Under the pieces are notes generated by a model. It was given only the letters and a program-made list of their open reading frames with translations. It made no database searches and was not told the origin of the DNA. From Patescibacteria group bacterium (lineage in GTDB: Bacteria; Patescibacteriota; UBA1384; GWA2-35-9; JBASTP01), in contig JBASTP010000009.1 in assembly GCA_049274945.1 (NCBI GenBank), forward strand, positions 4,441-68,440: a stretch of 64,000 nt of DNA, read 5' to 3'. This document shows positions 1-64,000 of this stretch, piece by piece (position 1 is the first letter of the stretch; each line of letters starts with the position of its first letter). A program made the position numbers and the translations under genes.

Positions 1-189
1 ATTTTGGCAGGGCTCCTCACCGGAGCAGTGCTGCTTCAGCAGCGGGGTACCGCCCTGGGGGGTACGTTTGCTGGTGAAGGCACGGTGTACAGTTCTCGAA
101 GGGGCGTTGAAAAATACCTGTTCTACGCCACCATTTTTCTGGCAGTCGCGTTTATTGCGGTTGCAATCCTTGGCATAATACTCGCATGA
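1..189 (+). CDS. C-terminal fragment of a membrane protein continuing from upstream of the window
   Basis: Frame-1 ORF open to the window edge; ends in a hydrophobic helix IFLAVAFIAVAILGIILA. Confidence 0.3.
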   Translation: MLAGLLTGAVLLQQRGTALGGTFAGEGTVYSSRRGVEKYLFYATIFLAVAFIAVAILGIILA

Positions 190-1544
190 TTATTTCTCCT
201 AAGCCGTGGAGGAGGTTTGGCACTCCGGGTAACCGGCTGATGAAATTTTGGCGCGCGTGGCTTACTAATATTAAACCAGTCGACCGCCTGGCGCTCCTTA
301 TCCTGGCGGTTATTTTGGTTATCAACATCACCGTGTGGCAGGTGGTGGCCGCTCGTCGCGAGCACGCCGTCGAACCAGTCCCAGGCGGTACGTTTACCGA
401 GGCGATTCTGGCCGCCAACCAAGCCGAGGTGGATAAACAGCTTTCCCGATTAACCCACACGGGCCTGGTGCGGTTTGACCAAAACCATCAAATCCAGGGG
501 GCGGTGGCAACGGCGTGGGAGATCAAAGCCGATGGCCGCGAGTATCACCTAACGCTCCAGGATAAGTTCGATGCCCCGAGCGTCCGCGACCAACTGCTTA
601 CTCAAAAAGACACTTTGTCTGACGTAGCGATCGAAGCGCCTGAGGCCCATAAACTGGTGATTACCTTAGTCCAACCGTTTGGCCCATTTCTCGAAGAACT
701 CACGAAACCTACGTTGCCATATGGTCCGTTCGTAGCTAAAAAGCGCAGCTCCCGGGAAATCACCCTGGAGCGGAATCCGGAGGCGGCGGCTCCCCAAGTA
801 CTACTGGATCGGGTGATTGTGAGTATTTACCATGATAAAGCTGATTACGAACGTGCCTGGGCAGACCGGGCCGCCATGGGGTTTATTAACGTGAAAAACG
901 GCACAACTCGCTACCGCCACCACCAACTGGTGCTGCCGCGGGAGATGGTGCTGTTTTTCAACACTGATCGCAAAACATTACTTTCAAAAGATCTCAGGAC
1001 AAAGTTGCGCAACAACGAAAATATTGGTCAAAACGTTCAATTTACAATCACTGCTTCGAGCGTCGAAGCCAGCCGAACGGCCGCCGAAGACCTAAAAAAA
1101 CGATTAGAAAATCTGGGGGCAAAAGTCGAACTTAAGTTTCTTGATTTAACCGAGCTTGAGCAAGATATCATTCCCAAGCGCGACTACGACGCCCTGCTCA
1201 TGGGCATTGATTTTGGCGCCGACCCCGACCCGTACCCGTTTTGGCACTCGTCTCAGATCGGCGGCAAGGGCCGCAATTTGTCCCAGTTTGTTAACAAAGA
1301 CGCCGATAAGCTCCTTGAGCAAGCGCGCTTGATTACCGATCCCACCGCTCGCCAGGAAAAGTATGCCGCGTTCCAAAAGGTGCTCGATCAAGAGGCGCCG
1401 GCGATCTTTCTGGGCAAGCAGGTGGTTGACTACGAGCTATCGACTAAGGTGAAGGGCGCGCAGATTGGCCAAGGGGTAACGGTTTCCGACCGCTTCAGCA
1501 ATGTGCAGGAGTGGCATTTGAAGACTAAGAGGGTGCGGAAGTAA
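186..1544 (+). CDS. ABC transporter substrate-binding protein, family 5 (oligopeptide/dipeptide type), N-terminally TM-anchored; alternative start at 240
   Basis: C-terminal block DYDALLMGIDFGADPDPYPFWHSSQ is typical of SBP_bac_5; N-terminal TM segment LALLILAVILVINITVW. Confidence 0.55.
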   Translation: MIISPKPWRRFGTPGNRLMKFWRAWLTNIKPVDRLALLILAVILVINITVWQVVAARREHAVEPVPGGTFTEAILAANQAEVDKQLSRLTHTGLVRFDQNHQIQGAVATAWEIKADGREYHLTLQDKFDAPSVRDQLLTQKDTLSDVAIEAPEAHKLVITLVQPFGPFLEELTKPTLPYGPFVAKKRSSREITLERNPEAAAPQVLLDRVIVSIYHDKADYERAWADRAAMGFINVKNGTTRYRHHQLVLPREMVLFFNTDRKTLLSKDLRTKLRNNENIGQNVQFTITASSVEASRTAAEDLKKRLENLGAKVELKFLDLTELEQDIIPKRDYDALLMGIDFGADPDPYPFWHSSQIGGKGRNLSQFVNKDADKLLEQARLITDPTARQEKYAAFQKVLDQEAPAIFLGKQVVDYELSTKVKGAQIGQGVTVSDRFSNVQEWHLKTKRVRK

Positions 1545-1567
1545 GCGATTAGATCCTCGGGTGCAGG

Positions 1568-1597
1568 TAAAAAAATCGCCCCTTGGGGGGCGATGTT
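1568..1597. terminator. Bidirectional rho-independent terminator between convergent genes
   Basis: A-run, then hairpin atcgcccc-ttgg-ggggcgat, then T-rich tail, lying between the convergent ORFs ending at 1544 and 1596. Confidence 0.6.
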
Positions 1598-2540
1598 ATG
1601 GTCTCCAAATGAGCTGAGTGGGTTTGCCGTTTTGAGGCGGGCTCATGATTGATTGAAAAGTTATCCTTGTTATTCCCGGTTCTGAAGATTGATCGGTTGC
1701 GGCGAGGATTGCCTCTCGCGCAGTGTCGGTGATCGTTACTTCTCCAGCTTCTGCGTCCTTTGCGTAGGATATCGTTGCCGATATGAGCGACGGCAGTTGC
1801 GGATCGGTCCAGCGTTTTCTGGTCATTTTGCCGTGGTGTAAGGCAGCCCGCAGTTGCAAGCCTTGACTCGCGAGAAATCCGAGTCGAAGCCAAATAGAGG
1901 CTGCCATAATTTCCATTGCCGCTAAAACTGCCATTAAGTCTGCGGGATGAGTGCACGGGCGGTAGAATAAAAAGACCAAGGTACTGCCTGGCGAAAGCAA
2001 ATGCACCCCTCGATCAGTTTGTGCAATCGCCAACGCTTGATTTCGGAACTCCAAAAATAGTTTTAAGGGAGTGCCAGCTAGGCAAAAGCACATCGCTTGA
2101 CGATTGGTGGACCACTCGTCAAGTAACGCACCAAAGCCGTCCTTGAGGGGCGAGAAAGGTTCTTGGTCATGCAACTTCTGCAACTGGATTAATGCCTCAA
2201 CTGTTTTTTCTTGGTGCAGAGCCCTGCCAATCTTTTCGCGCAGCTTGTATCCATCATCGTTATCGAGTGTTTGGGAGTAGGCAATGATGCTCGGGATCTG
2301 CGAGTGCCAGTCAATCAGCTGTGTCAATTGTCTCATCATGTACAATGCCTCTGACCAAAGCCGTTGGTCTTCGGGGTGACGGCTATTAAGTACGCGGGAT
2401 AAAATAACACCGCTCGTTGGTTCATCATTGAGCTCGAATATTCTTGCAATTCTTCCGGCAAAGGATAGTTCAAAAGGTGACTGGCAGCTTGGGCAGACGC
2501 CACCTGAGTGACCTTGCTCACCGCAATGCAGGCAGACCAT
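1596..2540 (-). CDS. Hypothetical protein with N-terminal zinc-ribbon (CxxC...CxxC)
   Basis: 314-aa ORF; N-terminus MVCLHCGEQGHSGGVCPSCQ; no recognisable family. Confidence 0.5.
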   Translation of the reverse strand: MVCLHCGEQGHSGGVCPSCQSPFELSFAGRIARIFELNDEPTSGVILSRVLNSRHPEDQRLWSEALYMMRQLTQLIDWHSQIPSIIAYSQTLDNDDGYKLREKIGRALHQEKTVEALIQLQKLHDQEPFSPLKDGFGALLDEWSTNRQAMCFCLAGTPLKLFLEFRNQALAIAQTDRGVHLLSPGSTLVFLFYRPCTHPADLMAVLAAMEIMAASIWLRLGFLASQGLQLRAALHHGKMTRKRWTDPQLPSLISATISYAKDAEAGEVTITDTAREAILAATDQSSEPGITRITFQSIMSPPQNGKPTQLIWRP

Positions 2541-2680
2541 GACTGACTCCTTTGGCTCGAATGTGAATGTTCGTTACAACTTTATATATACCATTTTTTT
2601 GGCATCTCAACCAGCCCATTGCCTCGTTTCACAAGCTAATACTTTCCTAATAAGCTGCGATCAGCTAAGATATGGCCAAT

Positions 2681-2763
2681 GCCCGCGTGGCGGAATGGCA
2701 GACGCGCTGGCTTCAGGAGCCAGTAGCCGCAAGGCTGTGGAGGTTCAACTCCTCCCGCGGGCA
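2681..2763 (+). tRNA. tRNA-Leu (anticodon CAG), type II with long variable arm
   Basis: Acceptor GCCCGCG/CGCGGGC with discriminator A; anticodon stem CTGGC/GCCAG and loop TTCAGGA; 15-nt variable arm; T-loop TTCAACT. Confidence 0.85.
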
Positions 2764-2795
2764 CATGCATAGGTGATCTCACTCTTGACAACCTG

Positions 2796-2822
2796 TATGA
2801 TAGTGTATGATACTATATGATA
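2796..2822. promoter_or_regulatory. Three direct TATGATA repeats at 10-bp phasing immediately upstream of the RHH-fusion gene (candidate operator)
   Basis: gTATGATAgtgTATGATActaTATGATAgtt ends 4 nt before the ATG at 2827. Confidence 0.4.
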
Positions 2823-2826
2823 GTTC

Positions 2827-3705
2827 ATGGAACGCGAACGGCTTACTATCACGCTGCGCAAGGACCTGCTTACCGAAGTCGACCGCACGATCGACGGTCA
2901 GCGCATCCGCAACCGATCTCACGCCATTGAGTTCCTTTTAGCGCACTCACTCACCCCGCAAGTCTCTCGGGCGATTGTGTTAGCCGGCGGCGCCGGCGTG
3001 AAGATGCGGCCACTCACCCTGGAGCTGCCCAAAGCAATGATTCCCGTGCGTGGCCGCCCGATCTTGGAGCATACCCTCGATACGCTCCGGCGGGCCGATA
3101 TTCGTAATGTTACGGTGCTCGTGGGCGCCCTGGGCGACAAGATCCGCAACCACTTTGGCGACGGTTCGGCGTTTGGTATGAAGATCGAATATGTGCAGGA
3201 AGGCAAGCGGTCGGGCACGGCCGGCGGGCTGCGCAAGGCAGCGAGCAAATCATCGGGCGAGCCGTCTTTTAGGCGAGCCTCGCCTGACGGCGGGCCGCTG
3301 CTTTTAATTTACGGCGACGTGCTGGCGGACATTGATCTTAAGGACATGATCGAGTACCACAAAGATTGCGGCGCCAAGGCCACTCTGGCGGTTACCTCGG
3401 TAGACAAGGCGACTGATTGGGGCATCGTGCGGCTGCACGGCACGCGGATTGTGAGCTTCGAGGAAAAACCAAAGAACCACGTTGGCCAGAGCCACTTGGT
3501 GAACGCCGGCGTGGCGGTGATCGAGCCAAAATTATTGGATGCTATGCCGAATGCCGGTTTTTCCATGCTCGAGCGCGACGTGTTTCCCAAGCTCGCGCGA
3601 GCCGGGCAGCTCGCCGGCTACCTCTTCGAAGGTCAGTGGTTCGATATTGCGACGCCGGAAATTTACGAAGAAGCTCTGAAGAACTGGCAGCCGGTGAAAG
3701 CGTAA
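2827..3705 (+). CDS. Sugar-phosphate nucleotidyltransferase (glucose/mannose-1-phosphate NTP-transferase family) with N-terminal ribbon-helix-helix (CopG-like) domain
   Basis: RAIVLAGGAGVKMRPLT...AMIPVRGRPILEH is the NTP-transferase G-loop; first ~45 aa (MERERLTITLRKDLLTEVDRTIDGQRIRNRSHAIEFLL) fit an RHH fold. Confidence 0.75.
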   Translation: MERERLTITLRKDLLTEVDRTIDGQRIRNRSHAIEFLLAHSLTPQVSRAIVLAGGAGVKMRPLTLELPKAMIPVRGRPILEHTLDTLRRADIRNVTVLVGALGDKIRNHFGDGSAFGMKIEYVQEGKRSGTAGGLRKAASKSSGEPSFRRASPDGGPLLLIYGDVLADIDLKDMIEYHKDCGAKATLAVTSVDKATDWGIVRLHGTRIVSFEEKPKNHVGQSHLVNAGVAVIEPKLLDAMPNAGFSMLERDVFPKLARAGQLAGYLFEGQWFDIATPEIYEEALKNWQPVKA

Positions 3706-3819
3706 ACTTCAGCTGCAAGGGTCAGTGGACGCTTGAAGCTGCGCGTTGACGCTTGAGGCACATTCACAATTTACCGGCCGGAAGGTAGCTACGCTACCAG
3801 GCCAGAAAGGGCGTGGTCA

Positions 3820-4854
3820 GTGAATTTTCTGTCCAGTTTTTTAGGATGTGGGTGTAGGCAAGTGATCTGTAATTACCCGAGTCTGGCTGACATTCCACCT
3901 GAGGAGATCCCTAGGGTATTTGACCTCAGCCTTGAAGCAGAGGCGATCAGGGTCAAACCCGGAGGCTACAACGCCCATGTTATCATGATCCAGACCAAGC
4001 ACGGCAATCCTGATGTCGTCACCAAGCTTTATGGCGACAAAAAACGGGGATTCACCGAAGAGCAGGCAAGGATTGTTGCGTCTCACCTCGTCCACTATAG
4101 GATTTTGCTGACTGATTTCGGAATAGTCATCCCCCAGATGTGCGACATAGCAATCAGTGAGAACAGTGAGACAGGCATCTGGTGGGTGGTGGAAACCGAA
4201 CACTATTCCGGTTCAGACCAGCTGGCGGTGATCCGTACTGGAGCGCTCGAAAGGGTCGAGTGGGTGGTCAGGACCATGCTCGAGAGTTCGCTGCCATTTC
4301 TAACGACGGGCGAGCCGTTACCGATAGGTTTAGACCCACTACCTTCGAACTTCTGCATTTCTGAAGGTGAGACTGTCTTGACCTACGTTGATTTCATGCC
4401 GGTACGTTACGTCGAGGCCGGTGGCAGGGCGCTCGTTGAGTGGCCAGAGCCCACGACAGAACTCGGCTACAAGTTGGGGTTCTGGAAGCACTACATGGCA
4501 GTTGGTCTACTCACCGTAATGTTGACTCAGTTGTGTCGATATCGGCCTGAGTTCAGACCGCATTTCAAACGGGTCATCCTTGAGTTCCTACAACGCAATC
4601 GCGTTGGAAGGATTGCCGAGGAACTTGTCAGCTCACCAGGCTGGGAGATACGACGGACGCCAAACCTCCAAGAATTGGAAGAGCTGGTCGCTCAAAACGT
4701 CTACCACGCGCGTAATCTTGCGTGTGAATTGGCCTTCATAGGGCAGATCTCTCAGGAACAGCTCTCGGAGCTGTTCCGACTCTCTCACTTTGAAGACTCT
4801 TTTACTCTCCCGAAAATTCAATCAGTCGCGGCAGCGATTGCGGCCTTTCTCTGA
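3820..4854 (+). CDS. Hypothetical protein (possible kinase-like fold; weak)
   Basis: 344-aa ORF; followed by a convergent PHP gene; architecture resembles ORF 10980..11930. Confidence 0.45.
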   Translation: MNFLSSFLGCGCRQVICNYPSLADIPPEEIPRVFDLSLEAEAIRVKPGGYNAHVIMIQTKHGNPDVVTKLYGDKKRGFTEEQARIVASHLVHYRILLTDFGIVIPQMCDIAISENSETGIWWVVETEHYSGSDQLAVIRTGALERVEWVVRTMLESSLPFLTTGEPLPIGLDPLPSNFCISEGETVLTYVDFMPVRYVEAGGRALVEWPEPTTELGYKLGFWKHYMAVGLLTVMLTQLCRYRPEFRPHFKRVILEFLQRNRVGRIAEELVSSPGWEIRRTPNLQELEELVAQNVYHARNLACELAFIGQISQEQLSELFRLSHFEDSFTLPKIQSVAAAIAAFL

Positions 4855-4875
4855 TTTTCCTGGGTCCGATAACAC

Positions 4876-5763
4876 TCAGCTGGCCACAACATTGTGGCCA
4901 GCTTTTTTGTCAAGGTAGGTCAAGAACCCAGTGAACTCATCCTCGACTAAGCCAGTTTGGCCTAGGCTGATTTCCGGGTGGTGGATTTCGCCGTGCCAGT
5001 CGCTGCCACCGGTAATTGCCAGGTTGTGGCTTTTGGCGAGCTCAATGAAGTGGGTTACATCAGATTTACTATGACTGCTATGACGTACCTCGAGGCCATC
5101 CAATCCCCCGACGGTTAGCTGTTTTACAAGTGAAACGACGATTTCCTTGACCTGTTCGGTATTGTGGCTGCTTCGTTTGACATCGCCTGGGTGCCCTAGT
5201 ACCGCAATCCCACCAGCCCGGTGTATCAGATCAACCACTTGTTGAGGTTTTGGTACCCAATCACCGTAGGGGAGCCAGGCTGGTCCAGAGCGGCCGATTA
5301 ACTTTTGAGCTTCTTTAAGATCGAGATCATGTCTGGTCATTAATTCCTGAACTATATTGTATCTAGTTACCAGTTTTCCTTGACGCCGCTTAAGGAGTTT
5401 ATTGAAATCGATGGTGTAGTCGGTATGGCGTTTGAGTTTTTCTACGATTTTTATTGCTCGTTGTTCATAGCCTTTCCGAATCGGCTCAATAGCTTCGGCC
5501 AGTAAGCCACCTTCAAATTTTTTCGAATAACCTAGGATATGAATATCGATGCCTTGATGTTGACTTGTGATTTCAATCCCTTGGCAAGTCCACAATCCTA
5601 ACCGAGCTGCCTCGGAAATGGCCTGATCGAAGTGACCAATGCTGTTGTGGTCCGTCAGGACGACACCCTTGAGCCCGGCCTTCTTCGCTCTCTCAAAAAC
5701 GGTGGTAACATTGTAATCACCATCTGAATAGTCGGAATGGCAATGGAGATCGTAGGGATACAT
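4876..5763 (-). CDS. PHP-domain metal-dependent phosphoesterase (TrpH/YciV-like)
   Basis: Starts MYPYDLHCHSDYSDGDY...GLKGVVLTDHNS; C-terminal GGSDWHG motif. The ORF extends upstream to 5985, but the PHP domain begins at the Met at 5763. Confidence 0.8.
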   Translation of the reverse strand: MYPYDLHCHSDYSDGDYNVTTVFERAKKAGLKGVVLTDHNSIGHFDQAISEAARLGLWTCQGIEITSQHQGIDIHILGYSKKFEGGLLAEAIEPIRKGYEQRAIKIVEKLKRHTDYTIDFNKLLKRRQGKLVTRYNIVQELMTRHDLDLKEAQKLIGRSGPAWLPYGDWVPKPQQVVDLIHRAGGIAVLGHPGDVKRSSHNTEQVKEIVVSLVKQLTVGGLDGLEVRHSSHSKSDVTHFIELAKSHNLAITGGSDWHGEIHHPEISLGQTGLVEDEFTGFLTYLDKKAGHNVVAS

Positions 5764-6002
5764 TGCCGAAATTATACCATAAACATTACAAAAAAATGAC
5801 CGGGCGGGGCAGGTCATGGGTGGTAGAGGAGAAAAGAGTGAAAGAAGATTGGCAGTCACAAATGGGCGAGCGCCAGGGAGGTTATGGCTTTGGCGTGATC
5901 GTGGTTCCCTGATGATTTTATCGAGTGTTCGGTTGACTCGGCAGGATTCGGCGTCCCATAATCCGGTTTGTAGGTCAACTCGCATTTTGCTATGCTAATC
6001 AA

Positions 6003-6950
6003 ATGATCATTACTACAAAAAAGCTTTTCGAAGTCGCGTATCAAAAGTTCGCGATTGGGGCGTACAACATCAATAACCTCGAGCAGGCGGTGGGGCTCTT
6101 TCGCGGCAATGTGGAATCCAAGGCGCCGTTTATCATTCAGCTCTCGCGGGGCGCCCGCAAGTATACCGACAAAAAATTGCTTGAGGCCATTATCCGCGAG
6201 TGCGACAAGCTGTACCCCGAAGCGATTTTTGCCGTCCACCTTGACCACGGCGACGAGGATGCTGCCCACGATGCGATTGATTCCGGCTTTTATTCATCGG
6301 TGATGATTGACGCCTCGGACAAGCCGTTTGAGGAAAACGTGGCGATTAGCAAGCGCGTGGTTGACCATGCTCATGCCAAAGGCTTGGTGGTGGAGGCAGA
6401 GCTCGGGCGGCTCGGTGGCGTGGAAGAGGACATTGTAGGCGATGAATCAAATGTATTCCTAACCGACCCTGCCCAGGCTCAAGAATTCGTTAAGCGTACG
6501 CAATGTGACTCCTTGGCGGTGGCGATTGGCACCTCGCACGGCGCGTACAAATTTGCCGGCGCTCAAAAAGTCCATTTTGACCGGCTCGAGGCGATTGCCA
6601 AGGAGTTGCCCGGTTTTCCCCTGGTAATGCACGGCAGCTCATCGGTGCCACAGGATGAAGTGGCGCGCGTGAACGCCGCGGGCGGAACCCTCAAGGGTGC
6701 TAAGGGCGTGGACGAAAACGATTTTGCCAAAGCGGCAAAACTGGGCGTTACCAAAGTCAACATCGACACCGATGGCCGCCTCCTATGGACCCGCGTTCAC
6801 CGCGAGTACTTCCGCGATCACCCCGAAGGGATTGACTTCCGCGACCCGGGCAAGATTTTTATAGCAGAGTACGCCAAGTTGATTGCTCACAAAAACGAGG
6901 TGCTCGGCTCGGCTGGAAAAATAGAAGAAGTTCGAAAGGCGTTGAGCTAA
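6003..6950 (+). CDS. fba: Fructose-1,6-bisphosphate aldolase, class II
   Basis: N-terminus KKLFEVAYQKFAIGAYNINNLEQ, AVHLDHGDE, and the GTSHGAYKF and MHGSS metal/phosphate-binding motifs. Confidence 0.9.
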   Translation: MIITTKKLFEVAYQKFAIGAYNINNLEQAVGLFRGNVESKAPFIIQLSRGARKYTDKKLLEAIIRECDKLYPEAIFAVHLDHGDEDAAHDAIDSGFYSSVMIDASDKPFEENVAISKRVVDHAHAKGLVVEAELGRLGGVEEDIVGDESNVFLTDPAQAQEFVKRTQCDSLAVAIGTSHGAYKFAGAQKVHFDRLEAIAKELPGFPLVMHGSSSVPQDEVARVNAAGGTLKGAKGVDENDFAKAAKLGVTKVNIDTDGRLLWTRVHREYFRDHPEGIDFRDPGKIFIAEYAKLIAHKNEVLGSAGKIEEVRKALS

Positions 6951-6992
6951 TAAGCTATTGAGTTAAATAGGCTAACGGCTAATAGTAAAAAA

Positions 6993-7361
6993 ATGGCGAG
7001 TGATTTTACTGAATTAAGGATTTGGCAAAGAGCCTCAGAACTAGCTACTAAGATCTATAATCTCACTAAAGGATTCCCTAAAGAGGAATTGTATGGACTA
7101 ACAAGTCAGTTAAGGAGAGCTGCCATTTCAGTGCCCGCAAATATTGCTGAAGGGTATGGTCGCCGGAATAAGCAAGAGATCATTCAATTCGTATTAATTA
7201 GTAGAGGTTCTCTTGCGGAGGTTAGGAGCCATATTGCCGTTGCAAAAAACCTAGGTTTTCTTCCTTTGCATGACGCGAATGAAATAGATCAGGAATATCA
7301 GGGTTTAGCTAAAGGTATTAATGTTTTCCTAAAATCTTTCAGAAACTCAAAGCCTATCTAG
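6993..7361 (+). CDS. Four-helix-bundle protein (23S rRNA intervening-sequence protein family)
   Basis: TELRIWQRA...LPKEELYGLTSQLRRAAISVPANIAEGYGR matches that family; the gene is markedly AT-rich versus its neighbours. Confidence 0.8.
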   Translation: MASDFTELRIWQRASELATKIYNLTKGFPKEELYGLTSQLRRAAISVPANIAEGYGRRNKQEIIQFVLISRGSLAEVRSHIAVAKNLGFLPLHDANEIDQEYQGLAKGINVFLKSFRNSKPI

Positions 7362-8156
7362 CTAATAGCTTAAAGCCTTAATGGCTTGCAGAATCTCTTG
7401 ATGGATCAAGCCATTACTCGCCGTGAGGGTAACTTTTTTTTCGGTATCCAGGCTGATTGGCTCGGAAACCGTTACCTTGCCGCCGGCCTCGGCAACCAGG
7501 AGCATACCGCCGGCGATATCATGGGTGTTGATCCGCGCCACGGTGAAAAAATCAACTCTGCCGGCGGCCACGCTGGCAAGGTTGAGCACGGTTGATCCGA
7601 GGACGCGAAACCGTTTGATTTGCGGGCCAAGGATGTTCAGGGCTTTAAGCAGGACGGCATTATTATGGCCGGCTTCGATGATCCCAAATGATTGGGCCAA
7701 TTTGTCAGTTTTTGACACTGTGATTTTGAATGGTTTGCCGTCGCCGCTTGCAAGGTAGGCACCCTTGCCTTTTTGGGCGTAAAACAGCTCACCTTCAACC
7801 GGCGCCGATATTGCGGCAACCACTGGCTGCTTGCCCTTGAGCAGGGCAATGGAAATGGAAAAGTAGGGCAGCCCCGCGGCAAAGTTACCGGTGCCGTCGA
7901 GTGGATCGATTACCCAGGTGTAAGGGGAATCTTTTTTAATAAAGCCGGTTTCCTCGGCGAGGATATTGTGGCTCCCAAAGTTTGCCTGGATAATTTTAAT
8001 AATTGCTCGCTCGGCCTCTAGATCGGCCTCGGTTACAATATCTTTCGGGTTACCACCTTTCATTTCAACCGTTTCGATCTTGCGGAAATGCTTAAGTAAA
8101 ATCTCCGCCGCTTTGTTTACGGCATTCAGGGCAACGTTGAGCTCGTTTGATACCAT
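7362..8156 (-). CDS. Inositol monophosphatase family protein (SuhB/CysQ-like)
   Basis: WVIDPLDGTGNFAAGLPYFSISIAL signature. Confidence 0.85.
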   Translation of the reverse strand: MVSNELNVALNAVNKAAEILLKHFRKIETVEMKGGNPKDIVTEADLEAERAIIKIIQANFGSHNILAEETGFIKKDSPYTWVIDPLDGTGNFAAGLPYFSISIALLKGKQPVVAAISAPVEGELFYAQKGKGAYLASGDGKPFKITVSKTDKLAQSFGIIEAGHNNAVLLKALNILGPQIKRFRVLGSTVLNLASVAAGRVDFFTVARINTHDIAGGMLLVAEAGGKVTVSEPISLDTEKKVTLTASNGLIHQEILQAIKALSY

Positions 8157-8161
8157 AGGGC

Positions 8162-9775
8162 TTGATTGTAGCAGGTTTTTTCGCTATAATCTACGCAGTT
8201 ATGAATACCCTTCAACAACGTTTCCCGAAAGTTTACCAGGACTTTTTTTCGCAGTGTACCAAGGTGGCCTCCGCACCGCACTCGTTTTTTTGGTTTGGCG
8301 ATTTGACCGGGTTATGGGGCGGTAAGACGATAATCCAAAAACTGCCAATGCGGTTTTATGTGGGACTGCAGCCGATTAACAAAAATCGCTTCGAGGTAGA
8401 CCCAGAGTTTACCGCCTATAGCCGCATGAGCGATCAGTTTGAGACGGTGCGGTTTGATGAGTTTGTGGTGAAACGCCTGTCAACCTACGGGGTCGCCAAC
8501 CTACGAGGTTGGCGTTTGCGTTTTTTTTCGGAAGTTTCGATTGGCGTGTCGCTTGGCGCCGTTGGTGCCCTCGCCGCCTGCGTAGCCAGTCTCAAACAGT
8601 TAACCCTTAGGGTTGGCGAACCAAGAACCCTAAGGGTTAGGTATTCGGATAAGTTATTTCATGAGGCGTGGGAAATTGCCCGGTTGCTGCAAGATAACAA
8701 ATCTTCGGGCGCCAGCGCCTACGCTGCCCTTACCGAATCAGCTTACCCGATTGTTTTTTCTTCCACCTGGCCCACGTTTTCCGCCAAACCAATTGGCCCA
8801 GGGAGCGCGCCAAGTGATGATCCTGTCTGGCCGATTGATTTCGCGCTGGTATTTTCCGGCAAGATTGTTAAGGGCGAGGCGGTAGTGCGAAGCATCGAGT
8901 CGGCCAGAGATCAGCTCGTTAACGGCGGCTGGCAGACGTATCTTAACATGCTCGATCTTGTGAGCGCCGAAGGCGCCAAAGCGCTCGGGCAGCTCCTCAA
9001 AAAAGGCACGTCTGAGGCAGCGATCGAGCGACTGTTTGACCTTATGAATCAGTACCAGAACTTGCTCCACTTCGTGAATCTTTCAACACCGCAGCTTGAC
9101 ATGATTTATGGGAGTGTCCACCGGATCGCCAACAAATCGGCGAATCAAGTTGGCTCGGGCGCCAAAATTACTGGTTTGGGCAAGGGCGGCGAAATGTTGG
9201 TGGCTTTGCCATATGGCGAGCACCGCAAAGAGCTCGAAGCCTGGACTAACGAGGCCGGTTACTCGCTCGACTACGCTTCCTGGCGCGACGGTTTTTCGTC
9301 CGAGGGTGTGGTGGTAGAACAGGACATCGAGGCTGGCAAGCGTTCAGGGTTCCTCAAGGGCGATCTTGTGAAAGTTCACACTTGGCAAGAACATCACCAC
9401 CAAACTAGCCTAGAAGAATATACCAAAGTAAAACCTAAGTCATTCGATCTCTTGCTCGATCAGATAACCAATCGAGTCTATATCAAGGGTAAACCAGTAG
9501 ACTCAACCAAGTTGCCCTCGCAAAAAGCCGTGGTGACGATTGTTGGCAAGCTGCTGCAAACTGATACCTGGCAACTGGCCAATTCGGAAATCCCTTTGCC
9601 CACCTATGCCCAATCCCGCTACGACCTCCACGGCAAGGTGGTGATTCCGTTTGTAAAAGCGCTCAAGGTATCGGCGGCTGACTTCAGTCTGAAGTTGAGC
9701 GGCGGACTCTACGACGACTATACCTTGAAGTTAGAAGCCAATCGCCTTAAAATTTGTTTGGTGATGAGGTTTTGA
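8162..9775 (+). CDS. Divergent GHMP-kinase-superfamily-like protein with long C-terminal extension
   Basis: Three GHMP-like blocks: APHSFFWFGDLTGLWGG (motif I-like), SIGVSLGAVGALAACVAS (motif II-like) and SGAKITGLGKGGEMLV (motif III-like). Confidence 0.45.
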   Translation: MIVAGFFAIIYAVMNTLQQRFPKVYQDFFSQCTKVASAPHSFFWFGDLTGLWGGKTIIQKLPMRFYVGLQPINKNRFEVDPEFTAYSRMSDQFETVRFDEFVVKRLSTYGVANLRGWRLRFFSEVSIGVSLGAVGALAACVASLKQLTLRVGEPRTLRVRYSDKLFHEAWEIARLLQDNKSSGASAYAALTESAYPIVFSSTWPTFSAKPIGPGSAPSDDPVWPIDFALVFSGKIVKGEAVVRSIESARDQLVNGGWQTYLNMLDLVSAEGAKALGQLLKKGTSEAAIERLFDLMNQYQNLLHFVNLSTPQLDMIYGSVHRIANKSANQVGSGAKITGLGKGGEMLVALPYGEHRKELEAWTNEAGYSLDYASWRDGFSSEGVVVEQDIEAGKRSGFLKGDLVKVHTWQEHHHQTSLEEYTKVKPKSFDLLLDQITNRVYIKGKPVDSTKLPSQKAVVTIVGKLLQTDTWQLANSEIPLPTYAQSRYDLHGKVVIPFVKALKVSAADFSLKLSGGLYDDYTLKLEANRLKICLVMRF

Positions 9776-9788
9776 AGCAACTTGACAA

Positions 9789-10769
9789 TTGGAAGGAGGT
9801 GGAACTGACATGGAAAGCTCAGCTGATGTTTTGTTTGATGAGCAATGGCCGATCATTGCCCAGGTCCAGACGATTCTCGATACGCGACGGGCATTGCCTA
9901 CGCACTGGTGGGAGCAGATTAGATTTGATAGCAGCCTGGCAAGGTTGGTCTCAAAGTCAGTTGGCGCTGGCTTTTATGACAGCATCCTCTATGAGGACGG
10001 TGTTAGCCTGCAACGATCGCTTTCGTCGCTGATCGGCCAGTACCGGATCAGGCAGCCTGAGATTACGAGGGTTGAACAACAGGTTGGTCAACTCAGGCTG
10101 GTCTGCAAGTATGACTCATTTGTCAACTACACCACGGAACGCTACAACCTTAAGGGTTTAGCACGGATTTACCGATCAGTGCTGGCAGGGCTGACTAGTT
10201 ATCCTGAGCTCGTTTCATACCTCGGAGAGGAGCTCAACCAACCCTCGGTCGTGGTTGATCTCTGTTGCGGCACCGGTCAGATTAGCCATTCCCTGTTCGG
10301 TAAGGTAGCCTGCCAGCGGATCTGCCTCGACCTGTCTCCGGGTATGTTACAAGACGGATTGCGGTCTGGGTATCTGGACACAAGCTACCCGTACTGTGCA
10401 AACGCTGAGCAACTGCCGCTCAGGCAGCGGGCGGTTAACCTGATGCTACTGATTTTTGGGCTCGATACCGTCGAGCGCCCTCGGCAGGTGTTAGTGGAGA
10501 TTAGCCGGGTGCTGGCGCCAGCTGGCAAGCTCTTGCTCGTCACGCCGTTGCCGTTCCGCTACACCTCTGATGGTATTCACTTCGTTACCCCGGATGATCG
10601 CGTTGGTCCTGGCGAAGACTGGCTTGAAGATCTCACGGCCCTAGCAATCTGCCTGGAAAGCGTTGACCTGCGTATCTACCGCTGGGGAGTCTCAACCTAC
10701 TACCACAGCGACATCCGCGGGCTCAAGCAATCGGCTGCCTTCACTTTCTTGATTGACCACTTTCACTAA
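9789..10769 (+). CDS. Class I SAM-dependent methyltransferase
   Basis: Motif I VVDLCCGTGQIS; post-I acidic residue; LAPAGKLLLVTP. Confidence 0.7.
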   Translation: MEGGGTDMESSADVLFDEQWPIIAQVQTILDTRRALPTHWWEQIRFDSSLARLVSKSVGAGFYDSILYEDGVSLQRSLSSLIGQYRIRQPEITRVEQQVGQLRLVCKYDSFVNYTTERYNLKGLARIYRSVLAGLTSYPELVSYLGEELNQPSVVVDLCCGTGQISHSLFGKVACQRICLDLSPGMLQDGLRSGYLDTSYPYCANAEQLPLRQRAVNLMLLIFGLDTVERPRQVLVEISRVLAPAGKLLLVTPLPFRYTSDGIHFVTPDDRVGPGEDWLEDLTALAICLESVDLRIYRWGVSTYYHSDIRGLKQSAAFTFLIDHFH

Positions 10770-10799
10770 CCCTGCACCAGCCGGCGCAGGGGTTTTTTT
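10770..10799 (+). terminator. Rho-independent terminator
   Basis: ccctgcaccagccggcgcaggg hairpin followed by ttttttt. Confidence 0.6.
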
Positions 10800-10979
10800 G
10801 TCAACTGACGGCTGTTTCCATACTTTTCCGGGCAGAAATGGTCAAACTTAGGAATTAAAGGGTCGCGGAGATTTTAAAAGTCCGCGGCCCTATTTTTGTA
10901 TATTTTTTCAATTTTTTTCTAGGCGGTGGAGTTTAGTGTTAGTAGCACGTTCTTGCACAACAAGGAAGAAGGTGAATAG

Positions 10980-11930
10980 ATGACTGGTGAGCTCGTGGTG
11001 CCCAAGCCGTATCGAGCTTACACGCTCGAATGGCGCAAATCTTCGGGCTATGCTGATATTTATTGTTTGGCCAACGGGACTTCCAGAGTCGTTGCCAAGC
11101 GCATCAAGAGGAACAATGGTGATTCAGGGTTCCTCGGGATGTGTACGGTCACCGAAAAGTTTAGAACAACCCTCGCTGACGTTGGAGTACCGGTGCCCGA
11201 GCTATATGAGTTTCATCAAGTGTCAAACGGAGAGTCGCCCGACGTCTGGCACATCGTATCATACGCTGGAGAAGATCTGCTCGCCCAGCTCATCAACCAC
11301 CCCCACCGCGCGCAAGAAATGGTAACGCACGTTCTCGCGGCAATCGAAGGGGTTCTCTCTCAAACCAATCGCACCTTGGGCCTTGATCCGAGGTTGTCGA
11401 ATTTTGGTGACACCTACTTCGATCTGTTTCCTCCGCTGATTGTGTTGTCTGGGATGCCGTATGTCCACTACCCCAATCCCACCGATCCGAAACTCATCGA
11501 GCGGGAATTGGAGCGTAAGTTTACGCCCGAGGGGATCGTTCGCCGGTTGCGGTTTGAGCTGATGGTGCACAACCCCCAATGGGACCGACTTATTTCAGCA
11601 ACGGTGAGTCGGATCTACTGCGAACCGTTACGTTCACGGTTGACTGACTACCTAAGCCAATTGCCAGACAATCGAGTGGACCCTGAGACCAAGGACCGGA
11701 GTCAGATCGGCGAGTTAATCCACCGCTGCATAGCGGTTGACGACATTGACTCGCTACGGGAAATTGCGGCGAAGATTATTCCGGTATCAAATGGCCGCCA
11801 CGTAACGATGAACGATGTTTTTCACCTCACGAGCCATTTCCATAGTTCCAGCAACTATCCAGCTTCTCGAGCCCAACGGCTTGAGATGTTCCTCACAATG
11901 ATGGAAACCTACCTTTCCTCAAAGGGTTAG
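10980..11930 (+). CDS. Hypothetical protein (possible kinase-like fold; weak)
   Basis: 316-aa ORF; convergent with PHP gene 11927..12829; no confident family. Confidence 0.45.
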   Translation: MTGELVVPKPYRAYTLEWRKSSGYADIYCLANGTSRVVAKRIKRNNGDSGFLGMCTVTEKFRTTLADVGVPVPELYEFHQVSNGESPDVWHIVSYAGEDLLAQLINHPHRAQEMVTHVLAAIEGVLSQTNRTLGLDPRLSNFGDTYFDLFPPLIVLSGMPYVHYPNPTDPKLIERELERKFTPEGIVRRLRFELMVHNPQWDRLISATVSRIYCEPLRSRLTDYLSQLPDNRVDPETKDRSQIGELIHRCIAVDDIDSLREIAAKIIPVSNGRHVTMNDVFHLTSHFHSSSNYPASRAQRLEMFLTMMETYLSSKG

Positions 11931-12829
11931 CCGCGTTCGGCTACCCTTTTTTGTATCTGACGAGTTATGAGCTTGAATTCGTTCATGGTGACGCCACCAT
12001 CCCCCAGATATCGGTCCGGGCTTTTAACAAATCCATGCCAGTCAGAACCACCGGTCTCAAGCAACTTATACTGTTTAGCGAGTTTACGGTAATGTTGTAG
12101 TTGTTTAGGCGTGTGTTTGGCGGATCTGACCTCGAGCGCATCCAAACCATGATGAGCCAGGTTGGGTATAAGTTTTTCAATGAGTTCTTCGAGCTTGTTA
12201 TTTGGAAGATCGTTGAATCCACGGTAGTTGCCGGGATGGGCCAGCGTGGCAATGCCACCGGCGTTATGGATAAGCGTTATTGCTTTTGCCGGCGACATCG
12301 CCCAAGCCGCGGTGCCAACTGGGACATAGGCGGCACCGCCACCGTGCATTAATTCCCGAGCTTCACCGAGCGGAATGTTTCGTTCTTTGGCAATGGCGGT
12401 TGAAATGTGGTACTTGACCACAACTAGTCCATTTGGCAATGTGCGAGCAATATCCTCATACTTTAGCTTGGTGGCGCCAGAGCCCCGGAGTTTTGCAAGC
12501 ATCGTTTCCGCTCTCTCCTTCATACCTTCGAGCGTTTCATGGAGACCACTGTTGAGCACCGCTAGGTTAAAGTTGTTGCTATAACCAATGATGTGAACTT
12601 CCATGCGTTTATATTTGGTCGAGATTTCAACTCCTTCAAGGGTCTGGAGAGAGAATTTGTTCGCCAGGCGCCGGTAGGTCCCGCCGAGTCCTTTCGTCAC
12701 GTCGTGCTCAGTAAGCACGATCCCTTTTAGTCCAGCTCGCTTCGCCTCGCGAAAGACTCGGGTAGGTGGATAATCTCCGTCAGACCAATTAGAGTGCACG
12801 TGCAGGTCGCATGGAAATTTTGGTTTCAT
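11927..12829 (-). CDS. PHP-domain metal-dependent phosphoesterase (TrpH/YciV-like), paralog of 4876..5763
   Basis: CDLHVHSNWSDGDY...GLKGIVLTEHD and ETGGSDWHG; roughly 40% identical to the other PHP protein. Confidence 0.8.
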   Translation of the reverse strand: MKPKFPCDLHVHSNWSDGDYPPTRVFREAKRAGLKGIVLTEHDVTKGLGGTYRRLANKFSLQTLEGVEISTKYKRMEVHIIGYSNNFNLAVLNSGLHETLEGMKERAETMLAKLRGSGATKLKYEDIARTLPNGLVVVKYHISTAIAKERNIPLGEARELMHGGGAAYVPVGTAAWAMSPAKAITLIHNAGGIATLAHPGNYRGFNDLPNNKLEELIEKLIPNLAHHGLDALEVRSAKHTPKQLQHYRKLAKQYKLLETGGSDWHGFVKSPDRYLGDGGVTMNEFKLITRQIQKRVAERG

Positions 12830-12883
12830 AACGTAATTTTCTCCTATTTTTCTATAAAGAAAAAGCGGGGAGTACCCGCAGTA

Positions 12884-13816
12884 TTAATAGTTGAATAGTT
12901 TGATGATTTGGCGGGCAGCCCGGTCGACATCATCGTTGACTACATAGACATCGATCGATTGAGCAGTGTCTGCTAGGTGCCGGACGGCTCGTTCTAGTCG
13001 CCGCATCAGGGCATCTTCGGTAACCGTTCCCTTGGAAGATCTTTGGGAACGTTCCTCGGCAGAGCGTGTCCTCGCCCGCCGAGCCATTTCCTCGAGCGAC
13101 GGCGGTAGTAGAAAAACCAAGACAAATGGGATATCGTGCAATGCAGCCTCGGTTTTAATATTTCTCGCTGTCCCCGCACCCGAATCAATGTAGAATTGTT
13201 CACCTCGTGATAATGCTTCAAGAAGCTGCTGTTTTGGTATGCCAGCTTTGTTCTCAATAGCCCCAGTGGCTTTATCAATAGCTTCGGTCGGGCAGAGGAT
13301 TTCGCCTGCCGCCTTCTGGCGTTCGTATTCATCATCGCTCAAAAAGATGTAATCAACGCCTTCAACCTCACCAGGTCTCGGAGCTCTCGTATTGACGCGC
13401 GGCAGACGGCGAATGCCCGCATCCTCGAGTTTTTTGCCAACAGTGCCTTTGCCTGCTCCGGATGGAGCAGTCAGCACCAAAAACCGAGGGGCAACATCAC
13501 GCCGCTCAAATTGCTCTAAGGTGAATCGCTCGAGGTTGCTTGGGATTGTATTTGGCTGGTGTTCATCCAACTTGTGCTGCTGCGCTACGCTAATGAGTGC
13601 AGCATTCCAAGCTTGAATTAGTTGATTCATGGTTTGCTCCATAACAAGGTACTGGGTCGAACGGACCTCTGTTAGTTTATACTTTTCGTGTTGAGATGTC
13701 AACCTTATTACACCCACACCGCCAAAATGGCACCCGATACCGCCAGCACGATTAGGTGGTAGCTTAAACGCAGCTCTGGCTAATACGGCGAGATAGTTAA
13801 TAGTGACATCAGTCAT
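12884..13816 (-). CDS. gmk: Guanylate kinase with ~100-aa N-terminal extension (true start may be internal)
   Basis: P-loop LVLTAPSGAGKGTVGKKL; RLPRVNTRAPRPGEVEGVDYIFLS matches the GMP-binding region. Confidence 0.7.
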   Translation of the reverse strand: MTDVTINYLAVLARAAFKLPPNRAGGIGCHFGGVGVIRLTSQHEKYKLTEVRSTQYLVMEQTMNQLIQAWNAALISVAQQHKLDEHQPNTIPSNLERFTLEQFERRDVAPRFLVLTAPSGAGKGTVGKKLEDAGIRRLPRVNTRAPRPGEVEGVDYIFLSDDEYERQKAAGEILCPTEAIDKATGAIENKAGIPKQQLLEALSRGEQFYIDSGAGTARNIKTEAALHDIPFVLVFLLPPSLEEMARRARTRSAEERSQRSSKGTVTEDALMRRLERAVRHLADTAQSIDVYVVNDDVDRAARQIIKLFNY

Positions 13817-13914
13817 TGATAATTCCTCTCAACTTTACTGCTTGACCTTTGTATGATTATATTCCCCAGGGGCTGATTTTTTCAAGATAATTTGGTAAAA
13901 TAGCTGAGAATAAT

Positions 13915-13999
13915 GCCCAGGTGGTGAAACCCGGTAAACACGCTAGCTCGAGGAGCTAGTGCCCGCAAGGGCTTGGAGGTTCAAATCCTCTCCTGGGCA
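13915..13999 (+). tRNA. Type-II tRNA, best read as tRNA-Leu (anticodon GAG) with unusual C at position 33
   Basis: Acceptor GCCCAGG/CCTGGGC with discriminator A; anticodon stem CTAGC/GCTAG and loop TCGAGGA; hairpinned variable arm GCCCGCAAGGGC; T-loop TTCAAAT. Confidence 0.65.
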
Positions 14000-14044
14000 C
14001 ACAGGTAATCGAACCTGAATAATTGAGCGGTTAAGAAAGGAATT

Positions 14045-14263
14045 GTGATGGTTACTATGAGTGAACAAGCTGCTGATATTTCCACCTGGCCGATCGAGTT
14101 TCTTGACAAGCAGGCTACTTGCCCTTGCGGGGCAACCGTTAGTTTGCACATTAATCACGATCAAGGCTCCGAAAAACGGTTCGACGGCCATTTGATGGTT
14201 CGGGATGAGGGAGCACCGAGACCCTGCCCTTACCACGGCAAGCCAATATCCCAAGAGCAATAA
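14045..14263 (+). CDS. Small Cys-containing hypothetical protein (72 aa)
   Basis: CPCG...CPYHG spacing; followed by a terminator-like hairpin. Confidence 0.3.
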   Translation: MMVTMSEQAADISTWPIEFLDKQATCPCGATVSLHINHDQGSEKRFDGHLMVRDEGAPRPCPYHGKPISQEQ

Positions 14264-14291
14264 CCCGGCTCTTTTTCCACTCCCCCCAAGC

Positions 14292-14314
14292 CACCGCCCA
14301 GCGGCGGCTTTTTT
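14292..14314 (+). terminator. Rho-independent terminator
   Basis: ccgcc-cagc-ggcgg hairpin followed by ttttttt. Confidence 0.5.
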
Positions 14315-14321
14315 TGGCCGG

Positions 14322-14350
14322 ATTGAAGGAATCAAAAAATTCGCGTAAAA
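14322..14350 (+). promoter_or_regulatory. Sigma70-like promoter for the tRNA-Phe/tRNA-Val transcription unit
   Basis: TTGAAG, 17-nt spacer, TAAAAT, positioned ~20 nt upstream of tRNA-Phe. Confidence 0.4.
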
Positions 14351-14371
14351 TACCCACTAGATTGACAATAT

Positions 14372-14443
14372 GCCTGGGTAGCTCAGTGGTAGAGCGCATC
14401 CCTGAAGAGGATGGCGTCGGTGGTTCAATTCCGCCCCCAGGCA
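14372..14443 (+). tRNA. tRNA-Phe (anticodon GAA)
   Basis: GCCTGGGTAGCTCAGTGGTAGAGC...; anticodon loop CTGAAGA; T-arm GGTGGTTCAATTCCGCC; acceptor CCCAGGC plus A. Confidence 0.9.
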
Positions 14444-14456
14444 CATTCGGTCGCTT

Positions 14457-14512
14457 AGCCCCGACGATTCGAGAAAAATTCTGATGTCGGGGTCCCGACC
14501 GGAGCGTCGGGA
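14457..14512. repeat. Double-hairpin palindromic element, copy A (CCCCGAC-loop-GTCGGGG then TCCCGAC-loop-GTCGGGA)
   Basis: Two adjacent perfect 7-bp stems in the tRNA-Phe/tRNA-Val spacer; the same stems recur at 47878..47932. Confidence 0.5.
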
Positions 14513-14536
14513 CTCAATTAGGCCCGTTAGATTCTT

Positions 14537-14608
14537 GCTCACTTAGCTCAGCGGTAGAGCATCTGGTTTACATCCAGAGGGTCGTAGGTTCGAATCCTAC
14601 AGTGAGCA
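14537..14608 (+). tRNA. tRNA-Val (anticodon TAC)
   Basis: GCTCACTTAGCTCAGCGGTAGAGC; anticodon loop TTTACAT; T-arm GTAGGTTCGAATCCTAC; acceptor AGTGAGC plus A. Confidence 0.9.
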
Positions 14609-14619
14609 CAATTCCTCTA

Positions 14620-15000
14620 ATGATTGATTATTTTAGTTCTTTTTTTCTCGATCCGATTCCGCCCACGAGCGGCTTTCTCGTTGTGCCGGCGCTCCTATTC
14701 CTTGGCCTCATAGGAGCCGGCCTCCGTCTTTCGTTCAAGTTCAAGCCGATCCACGGGCTCCAGGAAAAACTCCGGGGCTACTGGTCCAACGCGGTTTGGA
14801 CAACTGGCATATTGGGATTCGTTGCGCTGGGCTTCCGGTACTTGGGTACCCCTTGGCTTGGCTCAAATCTTGTGCTAGGATTGATTATCGTAACCTTCGG
14901 CGCGTGGGCTCTCATAGTTTACGCCTGGCAGCGCAAGGGCTACCGCGAAGAATTAGAGCTACTGGAACGCCGCAAGATTCACGAAAAATATTTACCTTAA
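14620..15000 (+). CDS. Small integral membrane protein (about 126 aa, 3 TM)
   Basis: ORF track starts it at a GTG inside tRNA-Val; the ATG at 14620 (MIDYFSSFFLDPIPP...) is more plausible; hydrophobic throughout. Confidence 0.45.
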   Translation: MIDYFSSFFLDPIPPTSGFLVVPALLFLGLIGAGLRLSFKFKPIHGLQEKLRGYWSNAVWTTGILGFVALGFRYLGTPWLGSNLVLGLIIVTFGAWALIVYAWQRKGYREELELLERRKIHEKYLP

Positions 15001-15005
15001 ATCCC

Positions 15006-16142
15006 ATGACCAAGACAAAACCAATTACCGGAATGGCTGATCTCCTGGAAGCCCACGGCGCCGCCGTGGTGCCGTTTCGTAGTCAAGAGGTAGTTGAGGT
15101 TACGATCACCGCGATCACCAAATCGAAAATTTGGGTGGATGTTGCAAATCTCACCACCGGCTTTATTCCCGATCGAGAGTTCAGTTTCGATGTTTCAACG
15201 CTCAAGGTGGGTGACACGGTGCTCGCCCAGGTGATCATGCCCGAAAACGAAGATGGCTACGTGATCTTTTCGCTCCGCCGCGCCGACCGCGAGCGCATCT
15301 GGCGCACCCTCGAGGAAAAGCACGGTAGCGGCGATCCGCTCGCCGTCCGGGTAACCGCGGCCAATCGCGGCGGCCTGATTGTTGACTTTGCCGGAATCGA
15401 AGGTTTTCTGCCGGTTTCCCACCTCGCCTCGAATCACTATCCTAAAGTCGAGGGCGGCGACACCACTAAGATTCTCACTAAGCTCCGCGAGCTCATGAAC
15501 CAAGATCTCCAAGTCAAGGTGATCAACTTTGATCGCACCGCGGGCAAGCTGATTTTTTCCGAACGCGCCGCCGGCGATGAAAAAATGGAGCAGGCGATCA
15601 GCCGTCTCAAGGTGGAAGATATTGTTAAAGTTACCATCTCCGGCATTGTGGATTTTGGCCTCTTTGTTCGTTTTAAACCCACTGGCCTGGAAGAAGATGT
15701 GGAAGGGTTAATCCACATCTCCGAGGTGAGCTGGGAGCGCGTGGACGATTTAGGTAAGCGGTTCAAGGTGGGTGAAAAAATCGATGCTAAGGTAATTTCA
15801 CTCGAAGACGGCCGGGTCTCCTTCTCGCTCAAGCGGCTGGGGGAAGATCCGTGGGAAAAGGGTGCGGCCAAGCTCACGGTTGGCACTAAACTTAAGGGCG
15901 AGGTCACCCGGGTTACGCCGTTTGGCAGTTTTGTGAAACTCGGCCCTGGGGTGGAAGGGTTAGTCCACCGCGACGCAACCACTAAACCACTGGAAGTTGG
16001 CTCAAGCCACCAATTTACGATTGTGGAAGTAGATGCCAACGCTCACAAAGTTTCGCTCTCCATGAAAGAGGCTAAATCAGCCGCCAAGGCCTTGCCTAAA
16101 CCGAAGAAAACTGCTACAAAGAAAGTGGCCGCTAAGGCCTGA
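15006..16142 (+). CDS. rpsA: 30S ribosomal protein S1 (four S1 domains, Lys/Ala-rich tail)
   Basis: Repeated S1-fold blocks (GFIPDREFS..., GLIVDFAGIEGFLPVSHLA..., GIVDFGLFVRF...GLIHISEVSW, VTRVTPFGSFVKL...GLVHRD). The ATG at 15006 follows the stop of the upstream ORF; the ORF-track start at 14796 would overlap it. Confidence 0.85.
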   Translation: MTKTKPITGMADLLEAHGAAVVPFRSQEVVEVTITAITKSKIWVDVANLTTGFIPDREFSFDVSTLKVGDTVLAQVIMPENEDGYVIFSLRRADRERIWRTLEEKHGSGDPLAVRVTAANRGGLIVDFAGIEGFLPVSHLASNHYPKVEGGDTTKILTKLRELMNQDLQVKVINFDRTAGKLIFSERAAGDEKMEQAISRLKVEDIVKVTISGIVDFGLFVRFKPTGLEEDVEGLIHISEVSWERVDDLGKRFKVGEKIDAKVISLEDGRVSFSLKRLGEDPWEKGAAKLTVGTKLKGEVTRVTPFGSFVKLGPGVEGLVHRDATTKPLEVGSSHQFTIVEVDANAHKVSLSMKEAKSAAKALPKPKKTATKKVAAKA

Positions 16143-16164
16143 CGTTCTCTTACAAATGAGGTGA

Positions 16165-17886
16165 TTGGTTATGTCCAAACGAGTACCGCTTGCGCTCGCA
16201 GTGGTTCTGGTTATTGTTGGATTGAGGAGCGGCGCTCCCCAAGACTCAGAAAACCCCTACCGTTGGTCTCGGCCGGTGCGAGGGACTATCCATAGTCATT
16301 CGATTTACAGCAACGACCTTACCTTTCAGATGCGCGGGATGGTCAAAGATCTTGACCACCGCTTTTCCGAAGACGTCGAGGCGATGATTAAGCGAGCTGA
16401 GCGGCTCGGGCTCAACTTTTTGTTGCTCCAGGACCACGGCGAAAAGCTGGCCCTCGGTCACTGGTACCATGAGGGTGAGCTTGAACGCAATAGCGATAGG
16501 GTTAACTTCGCCGGCGGCCCTAGCTACGGCCTGCTCTGGGTGGTGCGGGGATTCGAATGGACCCAAGGCAGCTTGGTTGATTCCAAGCCAGTGCCTCACA
16601 AGGCGCGCGAGGGCGAGATCAACCATGTTGGCGTGTTCCGGACAGAAGACTTTACCGGCACTTCGCTGCGGCCAGAAACCGGCATGCCGGTCAGCTCAAA
16701 TCTAGCAGCGCTCTATCGTTGGTTGCTTATGCACGATCCAAACAAAGTCTTCTGCTCGTTCAATCACCCGAGCTATGGCTCAAGCCAGTTCAACGACTTC
16801 GCCATTCCCGCTGGCATGGAACATATTGTAGATTATTTTCGGATGATCGAGGTCGGCTCCGGTTCGTCGATTTTCTACGAGGGGCCTGACAAGCTCGAAA
16901 GGCATTACCAAAAAGCGCTCCAGCGCGGCTGGCGACTCATGCCGGCAATCGGCGCTGACAATCCAGGCAAGTTGACTTACCAAAATGCCCGCAAACGCCA
17001 CACCGCGGTCTGGGTGGATAACGTGCGGGGCCAGCACCCATTTTTCGACCACGTCCGGGAGTGTTGCGGCTTTGCGAGCGAGGACGAGGACGCGGTGGCT
17101 GAGTTGTGGTTCACCGGCGTGCACGACGCAATGGGGTTCGATCGTCGCAACCCGGTGATGGGGCAGCGCGATTGGCTCTACTGCGATGTTTACCCGCCGA
17201 CGCTCAATTACCGCGTATACGATCAAGGTAAGGCCGAAGGTTGGCGCCAGATTAAGATCGTTCGCGTGCGGCAAAATCAGATTGATGAGTCCACGGTCGG
17301 TCGCATCGAGGGTCGTCTCGTCATCGAACCGAGCTTTGACGATATTTGTTTTTACCTCAAGGCACAGCAGCTCGATGGCGACATGCTGCTGACTGCCCCG
17401 ATTTGGGTGACCAACCGGCAGCTGCTCGTAAGTGGCGCGGTCACTCACCCCTGGCTTGGCGTGCTGCGCTGGGAACTCCATGGCATTCGCCAGGGCGAGC
17501 GCAACGGCCATCCGGTCATGCCGCCCATCCAGCCAGAACTCAGGTTGCGGGCTAGCCAGCTGGCCATCCCGGAAGATTGGCAGCTTAGGATCGACTGGGT
17601 GAAACCGACCCCCAACCGCGACATTAGCGCGGCATACTATCAGACAGTTAGACCGACCGTGATTGACCGTGCGAATCTCACCCTCTTTCCTCCTACCGAA
17701 TTTGCGACGTCTCCGTTCAAGGACCGCTGTGGGGGTCAGTTTCCAGACCCGGCGTCGAGTGCAAATCTGGACGAAGGCGATACTCGCTACCACATCAATC
17801 TCTATTGGTACTCGTCAAGCTCCGGAGCAGAGTCAGCGCCAGTTTTGACGATCCCTTTTTACATCAGACCGCTCAACTTCCGTTGA
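16165..17886 (+). CDS. Secreted hypothetical protein with N-terminal PHP-like metal-binding block
   Basis: Signal peptide MVMSKRVPLALAVVLVIVGLRSGAP; RGTIHSHSIYSNDLTF...LGLNFLLLQDHGE resembles the start of a PHP domain. Confidence 0.55.
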   Translation: MVMSKRVPLALAVVLVIVGLRSGAPQDSENPYRWSRPVRGTIHSHSIYSNDLTFQMRGMVKDLDHRFSEDVEAMIKRAERLGLNFLLLQDHGEKLALGHWYHEGELERNSDRVNFAGGPSYGLLWVVRGFEWTQGSLVDSKPVPHKAREGEINHVGVFRTEDFTGTSLRPETGMPVSSNLAALYRWLLMHDPNKVFCSFNHPSYGSSQFNDFAIPAGMEHIVDYFRMIEVGSGSSIFYEGPDKLERHYQKALQRGWRLMPAIGADNPGKLTYQNARKRHTAVWVDNVRGQHPFFDHVRECCGFASEDEDAVAELWFTGVHDAMGFDRRNPVMGQRDWLYCDVYPPTLNYRVYDQGKAEGWRQIKIVRVRQNQIDESTVGRIEGRLVIEPSFDDICFYLKAQQLDGDMLLTAPIWVTNRQLLVSGAVTHPWLGVLRWELHGIRQGERNGHPVMPPIQPELRLRASQLAIPEDWQLRIDWVKPTPNRDISAAYYQTVRPTVIDRANLTLFPPTEFATSPFKDRCGGQFPDPASSANLDEGDTRYHINLYWYSSSSGAESAPVLTIPFYIRPLNFR

Positions 17887-17892
17887 CTTTGG

Positions 17893-17920
17893 CCCGGCGA
17901 CTTTACGCCGGGTTTTTTTT
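17893..17920 (+). terminator. Rho-independent terminator
   Basis: cccggcg-actttac-cgccggg followed by tttttttt. Confidence 0.8.
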
Positions 17921-17939
17921 CTGCTACTCTAGCTAGATT

Positions 17940-18413
17940 ATGGTAATCATCTCAAAATCCGAGGATCGGTTTGAAATTAAAACCAAGACATCAACCATCA
18001 CCACGGGCGAAACTGTTTCGATTAACGGCGTCGAACTGGTGGGGCCGGGCGAGTACGAAATCGGCGATTGCAAAATTCTCGGCATCCCCCCATCGGTGTA
18101 CCTCATCGAATCGGAAGATTTGCGCATCGCCTACCTTGATCGGCTTTCAGATATGTTGAGTGAAGATCAAATCGAGGCGCTCTCCGAGCCCGATATTCTT
18201 TTTGTGCCAACCGGCGGGAGCGGCACGCTCGATCCCAAATCCGCGGAGCGGCTGGTGGCGCTCATCGATCCAAAAATTGTGATTCCCATGCTGGGAGATA
18301 TTGCGTCAGTTGTTAAGCAGCTCGGTGGCACATCGGAAGAGCTCAGCCAGTTAAAAATTACCCGCCAAAGCTTGCCCCAAGACGGGCGCCGTGTCGTGGT
18401 ACTAAAGCCATGA
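17940..18413 (+). CDS. Small MBL-fold-like hydrolase (Lactamase_B_3/UlaG-like, weak)
   Basis: 157 aa; LFVPTGGSGTLDPKSAERLVALIDPKIVIPM resembles the C-terminus of short MBL-fold proteins; translationally coupled (ATGA) to nrnA. Confidence 0.45.
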   Translation: MVIISKSEDRFEIKTKTSTITTGETVSINGVELVGPGEYEIGDCKILGIPPSVYLIESEDLRIAYLDRLSDMLSEDQIEALSEPDILFVPTGGSGTLDPKSAERLVALIDPKIVIPMLGDIASVVKQLGGTSEELSQLKITRQSLPQDGRRVVVLKP

Positions 18414-19381
18414 ACGGAGCGTTAGCTCAAGTTGTTGATCTCATTACCAATCTCGATCGTATCTTACTATTGGTCCACCTCGAGCCCGATGGCGACACGC
18501 TCGCTTCTTCACTCGCCCTCGCGGCATCCATCCGCCAGCTCGGCAAATCGGTGGTAGTGGCTGGCCGCGATCCGGTGCCGGGCGTGTTCCAATTTTTGCC
18601 CGGCGCCTACACCATTACCAACGATTTTCTGCTTTCTGACTACGAGCTCGTGGCCGTGATCGACTGCGGCGATCTGAGGCGCACCGGATTTCCGGAACGG
18701 CTTATTCAGTTTGCCAAAACCAAAGGGCGGTTAGTAAACATTGATCATCACGGAAGATCTGATCTTCATAAAATTGCGAATGTTAATTTTTGGGATCCTC
18801 AGGCCTGCGCCGCCGGCCAGTTGGTAATAGCAATAATAGACGGATTGGGTGCCGACATCACCGGCGACATTGCCACGTGCCTGCTCACCGCGATTTATAC
18901 CGACACCGGCGGGTTTCGCCACGCCAACACCACCCCCTCAACGTTGCGCCTCGCCGCGCGCCTTTTGAACGAGGGCGCGCGGTTACGAGAGATCACCGAG
19001 CATTTACTTAACTCAAAATCAATTGCCTCGCTTCGCCTGCTGGGCCTCGTGCTCTCGCGGATCAAACGGTTCCGCAAACTGGGCCTCGTGTCTTCGTTCG
19101 TTACCCACCACGACCTCGAGCGGCTGGGGGGTTCGCCAACCGATTTGGCGGGGGCGGTCAACGTGATTGGCCAAACGCCCGGCGCCAAGGCCTCAATTCT
19201 CTTTACTGAAGTTGACGACGGCAAGCTTAAGGCCTCAATCCGCACCGAGACCGATGGCGTTGACGTTTCCCAGTTCGCCGAGATTTTTGGCGGCGGCGGC
19301 CACCGCCGCGCCTCGGGTTTTCTAATCGATGGCAAAATTATCCGTAAAGGCAGGAAGTTTGAAATCGACCTCCCAAGCTAA
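18410..19381 (+). CDS. nrnA: DHH/DHHA1 phosphoesterase (NrnA-like oligoribonuclease / pAp phosphatase)
   Basis: LLVHLEPDGDTLASSLALA (DHH motif), IDHHGRSD, C-terminal GGGGHRRASG (DHHA1). Confidence 0.8.
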   Translation: MNGALAQVVDLITNLDRILLLVHLEPDGDTLASSLALAASIRQLGKSVVVAGRDPVPGVFQFLPGAYTITNDFLLSDYELVAVIDCGDLRRTGFPERLIQFAKTKGRLVNIDHHGRSDLHKIANVNFWDPQACAAGQLVIAIIDGLGADITGDIATCLLTAIYTDTGGFRHANTTPSTLRLAARLLNEGARLREITEHLLNSKSIASLRLLGLVLSRIKRFRKLGLVSSFVTHHDLERLGGSPTDLAGAVNVIGQTPGAKASILFTEVDDGKLKASIRTETDGVDVSQFAEIFGGGGHRRASGFLIDGKIIRKGRKFEIDLPS

Positions 19382-20009
19382 CCTCGTTGCCGAAACGATC
19401 GCCACTTACGATAGAACGGCGGACGTTTACGCGGCCGGCACCGTGGATGAAGTTCGCAAAACCCGCCCAATGGCCGAGTGGTTTATCGAACGGTTAGGTG
19501 GCAAAAAGGTTATTGAAATTGGTTGCGGCCCGGGCTACGATGCCAAGCATTTTTCCGAGCACGGGCTCGCACTCACGGCCATCGATCTTTCGGCTGGCTT
19601 TGTGGCGATGGCTGCCAAACGCGCCCCAAAAGCGCGCGTATTGAAGATGGACATGCGTCACCTCAAATTCCCGCCCCATGGGTTTGACGGCATTTGGGCA
19701 ATGGCATCATTTCTCCACGTGCCCAAATTAGAGGGCGAAAAAACCCTGCGTGGCTTTAAGCGCGTGCTCAAGCCCGGCGGGTTGCTGTTTATTTCCGTAA
19801 AAATCGGCCAGGGTGAAAAAGTGATCAGCAAGAAACGCTACGGTGGCGGTGTTCGCAACCACGGCGGCATTAAGTTTTTCGCCTATTACAGCGAGCGAGG
19901 TTTTAAACAATTACTCAAACGCTGCGGGTTTACCATTCTCAAAACCGCGATCACCAAAAACCGCTACGAAGACCCGTTCATTAACGTATTTGCGAAAAAG
20001 GACCTCTAG
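19329..20009 (+). CDS. Class I SAM-dependent methyltransferase (start uncertain; alternative ATG at 19470)
   Basis: KVIEIGCGPGYDAKHF motif I, LKPGGLLFISV; the 5' 53 nt overlap nrnA. Confidence 0.7.
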   Translation: MAKLSVKAGSLKSTSQANLVAETIATYDRTADVYAAGTVDEVRKTRPMAEWFIERLGGKKVIEIGCGPGYDAKHFSEHGLALTAIDLSAGFVAMAAKRAPKARVLKMDMRHLKFPPHGFDGIWAMASFLHVPKLEGEKTLRGFKRVLKPGGLLFISVKIGQGEKVISKKRYGGGVRNHGGIKFFAYYSERGFKQLLKRCGFTILKTAITKNRYEDPFINVFAKKDL

Positions 20010-20253
20010 CTATTTCCGCTTGCGGGTTTTGGCGTCGCGGATGAGCACTCCGCCTTTAACGCGGCTCACATTTAGCTTTTGCTTGCGCCGCCACCCGAGT
20101 GAATTTACGAGAGCCTTGGGCAAAGTAATGTAGTTCGTGTATTTACCCAGTTCTCCAATTTTTCTGACGTATGCCATGCTATATAGGGTACTATATAATA
20201 CTTATATACTATATTATATAGTATCTCCCGATCGTCGTCAACTCCATAATAAC

Positions 20254-21435
20254 TTAACGCTCGTAGGTTGTGGGTTTCGAGAATGATCCGCTGCCTGAGC
20301 AGCTAGCTTGGGTGAGTTCGACTTGCATGGTGGTGGCGTTCGTTAGCTGGATAAGTAACGATCCGCTGCGGGCGATATTGCCAGAGCCCGGTTGGGCATC
20401 GGTCTGGTAGCAGTACACGGTGCCATCGGGTTTTACCTCACTAAACTCGCGATTGATCGTGCCCTCGTGTTTTGGCATAAACGCAATCTTAGTGGGGCTA
20501 CCAATCACTCCGCCGATCGAAGCAATACCCACTGATGGATCAAAGTTATCGTGAACGAGGGCAATACTTTTATCCCAGTTACCCGGTTGATCAATCAGAT
20601 CGCTGGCTTTTACGCCGGTAATCCAGTCGCCTTGGGCCGTTCCTGGAACGTCCTGGTTCACCTCGCCGCAGCGCGGTTCGATGGTGCGTTTGGTTCGAGA
20701 CGACCCGAGTTTTTCATAGAGTGTGGCTTTAGTGGCTTCGTCAAACAAATCGAGCGGGCACACGAAGTGCAGGGCATCGGAGCGGTAGCGTTTGGGGTTA
20801 GCGTAGGGCTTGCCCGATTGCCGCCGATCAACCGCTTGAATGTCCAGGCCGGTTGCCGTGCCGCCCCCGGCGGTGCCGATGATTTCTCCAGCTTTCATGG
20901 CGTAGTTTAATTGGGCGCGGCAGTAGGTGTAGTCGTCGCCGGGCCGGGGCACCTGGGTATCACACGAGGGCCTCGCGGCTTCAAACGCCGCCTGCAATTG
21001 CGGCGAAATGCTCGTAACGTGGCCAAAGTTTAACCGCACGTCTTTGCACGCGGTAATATCGAGGGCGTAGTCATCGCTCCAAACCGCGCCTTGTTTTTTG
21101 GCGGTATTGTGATTGATCGATTGGACAACAATATCGCCCGGGGCGCGCACGGGCCTATCGTAGGCCGGATCGATGGTGTTGTTTTCTTTAATTACCACGT
21201 AGATGTGGTCGGTGGGGACGGTGTGGTCGGGCGGGCTCAAGTTACCCAGTGGGGTGATCGAAAGAAAATCTGTTGGGGCAATCGGGGAAGCGGTAAACAT
21301 GCCGCCAGGGGCGCACTCTGGCCCACCAATGGTATTTACTAGTTTAGGTGTACGCCGGCGTAGTTCACCGACCACCATCGTAAAAAATACCGCGACCAAG
21401 ATAACAACTAACCCAACGACAATTTTTTTGAGCAT
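20254..21435 (-). CDS. Membrane-anchored/secreted hypothetical protein
   Basis: N-terminal TM MLKKIVVGLVVILVAVFFTMVV; 393 aa, Gly/Thr/Ser-rich extracytoplasmic part; no family recognised. Confidence 0.55.
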   Translation of the reverse strand: MLKKIVVGLVVILVAVFFTMVVGELRRRTPKLVNTIGGPECAPGGMFTASPIAPTDFLSITPLGNLSPPDHTVPTDHIYVVIKENNTIDPAYDRPVRAPGDIVVQSINHNTAKKQGAVWSDDYALDITACKDVRLNFGHVTSISPQLQAAFEAARPSCDTQVPRPGDDYTYCRAQLNYAMKAGEIIGTAGGGTATGLDIQAVDRRQSGKPYANPKRYRSDALHFVCPLDLFDEATKATLYEKLGSSRTKRTIEPRCGEVNQDVPGTAQGDWITGVKASDLIDQPGNWDKSIALVHDNFDPSVGIASIGGVIGSPTKIAFMPKHEGTINREFSEVKPDGTVYCYQTDAQPGSGNIARSGSLLIQLTNATTMQVELTQASCSGSGSFSKPTTYER

Positions 21436-21502
21436 TCCCCCTCCTCGTTTCTTTGAGTGTACTGCAAGTTTTGATGCTACTCAATCCGCATGATTGCTGC
21501 AC

Positions 21503-21530
21503 AAAAAAAGCGGTCGCCGGAGGCGACCGC
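21503..21530 (-). terminator. Rho-independent terminator (minus strand) downstream of purB and a small ORF
   Basis: gcggtcgcc-gga-ggcgaccgc hairpin with an A-run on the + strand (T-run on the - strand). Confidence 0.6.
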
Positions 21531-21556
21531 CGATGCAATGGCGGAAGAAAGAGTGG

Positions 21557-21796
21557 TTACTCGCGAACGGCGAGACGGAGGAGATTCCGGTCGGTGAAAA
21601 AGTTCACGATTGTCAACCGATCTGGCAAGTGGGCAATCTCGATTAGCGAAAGCTTTCTATGGAACGCACACTCGTAGGCTTTTCTCGCTGCAGAAATGAA
21701 CGTTTCGTCACCACAGACCACGCCCCAGACTTCGCACCCGATGATTTCAGTAGTGAATGCGCCTTCGCGATGAGAGTTCCAATCGATATTTTCCAT
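21557..21796 (-). CDS. Small hypothetical protein (79 aa) between purB and its terminator
   Basis: ORF placed exactly between the purB stop and the minus-strand terminator; no homology recognised. Confidence 0.3.
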   Translation of the reverse strand: MENIDWNSHREGAFTTEIIGCEVWGVVCGDETFISAARKAYECAFHRKLSLIEIAHLPDRLTIVNFFTDRNLLRLAVRE

Positions 21797-21808
21797 AGCA
21801 AGCTCGTC

Positions 21809-23287
21809 TCACTTTCCGAGGATTTCCCGATACAGCACACCCTCGTTTCGCAGGAGATATTCAAAATCGAATACTCTGTTCCACTGCGCTTGCGCCGTTG
21901 CGTCTTCGAATATTGCCGCTAAGCATTCATTCCACCGCCCAACAGTAGCTTGGTCGACTGCCAGTTGGTCCGAGGTGCGCAACTGTGCGTGTAAAATTAA
22001 CGTCTGGATTGATACCGGTTCTGGCAAAAGTAGCAATTCCTGCATCCCAGCTTGGGCGTTGGCAAGCGATGAAGATCGTTCATTCCGGAGTTGCCTTGCT
22101 GCCTCCGATGGCTCAAAAACATTGGCGGCCGCGAGCTTAACAATTCGGTAGGAATCCTCTGCGGTTAAGCCATGTTGTTCGCCGAACTCCTCAAGTATTT
22201 CTTTGGCCACCGAGGCGGCGTAGGTGCCGCGCGATTCGACGATCTCGAGAAGCATGACATCTGGCCGAACTACCAAACCCTCGAGCACCCGCACCATCGT
22301 CGAAACAGAATGAACGGTAACGTGGCACAAATCGGCCCAAGCCACCCGCTCGACCGATGATTGTTCAATGGCGCGCTCCTCCCACGTGATGGCGTTGCCT
22401 TCGATCATTTCCAAGAAGCCTTTCGCCATCCGCCACATGCCCTCGATCTTTTCCGTGTTGATGGTGTTTTTCTTGTGGGGCATGGCAGAGGAACCGGTTT
22501 GTTTTTTGCCGAATGGTTCCTGGACGATGGGGTAACCACTGCGGGCTGCCAGGCGGATATCAAGCGCAATCTGCTGGAGCGCGGTGACAAGGTCGTAAAC
22601 TGCTCGACCGAGCGGCAGAAAGAGGCTCCGAGGCAGAATCTGGGTAGCGCCGTAGTAGGGCTCGAGCTTGAGGATTTTTAGCGCCTCGCGCTCTACCTCG
22701 GGTGAAACGCCAGTGTAGTTACCTACTGCGCCAGAGAGTTTGGAATATTTGAGTTCGGTAATTGCCCTATCTAACGCTCGCAGCGCACTATTTAGCAATC
22801 GGAACCAGGAAAGGCAGCGCTTGCCGAAGCTCTGCAAGTCGGCCCACTGGCCATGGGTTCGGCCGATCATTGGCGTGTAGCGGTACTCATGGGCAAGATC
22901 TCGTAAGACATTCAAGGCTGTATGGCTGATTTCTGCAATGTGTAAACCAGCTTCCTTAAGCGTCAGCACGAAGCCTGATTCCTCGGTGTCGTACGAGGTA
23001 AGTCCCTGGTGCCAGAACTTTTGGAGTGGGACTGGTATCCACCGGAGTCTTTCATCCAGCCAGGCCTGCAGGTCGTGGTGGATTTGCCCTTCGCGATCGT
23101 GCCACCAGTTAATGTCGCATGGCCGACTGTTCAGCATCATGAATACCGCGTTGTAAGTACCTTTTGGGTAGTTTCCCAGTTTTTCCTGAGCGGCGATCAC
23201 CGCGAGTTCGGTTTTCTGCCAACCGGCCACTTTGTGCTCTTCAGAGAAGATTTCACTGATTCTAGGATGAGCGTATCGTTTGATCAT
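21809..23287 (-). CDS. purB: Adenylosuccinate lyase
   Basis: MIKRYAHPRISEIFSEE N-terminus, TPMIGRTHGQWA, fumarate-lyase signature GSSAMPHKKNTINTE. Confidence 0.85.
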   Translation of the reverse strand: MIKRYAHPRISEIFSEEHKVAGWQKTELAVIAAQEKLGNYPKGTYNAVFMMLNSRPCDINWWHDREGQIHHDLQAWLDERLRWIPVPLQKFWHQGLTSYDTEESGFVLTLKEAGLHIAEISHTALNVLRDLAHEYRYTPMIGRTHGQWADLQSFGKRCLSWFRLLNSALRALDRAITELKYSKLSGAVGNYTGVSPEVEREALKILKLEPYYGATQILPRSLFLPLGRAVYDLVTALQQIALDIRLAARSGYPIVQEPFGKKQTGSSAMPHKKNTINTEKIEGMWRMAKGFLEMIEGNAITWEERAIEQSSVERVAWADLCHVTVHSVSTMVRVLEGLVVRPDVMLLEIVESRGTYAASVAKEILEEFGEQHGLTAEDSYRIVKLAAANVFEPSEAARQLRNERSSSLANAQAGMQELLLLPEPVSIQTLILHAQLRTSDQLAVDQATVGRWNECLAAIFEDATAQAQWNRVFDFEYLLRNEGVLYREILGK

Positions 23288-23390
23288 TTATAGCTCAACT
23301 CCTTCTGTTGTCACGGTGCGGGACGATAACGTCACCCCTATTATGCCAAAATGATAAAAATATACTAGAGTACAGGTTCTGCAGATTTTT

Positions 23391-23474
23391 TGGTGCCGGG
23401 GGCGAGATTCGAACTCGCAAGCCTTTCGGCAAGGGATTTTAAGTCCCTCGTGTATACCATTCCACCACCCCGGC
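23391..23474 (-). tRNA. tRNA-Leu (anticodon TAA), type II, CCA encoded
   Basis: Reverse complement reads GCCGGGGTGGTGGAATGGTATACAC G AGGGA CTTAAAA TCCCT ...GCGAGTTCGAATCTCGC CCCCGGC ACCA. Confidence 0.9.
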
Positions 23475-23517
23475 TAAACGAATTTTATCGAACATTAACT
23501 CCTGATACAATAAGGTA

Positions 23518-23766
23518 ATGATCTTTTTTACAAAGCACGCCCGCGAGAAATTTAAAGTTCTCAAGGCGCACAAGTTTTCGGTAACGCGATCCAAGGTGAT
23601 GAAAACTTTGCGTGATCCTGACCACATCGACCGCTCGCGTTTTCCAATCCTGATTGCCGAGCGTGGATTTGACGAACAGAGGGTGTTACGGGTAGTATAT
23701 AAACGAGAAGGGAACGATATTACTGTTATCACATTTTACCCAGCAAAAAGGGGTCGCTATGAATAA
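23518..23766 (+). CDS. DUF4258-family protein (putative toxin of a DUF4258/DUF2283 pair)
   Basis: FTKHAREKFKVLKAHKFSVTRSKVMKTL...VLRVVYKREGNDITVITFYPAKRG matches the DUF4258 pattern (HA.eR...gis..ev...l / ViTvY). Confidence 0.65.
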   Translation: MIFFTKHAREKFKVLKAHKFSVTRSKVMKTLRDPDHIDRSRFPILIAERGFDEQRVLRVVYKREGNDITVITFYPAKRGRYE

Positions 23767-23995
23767 ACCACACCCAAAAATCCGTTATGAATCCCAAGCC
23801 GATGTGCTGAGTTATGAGCTTACCAAAGAGCCGATTGACCATGCGGAGGAAATTGGCAATTTTATTGTTCACTTTACCGAAGATAACTCCCCGGTATTGG
23901 TGGAAATCTTGAACGCGCGGGAGTTCTTGGATAGTTCGGGCAGCTTAGTTCACAAGGGTTCTCAGAAATCTTCAAAACTGGCCCCAGTACGATAA
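23759..23995 (+). CDS. DUF2283-family protein (putative antitoxin partner)
   Basis: IRYESQADVLSYELTKEPIDHAEEIGNFIVHFTEDNSPVLVEILNAREF matches DUF2283 (MKITYDxEADaLYIxL...GIEIL); overlaps upstream gene by 8 nt. Confidence 0.65.
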   Translation: MNKPHPKIRYESQADVLSYELTKEPIDHAEEIGNFIVHFTEDNSPVLVEILNAREFLDSSGSLVHKGSQKSSKLAPVR

Positions 23996-24017
23996 TTTCT
24001 GCTACAATCGTACTACG

Positions 24018-24686
24018 ATGCAACGAGTCTTGATTAAGTGGTCTATGACGGTGGTGGTGCTCTTTGTGGCAATGTTGGCATTGTTCAACGTACGGCCCGG
24101 TCTTTTTGCCGACGCTGTCTATCCTCTAAAGTTCAAAAGCGAGATTGTGGCTGCCGCAGAAGAGTTCCACCTACGCCGCACCTTGATCGCCGCGCTGATT
24201 TTCACCGAAAGCCGATTTAAGGAAGGGTGTCCTAAATCAAATCGGGGGGCAATCGGGCTAACCCAAATGCTGCCCTCTACTGCCGCTGGGGTAGCTCAAA
24301 ATCTGGGAGTGGCGGATTTTTCAGTGCAAAAACTCTGTTCTGATCCAAGTCTCGCGATTCGGCTCGGAACGGCTTATTTGCGCTCGGCTTACGACCGGGC
24401 AATTGGCAAGGGTGCAACTCCCGAACTCGCCGAGCGAGTGGCGCTCGCCCACTATAATGGCGGCCCGCGGGCCGCGGACGTGCTGCTTGCGACCAATAAG
24501 ACTGCCGGGCTAGCCAACGAAACAAGGAAGTTTGTGCCTCTTGTGCTCGATCGGGAGAAAGTATATCTCGAACTCTACGGCGATGATTGGGGCGGGGAAG
24601 TGGAAGAACCGTTTGCCTTTAAACCGGGCCAGAACATCTTTAACTTACTTGATCCTAACAAGCTTGCAGCATTTCTAGGTTCGTGA
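24018..24686 (+). CDS. Lytic transglycosylase (SLT domain), membrane anchored
   Basis: ALIFTESRFKEGCPKSNRGAIGLTQMLPSTAAG...AYLRSAYD...ALAHYNGGP. Confidence 0.8.
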   Translation: MQRVLIKWSMTVVVLFVAMLALFNVRPGLFADAVYPLKFKSEIVAAAEEFHLRRTLIAALIFTESRFKEGCPKSNRGAIGLTQMLPSTAAGVAQNLGVADFSVQKLCSDPSLAIRLGTAYLRSAYDRAIGKGATPELAERVALAHYNGGPRAADVLLATNKTAGLANETRKFVPLVLDREKVYLELYGDDWGGEVEEPFAFKPGQNIFNLLDPNKLAAFLGS

Positions 24687-26311
24687 TGACATCGCAAGAT
24701 ATTCGTGACAAATTTGTAGCGTTTTTCAAGGAGAAAGGACACACCGAACTACCTGCTTCTTCGCTCGTACCTACCGATCCATCGGTGCTGTTTACCACTG
24801 CCGGGATGCAGCAATTTAAGGAGTGGTTTGTTAAACCCGAACTCGCCAAGCATAAACGGGTGGTGACGATTCAACCGTGCCTGCGCACCTCGGATATCGA
24901 AGCAGTGGGCGACGAGACTCACCTAACTTATTTTGAAATGCTCGGCAATTTTTCGTTTGGTGTTTACGGTAAAAAAGAAGCCATCGAATATGCGCTCGAA
25001 TGGTTCAGAAAAGATTTCGGAGTTGAGGAATCAATGCTCACTTTTTCTTACTTCGGCGGCGAGGGGGTATTGGAGGAAGATAGCGAATCACGAGCAATAC
25101 TGTTTGACCGGCTCGACCCCAAGTCGATAGAAAAAAAGGGAAGAAGCGACAATTTTTGGGGTCCGACCGGGGATACTGGGCCATGTGGGCCGACCGTAGA
25201 GTTCTATTACAAAGGCATCGAAATTTGGAATCTGGTATTTAATGAATATTTTTTCGACGGGAACAATTATAAAAAACTGGAAAAACTGGGCATCGATACC
25301 GGTGCCGGATTGGAGAGAATTGCAGCGACGTTAAACGGCTTCGAAAGTGTTTTCGAAACCGATGAGCTAAAAGCCCTCTTGGATATACTCCCCGAGGGCG
25401 ACCTGCGCTCGCGGCGGATTATTGTTGACCACGTCCGGGCGATCAACGGTTTGATAGGAGACGGGGTTATACCATCGAACAAAGCCCAGGGCGCGGTGCT
25501 GCGCCGGCTCATTCGCCGCGCGTTTACCCACGGCCGGCTGATTAGCGCGGACGATGATTTAGTAGCACAGTTGGTTAGTAGCACTGTAGCACGGATAGTG
25601 AAAACCGAGGTTGAAAAATTTTCCCAAACTCTGAAACAATCTATGAAAATCTATTCTCGAATTCTCGAGAAATCAAGAAAAGAAATTTCTGGTGAAGATG
25701 CTTTCCTACTCAAGGAAAGTTATGGCTTACCTGTCGAGTTAACGCAGGAATTGGCTCGCAAAGATGGTTATTCTGTTGACATGGCTGGTTTTCAACTTTA
25801 TGAATTAAAACATGTCGAGGCATCTGCCATGAGCTCTCCTGTCAAATTCAAAGGTGGGCTTGTTGAAAGAACCCCGGAAACAACTCGCTTGCACACAGCC
25901 CACCACTTATTACTCGCCGCGTTGCGAAAGGTGCTTGGCGAGCATGTAGTGCAGCGCGGGTCCAATATTACATCTGATCGTCTCCGAATCGATTTCTCAC
26001 ACCCCCGAGGCGTGAAGGAGGAAGAATTACGTAAAGTTGAAAAGTTGGTTAATCAATGGATTAAAGACGATCTTGAAGTTACGCGCGAAGAAATGTCGTT
26101 GCAAGAAGCGTTCAAAAAAGGCGCCCTGGGCGAATTCGGCGCGACCTATCCGGAAAAAGTGAGTGTGTATAGCATTGGTAATCCTCCAGTGTCGGTCGAA
26201 ATTTGCGGCGGGCCTCATGTGACAAAAACATCAGAAATCGGCAAGTTTAGAATAGTGAAAGAAGAATCATCGGGGTCTGGCATTAGACGGATAAGGGCAG
26301 TCCTTGACTAG
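24683..26311 (+). CDS. alaS: Alanine--tRNA ligase, compact form (catalytic + tRNA-recognition + editing domains, no C-Ala domain)
   Basis: FVAFFKEKGHTELPASSLVP...SVLFTTAGMQQFK...RVVTIQPCLRTSDIEAVGDETHLTYFEMLGNFSFG; editing-domain HTAHHLL...ICGGPHV; only 542 aa. Confidence 0.8.
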   Translation: MMTSQDIRDKFVAFFKEKGHTELPASSLVPTDPSVLFTTAGMQQFKEWFVKPELAKHKRVVTIQPCLRTSDIEAVGDETHLTYFEMLGNFSFGVYGKKEAIEYALEWFRKDFGVEESMLTFSYFGGEGVLEEDSESRAILFDRLDPKSIEKKGRSDNFWGPTGDTGPCGPTVEFYYKGIEIWNLVFNEYFFDGNNYKKLEKLGIDTGAGLERIAATLNGFESVFETDELKALLDILPEGDLRSRRIIVDHVRAINGLIGDGVIPSNKAQGAVLRRLIRRAFTHGRLISADDDLVAQLVSSTVARIVKTEVEKFSQTLKQSMKIYSRILEKSRKEISGEDAFLLKESYGLPVELTQELARKDGYSVDMAGFQLYELKHVEASAMSSPVKFKGGLVERTPETTRLHTAHHLLLAALRKVLGEHVVQRGSNITSDRLRIDFSHPRGVKEEELRKVEKLVNQWIKDDLEVTREEMSLQEAFKKGALGEFGATYPEKVSVYSIGNPPVSVEICGGPHVTKTSEIGKFRIVKEESSGSGIRRIRAVLD

Positions 26312-26359
26312 CGTGCTAGTGTGCTATAGTAAACTCATACGCAAGGAAAAGGAAGGGGA

Positions 26360-29300
26360 ATGCTACAACATGCTTGGGAACGGTTGAGGATGAGCGGCCG
26401 AGTGGCGCTCAGGTTGGCGTTGGTCGGTGGTTCGTTTTTATTGTTTACGACACTCCTGGGTATTACGATACCCACTAACGATGCAAGGCAGCTCGGCAAA
26501 GAATCAGCTGCGGAAGACGCCATCACCAGAGATCTCAATGAATTGAACGGCACGCAAACGCTGGTAGAAGGCCAACTGGTTATCAACAAGGAATCTGCCG
26601 CCCCAACGAGCGGCCAGGAAATTCGTAAGTCAATTACCCTTTCGTCCGGCAACACCGTTGATCTCAAAACAAATCAGGATGAGCGTTTCTCAATTATTGA
26701 AGCAAGGCCAGACATCACCACGTTCGCTGCGGCTGGCGGCGGTAGCAGCATCGTGACCTCAACTCCGCCCGAAGCGATACCGGAAAAAATTGATCCTGAG
26801 CTTGTGGCAGAGTTTGAGGCGGGCAGCAAGCAAGAGCCGGTGATTATTGAACTTAACAATATTGAGCCGCCGGAGTCCGGCGACAACTCCCAAGAAGGCA
26901 AGCAGAAAAAAGAAAAGCTCAAGCAGGCTGAGCAGAAACTAGGGAAGACGCTTGGTCGGAGTGGTGATGTCAAACAAGAGCTCGATTTGCAGATCGCGAG
27001 CGCCGTAGCGGCCACGGTTGACAAAAAGGGTCTCGCCAAGCTCACTGCCGATCCTTCGGTCAAGCGCATTGAGTTAGATCGCGAGGTCAAAGCAGTGCTC
27101 GATACCTCACTTGACGAGATCAAGGTTAAGGATGTGTGGCCTTCGTTTGATCGGAACAATCAAACGATGACTGGCGTGGGCAAGCGGGTTGCGATCATTG
27201 ACACCGGCGTTGACTACCGTCACGGCGATTTAGGAGGTTGCCTGGGTGCCAATTGCAAAGTGATCGGCGGGTATGATTTTGTCAACAATGACGCCGATCC
27301 TCTGGATGACCACGGCCACGGCACCCATGTGGCGGCCACCGCGGCTGGCAAGGGCACGTTGAATGGCGTTGCGCCAGATGCCAAGATCCTCGCCTACAAA
27401 GTACTGAACCAGTACGGTTCGGGATCATGGTCTAACGTGATTGCGGCAATCGGGCGAGCGACTGACCCAAACAATGATGGTAATACCGCCGACCACGCTG
27501 ACGTGGCGAATATGAGTTTGGGTGGTTCTGGTAATCCTGATGATGCGATCAGTCGGGCAGTTGATAACTCATCAGCCGTCGGGGTGGTTCATGCGATTGC
27601 CGCCGGCAATTCTGGCTCGAGCCCAAGCACGATCGGGACGCCCGGCACTGCTCGATCCGCCATCACAGTGGCTGCTTCCTGTAAGGCTGCTCAGGTCGGC
27701 GTTTACGGGTACTGTGCCACGCCGATCGCCAGCTTTAGTTCTCGCGGCCCGCTGGTCTGGAACGGCGAGGACATCCAAAAGCCGGACCTTGCCGCGCCCG
27801 GGGTTTACATTTGTGCCGCTTACATTGCCGCCGGCAGCTGTGCGAGCGGTTCTTACACCCGACTGTCCGGCACCTCGATGGCCACGCCTCACGTTGCCGG
27901 GGCCGCTGCCTTAGCTCGGCAGGCCTACCCGGACTATACGCCCGCCCAAATTAAGCAGCTTCTGAAAAGCACGGCGCGTTCGCTCGGCGGCAGCCTAACA
28001 TACAACGATCAAGGCGCTGGCTTGATTGATGTTAAAGCGGCGATTCCAGCCAATACTCAACTGACAGCGAGTCCATTGCGTTGGCAAGCGGTGAGCAACC
28101 CGAGTGTAAAACTTTCGACTTCGGAGCAAACGTTTTCGGTTACCCCAACGGTGCCGGAAATTTCCGCGCTTGCGGTAACCCACACGCTGTCCCAGCCCGG
28201 TATCACGCTGGCGTTTGACACCACCACCCTCCTCGTCTCGGGGCAAGGTAGCGCCACACTCAAGGCAACCGTAATCGTGGACAACGATCTTGTTAAATCC
28301 GGCAGCTACCAAGCCAATATCGTGCTCGCCGAATCCGGCACGACCAAAGGAATTATTCCGATCGACATAACGGTCAAGCCGACGATCACGTTTGGTTCAA
28401 CTGCCGAGATTAACTACACCGTTGATAATCCGAGCCTGACGACCTGGACTTCGCCGATCAAACCGCTGACCATCACCAATCTAAGAGCTGACATTGCCCT
28501 GAGTGTAACGGCTAGCGTGGTTGGTTTCCCTGGTAATGTTACCTTAAAGAGTAACCCATCGCCGATCCTAGTGGGAGCCGGCGCTCAAGCGAGCGTAGAC
28601 ACCTGGCTTGAAGTGGCTAACACCGGACTTGCCAATGGCACCTACCGCGGCAGCGTTAAGTTAGAATCCACTTCTGGTTCAACAATGGTGCCGGCCTCAT
28701 TCACCAAGTTCTATGTTCTGGAGATCAAGGACCCAACCAACTCGATCGTGGGCGGGACGCTCTGGATCCACGACCGCCAAGCCACTCAGTACTCGCGCTC
28801 CATGACCACAAACTCAACCACTCTCTACTTGAATGCCGCCGGCCCCTACGATATCGTGGCGTTCTATCCCCAAGTGTACGACACTGACGGTCGTCATATG
28901 TACACGGTGTTCAAAGAAGGGGTGGGCTTGGCTGCCACCGGCCAGGCGTCGGTCGCGATCAGCCGATCTGACGCCAAAAACGAAGTCAAGCTCGTGCCCA
29001 CTGATTCGGACGGCAACCGGGTTGCAAAGCTTTATGATATGAGCTACGGCATCGTCTATCTGTCCCGTCCAAGTTTGACTTCGTATGGGTCTTTGGCGGG
29101 CAGCGAATTTTCACCCGATGTCACCAAGCACTACTACTCGGATGTGAGCACGAACTACCAGGTTTTCCACCAGTTCATCAACCCGCCCTACACGCCGGCT
29201 GCCAAGGTGCACCTCTACTACGACGGTTTCAAGAGTTTGAGCGGCAACCAAACCACGGCCAACGCCGCCGCAGATTTCAAGAGTCTCCGTCACGAACTTT

Positions 29301-31315
29301 CCGTCAACCGAGCCGATGGTTCAATCGCGCCTCAACTGACAAGCTGCCTCATGTCAATATCCTGTATTGCGAACGGGTCGTATCCTGCCGCCTCACTGCC
29401 TTTGAGTCAAACCTTCTACTCGCTGACGCCGCCGACGCTCGCACCACCCAATGACACGAGGTACTATCTCAGATCAGATATCAATCGCACCGGTTGCGTG
29501 GCCGGCGAGACCTGCCATTCGGCCTTTATCACACCGTGGTTGGATATCATAAACCAAAAACGGCGGCTGTTTGACCCACTGCCCGCAATACAAGATGGCA
29601 CGATCTATAACGGCCTTGGACCGGTTTTTCCGGCAATCAAGTTTTTGAACGCCGCGAGCGGTATCAACCTCTACCCTTATTTTTACGGACCAAGGGCCGC
29701 GTTCTTGCGGCAGGACTACTCGGTCGGCGAGTACGACCCGATTAGCTACCAGATGGTCAACCAGCAGGGCTCGCTGATTTCCCAAGGAACCCTGCCGCGG
29801 CTGTCGCTCACAAGCGGCATTACTCCTTCCACTCCCTATGGCCCATTGCTCAACCTAGCTCCGAGCGGCGGCACTCTGGATTTCAAGATTGACTTGTTTG
29901 GCTACCGGGTTCGCAACCAAGCGATGAAAGCCAAGTTTTCGGCCAAGTTCAACCTTGCCTCAACCGATTCGAACCCGCCGGCGATCAAACGGCTCTACTT
30001 TTTTACGGGCGGCAAGCGCAGCGAACTCTACGAACCGGGATTGAATAACCGTCTCGAATTCGAGCTCGATCCGATCGGCGGCTCGATCACCCAGGCCAAG
30101 GTCTCTTACGCCACCGACGGCGTGAGCTTTACGCCACTGCCGGTGCAAGGCAGCTTTGGCAGCTACGCGGTTGATCTGCCAAACCTTCCGGCTGCGACCA
30201 AGCTGAGCTTGCAGATAGAAGGATCGGATGCGGCTGCGAACAGCTTGAGTTACACCTTCGAGTTGCCGGCCAACCTCGACCAGATCAAGCCGACCACTCG
30301 ATTCAGCAACCTCTTAGCCAACGCTTACTTATCCAAGATCGCCAGCATTATTGCCTCGGCAAGCGACGATCGCGGCATCGCCAAAGTTGAGCTCTACCGC
30401 TCGAGCGTGCTGATTGGTAGCAAGGCCGAGCCGCCCTTCGAGATTCCTTGGGACACTCGGGCGGTAACCGATGGCAGCTACACTTTGCAGCTCAAAGCGT
30501 ACGACGGCGCGGGCAACACTGCCACGGCCGACCTTGCTGTTACCGTTGACAACACCCCGCCGATCATCTACCAAATCAGCCAGCCGGGCGATACGTTAAC
30601 CAAGGGCGTGGCCGAGCTCGTTACCAGCTACTACGATCGGTTCGGGGTCACTAAGGTTGAGTATGACATTGACGGCGCCTACCACGGCCGAGCCACAGCC
30701 TTCCCCTGGATTGTCTATTGGGATACTCGCTCGCTTGCGAGCGGCTCGAGCCACTCGATTGTGTCTAAGGTCTACGACTATGCGGGCAATGTTTCGACCT
30801 CACCGGCTAAGCGAGTAACAGTGTATGATGCGCTACCGATCGTTTCGCCGCCGTCATCACCGGCCCCTGCTCCAGCTCCGCCGCCATCAGTCCCTTCGAG
30901 GAGTGCTCCGTCAGGAGAATCAAGACCGTCCCAACCATCGCCAAGCCAACCGGCGGCAGACGCACCAGCTCCGTCTCAACCCCAACAAGTTTCAGGCGGT
31001 CCGGCACCTGCTCCAGCACCGCCGCCAGCTCCGCCGCGTAAGCTCCGGCCGCTCAACAAAAAAGACCAGCGGCTTAAGTCCACGATCGAGCGTCAGCTCA
31101 AGAGCGCGGAAGGCCAAGTAAGCAAGTTCGAGGGACAACTTGGCGGTTTTCGCGCCAAGGAAGCCCAGCTTGCCGGCCAGCCGCAAACAGGCCGAGTCGC
31201 TCGTCAACTTCGTTCGGTGAGATCGAGTATCTCTCGGGCCGAACAAAGTTTAAACGCCGCCCGCGCCAAACGGTCTGAAGTCAGCTCTCGATTCGATAAG
31301 TTGATTTATTATTGA
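26360..31315 (+). CDS. Giant secreted subtilisin-like serine protease (peptidase S8) with long beta-rich extension, Pro-rich linker and C-terminal coiled-coil tail
   Basis: Catalytic triad blocks VAIIDTGVDYRH (Asp), DDHGHGTHVAATAAG (His), LSGTSMATPHVAGAAALARQ (Ser); N-terminal TM/signal; PPSSPAPAPAPPPSVPS...PAPAPAPPPAPP linker; 1651 aa. Confidence 0.85.
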   Translation: MLQHAWERLRMSGRVALRLALVGGSFLLFTTLLGITIPTNDARQLGKESAAEDAITRDLNELNGTQTLVEGQLVINKESAAPTSGQEIRKSITLSSGNTVDLKTNQDERFSIIEARPDITTFAAAGGGSSIVTSTPPEAIPEKIDPELVAEFEAGSKQEPVIIELNNIEPPESGDNSQEGKQKKEKLKQAEQKLGKTLGRSGDVKQELDLQIASAVAATVDKKGLAKLTADPSVKRIELDREVKAVLDTSLDEIKVKDVWPSFDRNNQTMTGVGKRVAIIDTGVDYRHGDLGGCLGANCKVIGGYDFVNNDADPLDDHGHGTHVAATAAGKGTLNGVAPDAKILAYKVLNQYGSGSWSNVIAAIGRATDPNNDGNTADHADVANMSLGGSGNPDDAISRAVDNSSAVGVVHAIAAGNSGSSPSTIGTPGTARSAITVAASCKAAQVGVYGYCATPIASFSSRGPLVWNGEDIQKPDLAAPGVYICAAYIAAGSCASGSYTRLSGTSMATPHVAGAAALARQAYPDYTPAQIKQLLKSTARSLGGSLTYNDQGAGLIDVKAAIPANTQLTASPLRWQAVSNPSVKLSTSEQTFSVTPTVPEISALAVTHTLSQPGITLAFDTTTLLVSGQGSATLKATVIVDNDLVKSGSYQANIVLAESGTTKGIIPIDITVKPTITFGSTAEINYTVDNPSLTTWTSPIKPLTITNLRADIALSVTASVVGFPGNVTLKSNPSPILVGAGAQASVDTWLEVANTGLANGTYRGSVKLESTSGSTMVPASFTKFYVLEIKDPTNSIVGGTLWIHDRQATQYSRSMTTNSTTLYLNAAGPYDIVAFYPQVYDTDGRHMYTVFKEGVGLAATGQASVAISRSDAKNEVKLVPTDSDGNRVAKLYDMSYGIVYLSRPSLTSYGSLAGSEFSPDVTKHYYSDVSTNYQVFHQFINPPYTPAAKVHLYYDGFKSLSGNQTTANAAADFKSLRHELSVNRADGSIAPQLTSCLMSISCIANGSYPAASLPLSQTFYSLTPPTLAPPNDTRYYLRSDINRTGCVAGETCHSAFITPWLDIINQKRRLFDPLPAIQDGTIYNGLGPVFPAIKFLNAASGINLYPYFYGPRAAFLRQDYSVGEYDPISYQMVNQQGSLISQGTLPRLSLTSGITPSTPYGPLLNLAPSGGTLDFKIDLFGYRVRNQAMKAKFSAKFNLASTDSNPPAIKRLYFFTGGKRSELYEPGLNNRLEFELDPIGGSITQAKVSYATDGVSFTPLPVQGSFGSYAVDLPNLPAATKLSLQIEGSDAAANSLSYTFELPANLDQIKPTTRFSNLLANAYLSKIASIIASASDDRGIAKVELYRSSVLIGSKAEPPFEIPWDTRAVTDGSYTLQLKAYDGAGNTATADLAVTVDNTPPIIYQISQPGDTLTKGVAELVTSYYDRFGVTKVEYDIDGAYHGRATAFPWIVYWDTRSLASGSSHSIVSKVYDYAGNVSTSPAKRVTVYDALPIVSPPSSPAPAPAPPPSVPSRSAPSGESRPSQPSPSQPAADAPAPSQPQQVSGGPAPAPAPPPAPPRKLRPLNKKDQRLKSTIERQLKSAEGQVSKFEGQLGGFRAKEAQLAGQPQTGRVARQLRSVRSSISRAEQSLNAARAKRSEVSSRFDKLIYY

Positions 31316-31376
31316 GCGTGACAAGCGAAGATTCTCCGTTTACAATTGACGAGTAACTTTTTTTTGGCAGTCCGAT

Positions 31377-33017
31377 ATGGATCAAGAATACAAATACGAC
31401 TATTTGATTTTAGGAACGGGCATGTCGGCGCTCACCGCCGGCGCGCTGCTGGCGAACGCCGGTTATAAAGTGTGCATGCTCGAAGCCCACGACATTCCCG
31501 GCGGTTACGCCCAATCGTTCAAATGGGGCGATTTTTACTTTTGCGGCCAGGTGCACTACATTTGGGGGTGCGGCCCGGGCGGCAAAATCAACACGTTTCT
31601 TAAAAAGCTCGGCCTGGAAAACGATATCACCTTTGAGCTCTACGACATCAATGGTTACGATCGGGTGGGTTTGCCGGATGGCAAGATTGTTTCCATCCCC
31701 AACGGTTTTGACGAACTGGCCGAAAATATTGAAAAAGCCTACCCCGGCCAAAAGGCCAACGTCCAAAAGTTTACCAAAACTTTGCTCGATATTCGCGCGG
31801 AACTGCGCCGGATTCCCGACCGTAAAATTGCCTGGTGGGAATATGTAACCAAAATCTGGGGGTTCCCCAATCTCATAAAATACCGCAACAGTACGCTCCA
31901 AGATATCTTTGACGAATGTAAGCTAAGTCCGGAGGCCCAGGCCGTCCTGGCAGGCAACGCCGGCGATTTTATGCTGCCTCCCAAAGAGCTTTCGATTTTT
32001 CCCTACGCGGCGCTGTTTTGCGGCTACAATGGCGGCGCCTACTACCCAACTAAACATTATAAATACATGATCGATCGGATCGCCCAATCGATCACCGGGC
32101 ACCGCGGCTGCCACATTTTCTACGAAACGCTCGTGACGAAAATCAATGTTGAGGGCGATCGGGTAACGAGCGTCGAAACGCAAGATGGCCGAACCTTTAC
32201 CGCGCGAACCATTATTTGCAACATCGATCCCAAAGCCGCCGCCAAGATGATTGGATATGATAAACTCCCAGCCCGTTACACGCGCAAACTCAACTATACC
32301 TACTCGGGTTCTTCACTTATGGTGTACCTTGCGCTCAAGGATATCGATCTCGTGAAATCCGGTTTGGGCCGGTGGAACTTGTGGCACCTTGGCCAGTGGG
32401 ATGTTAATAAAATCTGGGATGATCAGAAAAAGGGCGACTTTAGCCACCCGTGGTTTTTTATGTCAACACCTACCTTGCATTCCAAAGCCCCCGGCACCGC
32501 GCCTGCCGGACATGAGATTGTTGAGATTGCCACCTATACTGAGCACGTAGACTGGAAGGCGCTCCACGATCAAGATTACAAGGCCTACGAAGCCAAAAAA
32601 AATGCCTTGGTTGAAAAGCTCCTTGATATTATTGAAGCACGCTATATCCCTAATATCCGCAAACACATCGTGGTTAAGCTTCCCGGCAGTCCTACCTCCA
32701 ACGAAGAGTGGGCGTGGGCGCCCATGGGCAACGCCTATGGGCAAACCATGACGCCCAAAGAAATCGGCATCCGCCGTTTTCCCATGGATACGCCGTTTAC
32801 CAACTTCTACTTTTGCAATGCCACGGCCGGCTATGCCAGCATCTACGCCACGGTCGGTAATGGCATCAGCCTCTATGCCAAACTGACCGGCGATGATTTT
32901 TACCACCTCTCCGATGGTCCGACCGACGAGGAGTTTGCTGCTCAAGCACGAGCAATGAGTTCGGCGGCCCGTTTACCAGATCGCGCCGCTCCCTCGGTCC
33001 AAGGAGCGTTCAAGTAG
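31377..33017 (+). CDS. FAD-dependent oxidoreductase, phytoene-desaturase/amine-oxidase family (CrtI-like)
   Basis: YDYLILGTGMSALTAGALLANAGYKVCMLEAHDIPGGYA dinucleotide-binding N-terminus; 546 aa. Confidence 0.75.
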   Translation: MDQEYKYDYLILGTGMSALTAGALLANAGYKVCMLEAHDIPGGYAQSFKWGDFYFCGQVHYIWGCGPGGKINTFLKKLGLENDITFELYDINGYDRVGLPDGKIVSIPNGFDELAENIEKAYPGQKANVQKFTKTLLDIRAELRRIPDRKIAWWEYVTKIWGFPNLIKYRNSTLQDIFDECKLSPEAQAVLAGNAGDFMLPPKELSIFPYAALFCGYNGGAYYPTKHYKYMIDRIAQSITGHRGCHIFYETLVTKINVEGDRVTSVETQDGRTFTARTIICNIDPKAAAKMIGYDKLPARYTRKLNYTYSGSSLMVYLALKDIDLVKSGLGRWNLWHLGQWDVNKIWDDQKKGDFSHPWFFMSTPTLHSKAPGTAPAGHEIVEIATYTEHVDWKALHDQDYKAYEAKKNALVEKLLDIIEARYIPNIRKHIVVKLPGSPTSNEEWAWAPMGNAYGQTMTPKEIGIRRFPMDTPFTNFYFCNATAGYASIYATVGNGISLYAKLTGDDFYHLSDGPTDEEFAAQARAMSSAARLPDRAAPSVQGAFK

Positions 33018-34276
33018 TCCCCGGCGAAGTAGATCCCTCCCTCGCCTTGGTGGTGGCGGGTAAAATTACTGACCACGGAAACAGTGCCATGTTCGAATGT
33101 TGGCATAGCGGCCGGCCAGCGAACTAGATCGTGAAAGAAGACTTCTTTTGATCGCTCGCGAGCTTCCGGACAAACTGTGAATAACGCTCGTCGTACAATC
33201 CGATTAATCTCCTGATCACTTTTCTTAAGGAGTTGCTGGGCCGCTTCGTCGTGGAGATAAACATTAAGGAGAGTGTGATTGTCTCGCACTAACTCTTGGC
33301 CTTTTCGGCCCTCAAAAATACAGCAGCTGATGATTTGGTTTTCCACAAACGGGACATAGATGCACTGGGTGGTGTCGGAGAATAGATCGAGCGGGACGCG
33401 GTATGACAGCACAATGCTAGCGGCGTACTTACTTGCTTTAAGCATGGTTTTTTGGGCAGCGGTTGGGTTTGAGAGTAGTCTTAGCGCCGCCGGCGCCGGG
33501 CACGCCAACACCACCGCCGAAAAGTGCTCGTCTTTTCCATCTATTCGGATTCGACACTCGTTTTTGATTGAACTAACGCCCTCGATTTTAGCTCGATATC
33601 GGACGGTAAGTTTTCTGGCTAATGCTTTGGGAATCGCTGACATCCCGCCCCTCGGATGCCGGGCAGTGAAGTTGCCTTTTGTTTTCATCATGGTAAGCAT
33701 ACCAAAGACAACCGCGGTGCTCATCGCAGCGGACCGGTAGAAATGGAGGGCGGCGGTAAGGGGATCAATGAGATAATCAACCACCTCATCGCCCATCTCT
33801 CGCCGGAGGTAGCTGCCCGCCGGCTCAAAATCCAAGGTCGGCCGGATCGTTGAGAGATCAAAAAAATTGCCCGGGCCCGATCGAAATAGGCTTTTGAGCA
33901 GCCATTTCACAAGACGGAGCCGAGCAGGCAACGAAATAACATTCAGCCGAAAAACACCCAAGGGGCCGCGCGCGCCGTAGCGGTAGGTTTTGCCGCTACG
34001 GATTACCCGATGGCGGCTGCCCGATATCATCGGAGTTAATGCAACACCGAACTCCGCCGCATAGGATTTCAGCTGATGGTAATCCTCGCTCAAAAAGGTC
34101 GCCCCTGGATTGAACTGGAAGCCGTTTTTGAAGCGCGTTGCCATACGACCGCCAGGGACTCCGGTTTTTTCATAAACCACCACGGTAAAACCAGCATTTT
34201 TTAGCTCATAAGCCGCGGTAAGCCCGGCAATGCCTGCGCCAATTACCGCTACTCGAGTTTCCGCGTGTTGCTTCAT
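32942..34276 (-). CDS. FAD-dependent oxidoreductase, amine-oxidase/protoporphyrinogen-oxidase-like
   Basis: RVAVIGAGIAGLTAAYELKNAGFTVVVYEKTGVPGGRMAT; 3' end overlaps the preceding gene by ~75 nt. Confidence 0.75.
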   Translation of the reverse strand: MKQHAETRVAVIGAGIAGLTAAYELKNAGFTVVVYEKTGVPGGRMATRFKNGFQFNPGATFLSEDYHQLKSYAAEFGVALTPMISGSRHRVIRSGKTYRYGARGPLGVFRLNVISLPARLRLVKWLLKSLFRSGPGNFFDLSTIRPTLDFEPAGSYLRREMGDEVVDYLIDPLTAALHFYRSAAMSTAVVFGMLTMMKTKGNFTARHPRGGMSAIPKALARKLTVRYRAKIEGVSSIKNECRIRIDGKDEHFSAVVLACPAPAALRLLSNPTAAQKTMLKASKYAASIVLSYRVPLDLFSDTTQCIYVPFVENQIISCCIFEGRKGQELVRDNHTLLNVYLHDEAAQQLLKKSDQEINRIVRRALFTVCPEARERSKEVFFHDLVRWPAAMPTFEHGTVSVVSNFTRHHQGEGGIYFAGDYLNAPWTEGAARSGKRAAELIARA

Positions 34277-34317
34277 CTTTGCAGTGTACCGAAAAGTCCG
34301 TATACTTTACTAGACGT

Positions 34318-35259
34318 ATGACGATCTATGATCTACTCATTATTGGCGCCGGGCCAGCCGGCATCGAAGCCGCCCTCCAGGCCGCGGCGCGCGGTCTTAG
34401 CTATTTGCTAATCGATAAGTTCGACGCCGGCTCGCTGATTGAGCAGACCATGAATAACAAAAAGTTCTACCAGATTTATGGCCGAAACGTCGATCTTTTG
34501 AAAGGTACTCTTGCCTTTCCCGATCGTGCCAAAGGGTACGAGCTCGTTGCGCTCTGGAAGCAGCAAGTCGCGCCGCTCGCGTTCCACAAAAACGAGTCGC
34601 TCAAGACCATTACCCGTTCTGGCCAGGAACCATTTGTCGTTACTACCACCAAAGATCAGTATCAGGCCCGGTATGTGCTCCTTACGAGCGGCACGTTCGA
34701 ACATCACAAAACCCTCCAAGTGGATGGCGAGCACGGCAACCCAAAAGTCCACTACACCCTCGACTACTACCAGGACTACCGCGACCAGGCGGTGGTAGTG
34801 GTGGGCGGCGGCAACACGGCGCTCGAGACCGCGATTTATTTTGGCGATGCCAACAAGGTAACTTTGCTCGTTCGTCGGGACCGTTTTACCGAGAGCGCGA
34901 CCGAGGCAAACCAGATGGCGATCCGCGAGTTGGTACAAAAAGGTACGCTGCACGTGGTCTACCATGCCGCGGTTATGCAGATTACGCCCCAGGAGATAGC
35001 CGTCCAAACCGGCCAAGGCCCACTCACGCTACCGTACGATTTGCTTTTTGTTCATATTGGTTTTGAAAAGCCAACCGATTTTCTAGCAAGCCTTGGCCTG
35101 CAGGTGCGTAACGGCGAGCCGGTGTACAACGAAAAGTTTGAGTCTAACATCCCGGGCCTCTACATTGCCGGTGCGCTCACCGGCTCGGATTCAATCGTAG
35201 AATGCGCCAACCAAACCTACCAAGTCGTCCACCAGTTGCCTAATTCCCCTGGCATTTAG
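34318..35259 (+). CDS. Pyridine nucleotide-disulfide oxidoreductase (thioredoxin-reductase-like)
   Basis: YDLLIIGAGPAGIEAALQAA FAD site and VVVVGGGNTALETAIYF NAD(P) site; start placed at the ATG at 34318 (MTIYDLL). Confidence 0.75.
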   Translation: MTIYDLLIIGAGPAGIEAALQAAARGLSYLLIDKFDAGSLIEQTMNNKKFYQIYGRNVDLLKGTLAFPDRAKGYELVALWKQQVAPLAFHKNESLKTITRSGQEPFVVTTTKDQYQARYVLLTSGTFEHHKTLQVDGEHGNPKVHYTLDYYQDYRDQAVVVVGGGNTALETAIYFGDANKVTLLVRRDRFTESATEANQMAIRELVQKGTLHVVYHAAVMQITPQEIAVQTGQGPLTLPYDLLFVHIGFEKPTDFLASLGLQVRNGEPVYNEKFESNIPGLYIAGALTGSDSIVECANQTYQVVHQLPNSPGI

Positions 35260-35278
35260 CCTCACGATTGGGTATACT
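35250..35278 (+). promoter_or_regulatory. Conserved sigma70-like promoter of cassette copy 1 (TGGCAT-17-TATACT)
   Basis: Near-identical to the element at 37799..37827, including the shared GCATTTAGCCT core. Confidence 0.4.
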
Positions 35279-35321
35279 ATAGCTGCAACAAATCTGAAAA
35301 AAACGGAAAGTGAACTTCCTT

Positions 35322-35444
35322 ATGGAAATGGAAGAATGGGACTGGGAACACACTATTTTTGGGAGGATTCTCCTGCTCTTTGCGAGCATTATTGGGTTTA
35401 CCGCATGGGACATTTACTGGTCACTCTTCAGTGAGCGGCGGTGA
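35322..35444 (+). CDS. 40-aa hydrophobic micropeptide (cassette copy 1)
   Basis: MEMEEWDWEHTIFGRILLLFASIIGFTAWDIYWSLFSERR; paralog of peptide 37880..38005; stop overlaps the next start region. Confidence 0.45.
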   Translation: MEMEEWDWEHTIFGRILLLFASIIGFTAWDIYWSLFSERR

Positions 35445-35449
35445 ACTCC

Positions 35450-35776
35450 ATGATATCGATCATAACCAAGTATCGGCATAGGCGTCGAAGACAAGTCAGT
35501 GCGCAAATCAATTTTCCACCGGATCAATACCAAGGCCCCTGGATATGGAATAAGGTGGTTGGAGCATTTCTGGTTGCGGTTGCGGGGGCGCTTCTTTTCA
35601 ATTACTTTTTGCCATGGTCCATCATAACGTTTTTTTTGGAACCTCTCCGATATCCAATCGCATACGTAGCTCGCGTGTGCGATTTTTGTTATTTGCATTA
35701 TCAGCAGAGTAGTGTCAATATATATCTTGACCTTGCAGTTGGTCTCGCCCTTAAACAATTGACGGGAGATGATTAA
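35450..35776 (+). CDS. Small 2-3-TM membrane protein (cassette copy 1)
   Basis: QGPWIWNKVVGAFLVAVAGALLFNYFLPW parallels YGFWTWDRIFFGLLVASVGSLITLFFGPYW in 38015..38356. Confidence 0.5.
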   Translation: MISIITKYRHRRRRQVSAQINFPPDQYQGPWIWNKVVGAFLVAVAGALLFNYFLPWSIITFFLEPLRYPIAYVARVCDFCYLHYQQSSVNIYLDLAVGLALKQLTGDD

Positions 35777-36884
35777 TATGTTTTTGCCCGGTGAATCGCA
35801 ATTGCTCGACGTAATGACTCGTGTTGCCGCTCAGAAGGATCATGGGATTGGCCACGTCCTGCGCGTTGGCTGCTACGTTCGGCTGATTATGGAAAAGACA
35901 GGGGGCTTTACGCCGGAAGCTTGTGAGCGAGTAGAGATGATTGCCCGCATCCACGACATTGGCAACACCGTGATCCTCGATACGATCCTGGATAAACAAG
36001 ACCCTCTAATCGATTGGGAACGATTGGAAATTGCCCAACATTCGGTAGCCGGTTGTGAAATGTTAGGCAATGTTTTTCATGAATTTTTGCCAATGATCCG
36101 CCACCATCATGAAAATTGGGACGCGAGCGGTTATCCCGATCACCTGGCTGGCGAACGAATTCCGCCTATGGCCCGGATTCTGCGGATGGCTGACGCCTTT
36201 GACGCCATGACCAGTTGGCGGCCGTACCGCATAAATCCGATCAATGTTGATCAAGCTATCCAGCAATTAAGAACCAAAGCCGGAATCGAGTTTGACCCAA
36301 AGCTCGTGCCAGTATTTGCGGACCAGGTTGATAAAATCAGCGCCATCATCAAGTGGATAGGCAATAGTACGCCACTCCATCATGACAGTCGTCTGGCGAT
36401 TGACTTTAACGTTATTGCTGGAGGGGCGGCCCTTACTGACGCATGGCATAGTAAGAGCCATGCGTTCCTAAATTTTCCGGAGAATCCCGGCGTGGTTGAC
36501 TTGCTTCGGGAACTTTCCTGCCGCTACTTCCGGGGTTGGGTTTTTATCTGGCCAAACTCGTCGAGAGAATGGAATGATCACAAGCAAGACCAGTGGTTAC
36601 GCCACCACCATGTTTTCGATCGCGCCTGCATTGCAAATTGGTCACTGGACTATTATATGTGTAATGTTGTTACAGCGTGCCGAGATTCGGCAATCTCACA
36701 CTTCATCGGATATGATCCAGAAACCCTCAAAAAACTATTGGGAATAGTGCCGAACTTATACCTTTTCAGACGAGATTCACTTCGCATCCCTGTCGACTTA
36801 AGGATTAAGGTTGCTAACTCAACCCAGCAACTCACTAATTCGATCATCCAACCCTGGCCCATGGCAATTCCTCCAGAGGCGTAA
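35769..36884 (+). CDS. HD-GYP domain protein (c-di-GMP phosphodiesterase family) with uncharacterised ~170-aa C-terminal domain
   Basis: HDIGNTVI ... HHHENWDASGYPDHLAGERIPPMARILRMADAFDAMTSWRPYR is the HD-GYP signature. Confidence 0.8.
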   Translation: MINMFLPGESQLLDVMTRVAAQKDHGIGHVLRVGCYVRLIMEKTGGFTPEACERVEMIARIHDIGNTVILDTILDKQDPLIDWERLEIAQHSVAGCEMLGNVFHEFLPMIRHHHENWDASGYPDHLAGERIPPMARILRMADAFDAMTSWRPYRINPINVDQAIQQLRTKAGIEFDPKLVPVFADQVDKISAIIKWIGNSTPLHHDSRLAIDFNVIAGGAALTDAWHSKSHAFLNFPENPGVVDLLRELSCRYFRGWVFIWPNSSREWNDHKQDQWLRHHHVFDRACIANWSLDYYMCNVVTACRDSAISHFIGYDPETLKKLLGIVPNLYLFRRDSLRIPVDLRIKVANSTQQLTNSIIQPWPMAIPPEA

Positions 36885-36992
36885 CGCCACGACGCCCAAG
36901 CACCTTTACGGTGCTCTTTTTTGTCCTCTCAGGCGTACATAGAGGCGTACATACGATTTTTATCCCGCTCGTCGGGTAAGAAACCCCAAAGA

Positions 36993-37760
36993 CACTTCCG
37001 AAGTGGGAATAGGTTACACATTGGTACATTTTTGACAATTGTTGTATGTTAGACTTATGGCACGCCGAAAAGAAATACTCGCAACCGGAGAAATTTACCA
37101 TGTGTTCAATAGGTCGATAGACAATAAAACTATTTTCAACTCCTCAATAGAGTTAAACCGCTTTTTGAATTTAATAAGGTTCTATGGATGTCTCAGGCCA
37201 ATCCGATTCTCTAAATTAACCGTCCAGCAACGAGAACTAATGATCAAGAAAAACGGTGGCGAGCCAATTGTTGAAATCATCTGTTATTGCTTGATGCCTA
37301 ATCATTTTCACTTATTGCTTAAACAGCTAAATGAAGGAGGCATTACCTCTTTTTTACGAAAAATCAGTGATGGATACAGTCGTTACTTTAATCTCATTCA
37401 TCACCGTGCTGGACCATTATTTCAAAACAATTTTAAAGCAGTCAGAATAGCTACTAACGAACAATTGCTCCATGTTTCTCGATACATTCATCTTAACCCT
37501 CTCACTGCCTATTTAGTTAATAATCTTGACGACTATCGTTGGTCTTCTTACCACGAATATATTAGCAGTAGTGACCTGAGGAATAGTGATTTCACCTGCA
37601 ACAAGAAATTAATTCTGGATCAATTCAAAAAGAAGTCCGGTTATCGAGCATTTGTGTTAGACAATGCGAATTACCAGAAAAAGTTAAAGGAAATCCAATA
37701 TCTTCTTATCGAGAATCCGACATAATTACCGAAGTGACACCTGAAGACACTTCGGAAGTG
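36993..37760 (+). mobile_element. REP-associated tyrosine transposase (RAYT) unit: gene plus flanking CACTTC(C/G)GAAGTG palindromes
   Basis: Palindrome CACTTCCGAAGTG at 36993..37005; hairpin CCGAAGTG-acacctgaaga-CACTTCGG at 37729..37756 immediately after the stop; AT-rich gene. Confidence 0.55.
37039..37725 (+). CDS. IS200/IS605-like Y1 HUH transposase of the RAYT (TnpA-REP) type
   Basis: HUH motif CYCLMPNHFHLLLK and catalytic-Tyr motif SRYIHLNPLTAYLV (compare E. coli RAYT HMHCIW / YIYINPVKHGWV). Confidence 0.8.
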   Translation: MLYVRLMARRKEILATGEIYHVFNRSIDNKTIFNSSIELNRFLNLIRFYGCLRPIRFSKLTVQQRELMIKKNGGEPIVEIICYCLMPNHFHLLLKQLNEGGITSFLRKISDGYSRYFNLIHHRAGPLFQNNFKAVRIATNEQLLHVSRYIHLNPLTAYLVNNLDDYRWSSYHEYISSSDLRNSDFTCNKKLILDQFKKKSGYRAFVLDNANYQKKLKEIQYLLIENPT

Positions 37761-37798
37761 TCCGGAATCACCAGGATCAGCATTCGCGCTTCTGCGGC

Positions 37799-37827
37799 TT
37801 GCATTTAGCCTGGAAATTGGTTACAGT
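37799..37827 (+). promoter_or_regulatory. Conserved sigma70-like promoter of cassette copy 2 (TTGCAT-17-TACAGT)
   Basis: Shares the GCATTTAGCCT core and downstream CTGAAAAA / GAAAGTGA blocks with copy 1. Confidence 0.4.
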
Positions 37828-37879
37828 GTGTGGGCAATCAACCTGAAAAATAGAAAGTGAGGTATTCCTAGTGGGCGAG

Positions 37880-38005
37880 ATGCAATGGAACCGGGAACAC
37901 GGTGTCTTGGGGACGCTGCTCCTGGGCTTCTTGAGCCTTATTTGGTTTTCTGCGTACGAGATTTACTGCTATCTTGTACCGCGCGGTGGTAATAACCGGA
38001 GGTGA
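37880..38005 (+). CDS. 41-aa hydrophobic micropeptide (cassette copy 2)
   Basis: MQWNREHGVLGTLLLGFLSLIWFSAYEIYCYLVPRGGNNRR; paralog of 35322..35444. Confidence 0.45.
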   Translation: MQWNREHGVLGTLLLGFLSLIWFSAYEIYCYLVPRGGNNRR

Positions 38006-38014
38006 CTGAATGCA

Positions 38015-38356
38015 ATGAAACCTTGGTATAAATCCCCACATACCATACGCCTTCCCGACACCTTCCCGGAGGGGGAAGAGTATTATGGATTCTGGACCTG
38101 GGACAGGATTTTTTTCGGCCTCCTGGTCGCCTCGGTTGGGTCGCTGATTACCCTGTTTTTCGGCCCGTACTGGTTTGAGCATCTCTGGCATACCGGTTCA
38201 ATCGTCTGCGGTTTTGCCTGGAGTTTTCTGCTGATGTGCAAAAGCAAGGTTCCTTGGCAGGAACGATTTGGGATGTGGCTTTTCGGAGCGGCGTTGATTG
38301 GCGCCATAATATATCTCGCCCTCATTATTTACGGCATTCAGGCCGCAAGCGCATAG
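38015..38356 (+). CDS. Small 3-TM membrane protein (cassette copy 2)
   Basis: 113 aa; paralog of 35450..35776; chosen over the overlapping minus-strand ORFs. Confidence 0.5.
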   Translation: MKPWYKSPHTIRLPDTFPEGEEYYGFWTWDRIFFGLLVASVGSLITLFFGPYWFEHLWHTGSIVCGFAWSFLLMCKSKVPWQERFGMWLFGAALIGAIIYLALIIYGIQAASA

Positions 38357-38371
38357 CGCTGTGCGGTTTTT

Positions 38372-39658
38372 TTGTTGCCTGAACTGGCATATAATGATGG
38401 AAGGATGGGACTGCTGAATATCTTTTCGGGTAAAGGCCTGGCCAATTGGGCGATCTCGCTTGACATCGGCACCGAGTTTATTAAGAGTATGATTTTTGAG
38501 GTCAAGGACGGCAAAGCGCACATTAAGGGCGTGGGCCGGAGCCGCCAAAAACTTTCGGACATGCAGGGCGGGGTGGTCACCGATATCGCCGGGGTAATTG
38601 GGAGCTGCGAAAAATCGCTCGAGTTGGCAGTTGAACAGGCTAAGGTGCTCCCCAAGCAAGTGATCATTGGGATTGCCGGGGAGCTCGTGAAAGGCACCAC
38701 CACTGCGGTTCACTACGAACGGGCTAAACCGAAAAGCCAGATTGACTTACCCGAACTCAAAGAGATTATCACCAAAATCCAGCGGCAGGCGTTCGACAAG
38801 GCGCGGCGCACCCTGGCCTGGGAAACCGGCCATGCCGAGATCGACGTGCGCCTGGTGAATGCGGCAATCGTGGATGTAAAAATCGACGGCTATAAAGTAA
38901 CCAATCCCTTGGGATTCCAGGGTAAGGATGTGGAGGTGGGGGTATTCAACGCCTTCGCGCCGATTGTCCACCTGGGCGCACTCCAGACGATCGCCGAAGA
39001 GCTCCAGCTCGATTTGCTCTCCGTCGCCCCGGAGCCGTACGCCGTGGCCCGAGCGGTGTCGGAGGACGAGTCCGTTGAGTTCTCGGCAATTTTTGTGGAC
39101 ATTGGCGGCGGCACCACCGACGTGGCACTGGTGCGCGCCGGCGGAATCGAGGGTACCAAGATGTTTGCCATGGGCGGCCGCACCTTCACGAAGCGGATTG
39201 CGGAGGAGCTGGGCGTGCCGTTCCAAAAAGCCGAGGAGCTCAAACTGGAATATTCAGATAAAAGTTTGCCGAGCGTAAAAACCAAGCAGATTGCCGAGTT
39301 TCTCGAACTCGATTGCGATGTGTGGGTTGAGGGGCTCAGAATCGTGCTCGAGGAGTTTGGCGCAACCGACCTGCTGCCCTCCCGAATATTGCTGTGCGGC
39401 GGCTCCTCCCAGCTGCCCGATATCTACCAGAGACTCTCTGCCAAAGAGTGGGTGAAGGATTTGCCCTTTGCCCGCAAGCCGGTGGTGCAGTTTATCAAAG
39501 CGGCAGAAGTATCACGCGTGGTAGACGACACCGGGTCGGAGCGGGACGCCGCCGACATCACGCCTATGGCGCTCGCAAACCTGGCGACCGATCTGGTTGG
39601 CCACCCGGCACCGGTTGAGGGTGTATTATCAAAAGTAGTGGAAACGCTGAGAAGCTGA
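38372..39658 (+). CDS. ftsA: Cell division protein FtsA (actin-like ATPase)
   Basis: ISLDIGTEFIKSMIFE (phosphate 1), VDIGGGTTDVALVRAG (phosphate 2), LLCGGSSQLP (adenosine motif). Confidence 0.85.
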   Translation: MLPELAYNDGRMGLLNIFSGKGLANWAISLDIGTEFIKSMIFEVKDGKAHIKGVGRSRQKLSDMQGGVVTDIAGVIGSCEKSLELAVEQAKVLPKQVIIGIAGELVKGTTTAVHYERAKPKSQIDLPELKEIITKIQRQAFDKARRTLAWETGHAEIDVRLVNAAIVDVKIDGYKVTNPLGFQGKDVEVGVFNAFAPIVHLGALQTIAEELQLDLLSVAPEPYAVARAVSEDESVEFSAIFVDIGGGTTDVALVRAGGIEGTKMFAMGGRTFTKRIAEELGVPFQKAEELKLEYSDKSLPSVKTKQIAEFLELDCDVWVEGLRIVLEEFGATDLLPSRILLCGGSSQLPDIYQRLSAKEWVKDLPFARKPVVQFIKAAEVSRVVDDTGSERDAADITPMALANLATDLVGHPAPVEGVLSKVVETLRS

Positions 39659-39696
39659 GCCAACGGCTCATCCTGAGCGAAGTCGAAGGATAAAGA

Positions 39697-41271
39697 ATGG
39701 ACGATTTTATTTACCTAGAACCAGACGAAGAGATCCCGACCATCCTCAAGAAGCTCAAAAAGAGCGCCAGCGAGTCGGTGGGATTGGTGGTGCCGCGCGG
39801 CTCGATCACCCTGCAGTCGGCGATCAATTTAAAGCTCCTCAAGCAAGAAGCGGTGAAGCTCGGCAAGGACATTGCGATTGTTACGGCAGATTCAATCGGC
39901 CAGCACCTGGCGGCGCAAGCCGGGCTCACGGTGTTTGAGTCGGTTAAAAGCAACCAGCCGATTGCGATGCGCAAGCGCGCGAGTGAGGATGAGCCAAAAT
40001 TGGGCGAGCCGGCCGAGCAAAAGCAAAATGGCCCGGCTGGCGTAAACGTCCGCCACTTCCAGACGGAAACCATTGAGCCTGAAAAACAGTATGTTGAGCC
40101 CGAGCGCACCCACGCACCGCTACCGGCCCGCCGGCGGGTAAAGGGAGCCGTGGTGGTGGCCATCGCCCTGGTTGTTCTCCTTCTTTATACCTTTATTGTG
40201 CCGCGCGTCACGATTACCGTGGAGGTGCTCGGCGAGCCGCTCGAGCGGGAGCTCACCTTGAGCGCGGCAACGGTTTCAGGCGCCGGCGAACAGGTGGTTC
40301 CGGCGACGCTCGAGGAGGCCACCAAGGAGCGAACCCAGACGTTCAAAACCACCGGCCAAAAGAACGTGGGCGAAAAGACCAAGGGCACGATCACCTTAAA
40401 TAACGCGTGGTCTTCCGATAATGTGTCGCTTGCCGCTGGCACTAAGCTCACGAGCAATGGGATAGCGTTTCGGCTCACCCAGGCGGTAATAATCCCGGGG
40501 GCATCGGTGAGTTTGGTGGCCGGCCAGGCCCAAACCAACCCGGGCAAAATCGACGGCGCGATCGAGGCCGAGGGATCGGGCGAAGCCGGCAACGTTGCGC
40601 CGGGCAAGTTCACCATTACCTCAATTGAAGCGATTAAACAAAGCAAGATCTACGGCGAGTCAACCACCAAACTCACCGGCGGCTCATCGCGGTTCATTGG
40701 CGTGGTGTCCGAGGAAGATCTGAAAACCGCCCGCACCACCCTCGAAGGCGAACTCAAAAACGAGCTCAAGGAAAGTATTGTCAGTAAAGCCGCCGGCCGC
40801 ATTGCGCTCGATCAAGCGGTCAAGCTCGAACAAATTGACGAGAAATCAAGTAAGCAAGTGGATGAGGAAGCGGGAGAGTTCGAACTCAAGCTCAAGGGTA
40901 ACCTCAAGGCGATTGTTTTTACCGAAGAAGATTTCCGCAAAGCATTCTTAAACGATCTAGCGCAGGAGATAGGCGAGGACCACGAGGTGGTGTTTGGGCC
41001 GTCAGACGAAATCACCACCACGGTAGAGGAAGCTGATTTTGAGAATGGCCGGCTCCAGTTGCGGGGGTTACTGAAAAGTCAGATCGCGCCCAAAATTGAC
41101 CAAGCGCAGTTAAAACAGACGATTCGTTTTAAGTCGTTCCCGGGCACCGAAAAAATCATCCGCGATTTGCCGCAAGTCAGCAATGTCGAAATCAGCATCT
41201 CACCGCGCGCTTCCCTTAAGCGGATTCCGCTTTTGCCCACCAACGTGAAGTTCGATATCAAGCATAAATAA
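39697..41271 (+). CDS. Bitopic membrane protein of unknown function (cytoplasmic N-domain, one TM, large extracytoplasmic domain) in the division/wall cluster
   Basis: TM VVVAIALVVLLLYTFIV around residue 150; no tubulin GGGTGTG motif, so not FtsZ. Confidence 0.55.
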   Translation: MDDFIYLEPDEEIPTILKKLKKSASESVGLVVPRGSITLQSAINLKLLKQEAVKLGKDIAIVTADSIGQHLAAQAGLTVFESVKSNQPIAMRKRASEDEPKLGEPAEQKQNGPAGVNVRHFQTETIEPEKQYVEPERTHAPLPARRRVKGAVVVAIALVVLLLYTFIVPRVTITVEVLGEPLERELTLSAATVSGAGEQVVPATLEEATKERTQTFKTTGQKNVGEKTKGTITLNNAWSSDNVSLAAGTKLTSNGIAFRLTQAVIIPGASVSLVAGQAQTNPGKIDGAIEAEGSGEAGNVAPGKFTITSIEAIKQSKIYGESTTKLTGGSSRFIGVVSEEDLKTARTTLEGELKNELKESIVSKAAGRIALDQAVKLEQIDEKSSKQVDEEAGEFELKLKGNLKAIVFTEEDFRKAFLNDLAQEIGEDHEVVFGPSDEITTTVEEADFENGRLQLRGLLKSQIAPKIDQAQLKQTIRFKSFPGTEKIIRDLPQVSNVEISISPRASLKRIPLLPTNVKFDIKHK

Positions 41272-41666
41272 TGTCAGTTCTTGCAATAGATTGGGGCAGC
41301 AAGCACGTGGGCCTGGCGATTTCCTACTCCGGAGTTTATGCCAAGGAGCTCACGGTTTTATCCAATAAGCCGATATTGTTTGATGAGCTAAAAAAGCTGA
41401 TTGCCGAACATCAAGTTTCCACCATCGTGGTGGGTTTACCAAAAAATAACGACGGCTCAGAAGCGGTGATTGCGCACAACGTGCGGAGTTTTGCCACCAA
41501 GCTCAAACGGCAGTTCAAGTTGCCGGTGATGTTTGAAAACGAGCACCTTACCAGTAAAGAGGCGGTTCGGTTGCTTGAGGGCGTGGTTGACCCGGCTGAT
41601 CCGCGGATTGATGCTGCCTCGGCCAAGCTCATTCTTGAACAGTATCTTGCCGACCGTATTATATAA
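41271..41666 (+). CDS. ruvX: Holliday-junction-resolvase-like protein YqgF/RuvX (pre-16S rRNA nuclease)
   Basis: MSVLAIDWGSKHVGLAIS...TIVVGLPKNNDGSE. Confidence 0.85.
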   Translation: MSVLAIDWGSKHVGLAISYSGVYAKELTVLSNKPILFDELKKLIAEHQVSTIVVGLPKNNDGSEAVIAHNVRSFATKLKRQFKLPVMFENEHLTSKEAVRLLEGVVDPADPRIDAASAKLILEQYLADRII

Positions 41667-41690
41667 GTCTTATATACTACAGTATATCAT

Positions 41691-42668
41691 ATGCTATCTA
41701 AATATCGTAAAATTTTGATGATTGTGCTTGCCGGAGTGGCCGCCCTCGCAGTTGTTTGGTACGTACTGCTCACCGCGCTCATGGCCCGGCCGGTGTCGGG
41801 TGAGATCAAAACCGAAGTGCTTGACATCAAGCCAGGCAGCTCGAGCTGGCAGACTGCCAAGGAGCTAAAACGCAAAAGGTTGATCCGATCGTCGGCGCAG
41901 TTTTGGTTTAATCTCAAGCTCACCGGCCGGGCAGTCCAAGCAGGCATCTACTATCTTTCGCCATCACAGTCCGGGCGGGAAATCATGCGGGTGATCGCCA
42001 AGGGTGAGGTCTCTGAATACCGCATTACCATCCCCGAGGGCTGGCGGATCGAGCAAATTGGGCAACTGCTTGAGAGCCGCAACATTGTTACTGCCGCGCC
42101 GTTCAATCAAGCTGCCCAGGGCAAAGAAGGCAAACTGTTCCCCGACACGTACCGGTTGAGCCTAGGAATCTCTGCGGCGGAGATTGTCGAAAAGATGACG
42201 GCTAATTTTGCCAAGCGAATTGAAGGGCTGAAACTAACGAACGAGCATCTGATTATCGCTTCGATTGTCGAGCGCGAGGCAAAGCATGATGAGGATCGGC
42301 CCAAAATGGCCGGGGTGTACAGTAATCGCCTTAAAATCGGCATGGCGCTCGAGGCCGATCCCACGGTGCAATATGCTCTCGATACTCAACGCCTTAAAGA
42401 CTCAACGCCTCAAGGCCTCAAAACCTTTAAGTTCTGGCAACCGCCTACCGCCGACCAAAACAAAAATTTTGAATCACTCTACAACACCTACCGGCATAAG
42501 GGGCTGCCGCCGGGTCCAATTTGCAATCCCGGCCTTAAATCGATTCAAGCCGCTCTGAACCCCGAAAAGCACGACTATTACTTTTTTTTCAACCTTCAGG
42601 ATGGTTCAACGATCTATAGTAAAACCCGCGACGAGCACGACGCCAACCGCAAGAAGTACGGGGTATGA
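41691..42668 (+). CDS. mltG: Endolytic murein transglycosylase MltG (YceG family)
   Basis: N-terminal TM; TIPEGWRIEQIG; YNTYRHKGLPPGPICNPG. Confidence 0.85.
   Translation: MLSKYRKILMIVLAGVAALAVVWYVLLTALMARPVSGEIKTEVLDIKPGSSSWQTAKELKRKRLIRSSAQFWFNLKLTGRAVQAGIYYLSPSQSGREIMRVIAKGEVSEYRITIPEGWRIEQIGQLLESRNIVTAAPFNQAAQGKEGKLFPDTYRLSLGISAAEIVEKMTANFAKRIEGLKLTNEHLIIASIVEREAKHDEDRPKMAGVYSNRLKIGMALEADPTVQYALDTQRLKDSTPQGLKTFKFWQPPTADQNKNFESLYNTYRHKGLPPGPICNPGLKSIQAALNPEKHDYYFFFNLQDGSTIYSKTRDEHDANRKKYGV
42621..42668. repeat. Direct repeat 1 (last 48 nt of mltG) bounding the AbiEii-module insertion
   Basis: aaaacccgcgacgagcacgacgccaaccgcaagaagtacggggtatga repeats, with ~5 differences, at 43574..43620. 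Confidence 0.6.
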
Positions 42669-42686
42669 TATGGTATAATTAAGACT

Positions 42687-42962
42687 ATGAAAACCGCCAA
42701 GTTGCCCTCGTTTTTCCAATCAATTTTTTGGGACACCCGGCTTGCAAATATTGACTACAAAAAACATTCCCGCTATGTGATCGAGCGTGTGCTCCAGTGG
42801 GGCAGGCCCCAGCACGTACGCTGGCTACTCGGCCACTATTCGAAACGCATGATTTTGCATGTGGCAAAAACCGGGCGGGAAGTCCGCCCAGAGCGCAAAT
42901 ATTTCTGGAAGTTCTATTTAACTCACCAACGAAAAAAACGAACAAAATTATATGCACACTGA
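42687..42962 (+). CDS. Small basic hypothetical protein, candidate partner (antitoxin/regulator) of the AbiEii-like gene
   Basis: 91-aa ORF directly upstream of, and overlapping by 11 nt, the AbiEii-like gene; no family recognised; AT-rich. Confidence 0.4.
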   Translation: MKTAKLPSFFQSIFWDTRLANIDYKKHSRYVIERVLQWGRPQHVRWLLGHYSKRMILHVAKTGREVRPERKYFWKFYLTHQRKKRTKLYAH

Positions 42963-43575
42963 AGCGCTTGCTCCAAAAACAAAAAAAGCTTTCGAGCTAC
43001 TTGGAACCGTGGAGATGATCCAACAATTTTATTTGGCAGGTGGTACTGCGGCCGCATTATATCTTGGCCATCGGTCCTCCCACGATCTTGATTTTTTTTC
43101 AACTCAAAGATTTGATTCGGAATTACTAAGACTTGAACTCGAAAAGGTAGGGAATCTTGCAATCGAATTCAAAAAAAAAGATACCTTGCTAGGAAAGTTT
43201 AACGGGGTAAAAATTAGTTTTTTTTATTACCCGTACCCCTTGATTCAACCGTTGGCTTACTTTGACTCAGTTGCTATCACCAATCAAAAAGATATTGCAG
43301 CAATGAAAATTAATGCGATTGCTGGTCGCGGGATTAAACGAGATTTCATTGATCTCTACTCACTCATGGAAGCCAATCATTGGCGATTGATTGAAGTAAT
43401 AGCGTGGTTCATGAAAAAATACAAAAAATCAAATTACAACATGGTGCACGTTCTCAATGCGTTAATTTATTTTGAGGATGCTGACAAAACCCCGATTCCA
43501 AAAATGATCACACCGATTGATTGGGGAAAGATTAAAGAATATTTCCGCGATGCGGTCAAAGAAATTGAACTGTAA
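42952..43575 (+). CDS. AbiEii/AbiGii-family nucleotidyltransferase (type IV toxin-antitoxin toxin-like; DUF1814)
   Basis: FYLAGGTAAALYLGHRSSHDLDFFS matches the family hallmark (GGTAL...R.SxDLDF); strongly AT-rich versus flanks. Confidence 0.7.
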   Translation: MHTEALAPKTKKAFELLGTVEMIQQFYLAGGTAAALYLGHRSSHDLDFFSTQRFDSELLRLELEKVGNLAIEFKKKDTLLGKFNGVKISFFYYPYPLIQPLAYFDSVAITNQKDIAAMKINAIAGRGIKRDFIDLYSLMEANHWRLIEVIAWFMKKYKKSNYNMVHVLNALIYFEDADKTPIPKMITPIDWGKIKEYFRDAVKEIEL

Positions 43576-43620
43576 AACCCGCGACGAGCACAACGCGAAC
43601 CGCAGAAGTATGGGGTCTGA
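43574..43620. repeat. Direct repeat 2: degenerate pseudo-copy of the mltG 3' end
   Basis: aaaacccgcgacgagcacaacgcgaaccgcagaagtatggggtctga; a 1-nt deletion breaks the frame. Confidence 0.6.
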
Positions 43621-43664
43621 TCTGCCTTTGACATATTCCTAAATTTTGCTACACTGGCTCTACC

Positions 43665-44708
43665 ATGCTCAACCGTCTGTTCGGTGTTTTTTCTCACGAC
43701 ATGGGTATAGATCTTGGTACAGCCAATACGCTGGTCTATGTGAGGGGAAAAGGGATTGTGATCAACGAGCCGTCCGTGGTGGCGATCAACCAAAAAACCA
43801 AGCAAATTCTGGCGATCGGCGAGGAAGCGCGGAAGATGGTGGGGCGTACGCCGGCCCACATTGTGGCAATTCGACCGCTCGTTGACGGTGTGGTCTCGGA
43901 TTTCGAGGTGACCCAAGAGATGCTCAAATATTTTATCGGTAAAGTGCACGACGAACGCTTTTCTTTGTTTCCCCGCCCCCGCGTCGTGATTGGCATTCCC
44001 TATGGCGTTACCGAGGTGGAGCGCCGTGCGGTGGAAGAAGCGGCCATCAATGCCGGCGCCCGCGAGGTATTCCTCATTGAGGAACCGCTTGCCGCGGCGA
44101 TCGGCGCGCGGTTGCCGGTACAGGAAGCTGGTGGCTCTTTTATTGTGGACATTGGCGGCGGTACCACCGAGGTAGCGGTGATCTCGCTCGGCGGCGTGGT
44201 GGCAAGCCGCTCAATCCGGATCGCCGGCGATGAAATGGACCAAGACATTATCACTTTTGCCCGCGACCAGTACAATTTGCTGCTCGGTGAAAAAACGGCC
44301 GAGGGCATCAAGATTGCAATCGGTTCTGCCATTCCGTTGCAAGAAAAACTTGAAACGGTGATGCGGGGTCGCGACTTGGTGCTCGGACTGCCTAAAGAAG
44401 TTTCCGTGAGCTCGGATGAGATCCGCAAAGCGCTTTCCCGTTCGGTTACGACGATCGTTGACGCCGTAAAAAACACGCTTGAGGAAACGCCGCCCGAACT
44501 CGTGGCGGACATTATGCAACGGGGAATCGTGCTGGCCGGCGGCGGTGCGCTCCTGCGCGGCCTTGATAAATTGATCAAACAAGCAACCCAGATTGATGTT
44601 CATATCGCCGATGATCCGCTCACGGCCGTGGTGCGGGGAACCGGGTTAGTGCTCGAGGATCTCGATAGTCTCCGCGAAGTATTACTGCCCACGGAGTTTG
44701 CTCGTTAG
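43665..44708 (+). CDS. mreB: Rod shape-determining protein MreB
   Basis: GIDLGTANTLVYVRGKGIVINEPSVVAI; DIGGGTTEVAVISLGG; VLAGGGALLRGLDK. Confidence 0.9.
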   Translation: MLNRLFGVFSHDMGIDLGTANTLVYVRGKGIVINEPSVVAINQKTKQILAIGEEARKMVGRTPAHIVAIRPLVDGVVSDFEVTQEMLKYFIGKVHDERFSLFPRPRVVIGIPYGVTEVERRAVEEAAINAGAREVFLIEEPLAAAIGARLPVQEAGGSFIVDIGGGTTEVAVISLGGVVASRSIRIAGDEMDQDIITFARDQYNLLLGEKTAEGIKIAIGSAIPLQEKLETVMRGRDLVLGLPKEVSVSSDEIRKALSRSVTTIVDAVKNTLEETPPELVADIMQRGIVLAGGGALLRGLDKLIKQATQIDVHIADDPLTAVVRGTGLVLEDLDSLREVLLPTEFAR

Positions 44709-44711
44709 GCT

Positions 44712-45494
44712 ATGGGCCGCCCGCAGCTTATTGCTATTTTGATCGTAATTGCCGTCACGGCCGCTGTTGCTCCGGCCTCAGTGGGGCTTAATATCAAACG
44801 ATCCGGGCAACGGGTCGTTACTCCGCTTACCCGGCCTTTTGCGCAGGGCTATGCGAGCGTAGCTTCTTTTTTTCATGCCATTGCAATATTGGGATCGATC
44901 ATTCCCCAGTCAAACGATCTCAAGCGCGAGAACTTGCAACTCCAGGCGCGTCTTAGTGAGCTTGAAGAGGTGGTACGTGAAAATGATACGCTCCGCCGCG
45001 AGCTTGCTGCGCGTGAGGCTGCCAAGGAGCGGAAATTCCTCTCTGCCCAGGTGGTTGGCCATTCGTCGGTTAAATTTGTGCCGGAGCTCGTGATCGATCG
45101 AGGTGCACGCGATGGGGTAGCCCACTATCAGCCCGTCCTCGTTGCCGGCCAGCTTATTGGGGTAGTGGTGGATGCCGGTGAAACCACTGCTACGGTGCGG
45201 CTCATTACCGCCCACAATTCGGTGGTTCCGGTAATCCTTGCTAACTCCCGGGCAACCGGTTTGCTGCGCGGTGGCTTGCGTGGGCTAGTGGTGGAAGATT
45301 TGCCGACCGATGTCGAGGTACACCCCGGCGAGCCGGTGGTTACCGAAAAGATCAGCCCGTTTGAATATAAGGGGATCCAAGTTGGGACGATGGAGAAGGT
45401 GGTCAGTTCGCAGTCCGAAATTTTCCAGGTGGTTTCGGTTAACTCACCCATTGATTTCACTACGATCAGTTTTGTAACGGTGGTTATCCAATGA
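44712..45494 (+). CDS. mreC: Rod shape-determining protein MreC
   Basis: N-terminal TM, coiled coil (LKRENLQLQARLSELEE), beta-rich C-domain; position after mreB. Confidence 0.8.
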   Translation: MGRPQLIAILIVIAVTAAVAPASVGLNIKRSGQRVVTPLTRPFAQGYASVASFFHAIAILGSIIPQSNDLKRENLQLQARLSELEEVVRENDTLRRELAAREAAKERKFLSAQVVGHSSVKFVPELVIDRGARDGVAHYQPVLVAGQLIGVVVDAGETTATVRLITAHNSVVPVILANSRATGLLRGGLRGLVVEDLPTDVEVHPGEPVVTEKISPFEYKGIQVGTMEKVVSSQSEIFQVVSVNSPIDFTTISFVTVVIQ

Positions 45495-45922
45495 GTTTTT
45501 TACCATTCATTCTTGGACTAGCTGGTGGACTCCTGGGAGGGAGCCTGCCTGTCGCGATTCATACAATGCTTATTATACCGGCTTGGTACCTTGCTCACGA
45601 CAGGGTGCAGGAAGCGCTGCTTTGTGCGTTTGTTGGCGGCCTTGCCGCGGAGATATTTTCGCCCTGGCGGTTTGGCATGCTCACCATAGCCACCCTCGCA
45701 AGTGTTCTGATTACCCAGGTGATAATTACCCGGGTGCTCTCAGTTTCGGGAACCTTGCGATTGGTAGTTTCACTCCTCCTTCTCACCACTATTTTTTCGC
45801 TACCGGCCTCACTGGTAGCCGAGGGCTACCGGCTCCTCCCTATGAGTATCTTGCTCACCACCGCAGTTGGTTTTGTACTATTAGGATTATATGACGTTCG
45901 AAGACGACGGCTATATAGCTGA
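45491..45922 (+). CDS. mreD: Rod shape-determining protein MreD (by position and multi-TM topology)
   Basis: 143-aa polytopic membrane protein, ATGA-coupled to mreC, upstream of PBP2. Confidence 0.55.
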   Translation: MSFLPFILGLAGGLLGGSLPVAIHTMLIIPAWYLAHDRVQEALLCAFVGGLAAEIFSPWRFGMLTIATLASVLITQVIITRVLSVSGTLRLVVSLLLLTTIFSLPASLVAEGYRLLPMSILLTTAVGFVLLGLYDVRRRRLYS

Positions 45923-47690
45923 ATACGACCCGGCCGAATTTTTCGGCCGGGCTACCGCCGCTACCCCCTTTATGGTGGCGAGTTGGGTTATGATCGTCGT
46001 GTTTTTGATTGCGTTCGGGCGGCTGGTTGATCTCCAGATTGTCAAAGGTGCCAAAAATTTCTTTCTGGCAGAAGGTAACCGGGTGCGGGAGACTCCTATT
46101 ATCGCGCCGCGCGGTATTTTCCTTGATAGGAGCGGCGAGCCAATTATCAAAAATGTGGTGCGCTATTCGCTTGCCGTAATACCGGCAGATCTGCCGCGTG
46201 ATAAAGACAGCCGGGACAGTATCCTTACTAAGATTGCGGACGCAACTTCTATAAAGCGATCGCAGATTGATGGTCAATTTAAGGACGTTAACCGCGCAAG
46301 TTTCGACCCCGTCACCGTTGCTGATAATTTGAACAAAGAAGACGCCCTGCGCCTCGAGATTTTTTTCGGCGAGCAACCCGGAGTGATCATACAAAAAATT
46401 CCAACCCGTCAGTATGAGGATGCAGGTTTTGCGCACCTTGTTGGTACCATTGGAAAAATTTCGAAACCCGAACTCCTTAAACGACCTGACTATCGAATTA
46501 CCGACTGGATTGGTAAATCAGGCCTTGAACTGGTCTATGAAGATAAGCTTAGGGGCCACCATGGCGGCACCAAGGTGGAGGTAAATGCCAAGGGTTCGGT
46601 TGTTCGATTGATCGGCGAGGTACGGCCGGAGCGGGGTGAGGATCTTAGGCTCACCGTCGACCGTAATTTGCAGAAAGCCGGCATGGAAGCGCTCGCGAAA
46701 GTGGCGCCGAAGGGCGGCGCGCTCGTTGCCATGAATCCAAAAACCGGCGAAATTTTGGCCCTTGGTTCATTTCCCGAGTTCGATGCTAATGCCATTATCG
46801 GCGGCGACGAACCTACGATCACCAGTGTATTTAACGATGCTCGCCGGCCGCTCATTAATCGAGCGATTGCTGCCGCGTTTCCTTCGGGTTCCACCATTAA
46901 GCCATTGTGGGCGACTGCGGCGCTTTCGGAACATACGATTACCGAGAACACCAAACTCGATACTTCCGCGGGATCGATCAGAATTGGCGAGTTCGTTTTT
47001 GAAGATTGGAAAACCCACGTCACAAGTGACGTCAGGCAAGCAATCGCCGAATCGAATAACATTTTTTTCTATGCGGTGGCCGGCGGTTACCAAAACATCA
47101 AAGGGCTTGGTCCGGACAAAATGAACGAGTGGGCAAAACGTTTTGGCTTGGGGGCCGATACTGGCATTGATTTGCCGGGCGAGGTGGCCGGTTTCGTTCC
47201 CTCGGCCGAGTGGAAAAAGCGCACCACCGGTGAGCGGTGGTTCGTGGGGGATAGTTACAACCTTGGGATTGGCCAAGGTAACTTGCTCATTACGCCGCTC
47301 CAGCTTACCCGCGCGGTAGCTGCTATTACTACCGGTAAGCTGGCTCGGCCCTATATTCTTTCCGGTACCCAGGCAGAGTTTAAGGAACTTGATGCTAGGC
47401 CGGAAGTGCTTGCCACGGTACGAGAAGGCATGCGGCTGGCGGTAACCTCTGGCTCAGGGAGGCAGCTTAGCGATTTCAAAGACAAAAACGGCTCTCCGGT
47501 TGAAGCCGCCGCAAAGACGGGAACTGCCCAAGCTGGCAAGGGTGACAAAACCCACGGGTGGATGGTGGCGTTCGCGCCATACCGTGATCCGGAGATCGTA
47601 GTAGTGGCGTTTGCCGAAGAAGGCGGCGAGGGCCACGCCACCGCCGGACCAGTGATAAAAGCCATGCTTGAGCAGTGGTTCAAGCGGTGA
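45891..47690 (+). CDS. mrdA: Penicillin-binding protein 2 (class B transpeptidase)
   Basis: SGSTIKP (SxxK), ESNN (SxN), KTGTAQ (KTG); N-terminal TM. Confidence 0.85.
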   Translation: MTFEDDGYIAEYDPAEFFGRATAATPFMVASWVMIVVFLIAFGRLVDLQIVKGAKNFFLAEGNRVRETPIIAPRGIFLDRSGEPIIKNVVRYSLAVIPADLPRDKDSRDSILTKIADATSIKRSQIDGQFKDVNRASFDPVTVADNLNKEDALRLEIFFGEQPGVIIQKIPTRQYEDAGFAHLVGTIGKISKPELLKRPDYRITDWIGKSGLELVYEDKLRGHHGGTKVEVNAKGSVVRLIGEVRPERGEDLRLTVDRNLQKAGMEALAKVAPKGGALVAMNPKTGEILALGSFPEFDANAIIGGDEPTITSVFNDARRPLINRAIAAAFPSGSTIKPLWATAALSEHTITENTKLDTSAGSIRIGEFVFEDWKTHVTSDVRQAIAESNNIFFYAVAGGYQNIKGLGPDKMNEWAKRFGLGADTGIDLPGEVAGFVPSAEWKKRTTGERWFVGDSYNLGIGQGNLLITPLQLTRAVAAITTGKLARPYILSGTQAEFKELDARPEVLATVREGMRLAVTSGSGRQLSDFKDKNGSPVEAAAKTGTAQAGKGDKTHGWMVAFAPYRDPEIVVVAFAEEGGEGHATAGPVIKAMLEQWFKR

Positions 47691-47850
47691 GGTATTTTAG
47701 ACGCCTCCGTCGGGCATGGCTGCGCGCCCGCCTACCGGCAGGCAGGCGTCGGGTCCCGTCGCCACCAGGCTCCTCGCGCCAACGTGCTCGCCAAAGCCTC
47801 TCCGTCGGCTATAAATGCTTTAATAATAGGGTATTGGGTATTGACAACTA

Positions 47851-47879
47851 TTTTTTTTTGCCCATAATCAACACATAAG
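47851..47879 (+). promoter_or_regulatory. Sigma70-like promoter upstream of greA (TTGACA-17-ATAATC)
   Basis: Near-consensus -35 and -10 hexamers; the transcript would begin with the double-hairpin element. Confidence 0.45.
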
Positions 47880-47932
47880 CCCCGACGTAAAGTCGGGGTC
47901 CCGACCCCCGATTGAAGATCCGGGCGTCGGGA
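47878..47932. repeat. Double-hairpin palindromic element, copy B, in the greA leader
   Basis: CCCCGAC-gtaaa-GTCGGGG then TCCCGAC-20-nt loop-GTCGGGA; same stems as 14457..14512. Confidence 0.5.
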
Positions 47933-47960
47933 TATTCGTAAAAGTAGACATAATTTTCCA

Positions 47961-48419
47961 ATGAAAACAGTCGTTATTTCTCAATCAGGATTGGATAAAC
48001 TCAAGGAAGAAGTCCAAAATCTCAAGCAGGTGCGCCGGCCCGAGATAATCGGAAGGATCGCCCAGGCGCGCGAGTACGGCGATCTTTCAGAGAACGCCGA
48101 GTACGAGGATGCCCGCAATGAACAGTCGTTTATCGAAGGGCGGATTCAAGAGCTCGAGGATATGATCAAGCATGCTCAGGTGGTGGCGAAAGCATCGGGA
48201 AACGGGCACGTTACCATTGGTTCTACGGTCAAGGTAAAACTTGACGGGAAGCCCATGACTTTTACTCTCGTAGGATCGCAAGAGGTTGATCCTGCAACCG
48301 GAAAAATCTCAATTGAGTCACCAATCGGTAAGGCGCTCCTTGGCCACAGGGTAGGGGAGACGGTTGAGGTAGAGGTCCCCGCGGGCAAGACCCGCTACCA
48401 GATCCTTTCGATCTCGTGA
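47961..48419 (+). CDS. greA: Transcription elongation factor GreA
   Basis: ISQSGLDKLKEEVQNLKQVRRPEI...EYGDLSENAEYEDARNEQSFIEGRIQELE. Confidence 0.9.
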   Translation: MKTVVISQSGLDKLKEEVQNLKQVRRPEIIGRIAQAREYGDLSENAEYEDARNEQSFIEGRIQELEDMIKHAQVVAKASGNGHVTIGSTVKVKLDGKPMTFTLVGSQEVDPATGKISIESPIGKALLGHRVGETVEVEVPAGKTRYQILSIS

Positions 48420-48425
48420 TACGAT

Positions 48426-48484
48426 AGTAGTCAGGAGTACCAAACAAAAACCCCTGACTACTTGTTCCCTGACTACTGACTACT
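48426..48484. repeat. Hairpin (agtagtcagg / cctgactact) followed by tandem CTGACTACT repeats between greA and lysK
   Basis: cctgactact-tgttc-cctgactact-gactact; 10-bp stem with a 17-nt loop. Confidence 0.4.
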
Positions 48485-48490
48485 ATTATT

Positions 48491-49987
48491 ATGTCATTCT
48501 GGCCAGAGTATCACGCTAACCAAATTTTAAAAGAGCGAGGCAATAAGCTCGTTTTCGCAACCGGCATTACGCCGTCGGGGCCCATTCATATTGGTAATCT
48601 GCGTGAAATCCTGACGGCTGATTTTGTGGTGAAAGCGCTCGCTGATAAGGCAAAAATTACGTTCTACTATATTGCCGATGATTTTGATCCGCTGCGTAAG
48701 GTCTACCCCTTTTTAGACAAAAGCTACGAGGCTCATATTGGCAAACCATATTTTTTGATTCCTTGCCCATGCGGTAAGCACGCCTCGTACGCTGATCATT
48801 TTATGGCGCCGTTTTTAACGGCCATCAAAGAATTGGGAGTTGTAGCTAAGCTGCTACTGGTCTCGGAGCTCTACCACAGCGGCCGGTATACCGACGCAAT
48901 CATCAAGGTCATCGAGGGGCGCGAAAAAATCAAAGCAATTTTAGAAGAAACTTCGCAGCGGAAAATCGAGGAAGGGTGGTTTCCCTTTAACCCACTCTGT
49001 CGTGGCTGCCAAAAACTGCGCGGCAAGGTTACTGATTTCGATCTTACAAACCACACGGTGAGTTTTAAGTGCCCTGATTGCGGCGATAGGGGAGTAGCTG
49101 ATTTTTCCAAAGGTGAAGGTAAGCTCCCGTGGCGCATTGACTGGCCGGCCCGCTGGTGGATGCTCGGCGTCAATGTTGAACCGTCTGGCAAGGATCATGC
49201 CTCGCCGGGCGGCAGTTATGAAACAGGGGAGCGGATTGCCAAAGAAATTTTTGACTCCCCTGCCCCCTACCCTATCGTTTACGAGCGGGTCCACCTGCGC
49301 GGCGAAGGGGCGATGCATTCCTCTACCGGGCTGGCGATCGAGGCTTCGGAGATTCTGAAAGCAGTCTCCCCTACCGTCATTCGTTATTTTTTCGCTCGCT
49401 CACAATCGGAGCGCCACATTAATTTTGATCCCGGCGAGGGAGTGATCCAACTCTATGATGAGTACCGCACCCTCAAACCGTCCGATCCTGCCTACAAAAT
49501 TGCCACCGTCGAACCGTTGCCCGATGTCCCCTACCGCCACCTCGTGATGATCTACCAGGCTTCAGCAAAAAATACGGACACGGTACTCGAGGCACTTAAG
49601 CGAACTGATCATGGCGTGAAAGATACGAAAACCCTTGAGCCATTACTCAAAAGAATTGACGTGTGGCTTGAACAGTACGCGCCGGAGCGCTATAAGTTCA
49701 CCGTGCAAAAAGTACTACCCTCTGGTGCGAAAACACTCTCAGCCGAGCAAAAGCATTTTCTTAATCAGCTGCTTACTTTGGTTGAATCGAAAAAGGCCTG
49801 GACCGGTGAAGATTTACATGCCAAGATTCACGATCTTCGTAAAGGACAGGATATACCGCCAAAAGAGGCGTTTGCGGCCATTTACCAAATTTTTCTTGGG
49901 CAGGATTCCGGCCCCCAGGTGGGTTGGTTTTTGGCAGCCATGGATAGGGCGTTTGTGATCGAACGATTACAACAGGCGACAAAATAA
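48491..49987 (+). CDS. lysK: Lysine--tRNA ligase, class I (archaeal-type LysK)
   Basis: ATGITPSGPIHIGNLREILTADFV matches the class-I LysRS HIGH region (Pyrococcus SGITPSGYVHVGNFRE); zinc-knuckle CRGC...CPDCG insertion. Confidence 0.75.
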   Translation: MSFWPEYHANQILKERGNKLVFATGITPSGPIHIGNLREILTADFVVKALADKAKITFYYIADDFDPLRKVYPFLDKSYEAHIGKPYFLIPCPCGKHASYADHFMAPFLTAIKELGVVAKLLLVSELYHSGRYTDAIIKVIEGREKIKAILEETSQRKIEEGWFPFNPLCRGCQKLRGKVTDFDLTNHTVSFKCPDCGDRGVADFSKGEGKLPWRIDWPARWWMLGVNVEPSGKDHASPGGSYETGERIAKEIFDSPAPYPIVYERVHLRGEGAMHSSTGLAIEASEILKAVSPTVIRYFFARSQSERHINFDPGEGVIQLYDEYRTLKPSDPAYKIATVEPLPDVPYRHLVMIYQASAKNTDTVLEALKRTDHGVKDTKTLEPLLKRIDVWLEQYAPERYKFTVQKVLPSGAKTLSAEQKHFLNQLLTLVESKKAWTGEDLHAKIHDLRKGQDIPPKEAFAAIYQIFLGQDSGPQVGWFLAAMDRAFVIERLQQATK

Positions 49988-50008
49988 AAATAGATAAAAA
50001 ATTAAAAA

Positions 50009-50070
50009 TTATCTTATCGACTTATATACACGATCGCTTCAATAAGTCGATATAGGAAAATAGGATAAGT
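50009..50070. promoter_or_regulatory. Nested palindrome (CTTATC-GACTTAT ... ATAAGTC-GATA ... GATAAG) centred on CGATCG upstream of the PaaX-like gene; candidate operator
   Basis: TATCGACTTAT (50015..50025) and ATAAGTCGATA (50042..50052) are an 11-bp inverted repeat; outer CTTATC/GATAAG arms. Confidence 0.4.
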
Positions 50071-50074
50071 TATA

Positions 50075-50728
50075 GTGCCAGTCGAGAAAAAGCAAATCTA
50101 TCGGCAACTGGGCGTCGTATCGGTAAAATTATTATTGCTATCGCTCTTTGATGTTGCGGCACTCTTCGGAAGTTTGGATCATAGAAAACGGTATGCTCGA
50201 GCATATGACGAATATTTAACGTGGCGAGCCAAGGATTATCGCCGTTTTTATCGCCTTGTCTATCGTTTAAAAACCGCGGGGCTTATAGCAACGTATCAAG
50301 AAGGTAAACAACGATTCATAGAGTTGACACCCGAAGGAAAGCGAAAAATTGTCCACTACCTTTTTGAAGATGGGAAAGTGCCGTTGCCCAAGTCGTGGGA
50401 CGGTAAATGGCGCGTCGTAGTGTTCGACATACCGGAAAGTCAAAAGCCAGTCCGTGATGCGGTGCGCCAGTTACTCAATCGGGTTGGATTTTACCAACTG
50501 CAGCGGAGTGTTTATATCTATCCTCATGACTGCGTAGGAATTATCCGATACCTCGAACAGATCTATGATATTAACGAATATGTTCAGTTCATGGTTGCCG
50601 AACGGGTAGAAACTGAAGAAGACCTCATTGCTTTATTCCATGATCGGGGGATTATTAAACGAATAGTAAAGCTATCTGGTAAAAATAAATTAGGCAATAA
50701 CGAATCGACATATAGAAACGATCGCTGA
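50075..50728 (+). CDS. PaaX-like winged-helix regulator (Cas2-like C-terminal fold)
   Basis: WDGKWRVVVFDIPESQKPVRDAVRQLLNRVGFYQLQRSVYIYPHD matches the PaaX C-terminal domain. Confidence 0.6.
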   Translation: MPVEKKQIYRQLGVVSVKLLLLSLFDVAALFGSLDHRKRYARAYDEYLTWRAKDYRRFYRLVYRLKTAGLIATYQEGKQRFIELTPEGKRKIVHYLFEDGKVPLPKSWDGKWRVVVFDIPESQKPVRDAVRQLLNRVGFYQLQRSVYIYPHDCVGIIRYLEQIYDINEYVQFMVAERVETEEDLIALFHDRGIIKRIVKLSGKNKLGNNESTYRNDR

Positions 50729-50790
50729 AATAGGTCGATAAGCGGCTAAGATTGGTTGGAATGACCTAATCGGTTTGGTATACTTGAGCA

Positions 50791-52014
50791 ATGGTAGACA
50801 TCAAATTTATCCGAGACAATACTGAGCTAGTCAAGAAAGCACTCGCCAAAAAACATACAGTGTTTGATGTTGAAAAGCTGCTCAAGCTCGATGAGGTCCG
50901 CAAAGCAGCGCTTGCTGAAGTCGAAGCCATCCGCCATAAACTCAACGAAGCTGCCAAGGCTAAAGATCAAAAAGAAGGTAAACTTATCAAAGAAGCCCTC
51001 AAAAAAGCAGAAAGCCGTTTACAGGAAGCAGAGCACGCTTTTAACAATTTGGCAGTTCAATTTCATAACATTCCCCACGAAAGCGTGCCGAGTCAAGATC
51101 AAGGTAACAAGACGGTTGGCACTTGGGGCGCAGAACAGAACTTCGATTTCAAACCAAAAGATCACCTCGAACTTGGCGAGGCGCTCGATCTTATTGATGT
51201 TAAGCGGGCGGCGAAAGTTTCCGGCACGCGGTTTGGTTATCTCAAAAACCAGGCAGTTGAGCTCGAGTTTGCTTTGATACGCTGGGTTTTTGAAAAACTT
51301 ACTAACAAGGGATTTACGCTAATGGTTCCTCCGGTGCTCGTGCGAGAGCAGGCAATGTTTGGCACTGGATTTTTCCCCACGGAAAAAGAAGAATATTACA
51401 AAACTGCCACCGATGATTTGTATCTAGCGGGTACATCAGAGGTGCCGCTCGCTTCCTACCATGCCCAAGAAGTGCTCAATCAAAACTCGCTACCAATGAA
51501 GTATGCGGGGTTCTCAACATCGTTCCGGCGTGAAGCTGGCAGTTATGGCAAGGACACGCGCGGGATCTTTCGAGTTCATCAATTCGATAAAATTGAAATG
51601 TTTGTGTATGCCGATCCCGCTAAATCTTGGGATGAGTTTGAAGCCCTCTCCGAGATCTCAAAAGAAATATTTAGCGAACTCGGGTTGCATTTTCGCCAGG
51701 TGGTAATGAGTGGCGGCGAACTTGGTGCGCCCAATGCCAAAAAATATGATTTTGAGGTTTGGATTCCCTCGTACAACGATTTTCGTGAACTCGCCTCATG
51801 CTCGAATGATACTGATTTTCAGGCGCGTCGGTTGGATATTAAGTTTCGTGACAAATCAGGAAACACTAGCTACGTCCATACGCTAAACAATACCGCCCTG
51901 GCCATCGGCCGCACCCTTGTGGCAATTATTGAACACTATCAGCAAAAAGATGGCTCGGTCAAAGTACCGCAGGTTTTGCATAAGTATCTCTCATTTACTG
52001 AGATCAAAAAGTGA
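50791..52014 (+). CDS. serS: Serine--tRNA ligase
   Basis: N-terminal coiled-coil arm (MVDIKFIRDNTELVKKALAKK...); class II motifs FRREAGSYGKDTRGIFRVHQFDKIE and GELGAPNAKKYDFEVWIP. Confidence 0.9.
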   Translation: MVDIKFIRDNTELVKKALAKKHTVFDVEKLLKLDEVRKAALAEVEAIRHKLNEAAKAKDQKEGKLIKEALKKAESRLQEAEHAFNNLAVQFHNIPHESVPSQDQGNKTVGTWGAEQNFDFKPKDHLELGEALDLIDVKRAAKVSGTRFGYLKNQAVELEFALIRWVFEKLTNKGFTLMVPPVLVREQAMFGTGFFPTEKEEYYKTATDDLYLAGTSEVPLASYHAQEVLNQNSLPMKYAGFSTSFRREAGSYGKDTRGIFRVHQFDKIEMFVYADPAKSWDEFEALSEISKEIFSELGLHFRQVVMSGGELGAPNAKKYDFEVWIPSYNDFRELASCSNDTDFQARRLDIKFRDKSGNTSYVHTLNNTALAIGRTLVAIIEHYQQKDGSVKVPQVLHKYLSFTEIKK

Positions 52015-52343
52015 AAGTTATTATTCACGACAAAAATGTGAAGCTAAGCGGAGCCGATCGCGAGTATTGCGAGCAAAAGTTTTTAAAGTTAGAAAAGTAT
52101 GTTAACGCCGAGCCAACCATAGCCGAAGCCCATTTTGAATCCCAGCGCGGGTTGATTATGTTGCACCTTACCGTTACCCACCCTCATGAAAAAATACCCG
52201 ACCACTTTGACGAACAGGGCCATGGCTCGCGCGAGGTAGTTGATCTTGTGAAAGAACGCGCAGAGGAACACTTGCGTCGTAACCAAGAGCGTGGAAAGTC
52301 CTCCAGATTTCGCCATTTCTGGAGAAGAATTTTTAAGAGATAG
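52011..52343 (+). CDS. hpf: Ribosome hibernation promoting factor (HPF/RaiA family), GTG start
   Basis: MKVIIHDKNVKLSGADREYCEQKFLKLEKY parallels HPF N-termini; 110 aa. Confidence 0.8.
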   Translation: MKVIIHDKNVKLSGADREYCEQKFLKLEKYVNAEPTIAEAHFESQRGLIMLHLTVTHPHEKIPDHFDEQGHGSREVVDLVKERAEEHLRRNQERGKSSRFRHFWRRIFKR

Positions 52344-52390
52344 CCCTCGCAATTTGGCAAGATTTGAGTTAGAATCCGGGATAACGATAG

Positions 52391-55042
52391 ATGAAATTTC
52401 TTGAGCGTATTTTTGGTGATCCCTCACAACGAGTTGTTAAAAGGACTCGATCGGTAGTTGATCGTATCAATGCCCTCGAGCCTGACTACGAGAAATTATC
52501 CGACGCGGAATTGAAGGAACTAACGAGGAAGTTTAAAGAAAGAATAGCTAAGGGCACAACAGCTGATGAGTTGGCTCCGGAGGCTTTTGCTGCCGTGCGC
52601 GAGGCGGCCAAGCGATCAATCGGCCAGCGCCACTACGATGTGCAGCTCACCGGTGGCATGGTGCTCCACCAGGGCAAAATTGCGGAGATGAGAACCGGTG
52701 AGGGTAAAACTCTTGTGGCCACCCTGCCGCTCTACCTTAACTCACTTGCCGGCAAGGGTGTTCACCTGATTACGGTCAACGACTTTTTGGCAAAGTTTCA
52801 TGCCCAGTGGATGGGGCCGATCTATGAGGCCCTGGGTATTACGGTGGGGGCAATCGGACACGAAGCTTCGTTTATCTACCGGGGTGAGCCCCGCGAGACC
52901 GATGATCCCACCTGGCGCAACCTTTGGCCAATCTCACGCAAGGAAGCCTACTTGGCCGACATTACCTATGGCACGAACAACGAGTTTGGCTTCGACTACC
53001 TGCGCGACAATATGGTGTATTCAGCCGAGTCACGGGCACAGCGGCCGTTCCACTACGCCATCGTCGACGAGATTGATTCAATTTTGATTGATGAAGCGCG
53101 GACCCCACTCATCATCTCTGCGCCTGCCGAAGAGTCGGCTTCCTGGTACCAGCGTTTTGCCGAGCTTACCCCCAGGCTGAGGCCTGGAGAGGATGTCGAA
53201 ATCGATGAGAAGCTGCGTTCCACCACACTCACCGACCCTGGTATCAAGAAAATGGAGCAGCTCCTCGGTATGCCTAATCTGTATGATCCGCAACATGTTT
53301 CGATGGTGCACCACTTAGAACAGGCTTTGCGTGCGCAGTTTATGTACCAGAAAGACAAAGACTATGTGGTAAAAGATGGCGAAATCGTGATTGTGGATGA
53401 GTTTACCGGTCGGCTGATGCTCGGGCGGCGCTATTCAGAAGGGTTGCACCAGGCGATCGAGGCAAAGGAAAAAGTCGAGGTGAAACGCGAATCAGATACC
53501 TTGGGCACAATTTCATTCCAAAACCTTTTCCGGCTCTACCCTAAACTTGCTGGCATGACGGGAACCGCTAAGACCGAAGAAGAAGAGTTCTGGCGGATTT
53601 ACGGGCTTGAGGTGGTGGTGATCCCAACCAACCGGCCGATGGTGCGGGTGGATCACCAAGACAAGATTTATAAAACTGAGGAAGCGAAGTTCGCCGCAGT
53701 AGTGGCTGATGTTAAAGAACATTACGAGCAGGGCCAGCCGGTCTTGATCGGCACAATCTCAATTGAAAAAAACGAACAGCTCTCTAAACTCCTCAAACGC
53801 GAGGGTATCAAGCACGAGTTGCTCAACGCCAAAAACCACGAAGGTGAGGCTAAAATTATTGCCCAAGCGGGGCGCAAGGGTGCGGTAACATTGGCCACCA
53901 ACATTGCTGGCCGAGGTGTGGATATTTTACTTGGTGGCACGCCGCCTGGCGAGCAAGCCGCCACCCAAGAAGGCATGGCAACCCTGAGCAAGGATAAACG
54001 GACGATTCAAGATTGGCAGAAAGAGCACGAAGCGGTAGTCGAGGCAGGCGGGCTCCACGTGGTGGGTACCGAACGCCACGAGTCGCGCCGGATCGACAAC
54101 CAGTTGCGCGGCCGTGGCGGCCGGCAGGGCGACCCTGGCTCAAGCCAATTCTACGTTTCAATGGAAGACGATCTGATGCGTATTTTCGGCGGCGATCGGC
54201 TCAAGGCGTTAATGGATCGGCTAAAAGTGCCTGACGATATCCCAATCGAAAACTCGCTCGTTTCGAGCTCCATTGAACAGGCCCAGAAAAAAGTCGAAGG
54301 CCACAACTTCGATATTCGCAAGCACTTGCTCGAGTACGACGATGTTTTGAATAAACACCGCGAAGCGATCTACAAGAAACGCGGTTTTATTCTGGAAGGA
54401 AAAGGTAAGAACGCTGCCGGCGAGCCAATACCGCTCCACGAAGAGATTTTGGAAATCCTTGGTGATGGACGGGGTGAGTACGAGAAAAAATACGAAAAGT
54501 ACGGCGCGCAGCTGATGGACGGTTTGGAACAAACGGTTTACTTGCGGGTGATTGACACGTTTTGGATTGACCACTTGAACTTAATGTCGGATCTGCGCGA
54601 AGGGATCGGCTTGCGAGGCTACGCTCAGCGCGACCCGCTGGTCGAATATAAACAAGAAGCGTATCACCTCTACCAGCGCCTGCTACGTTCGATCGAGGAT
54701 GAAGTGGTAAATATCCTGACGAAGGTCGAAATCGCACCGCAACAAGTACCCCAACCTCAGTCCACGCCACGGCAACCTCAACAAATCCCCACGGCCGAGA
54801 AAATTGTTGAGGTAACACCTCAACCTACTGAGCCGTTAAAACCAGAACCAAAACTCCAGCCCAAGTCCTCAGGCGTAACGGTGACGGTTCGTAAAAAAGG
54901 AGAGAAGTCGATTACTCAATCACTTAATAACTCAGCCACTCAACCACTCTCACAATTACCCTCTGCTATTCCCAAAGTCGGTAGGAACGAGCCCTGTCCA
55001 TGCGGCAGCGGGAAAAAGTTTAAGCGGTGCCACGGCGCCTAA
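52391..55042 (+). CDS. secA: Preprotein translocase ATPase SecA
   Basis: [18 protein letters not shown]...; Walker [15 protein letters not shown]; DEAD-like [19 protein letters not shown]; C-terminal zinc finger [14 protein letters not shown]. Confidence 0.95.
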
Positions 55043-55052
55043 AGTAGCAGCT

Positions 55053-56039
55053 ATGAATCCAATCATTCCCCAAAAATTAAAGAGAGGCGATACCGTTGCA
55101 GTAATTGCTCCTTCTCGTTCTTTGGCAATGATTTCGCAAGAAACCCAAGATATAGCTAATCAGAGATTTGCAGAACTGGGTTTAACACTTGCCTTCGGTA
55201 AACATGTTCAAGAAAGAGACGAATTTGAATCATCAAATATAGAATCTCGTATCCAGGATCTGCACGCAGCTTTCACCGATTCTAATATCAAGGCTATTCT
55301 GACAGTCATCGGCGGTTTTAATTCCAATCAGCTCCTACGATATATTAATTGGGATTTACTTAAAGATAATCCTAAAATTTTTTGTGGCTACTCTGATATT
55401 ACGGTACTGAACAATGCGATCTTTACTAAGACTGGTCTGGTGAGCTATTCTGGGCCTCATTATTCTGCATTCGGAGAAAAGCTTTATCTCGATTACACAC
55501 TCGAATACTTTAAAAAATGTTTGATGTCCGATGAATCGTTTACTATTGAGCCGGCTAAAGATTGGTCTGATGATTTTTGGTGGAAGAATCAAGATGCTAG
55601 GGAACCAATAAAAAATGATGGCTGGCTGGTAATTAACGAAGGAAAAGCAAGCGGCACAATTCTCGGCGGAAATCTTTGTACGTTGAATCTTCTGCAGGGC
55701 ACAGAATATTTCCCATCGCTGGAAAATTCAATCCTCTTTTTAGAGGATGATGAAGAATCAATGCCATATCATTTCGATCGCGATTTGCAGTCAATTATTC
55801 ACTTGCCGGATTTTCCCAAAGTCAAAGGTTTGGTGATTGGCCGCTTCCAAAAAGCCAGCAAGATGAATAGCGAGCTACTCACAAAAATTATCAAAACGAA
55901 AAAAGAACTCGATAGCATCCCAGTGCTCGCATATGTTGATTTTGGCCATACGAGCCCCATGATTACCTTCCCAATCGGCGGAAAATTGGAAATGCAGGCG
56001 AGTGAATCCAGCTCGATCTTGCGAGTGGTAAAACATTAA
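55053..56039 (+). CDS. LD-carboxypeptidase (peptidase S66; LdcA/MccF-like)
   Basis: LKRGDTVAVIAPSRS N-terminus and S66 fold spacing; AT-rich gene. Confidence 0.75.
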   Translation: MNPIIPQKLKRGDTVAVIAPSRSLAMISQETQDIANQRFAELGLTLAFGKHVQERDEFESSNIESRIQDLHAAFTDSNIKAILTVIGGFNSNQLLRYINWDLLKDNPKIFCGYSDITVLNNAIFTKTGLVSYSGPHYSAFGEKLYLDYTLEYFKKCLMSDESFTIEPAKDWSDDFWWKNQDAREPIKNDGWLVINEGKASGTILGGNLCTLNLLQGTEYFPSLENSILFLEDDEESMPYHFDRDLQSIIHLPDFPKVKGLVIGRFQKASKMNSELLTKIIKTKKELDSIPVLAYVDFGHTSPMITFPIGGKLEMQASESSSILRVVKH

Positions 56040-56041
56040 AT

Positions 56042-56542
56042 ATGAAATTTATTTTTACAGTGAAAATTAAAGAAGGTCTAAACTGGATAGTCGCAATCCT
56101 CCGCAAGCACAAAATTCCGTTTCAAATTACAGGTGGGTTAGCTGCAAGGGTATATGGCTCAAAACGGCCGATCAACGATATTGATATAGATATTCCTGAA
56201 GAATATTTTGACCGTATCCTGAAAGATGTAAAACCATATATTATTTTTGGTCCTGCTCACTATCGAGATAAACGTTGGGATTTGCAGCTTCTCACTCTCA
56301 ACTATCATGGACAAGAAATTGATATCGGTGGTGCATATCAAACTAAGATTAATGATGCAAGAACTGGTAAATGGCGTGCGATGCCTAGCGATTTATCAAG
56401 AATAGTTAAGCACGAATTATTCGATATTACTTTGCCAGTTACTAATCCAGAGGATTTGGTAGATTATAAGCGTATGCTAGTAGGTGATCATCAAAAAGAA
56501 GATATCAGCGCTATTCTCAAATTCTTAAGAAAATCAGAATAG
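56042..56542 (+). CDS. Small nucleotidyltransferase of the ANT(2'')/Lnu(A)-like family
   Basis: FQITGGLAARVYGSKRPINDIDIDIPEE parallels ANT(2'')-Ia WIGGGWAIDARLG...HDDIDLTFP and Lnu(A) WLDGGWGVD...HRDIDID. Confidence 0.55.
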   Translation: MKFIFTVKIKEGLNWIVAILRKHKIPFQITGGLAARVYGSKRPINDIDIDIPEEYFDRILKDVKPYIIFGPAHYRDKRWDLQLLTLNYHGQEIDIGGAYQTKINDARTGKWRAMPSDLSRIVKHELFDITLPVTNPEDLVDYKRMLVGDHQKEDISAILKFLRKSE

Positions 56543-56547
56543 AGAAT

Positions 56548-56967
56548 ATGAAACTGGGCCACGTGCATATTAAAGTGCGAGACATTAAGCGAGCAGAAAC
56601 GTTTTATACCAAACTGCTGGGGTTTAAGGTGACGGAGCGATTTGAGGATCAGTATGTCTTCCTCGCCTTTGACAAAGCGCACCATGATTTAGCGCTAAAA
56701 AATGTTGGCGTTGATGCCCCTATTCCATCGCATAATTCGACCGGGCTTTACCACTTTGCATTTGAGGTGGCAAATGAGAATGAACTAAAGGCGCTATATC
56801 AAAAATTGAAACAAAACGGTATAGTGCTTACGCCCGTAGATCATGGCATATCAAAAGCATTTTATTTTTCCGATCCGGATGGTAATGGAATAGAAGTATA
56901 CGTTGATACTCGCCACAAGCGCACCGCGTGGGGCGGAAAAGAACTAGTTTTAGATTTGGAAAATTAG
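56548..56967 (+). CDS. VOC-family protein (glyoxalase / bleomycin-resistance / dioxygenase fold)
   Basis: MKLGHVHIKVRDIKRAETFYTKLLGFKV...YHFAFEV. Confidence 0.8.
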   Translation: MKLGHVHIKVRDIKRAETFYTKLLGFKVTERFEDQYVFLAFDKAHHDLALKNVGVDAPIPSHNSTGLYHFAFEVANENELKALYQKLKQNGIVLTPVDHGISKAFYFSDPDGNGIEVYVDTRHKRTAWGGKELVLDLEN

Positions 56968-57344
56968 CGCTCTAAAAGTTCTTTGATCGCGCCGAAGTAG
57001 TAATCGTCCCAGCCGTTCGCAAAACTTTTTACTTCTTCTTCTGGGAGATCGGTATGAATGAGCTCGACCCGTGTTTTGCCGTTTTCATCGGTAAGTTTGA
57101 TAGTTACCTTAGATGGTTTTTCCCAATCACCGCCAAACCAATCCTGAACCAGCTTTTTGTTTGGTACCACTTCGGTCGTGGTGCCGTGGATATCGCCGCC
57201 CCACAGGCTAAACTTGGTACCCACCTGATCGTTCATCTTCGCTGGCCCGGCACCCCAGCGATCAATAATTTTAGGGGTAACCAGCGCCTGCCACACGCTA
57301 CCAGGCGATGCGGCGATGAGGTAGGTCTTTTTAATCGTCTCCAC
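56964..57344 (-). CDS. SRPBCC-superfamily protein (AHSA1 / activator of Hsp90 ATPase-like)
   Basis: KTYLIAASPGSVWQALVTPKIIDRWGAGP...GWDDYYFGAIKELLE. Confidence 0.75.
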   Translation of the reverse strand: METIKKTYLIAASPGSVWQALVTPKIIDRWGAGPAKMNDQVGTKFSLWGGDIHGTTTEVVPNKKLVQDWFGGDWEKPSKVTIKLTDENGKTRVELIHTDLPEEEVKSFANGWDDYYFGAIKELLER

Positions 57345-57351
57345 TCATGCC

Positions 57352-59652
57352 ATGATAGTACAAAAGCTTGCTATGAGAAAGTATGCCCTCGCGTTAATTC
57401 CATTAGTTGCGATCCTTGCCTTCTGGCAAATCTACAAATTGTACCTTGGGTACGAAGATTTGGCACTGTTTTACATGCTCCAGCACCGGGCCGAGGCGTT
57501 GGCCGAACTTGCCAAGCAGCCGAACTTCAATATCTACCGCCACCATTTTTGGTTAATACCTTGGCAGTTTAAATTGTTCGACTATAATCCATTACCCTAC
57601 TATATAGTTTCGGTACTTACCTACATTGCGTCTGGTTTTATGCTCTATTGGTTTACCCGAAAGCTTGCTTCGCCTAAAAGTGCGCTCGTTGCCGCTGCCG
57701 TTTTTATGAGCGGTTACTTTGGTCTCGAGACTATTTGGTGGAGTGCGTTCAACGGCCATCAAACCTACCTGGTGATTATTTTATTGCTCGCCTCAACCGG
57801 ATTTTTGATTGAGTATGCTCAAAAGGGTAAACTACCAAACTATCTTGTGTCGCTGGTCTTGTTTGCACTTACCGTATTCCTTTTTCAGTTTCGGGCGTTT
57901 TTACTCTTTTTCCCACCGCTGATCACTCTTGGAGTATTCCGTAGGCCCGTCAAGAAGGCGATCTATGAAGCGTTGCCGTTCATCGCCATTTTTGCCCTGG
58001 CAATCGTAAAAGTTGCCGGTTCTGGGGTATCAAATATTAGTCATAGCTCAACATTGCCGATCCTCGACGGCATCAAAGCAGTAGTCGGCAATATTGGAGC
58101 ATCAGTGGTGCCGCTTAGCATATTTCTTAAGGAGGAGCTAGCAATACCGATCTATATTGTTGTTGGGCTAGCGGGAATTGGTTTGCTGGCCAAACAAGCA
58201 AAACGCTCGCAGGCTTGGGCCTGGGTGCTAGGCTATCTCATACTTACATCTGCCGCGACTGCAGGATCAGTCTTCCTGGGCGGCAGCCCAATCCTTGTAT
58301 ATGAAAACTCGGTAAGATTTATCACCCCTATTTTTTTGGGGATCGCGATTGCGATCGGCTTGAGTTACGACCACTTTGGTAAACAAAAATATACTGCCTC
58401 AATCATTTGCGGATTTATAGTGCTTAATGTCATTTTATCGAACTATTATATTGCCACACGATCCAGCCGCCACAGCGAGCTGCGCACCTTTTATATATCG
58501 CTTAAACGCGAGGTGCCTGAGTTGCCAGAAAAAGCCGTGATTCAAATTGGTTTCTTGCGCAATTCGATTGGGTCATTTACCCCAGGTTATGTGGTACCAC
58601 CGGATGCCTATATTGCCGGGCTCTATGGCAAGCACCTTGGAGACGTAAAACTATCAAGATCATTTGATGAATCAATCGAGTATTTGCGCGCTAACAGATT
58701 GAACGAGGATAACTGGTTTTTCTTTAACTACGATCAGGGAAAAATCGAAGATTTATCACCACAATTGCGTGATATTCTGAGGAGTGGCAAGGTGAATGGA
58801 CAACCATCATTCTCACCCGCACTGATTGAACTCGAGGTTCAGGCCAAATTCAAAGAAGCAGATTTTTCCTGCCCGAGCACGGCGAAAATGCTCGGGCAGC
58901 TTCACCTTAAGGCGCTACAACACCAGTGGTTCAAAAACGCGAAAGTGACTACCGTGCCGATGCTCGACGATCATAAACCTGAGCATCTCCTTGATGGTGA
59001 TTATGATACTTCCTGGACAGCGCGCGACTGGAGCCAACCGGTATTCTTCCAAGTAGAACTTCAGGAGCCCATCGCAATCGACGAGGTGCGCTGGCCCGCC
59101 TTGCCCGGCCGTCGGGCAGGGAGAATGCCAACGATATATGACATTGAACTTTCATTGGATGGCCAAACCTGGCGGAAACTTGGTACACCTCCTCTTGATA
59201 CTCCGTCGAAGTTCATTAGGGTAACGATTGATAAAACACTCGATGGGCGCTCGCCTCAAATTGACGAACTTGACATTTTTGAGAGTCCTTCGGACATTAA
59301 GTACGGTGATGACTACAAAGAGTTTGTGGAATTAAAAAAGAAACCCGTTGATTGTTTCCCGGAACTGACCACGGCCGGTAGCCTCCCGCACGCGTACGAT
59401 AGTCAGGTGACCGTTCCGATTCACTGGTTGAGTGAAGCTAATCAAACATTCCGACCGGAGCGAGAAATTAATATAACTATTCCAGCCGATGGCAAAACCC
59501 ATCGCATCAAGCTCCCTTTGAATTTCGGATTGCAGGCGGCTCGGGACCACGAGATCACCAAGATAGAAATAGGAACACCAAATCTCCCGGCCGATGTAGA
59601 ACTAAAAAATTACAAATTAATCTACCCAACTATAGCCGAACTCCTCAAATAA
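57352..59652 (+). CDS. Polytopic membrane protein (GT-C-like glycosyltransferase fold suspected) with C-terminal F5/8 type C (discoidin) domain
   Basis: About 11 predicted TM helices in the first 400 aa; DGDYDTSWTARDWSQPVFFQVELQEPIAIDEVRW matches the discoidin fold. Confidence 0.55.
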   Translation: MIVQKLAMRKYALALIPLVAILAFWQIYKLYLGYEDLALFYMLQHRAEALAELAKQPNFNIYRHHFWLIPWQFKLFDYNPLPYYIVSVLTYIASGFMLYWFTRKLASPKSALVAAAVFMSGYFGLETIWWSAFNGHQTYLVIILLLASTGFLIEYAQKGKLPNYLVSLVLFALTVFLFQFRAFLLFFPPLITLGVFRRPVKKAIYEALPFIAIFALAIVKVAGSGVSNISHSSTLPILDGIKAVVGNIGASVVPLSIFLKEELAIPIYIVVGLAGIGLLAKQAKRSQAWAWVLGYLILTSAATAGSVFLGGSPILVYENSVRFITPIFLGIAIAIGLSYDHFGKQKYTASIICGFIVLNVILSNYYIATRSSRHSELRTFYISLKREVPELPEKAVIQIGFLRNSIGSFTPGYVVPPDAYIAGLYGKHLGDVKLSRSFDESIEYLRANRLNEDNWFFFNYDQGKIEDLSPQLRDILRSGKVNGQPSFSPALIELEVQAKFKEADFSCPSTAKMLGQLHLKALQHQWFKNAKVTTVPMLDDHKPEHLLDGDYDTSWTARDWSQPVFFQVELQEPIAIDEVRWPALPGRRAGRMPTIYDIELSLDGQTWRKLGTPPLDTPSKFIRVTIDKTLDGRSPQIDELDIFESPSDIKYGDDYKEFVELKKKPVDCFPELTTAGSLPHAYDSQVTVPIHWLSEANQTFRPEREINITIPADGKTHRIKLPLNFGLQAARDHEITKIEIGTPNLPADVELKNYKLIYPTIAELLK

Positions 59653-59667
59653 GGGTAAAATATCGCT

Positions 59668-60606
59668 ATGGCACGATACCTGATAACCGGTGCAGCTGGT
59701 TTTGTGGGTGCTAATCTGGTGCGCCTCCTTGTTGGTAAGGGTACCGTTTTTTGCACCACCCATCCCAAAGATAATCTTTGGCGGCTTAATGATATTAAAA
59801 AGAAGATTTCTCTAGTACCACTTGATTTGGCCGATTTTGATGCGGTGCGAAGAGCCGTGAAAACCATAAAGCCAGATTACATCTTCCACCTTGCGGCGTA
59901 CGGCACCTATCCTTCTCAGCGAGACTTCCGAAAAATTTTTAATGCCAATACCTTGGGAACTGCCAATCTGCTAGAAGCGCTCAATCCGTTACCTTATAAA
60001 GCTTTTGTCATGACCGGCTCAAGTTCCGAATATGGTTACAAATCTAAGCCAATGAAGGAATCCGAAGTGCTTCAACCTAATTCGTTCTACTCGGCTACCA
60101 AAGGGGCGGCAACGCTGATTGCGCAAGCTTATGGAGGGGTGGAACGCAAACCTACGGTAATACTGCGGTTGTTCTCGATTTATGGCCCGTGGGAAGAGCC
60201 GGGTCGCTTTATTCCTACTGCGCTCGCAAAATGTCTAAAGGGGAATGTGCTAACGGTCACCAGTGGCAAGGAAGTACGCGATTTTGTATATATTGAGGAT
60301 ACCATCGCTGCACTACTCCTTGCCGCGAAAAAGGCTAACCAGCTTAGAGGGCAAATTTTCAACATCGGTTCAGGCAAACAAATGAAGATTACCGATGCGG
60401 CTAAAAAGATTAGCAAAATTGTTGGAACGGGTGGAAAGATTTCGATTGGCGGTTATCCAAGCCGACCCTGGGATGCTACCACTCGTTGGCAAGCAGATAC
60501 CCGCAAGTCACGGACACTACTTGGTTGGCGTCCAACAAAAAGTTTCGAGCAGGGGATAACAAAAACTGCCGACTGGCTGAAAGACTATATGGATTTATAC
60601 CAATGA
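59668..60606 (+). CDS. NAD-dependent epimerase/dehydratase (extended SDR; UDP-sugar epimerase-like)
   Basis: ITGAAGFVGANLV Rossmann motif; YSATK catalytic YxxxK. Confidence 0.85.
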   Translation: MARYLITGAAGFVGANLVRLLVGKGTVFCTTHPKDNLWRLNDIKKKISLVPLDLADFDAVRRAVKTIKPDYIFHLAAYGTYPSQRDFRKIFNANTLGTANLLEALNPLPYKAFVMTGSSSEYGYKSKPMKESEVLQPNSFYSATKGAATLIAQAYGGVERKPTVILRLFSIYGPWEEPGRFIPTALAKCLKGNVLTVTSGKEVRDFVYIEDTIAALLLAAKKANQLRGQIFNIGSGKQMKITDAAKKISKIVGTGGKISIGGYPSRPWDATTRWQADTRKSRTLLGWRPTKSFEQGITKTADWLKDYMDLYQ

Positions 60607-61412
60607 CTATTACGCAGCTTACTAAATTAACGCGCACGATGCGGCGCGAGATTATCGAGATTTCCCACCAAAACCACGGCAGTCATGTTGGTTCGTCGTT
60701 TTCGATCATCGATATTCTGTCAGCCCTTTATTTTATGGTGATGCGGGTATATCCAAAGCAGCCCTGGCACTCTAACCGAGATCGATTTGTGCTTTCGAAA
60801 GGCCACGCCGCACTGGCACTCTACACCGTACTCGCCCACCGGGGGTTTTTTTCGCCAAAACTGCTCCAAACATTTCTAAAGGATGGCAGCTTGTTGGTTG
60901 GTCATCCAGAGGGTAGAACTCTTCCTGGGGTTGAAGCTACCACTGGCTCGCTCGGCCACGGTTTATCGGTTGCCGACGGCATGGCCTTGGCGGCAAAACG
61001 GAGCGGTAAGCGTAACCGGGTATTTGTGCTCCTGTCCGATGGTGAGTGCGATGAAGGCGAGGTGTGGGAAGCAGCGCTTTTCGCGGCCCACCATAAGCTC
61101 GACAACCTTACCGTGATCATTGACTACAACAAACTTCAGGCGCTTGGCAATACTAATACGGTGCTCGAGCTGGAGCCGTTTGCCAGCAAGTGGGAAAGTT
61201 TTGGATTTTCAGTGCGACAACACGGTGGCCATAACCTGGCAACCCTTACTAAAACTCTTAGCCGGCTGCCGTTTAGGCGCGGTAAACCCTCGGTGCTCAT
61301 CGCTCAAACTACCATGGGTAAAGGGGTGTCCTTTATGGAAGATCAACTGGCTTGGCACTACCTCGAGCCAACCAAGCAGCACCTGGACCGCGCCGAGCAG
61401 GAGTTACAATGA
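60603..61412 (+). CDS. Transketolase, N-terminal (TPP-binding) subunit of a split enzyme
   Basis: HVGSSFSIIDILSALYF, LSKGHAALALYTVLA, GSLGHGLSVADGMALA; start at the ATG at 60603 overlapping the epimerase stop (ATGA). Confidence 0.85.
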   Translation: MTITQLTKLTRTMRREIIEISHQNHGSHVGSSFSIIDILSALYFMVMRVYPKQPWHSNRDRFVLSKGHAALALYTVLAHRGFFSPKLLQTFLKDGSLLVGHPEGRTLPGVEATTGSLGHGLSVADGMALAAKRSGKRNRVFVLLSDGECDEGEVWEAALFAAHHKLDNLTVIIDYNKLQALGNTNTVLELEPFASKWESFGFSVRQHGGHNLATLTKTLSRLPFRRGKPSVLIAQTTMGKGVSFMEDQLAWHYLEPTKQHLDRAEQELQ

Positions 61413-62323
61413 GAAATGATTTACTTGCGCTCCTCATAAAGAAAGTAGCGAGTGATAAGTCCGTGGTGTTCATCGTAGGAGATCTTGGGTTCGGTGTGGT
61501 TGAACCCTTTATGAAGCAGTTTCCCAAACAATTTCTCAATGCCGGGGTAGCGGAAGGTAATATGGTGGGAGTCGCCGCTGGAATGGCGCTCGAAGGATTC
61601 ACCCCGGTTTGCTACACCATTGGTACGTTTATGAGCCTGCGGCCACTTGAACAAATTCGTGATGATGTTTGCGTACGCAATCTGAATGTAAAGTTTATTG
61701 GCATCGGTGCTGGGTACGGTTACTCAATCTATGGCCCAACCCACCACAGCAACGACGATATTGGTGTTTTAAGGAATCTACCGAACATGGTAATTCTTTC
61801 TCCAGCTGATCCCCTGGAGCTTAAGGGGGCCTTTAGGGCAATGTTTAGTTATAAAGGCCCGGTGTATCTTAGATTACCGCGACGTTCGGTTGAACCGGTC
61901 CATGCTAGGCTGCCTCGTTTCAAGCTTGGGGGATCAATTATTGTTAAGCCGGGTAAGGACCGTTTTATCTTTGCTACCGGTACCATGGTTACTAACGCGC
62001 TCGAGGCCGCCAAACACCTTGACGAGCAGGGCAAGCCGACCGGCGTAGTTTCGTTTCCTACGATCAAACCGATCGACCGCAATTTCATTATTAACGTTGC
62101 CAAGCGAGCCAAACTCATTGTGACATTAGAGCCACATAGCATTATCGGTGGTTTAGGTTCCGCGGTTGCTGAAGTACTAGCCGAGGTGCCAACTAAGGGC
62201 TGGTTCAAGCGGTTGGGCTACCCGGATCAGTTTGTCCATGTGTCGGGTTCTGAAAAATACTTGGAAAAAAAATTTGGCCTCGATCCCGCTTCGGTAGCAG
62301 CTCATATTACTAAGCTTTCTTGA
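61409..62323 (+). CDS. Transketolase, C-terminal (pyrimidine-binding) subunit
   Basis: FLNAGVAEGNMVGVAAGMALEG, YGPTHHSNDDIGVLRNLPNM; the ATG at 61409 overlaps the N-subunit stop (ATGA). Confidence 0.85.
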   Translation: MRNDLLALLIKKVASDKSVVFIVGDLGFGVVEPFMKQFPKQFLNAGVAEGNMVGVAAGMALEGFTPVCYTIGTFMSLRPLEQIRDDVCVRNLNVKFIGIGAGYGYSIYGPTHHSNDDIGVLRNLPNMVILSPADPLELKGAFRAMFSYKGPVYLRLPRRSVEPVHARLPRFKLGGSIIVKPGKDRFIFATGTMVTNALEAAKHLDEQGKPTGVVSFPTIKPIDRNFIINVAKRAKLIVTLEPHSIIGGLGSAVAEVLAEVPTKGWFKRLGYPDQFVHVSGSEKYLEKKFGLDPASVAAHITKLS

Positions 62324-63087
62324 TGGAAGAGTTACACTACGACGAAATGAGCCGGCTCGAGGAGTCACACTGGTGGCACCTGGCGCGGCAGCAAATTATT
62401 CCCGATTGGCTCGGCAGACAGCTCGGCGAGCTGGGATTCAAACGCGACTCGAAAATTCTTGATCTTGGCTGCGGCACCGGTAAGATCCTCAACATTCTGA
62501 AGCAATTTGGTGAGACCACCGGACTCGATTCGTCTCATAAGGCAATCGCCTATGCTAAGTCCAAAGGCGCAGGCAAGCTAGTGGTTGGCGATGCTACAAA
62601 ATTGCCCTTCAAAAAAGAGAGTTTTGATGTGGTAAGCGGCATGGAGCTCCTTGAACATATCAAAGATGATTCTGGCGCTCTTAAGGAATGGCGGCGGGTG
62701 CTTAAACCCAACGGTGTGCTTTTTTTAACCTGCCCGGCCTACATGTGGATGTGGGGCCCGGCTGATAAGTTTGCTCATCATGAAAGGCGGTATACCCGCG
62801 GGCAGCTGGTTACCTTACTAAAGCGCAACGGTTTTCGGCCAGTCAGGGCAAGTTACTTTAATACCATACTCTTTCCCGGGGTGGCACTCATTAGGCTTGC
62901 GCGTAAACCGTTTGTTAAGCTCGACACTATGAAAGGTGAAGATCTTGCAAAAGCGTTTGATTTTCATATTGGCCCAAAGTTTTTAGGCCGTTACCTCTAC
63001 TCGCTGTTTTCGCTTGAACGTTATTTGCTGCGCTGGTTTAATCTGCCATTTGGCGTATCGATCATAGTGTTAGCCCAAAAACAATGA
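62320..63087 (+). CDS. Class I SAM-dependent methyltransferase
   Basis: ILDLGCGTGKILNIL motif I; VLKPNGVLFLT. Confidence 0.75.
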   Translation: MMEELHYDEMSRLEESHWWHLARQQIIPDWLGRQLGELGFKRDSKILDLGCGTGKILNILKQFGETTGLDSSHKAIAYAKSKGAGKLVVGDATKLPFKKESFDVVSGMELLEHIKDDSGALKEWRRVLKPNGVLFLTCPAYMWMWGPADKFAHHERRYTRGQLVTLLKRNGFRPVRASYFNTILFPGVALIRLARKPFVKLDTMKGEDLAKAFDFHIGPKFLGRYLYSLFSLERYLLRWFNLPFGVSIIVLAQKQ

Positions 63088-63815
63088 AAGCCATTCGACA
63101 AGCTCAGGCTAAACAACTCTCACTCGTTTTGCCGATTCACAATCACGCTGATTTTGTTGAAAAAGTTATCAAAAAAACCGACCGAGTGCTTGCGGATGCG
63201 GGGTTGGACTTCGAGTTGATTCTTGTTGAAAACGGCTCAACCGATGGAAGTTTAGAGGTTTGCAGGAAACTCGCCCGTGAGAATAAGCGCATTAAACTTT
63301 TGCGAACACAAGCTGGCTACGGCCGCGCTATTATCAAAGGCCTAAAAAATTCGCGGGGAACTATTGTAGGCTATTCCGAAGCAAACGGGCTCATTTATCC
63401 TAATGTTATTCCCTACCTGGTTTGGTTACTGGAAGATAGGCACTGCGATCTTGCTAAGGGGTTGCGAGTCGAACGCGAGAGCACGTTCCGGGCCGTTCAA
63501 TCAAAGATTTACAATGCTCTCGCTAACTTAATGTTTGGGTTATCGCTCAAGGATGCCAACACCTGCCCAAAATTATTTCCCCGTAGCTACCTCAAGGTGT
63601 TTATGCTCGAACATCCCCAGTCATTTATCGATCTGGAAATCATGATTAAGGCAAAAGAGCTGGGGTTAAAAATCTTTGAGGTACCGATTCCCTACCTCGC
63701 CCGGGCCGGCGGCAAATCGCTCACCAATTGGGGTACGGCCTGGCAGTTTATTGCCAACATGGTATCGTGGCGGTTTAGTAAGTTAAGAGTATGGCGAAGC
63801 AAGCTAAAAAAATAA
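63084..63815 (+). CDS. Family 2 glycosyltransferase (DPM1-like)
   Basis: LSLVLPIHNHADFV...LILVENGSTDGS. Confidence 0.8.
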   Translation: MKAIRQAQAKQLSLVLPIHNHADFVEKVIKKTDRVLADAGLDFELILVENGSTDGSLEVCRKLARENKRIKLLRTQAGYGRAIIKGLKNSRGTIVGYSEANGLIYPNVIPYLVWLLEDRHCDLAKGLRVERESTFRAVQSKIYNALANLMFGLSLKDANTCPKLFPRSYLKVFMLEHPQSFIDLEIMIKAKELGLKIFEVPIPYLARAGGKSLTNWGTAWQFIANMVSWRFSKLRVWRSKLKK

Positions 63816-64000
63816 TTACCGTAGCGATCGGTTCAACGAGCCCGGTCAAGCTTAAAGCAACCGAGCTTGCGTTCACCGAAGCTTTCGGAAAAGTTACAGT
63901 GCTAGCAGTTGAAACTAACTCCGGGGTGCGCGATCAGCCGATCACCCGGGCCGAAGCGTTGGAAGGCGCAACCAATCGGGCAAAAGCCGCCCTGCAAAAG
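63790..64000 (+). CDS. Inosine/xanthosine triphosphatase-like (YjjX family), 5' part only; continues past window end
   Basis: KIITVAIGSTSPVKLKATELAFTEAFG...NSGVRDQPITRAEALEGATNRAKAA parallels the YjjX N-terminus. Confidence 0.5.

Follow-up and report, generated by a model that had tools for sequence, protein, structure and literature searches.

Four compact genes lie between secA and the gene for a large membrane protein in the window, by which we mean the whole 64,000-nt stretch of patescibacterial DNA analysed here. An origin in Patescibacteria agrees with the organisms to which its nearest homologues are assigned. They encode an S66 peptidase, a nucleotidyltransferase (NTase), a VOC protein and an SRPBCC protein, and an earlier note had read them as a small detoxification kit, on the grounds that relatives of these families act in self-immunity or antibiotic modification. 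Do the four products work together, or do their genes only share a neighbourhood? The reading that we prefer, at a probability of roughly 0.6, is that a short slot of gene turnover lies directly 3′ of secA in this Berkelbacteria-like Patescibacterium, and that the region does not form one functional module. Overall, each of the four appears as an ordinary member of a known family; on this reading the genes are unrelated, stand alone and occupy a flexible slot.

Layout and base composition of the locus

All four ORFs were found exactly where the earlier note had placed them (Table 1), and Pfam, PDB and profile comparisons bore out the family or fold that it had given to each. Spacers of 10, 2 and 5 nt separate secA from S66, S66 from the NTase and the NTase from VOC, while VOC and SRPBCC are convergent and overlap by 4 nt at their 3′ ends. 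A promoter and terminator scan of positions 51900-59800 gave nothing above shuffle expectation. Since the plus-strand genes are only 2-10 nt apart and such signals are absent between them, secA is probably the source of read-through transcription for the plus-strand genes downstream.

Table 1. Features of the locus; z-scores for GC refer to 55 window genes (mean 0.504, sd 0.052).
Feature	Position	Strand	Length	GC	z	Remark	Basis
secA	52391-55042	+		0.526		upstream anchor of the proposed slot	Pfam SecA domains
S66 peptidase	55053-56039	+	328 aa	0.401	-1.96		ORF and Pfam
NTase	56042-56542	+	166 aa	0.361	-2.72		ORF list
Border hairpin	56511-56542	.	~32 nt			palindrome, decayed copy	
VOC	56548-56967	+	139 aa	0.431	-1.39		ORF and Pfam
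SRPBCC	56964-57344	-	126 aa	0.504	0.0	equals window mean	ORF and Pfam
Membrane protein	57352-59652	+	766 aa			downstream anchor	Pfam

Taken literally, the claim that all four genes are richer in AT than secA holds, but just three of them stand out, SRPBCC being at the window average. The NTase shares the lowest GC in the window with a Y1 transposase, and an AbiEii toxin and a 23S-IVP protein are further low outliers. Low GC is a mark of accessory genes in the 64-kb window, and amino-acid composition could lie behind part of it.

Families and active sites of the four products

The S66 protein matches the N- and C-terminal Pfam domains of its family at 113 and 102 bits. Its closest solved structures are BA_5613 and Lmo1638 (4e5s, 5usd and 4h1h; phmmer E ~1e-110), to which (BA_5613 4e5s/5fd8/5usd; Lmo1638 4h1h/4inj) it is similar over its full length; MccF of B. 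anthracis (5e-52) and of E. coli (1.7e-40) follow, and LdcA entries reach 1e-24 to 1e-26. The Ser-Glu-His triad, shared with BA_5613, Lmo1638 and the MccF structures of B. anthracis (3gjz) and E. coli (3tla), is present as S114/E231/H299, aligned to E. coli MccF S118/E243/H311 and invariant in 8 sequences, and the catalytic Ser coincides with the position mutated in the Lmo1638 S-to-A entry 4inj. Trp176, in an MccF-type insertion loop, aligns with Trp186 of E. coli MccF, which stacks on the nucleotide base (adenine) (PMC8323819), and falls in a gap in E. coli LdcA. Against the LdcA equivalog NF008424 the protein scores 121.9 bits, under the cutoff of 378. By its sequence, the S66 protein is of the MccF clade, BA_5613/Lmo1638 subfamily, rather than LdcA-like.

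The S66 product would be a Ser-His-Glu carboxypeptidase working alone. Many MccF homologues are likewise stand-alone genes; no mcc cluster lies near this one, and a Pfam scan found no mcc-type genes among the window ORFs scanned. The Trp loop suggests a nucleotide-conjugate-like substrate, and the enzyme may cut an aminoacyl- or peptidyl-nucleotide-like compound at its amide bond; possibly it acts on a murein peptide instead. Identity to E. coli MccF is just 32%, and C209 and E235 stand in place of its N220 and K247, which we take to be the positions that bind the Asp side chain, so acyl specificity may differ from that of the E. coli enzyme. For the BA_5613/Lmo1638 subfamily, a literature search brought up no published substrate. 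Homologues number in the thousands, show 67-71% identity across many CPR classes and for the most part bear the name LD-carboxypeptidase. In the viral contigs searched, relatives of neither S66 nor the NTase were found.

The NTase carries the motifs G31 G32, R42, D46/D48/D50, D94 and Y142 K143. The GG...DxD core described in the earlier note is kept, and extends to a DxDxD motif and a third Asp: across 40 homologues the two glycines, D94 and the stretch D46-I-D48-I-D50 do not vary. Loss of the catalytic Asp triad under alignment, which the earlier note had named as evidence against its reading, was not seen, and the carboxylates are intact. This carboxylate triad is common to all active pol-β NTases and is not specific to ANT or Lnu enzymes. 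The sole Pfam match is to PF10706 (Aminoglyc_resit), at 19.9 bits under a gathering score of 21; some homologues have a precomputed match to the same family. There are 436 homologues, and those with a named source are mostly from Patescibacteria or DPANN.

An AlphaFold2 model of the NTase has a pLDDT of 96.4. In a profile search of the PDB, TM1012 of Thermotoga maritima (2ewr/2fcl/4hx0) ranks first, with E 2e-6 over 135 residues, and the NTase resembles TM1012-like small NTases in fold and profile over its whole chain. TM1012 shares the D-x-D and third acidic residue, although identity is only ~20% and it has Gln at the D50 position and Glu at the D94 position. LnuA follows at 1.8e-3, through the N-terminal 58 residues only. 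Lnu(A) and ANT(2″)-Ia are of similar size to the window NTase (158-177 aa), and LnuA shares an R-x3-D-I-D-I-D motif with it, but the C-terminal substrate lobe follows TM1012 instead. Both LnuA and ANT(2″) match at the level of the fold only, ranking with the MenT1 toxin, and no NCBIfam resistance model matches. From sequence and model together, the protein is best described as a minimal pol-β-fold nucleotidyltransferase of a TM1012-like family of CPR and DPANN. Its catalytic residues and fold point to a Mg2+-dependent pol-β-type transferase, which would nucleotidylate an acceptor, probably a small molecule. For the function of TM1012, itself a putative nucleotidyltransferase, the literature search gave nothing useful. 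The family, well folded in the AlphaFold2 model, is worth follow-up. The window protein is basic, with a pI of 9.2 where the family median is 5.6.

The VOC protein matches Pfam Glyoxalase at 74.7 bits, and its profile aligns with the catalytic domains of the type I extradiol dioxygenases XylE (1mpy) and HPCD (1f1r/1q0c) and of the catechol dioxygenase 5zsz, whose motifs HD, HH, HG and YF-DP-GN-E match the family invariants. H5, H46, H69, Y106 and E116 are invariant in the family and H99 is present in at least 90% of sequences. By analogy with XylE and HPCD, H5, H69 and E116 are presumably the metal ligands, and H46, H99 and Y106 the second-sphere catalytic residues, so that the window protein has all six residues of the extradiol-dioxygenase active site. 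Those dioxygenases have two domains and ~300 aa, whereas the window protein has one domain. Fos and bleomycin-binding proteins do not need this residue set, and its full presence tells against an assignment to either. An invariant metal site of H/H/E together with catalytic His and Tyr argues for an enzyme, whereas a bleomycin binder would be metal-free. Among the NCBIfam Fos models the best score is 50.1 bits vs 180 (Fos_GSH), the others giving 30-47 bits against cutoffs of 171-310; the HpaD and catechol_2_3 equivalog models give 58.9 bits against 321 and 320. Ble-like_N is matched at 28 bits vs 24.5, through a generic β-α-β-β-β module. With the active site described, a fosfomycin role does not fit and a bleomycin-binding one seems improbable. 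The protein would instead be a metalloenzyme with a His-His-Glu site, of the same build as the catalytic domain in catechol extradiol dioxygenases, and its substrate is probably a catechol- or quinol-type compound that it cleaves or alters in some other way.

The SRPBCC protein matches AHSA1 (PF08327) at 80.8 bits vs 22.1, over profile positions 2-125 of 125, and in the PDB the C-domain of human AHSA1 (1.6e-14) and CalU16 (6.5e-6). It may bind a hydrophobic ligand, as a generic property of the fold. Its gene forms a divergent pair with that of the membrane protein, in which Pfam recognises a weak PMT_2-like GT-C N-terminus and an F5/8 type C domain.

Gene content downstream of secA in related genomes

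The NTase has no fixed company. The 109 immediate neighbours of its homologues at 69 loci represent 130 Pfam families, none of them in more than 4 neighbours, and BLAST clustering with a Pfam scan of the neighbours revealed no conserved partner. GNAT, MFS, EamA and MarR/ArsR are the commonest, though still rare, and only two of the 109 are NUDIX. No S66, VOC or SRPBCC gene occurs within 6 kb of the NTase at any of 80 metagenome loci. Distant relatives are found as single integron cassettes in Vibrio, beside GNAT cassettes, where RefSeq names them "MazG-related protein". No cognate antitoxin of the MenT/AbiEii kind adjoins the NTase and no neighbour recurs in the 69 loci; this absence of a conserved partner rules out a toxin-antitoxin reading, and equally that of a general nucleotide house-cleaning operon. 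A PADLOC scan for defence systems gave no matches.

The sibling contigs compared here were reached through homologues of S66, VOC and the NTase. One comparison is with a Berkelbacteria MAG (GCA_016196985.1), whose SecA and LysS are 85% and 88% identical to those of the window. One of its contigs (L167) reads greA-lysS-paaX-serS-hpf-secA-S66 (88%) and ends in the start of the NTase, where the assembly is broken; another (L173) reads X-orf152-orf77-VOC (88%)-SRPBCC (72%)-membrane protein (78%). A third sibling contig (L179) reads secA-CYTH-cyclase-VOC-(556-aa gene)-SRPBCC-membrane protein, with neither S66 nor NTase at the slot; its SecA C-terminus is 84% identical to the window protein, VOC 77%, SRPBCC 83% and the membrane protein 92%, and homology with the window ends exactly at the secA stop codon. 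SRPBCC has the same orientation in L173 and L179 as in the window. Another arrangement, secA-NUDIX-NTase-Maf, is found in contig L180. Synteny of all four genes in relatives, which the earlier note had named as evidence against its own reading, is thus found in part: S66, the NTase start, VOC and SRPBCC are syntenic in the MAG with the 85% SecA, but S66 and the NTase are missing after secA in L179.

Elsewhere the arrangement is not seen. A secA scan of the genome collection gave distant relatives only (SecA at most 63%), none with the islet; at 80 secA loci of other species, secA never has S66, NTase, VOC or SRPBCC as its neighbour, and the four never occur together outside the immediate lineage. 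At least three other CPR lineages (L082/L087, L105 and L180) have the NTase adjoining secA or one gene away, next to dCMP-deaminase-like, Maf, NUDIX or Ham1-like genes. This may reflect a linkage that is ancient and stable instead of turnover.

In the turnover slot that we propose, two exchangeable low-GC genes, S66 and the NTase, would be the present occupants, and VOC and SRPBCC would be a lineage-stable backbone belonging with the downstream cell-envelope glycosylation cluster. The membrane protein gene is the first of that conserved cluster: in L173 it is followed by an epimerase, a split transketolase, a methyltransferase and a GT2, and the window is collinear with this stretch up to the end of the compared part (window 64000), the first three being confirmed as genes in the window. 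The variable genes would be drawn from a pool common to CPR bacteria and DPANN archaea, their borders marked by a conserved 32-nt hairpin, and each of the four products probably works alone. The slot is read from four sibling contigs, all short, and so from few genomes. As the sibling S66 is as similar (88%) as core genes, the S66 and NTase pair has presumably been inherited vertically since the split, so that turnover would not be very fast.

Two functional accounts of the same genes compete with this slot. If S66 destroyed microcin-C-like peptidyl nucleotides, the NTase adenylylated a lincosamide or aminoglycoside and VOC inactivated or bound fosfomycin or bleomycin, they could jointly protect an episymbiont; the toxic compounds would then be made by the host or community. 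The families themselves, the adenine-stacking Trp loop and MccF triad of S66, the intact NTase carboxylates and the motif shared with LnuA agree with such a kit, as do the Vibrio cassettes beside GNAT and the commonest NTase neighbours; low-similarity AR-like genes have also been reported as widespread in CPR (PMC8651080). Yet HMM searches brought no NCBIfam resistance model near its cutoff for any of the four, none of which is, by the sequence test of curated models, a known antibiotic-resistance gene. The PF10706 score, the nearness of the NTase to TM1012 and its equal nearness to MenT1, its unusual pI, the dioxygenase-type site of VOC and the lack of mcc-type genes weigh on the same side; moreover, the four genes do not travel together and S66 and the NTase appear exchangeable. 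We consider joint protection improbable. Three of the four genes pass none of the curated resistance tests, and one shows signs of another chemistry, that of extradiol dioxygenases; the locus warns against equating Pfam names that sound "resistance-like" with a resistome in CPR genomes. In the other account the genes are housekeeping: S66 an LD-carboxypeptidase that recycles murein peptides, the NTase part of nucleotide salvage or sanitation with NUDIX, Maf and deaminase, and VOC and SRPBCC general stress proteins. The abundance and naming of S66 homologues, their core-like identity and synteny with core genes in the sibling MAG, the places beside secA and nucleotide-enzyme genes in several CPR lineages and the RefSeq name in Vibrio would all fit. 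This, too, seems unlikely: S66 falls far below the LdcA cutoff and is far nearer MccF-clade structures, L179 does without both genes, the nucleotide-enzyme association is not general, and S66 and the NTase have the low GC of mobile genes in this window.

A recurrent hairpin at gene borders

The only mildly new thing at the locus is a lineage-specific hairpin of ~32 nt with the consensus CTATTCTCRAATTCTYAAGAA-N4-GAGAATAG. Three matches occur in the window where 0.01 are expected per 64 kb; two are the two strands of one palindrome, and the third is weak and lies within alaS. The palindrome covers the last codons and stop of the NTase and ends 5 nt before the VOC start. Across 6 contigs of the lineage the hairpin recurs at 7 gene borders, all of them within the variable stretch, the sibling copies being in L167 (between S66 and NTase), L173, L178 (two), L179 (between CYTH and cyclase) and L180 (between NUDIX and NTase). 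Their fold z-scores range from -4.9 to -6.0, compared with -1.3 for the window copy. Stems differ among copies by compensatory changes, which suggests a true hairpin and not simply a shared sequence motif.

Such an element could be a recombination or transposition site for single genes after secA, and the slot a hairpin-delimited cassette array, an arrangement that can be likened to integron attC sites or to hairpin-dependent Y1-transposase elements. The recurrence at borders, the compensatory stems, the similar sequences on both sides of the L180 NTase and differences in gene content that fall precisely between hairpins are what such an array would leave. As in integron arrays, single promoterless genes stand in one orientation with imperfect palindromes between them, content varies between close relatives, and an NTase homologue is itself a Vibrio integron cassette. 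Integrons, in contrast, have IntI and attI, whereas the slot has neither an IntI-type integrase nor attI; the hairpin, at 32 nt, is below the length of attC sites and lacks their core sites and ends, and a contig holds one or two hairpins only. Among the window ORFs covered by the Pfam scan, four of which have no match, none carries a domain of an integrase or recombinase, and the only Y1 transposase has different flanking hairpins. In the window the border between S66 and the NTase has no hairpin and the single copy present is decayed. The same data would fit an operator, or an intergenic hairpin that serves RNA stability or attenuation, and the sample is small. An array of this kind is therefore quite unlikely, and we are very doubtful that the hairpin serves an undescribed cassette-exchange system of Patescibacteria, integrase-independent or acting in trans. 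If it did, single genes (S66, NTase, CYTH, cyclase, NUDIX, CopG and others) would be swapped into a fixed slot behind secA from a gene pool held in common with DPANN archaea.

Neither the NTase family nor the hairpin slot overturns current views; the hairpin-punctuated slot after secA would be a tractable place to study accessory-gene exchange in ultra-small genomes. Two candidate connections were set aside. That the border hairpin belongs with the window Y1 transposase was rejected on the sequence of the hairpins that flank the transposase, which is a different one. A 44-nt stretch in L173 that had been a candidate NTase remnant is better taken as a further hairpin copy, given that this element turns up at unrelated borders as well.

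Gene order and composition behind secA

The S66 peptidase, nucleotidyltransferase (NTase), VOC and SRPBCC genes lie exactly where the earlier note had placed them between secA and a membrane-protein gene. Spacers of 10, 2 and 5 nt separate secA, S66, NTase and VOC, and the convergent VOC and SRPBCC genes overlap by 4 nt at their ends. Pfam recognises both S66 domains (N and C), Glyoxalase/VOC and AHSA1/SRPBCC. The proposed AT-rich islet holds for S66, NTase and VOC, while SRPBCC is average for the 55 genes of the window (mean GC 0.504, sd 0.052). The remaining low-GC genes of the window encode a 23S-rRNA-intervening-sequence protein, a Y1 (IS200-like) transposase and an AbiEii toxin; low GC therefore marks accessory or mobile genes in this genome. 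The host is a Patescibacterium: the closest homologues of SecA, S66, NTase and VOC are labelled Patescibacteria or Berkelbacteria.

Features of the window discussed in the text
Feature	Position	Strand	Length	GC	z
ORFs without Pfam match at E <= 1e-4	1596-2540, 3820-4854, 10980-11930, 20254-21435		313-392 aa		
23S-rRNA-intervening-sequence (bAvd-like) protein	6993-7361			0.393	
Hairpin-motif match inside alaS	25652-25671				
GACACTTCSGAAGTGTC palindromes	36991-37006, 37746-37762				
Y1_Tnp/IS200-like gene	37039-37725			0.361	
AbiEii-type nucleotidyltransferase toxin	42952-43575			0.383	
PaaX_M protein	50075-50728			0.434	
secA (upstream neighbour)	52391-55042			0.526	
S66	55053-56039	+	328 aa	0.401	-1.96
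NTase	56042-56542	+	166 aa	0.361	-2.72
Border hairpin	56511-56542		32 nt		
VOC	56548-56967	+	139 aa	0.431	-1.39
SRPBCC	56964-57344	-	126 aa	0.504	0.0
Membrane-protein gene (other flank)	57352-59652		766 aa		
Envelope-glycan cluster	59668-63815				
Transketolase-N ORF, as listed	60486-61412				

The four genes are not one unit. None of the four adjoins secA in 80 secA loci from other species, and none of 80 metagenome loci with an NTase carries S66, VOC or SRPBCC within 6 kb. The decisive comparison is with sibling genomes. The Berkelbacteria MAG GCA_016196985.1 shares the order greA-lysS-paaX-serS-hpf-secA-S66 with the window (identities: SecA 85%, LysS 88%, S66 88%), and its S66 is likewise low in GC (0.387 vs 0.523 for secA). 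This contig (L167) stops 12 codons into the NTase. A second contig of that genome (L173) opens with the end of another gene and two small low-GC ORFs not found in the window, followed by VOC (88%)-SRPBCC (72%)-membrane protein (78%) and, as in the window, epimerase, split transketolase, methyltransferase and GT2 genes. In sibling contig L179 (SecA C-terminus 84%, membrane protein 92%, SRPBCC 83%), similarity to the window ends at the secA stop codon, and the order is secA-CYTH-cyclase (PF04199)-VOC (77%)-(556-aa membrane gene)-SRPBCC-membrane protein. Two further siblings read CopG-orf-cyclase-MOSC-UDG-VOC (87%) (L178) and secA-NUDIX-NTase (69%)-Maf (L180). From these orders, S66 and NTase are interchangeable with other genes in a slot behind secA; VOC is stable within the lineage, and SRPBCC forms part of a stable backbone that includes the glycosylation cluster.

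Three other CPR lineages (L082 5625-7083, L105 38-2912 and L180 3-1617) have an NTase homologue immediately behind secA or with a single gene between, accompanied by a dCMP-deaminase-like gene, NUDIX and Maf; this pattern is not general over 69 loci. The order is secA-NTase-NUDIX in L105 and secA-deaminase-like-NTase-Maf in Komeilibacteria. In part of the CPR, secA and NTase may have been linked for a long time.

The evidence best fits a small slot of gene turnover 3' of secA. Its occupants would be mutually unrelated enzymes that stand alone and come from an accessory pool spanning CPR and DPANN, with the plus-strand genes probably transcribed by read-through from secA; a scan for promoter or terminator signals found none.

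Between lysS and serS, a protein with a PaaX_M (Cas2-like middle) domain has a lowish GC and is 57% identical to its GCA_016196985.1 counterpart, vs 74-88% for its neighbours. The divergent SRPBCC and 766-aa genes have start codons just 7 nt apart (57344-57352), a layout kept in L173 and L179; therefore each promoter must lie inside the other's coding region, unless the starts are misannotated. The conserved envelope-glycan cluster comprises an NAD-dependent epimerase, a transketolase whose N and C halves are encoded separately, a methyltransferase and other genes. As listed, the transketolase-N ORF shares about 120 nt with the epimerase gene, and for this reason probably starts later.

Predicted activities of the four enzymes

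The resistance-like reading survives in part: among the four, only S66 has hallmarks particular to a known self-immunity enzyme, with its substrate class a prediction. VOC is not FosA, and nothing was found to tie SRPBCC to resistance. Many low-similarity 'AR-like' genes in CPR genomes are already a published idea (PMC8651080).

A PDB sequence search matched S66 to the MccF-clade proteins B. anthracis BA_5613 (4e5s/5fd8/5usd) and Listeria Lmo1638 (4h1h/4inj) at E ~1e-110, followed by the characterised B. anthracis MccF (5e-52), E. coli MccF (1.7e-40) and LdcA enzymes (1e-24 to 1e-26). Its score of 121.9 bits does not reach the LdcA equivalog cutoff of 378. Aligned with E. coli MccF (from plasmid MccC7-H22) and E. 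coli LdcA, the S66 triad S114/E231/H299 corresponds to MccF S118/E243/H311. C209 and E235 replace MccF N220 and K247, which we take to bind the aspartyl side chain, so that acyl specificity may differ from that of E. coli MccF. W176 falls within an insertion loop that LdcA lacks and aligns with MccF W186, whose stacking partner is the adenine of processed microcin C (PMC8323819). Our literature search on the BA_5613/Lmo1638 subfamily found no published substrate. S66 homologues are very numerous, at 67-71% identity over many CPR classes, in neighbourhoods unrelated to one another (e.g. NUDIX/Fic, CYTH/NT5C/Maf).

The NTase has 436 homologues, the named ones almost all from Patescibacteria or DPANN archaea. 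A 40-sequence alignment showed G31, G32, R42, D46, D48, D50, W79, D94, Y142, K143 and D154 to be invariant; D46, D48, D50 and D94 supply the catalytic carboxylates, so the Asp triad whose absence would have refuted the earlier note is in place. The sole Pfam match, PF10706, reached 19.9 bits (gathering score 21), and a direct PDB sequence search with the family gave no match. The family profile matched Thermotoga maritima TM1012 over 135 residues (E 2e-6) and LnuA over the N-terminal 58 residues only (E 1.8e-3), where both share an R-x3-DIDID motif. Fold searching with a confident AlphaFold model (pLDDT 96.4) ranked TM1012 at the top (0.78-0.82; 18.6), followed by MenT1 (about 0.65; 14.7), LnuA (0.61; 13.6) and ANT(2'')-Ia (about 0.65; 13.2). 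On this ranking the protein is a minimal NTase of the TM1012 type, with LnuA and ANT(2'')-Ia as fold relatives no nearer than the tRNA-modifying toxin MenT1. A role as the toxin of a toxin-antitoxin pair was rejected, since PADLOC gave no match and no neighbour recurs: the 109 immediate neighbours at 69 loci represent 130 Pfam families, with at most 4 neighbours per family.

Homologues 35-38% identical to the NTase reside on Vibrio, Pseudoalteromonas, Halomonas and Deinococcus replicons. One (35%), named 'MazG-related protein' in RefSeq, forms a single cassette at L174 3992-4474 (V. parahaemolyticus plasmid NZ_CP010886.1), among GNAT and DUF3265 cassettes in an integron-like array of 13 attC-like repeats (~120 nt, TAACAAA...GGCGTTA, spaced ~600 nt). 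The family is thus mobile, which does not reveal its substrate. This uncharacterised family is a modest lead.

For VOC, no Fos, glyoxalase or dioxygenase model came near its cutoff, and FosA membership was rejected. Across 32 CPR and DPANN homologues, H5, H7, H45, H46, H69, E73, D98, Y106 and E116 are invariant and H99 nearly so. The VOC profile aligns these invariants with catalytic-domain motifs of XylE (1mpy), HPCD and thermostable catechol 2,3-dioxygenase, through the stretches "aHDvAF", "lHHvsF", "rHGlt" and "iYFfDPsGNrnEvF". The single 139-aa domain thus has the full extradiol-dioxygenase residue set, with residue roles taken from XylE and HPCD. VOC is unlikely to be a bleomycin-binding protein of the metal-free kind. 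SRPBCC has a clear AHSA1-type domain (Pfam, 80.8 bits), matching the human AHSA1 C-domain best in the PDB (1.6e-14) and CalU16 weakly (6.5e-6).

Border hairpins and other low-GC outliers

The last 32 nt of the window NTase ORF form an imperfect palindrome, with copies at gene borders of every sibling contig: at S66/NTase in L167, before orf152 in L173, twice in L178, at CYTH/cyclase in L179 and at NUDIX/NTase in L180. The stems vary by compensatory changes (C-G to U-A, A-U to G-C). Compared with shuffled sequences, the copies in siblings fold much better (z -4.9 to -6.0); the copy in the window has decayed (z -1.3). The motif has three window matches (chance expectation 0.01 per 64 kb), two being the two strands of this palindrome; the third (17/20), inside alaS, has a fold no better than that of shuffled sequence and is probably fortuitous. 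The hairpin may act in RNA stability or attenuation, as an operator or as a recombination site; the scanned ORFs of the window include no recombinase. This hairpin-punctuated slot after secA is a modest lead. Four window ORFs have no Pfam match (Table). A different, perfect palindrome, ACTCATATGACTAGTCATATGAGT, lies just 5' of VOC in L173 (~955-1000) and L178 (~3560-3605) and is absent from the window and L179.

The Y1 transposase was considered as a partner of the border hairpin and rejected, its flanking hairpin being different. Its gene has GACACTTCSGAAGTGTC on both sides, with no further copy anywhere in the window, a layout resembling a REP-associated or IS200/IS605-type element. The AbiEii-type toxin and the bAvd-like protein are the other low-GC outliers.
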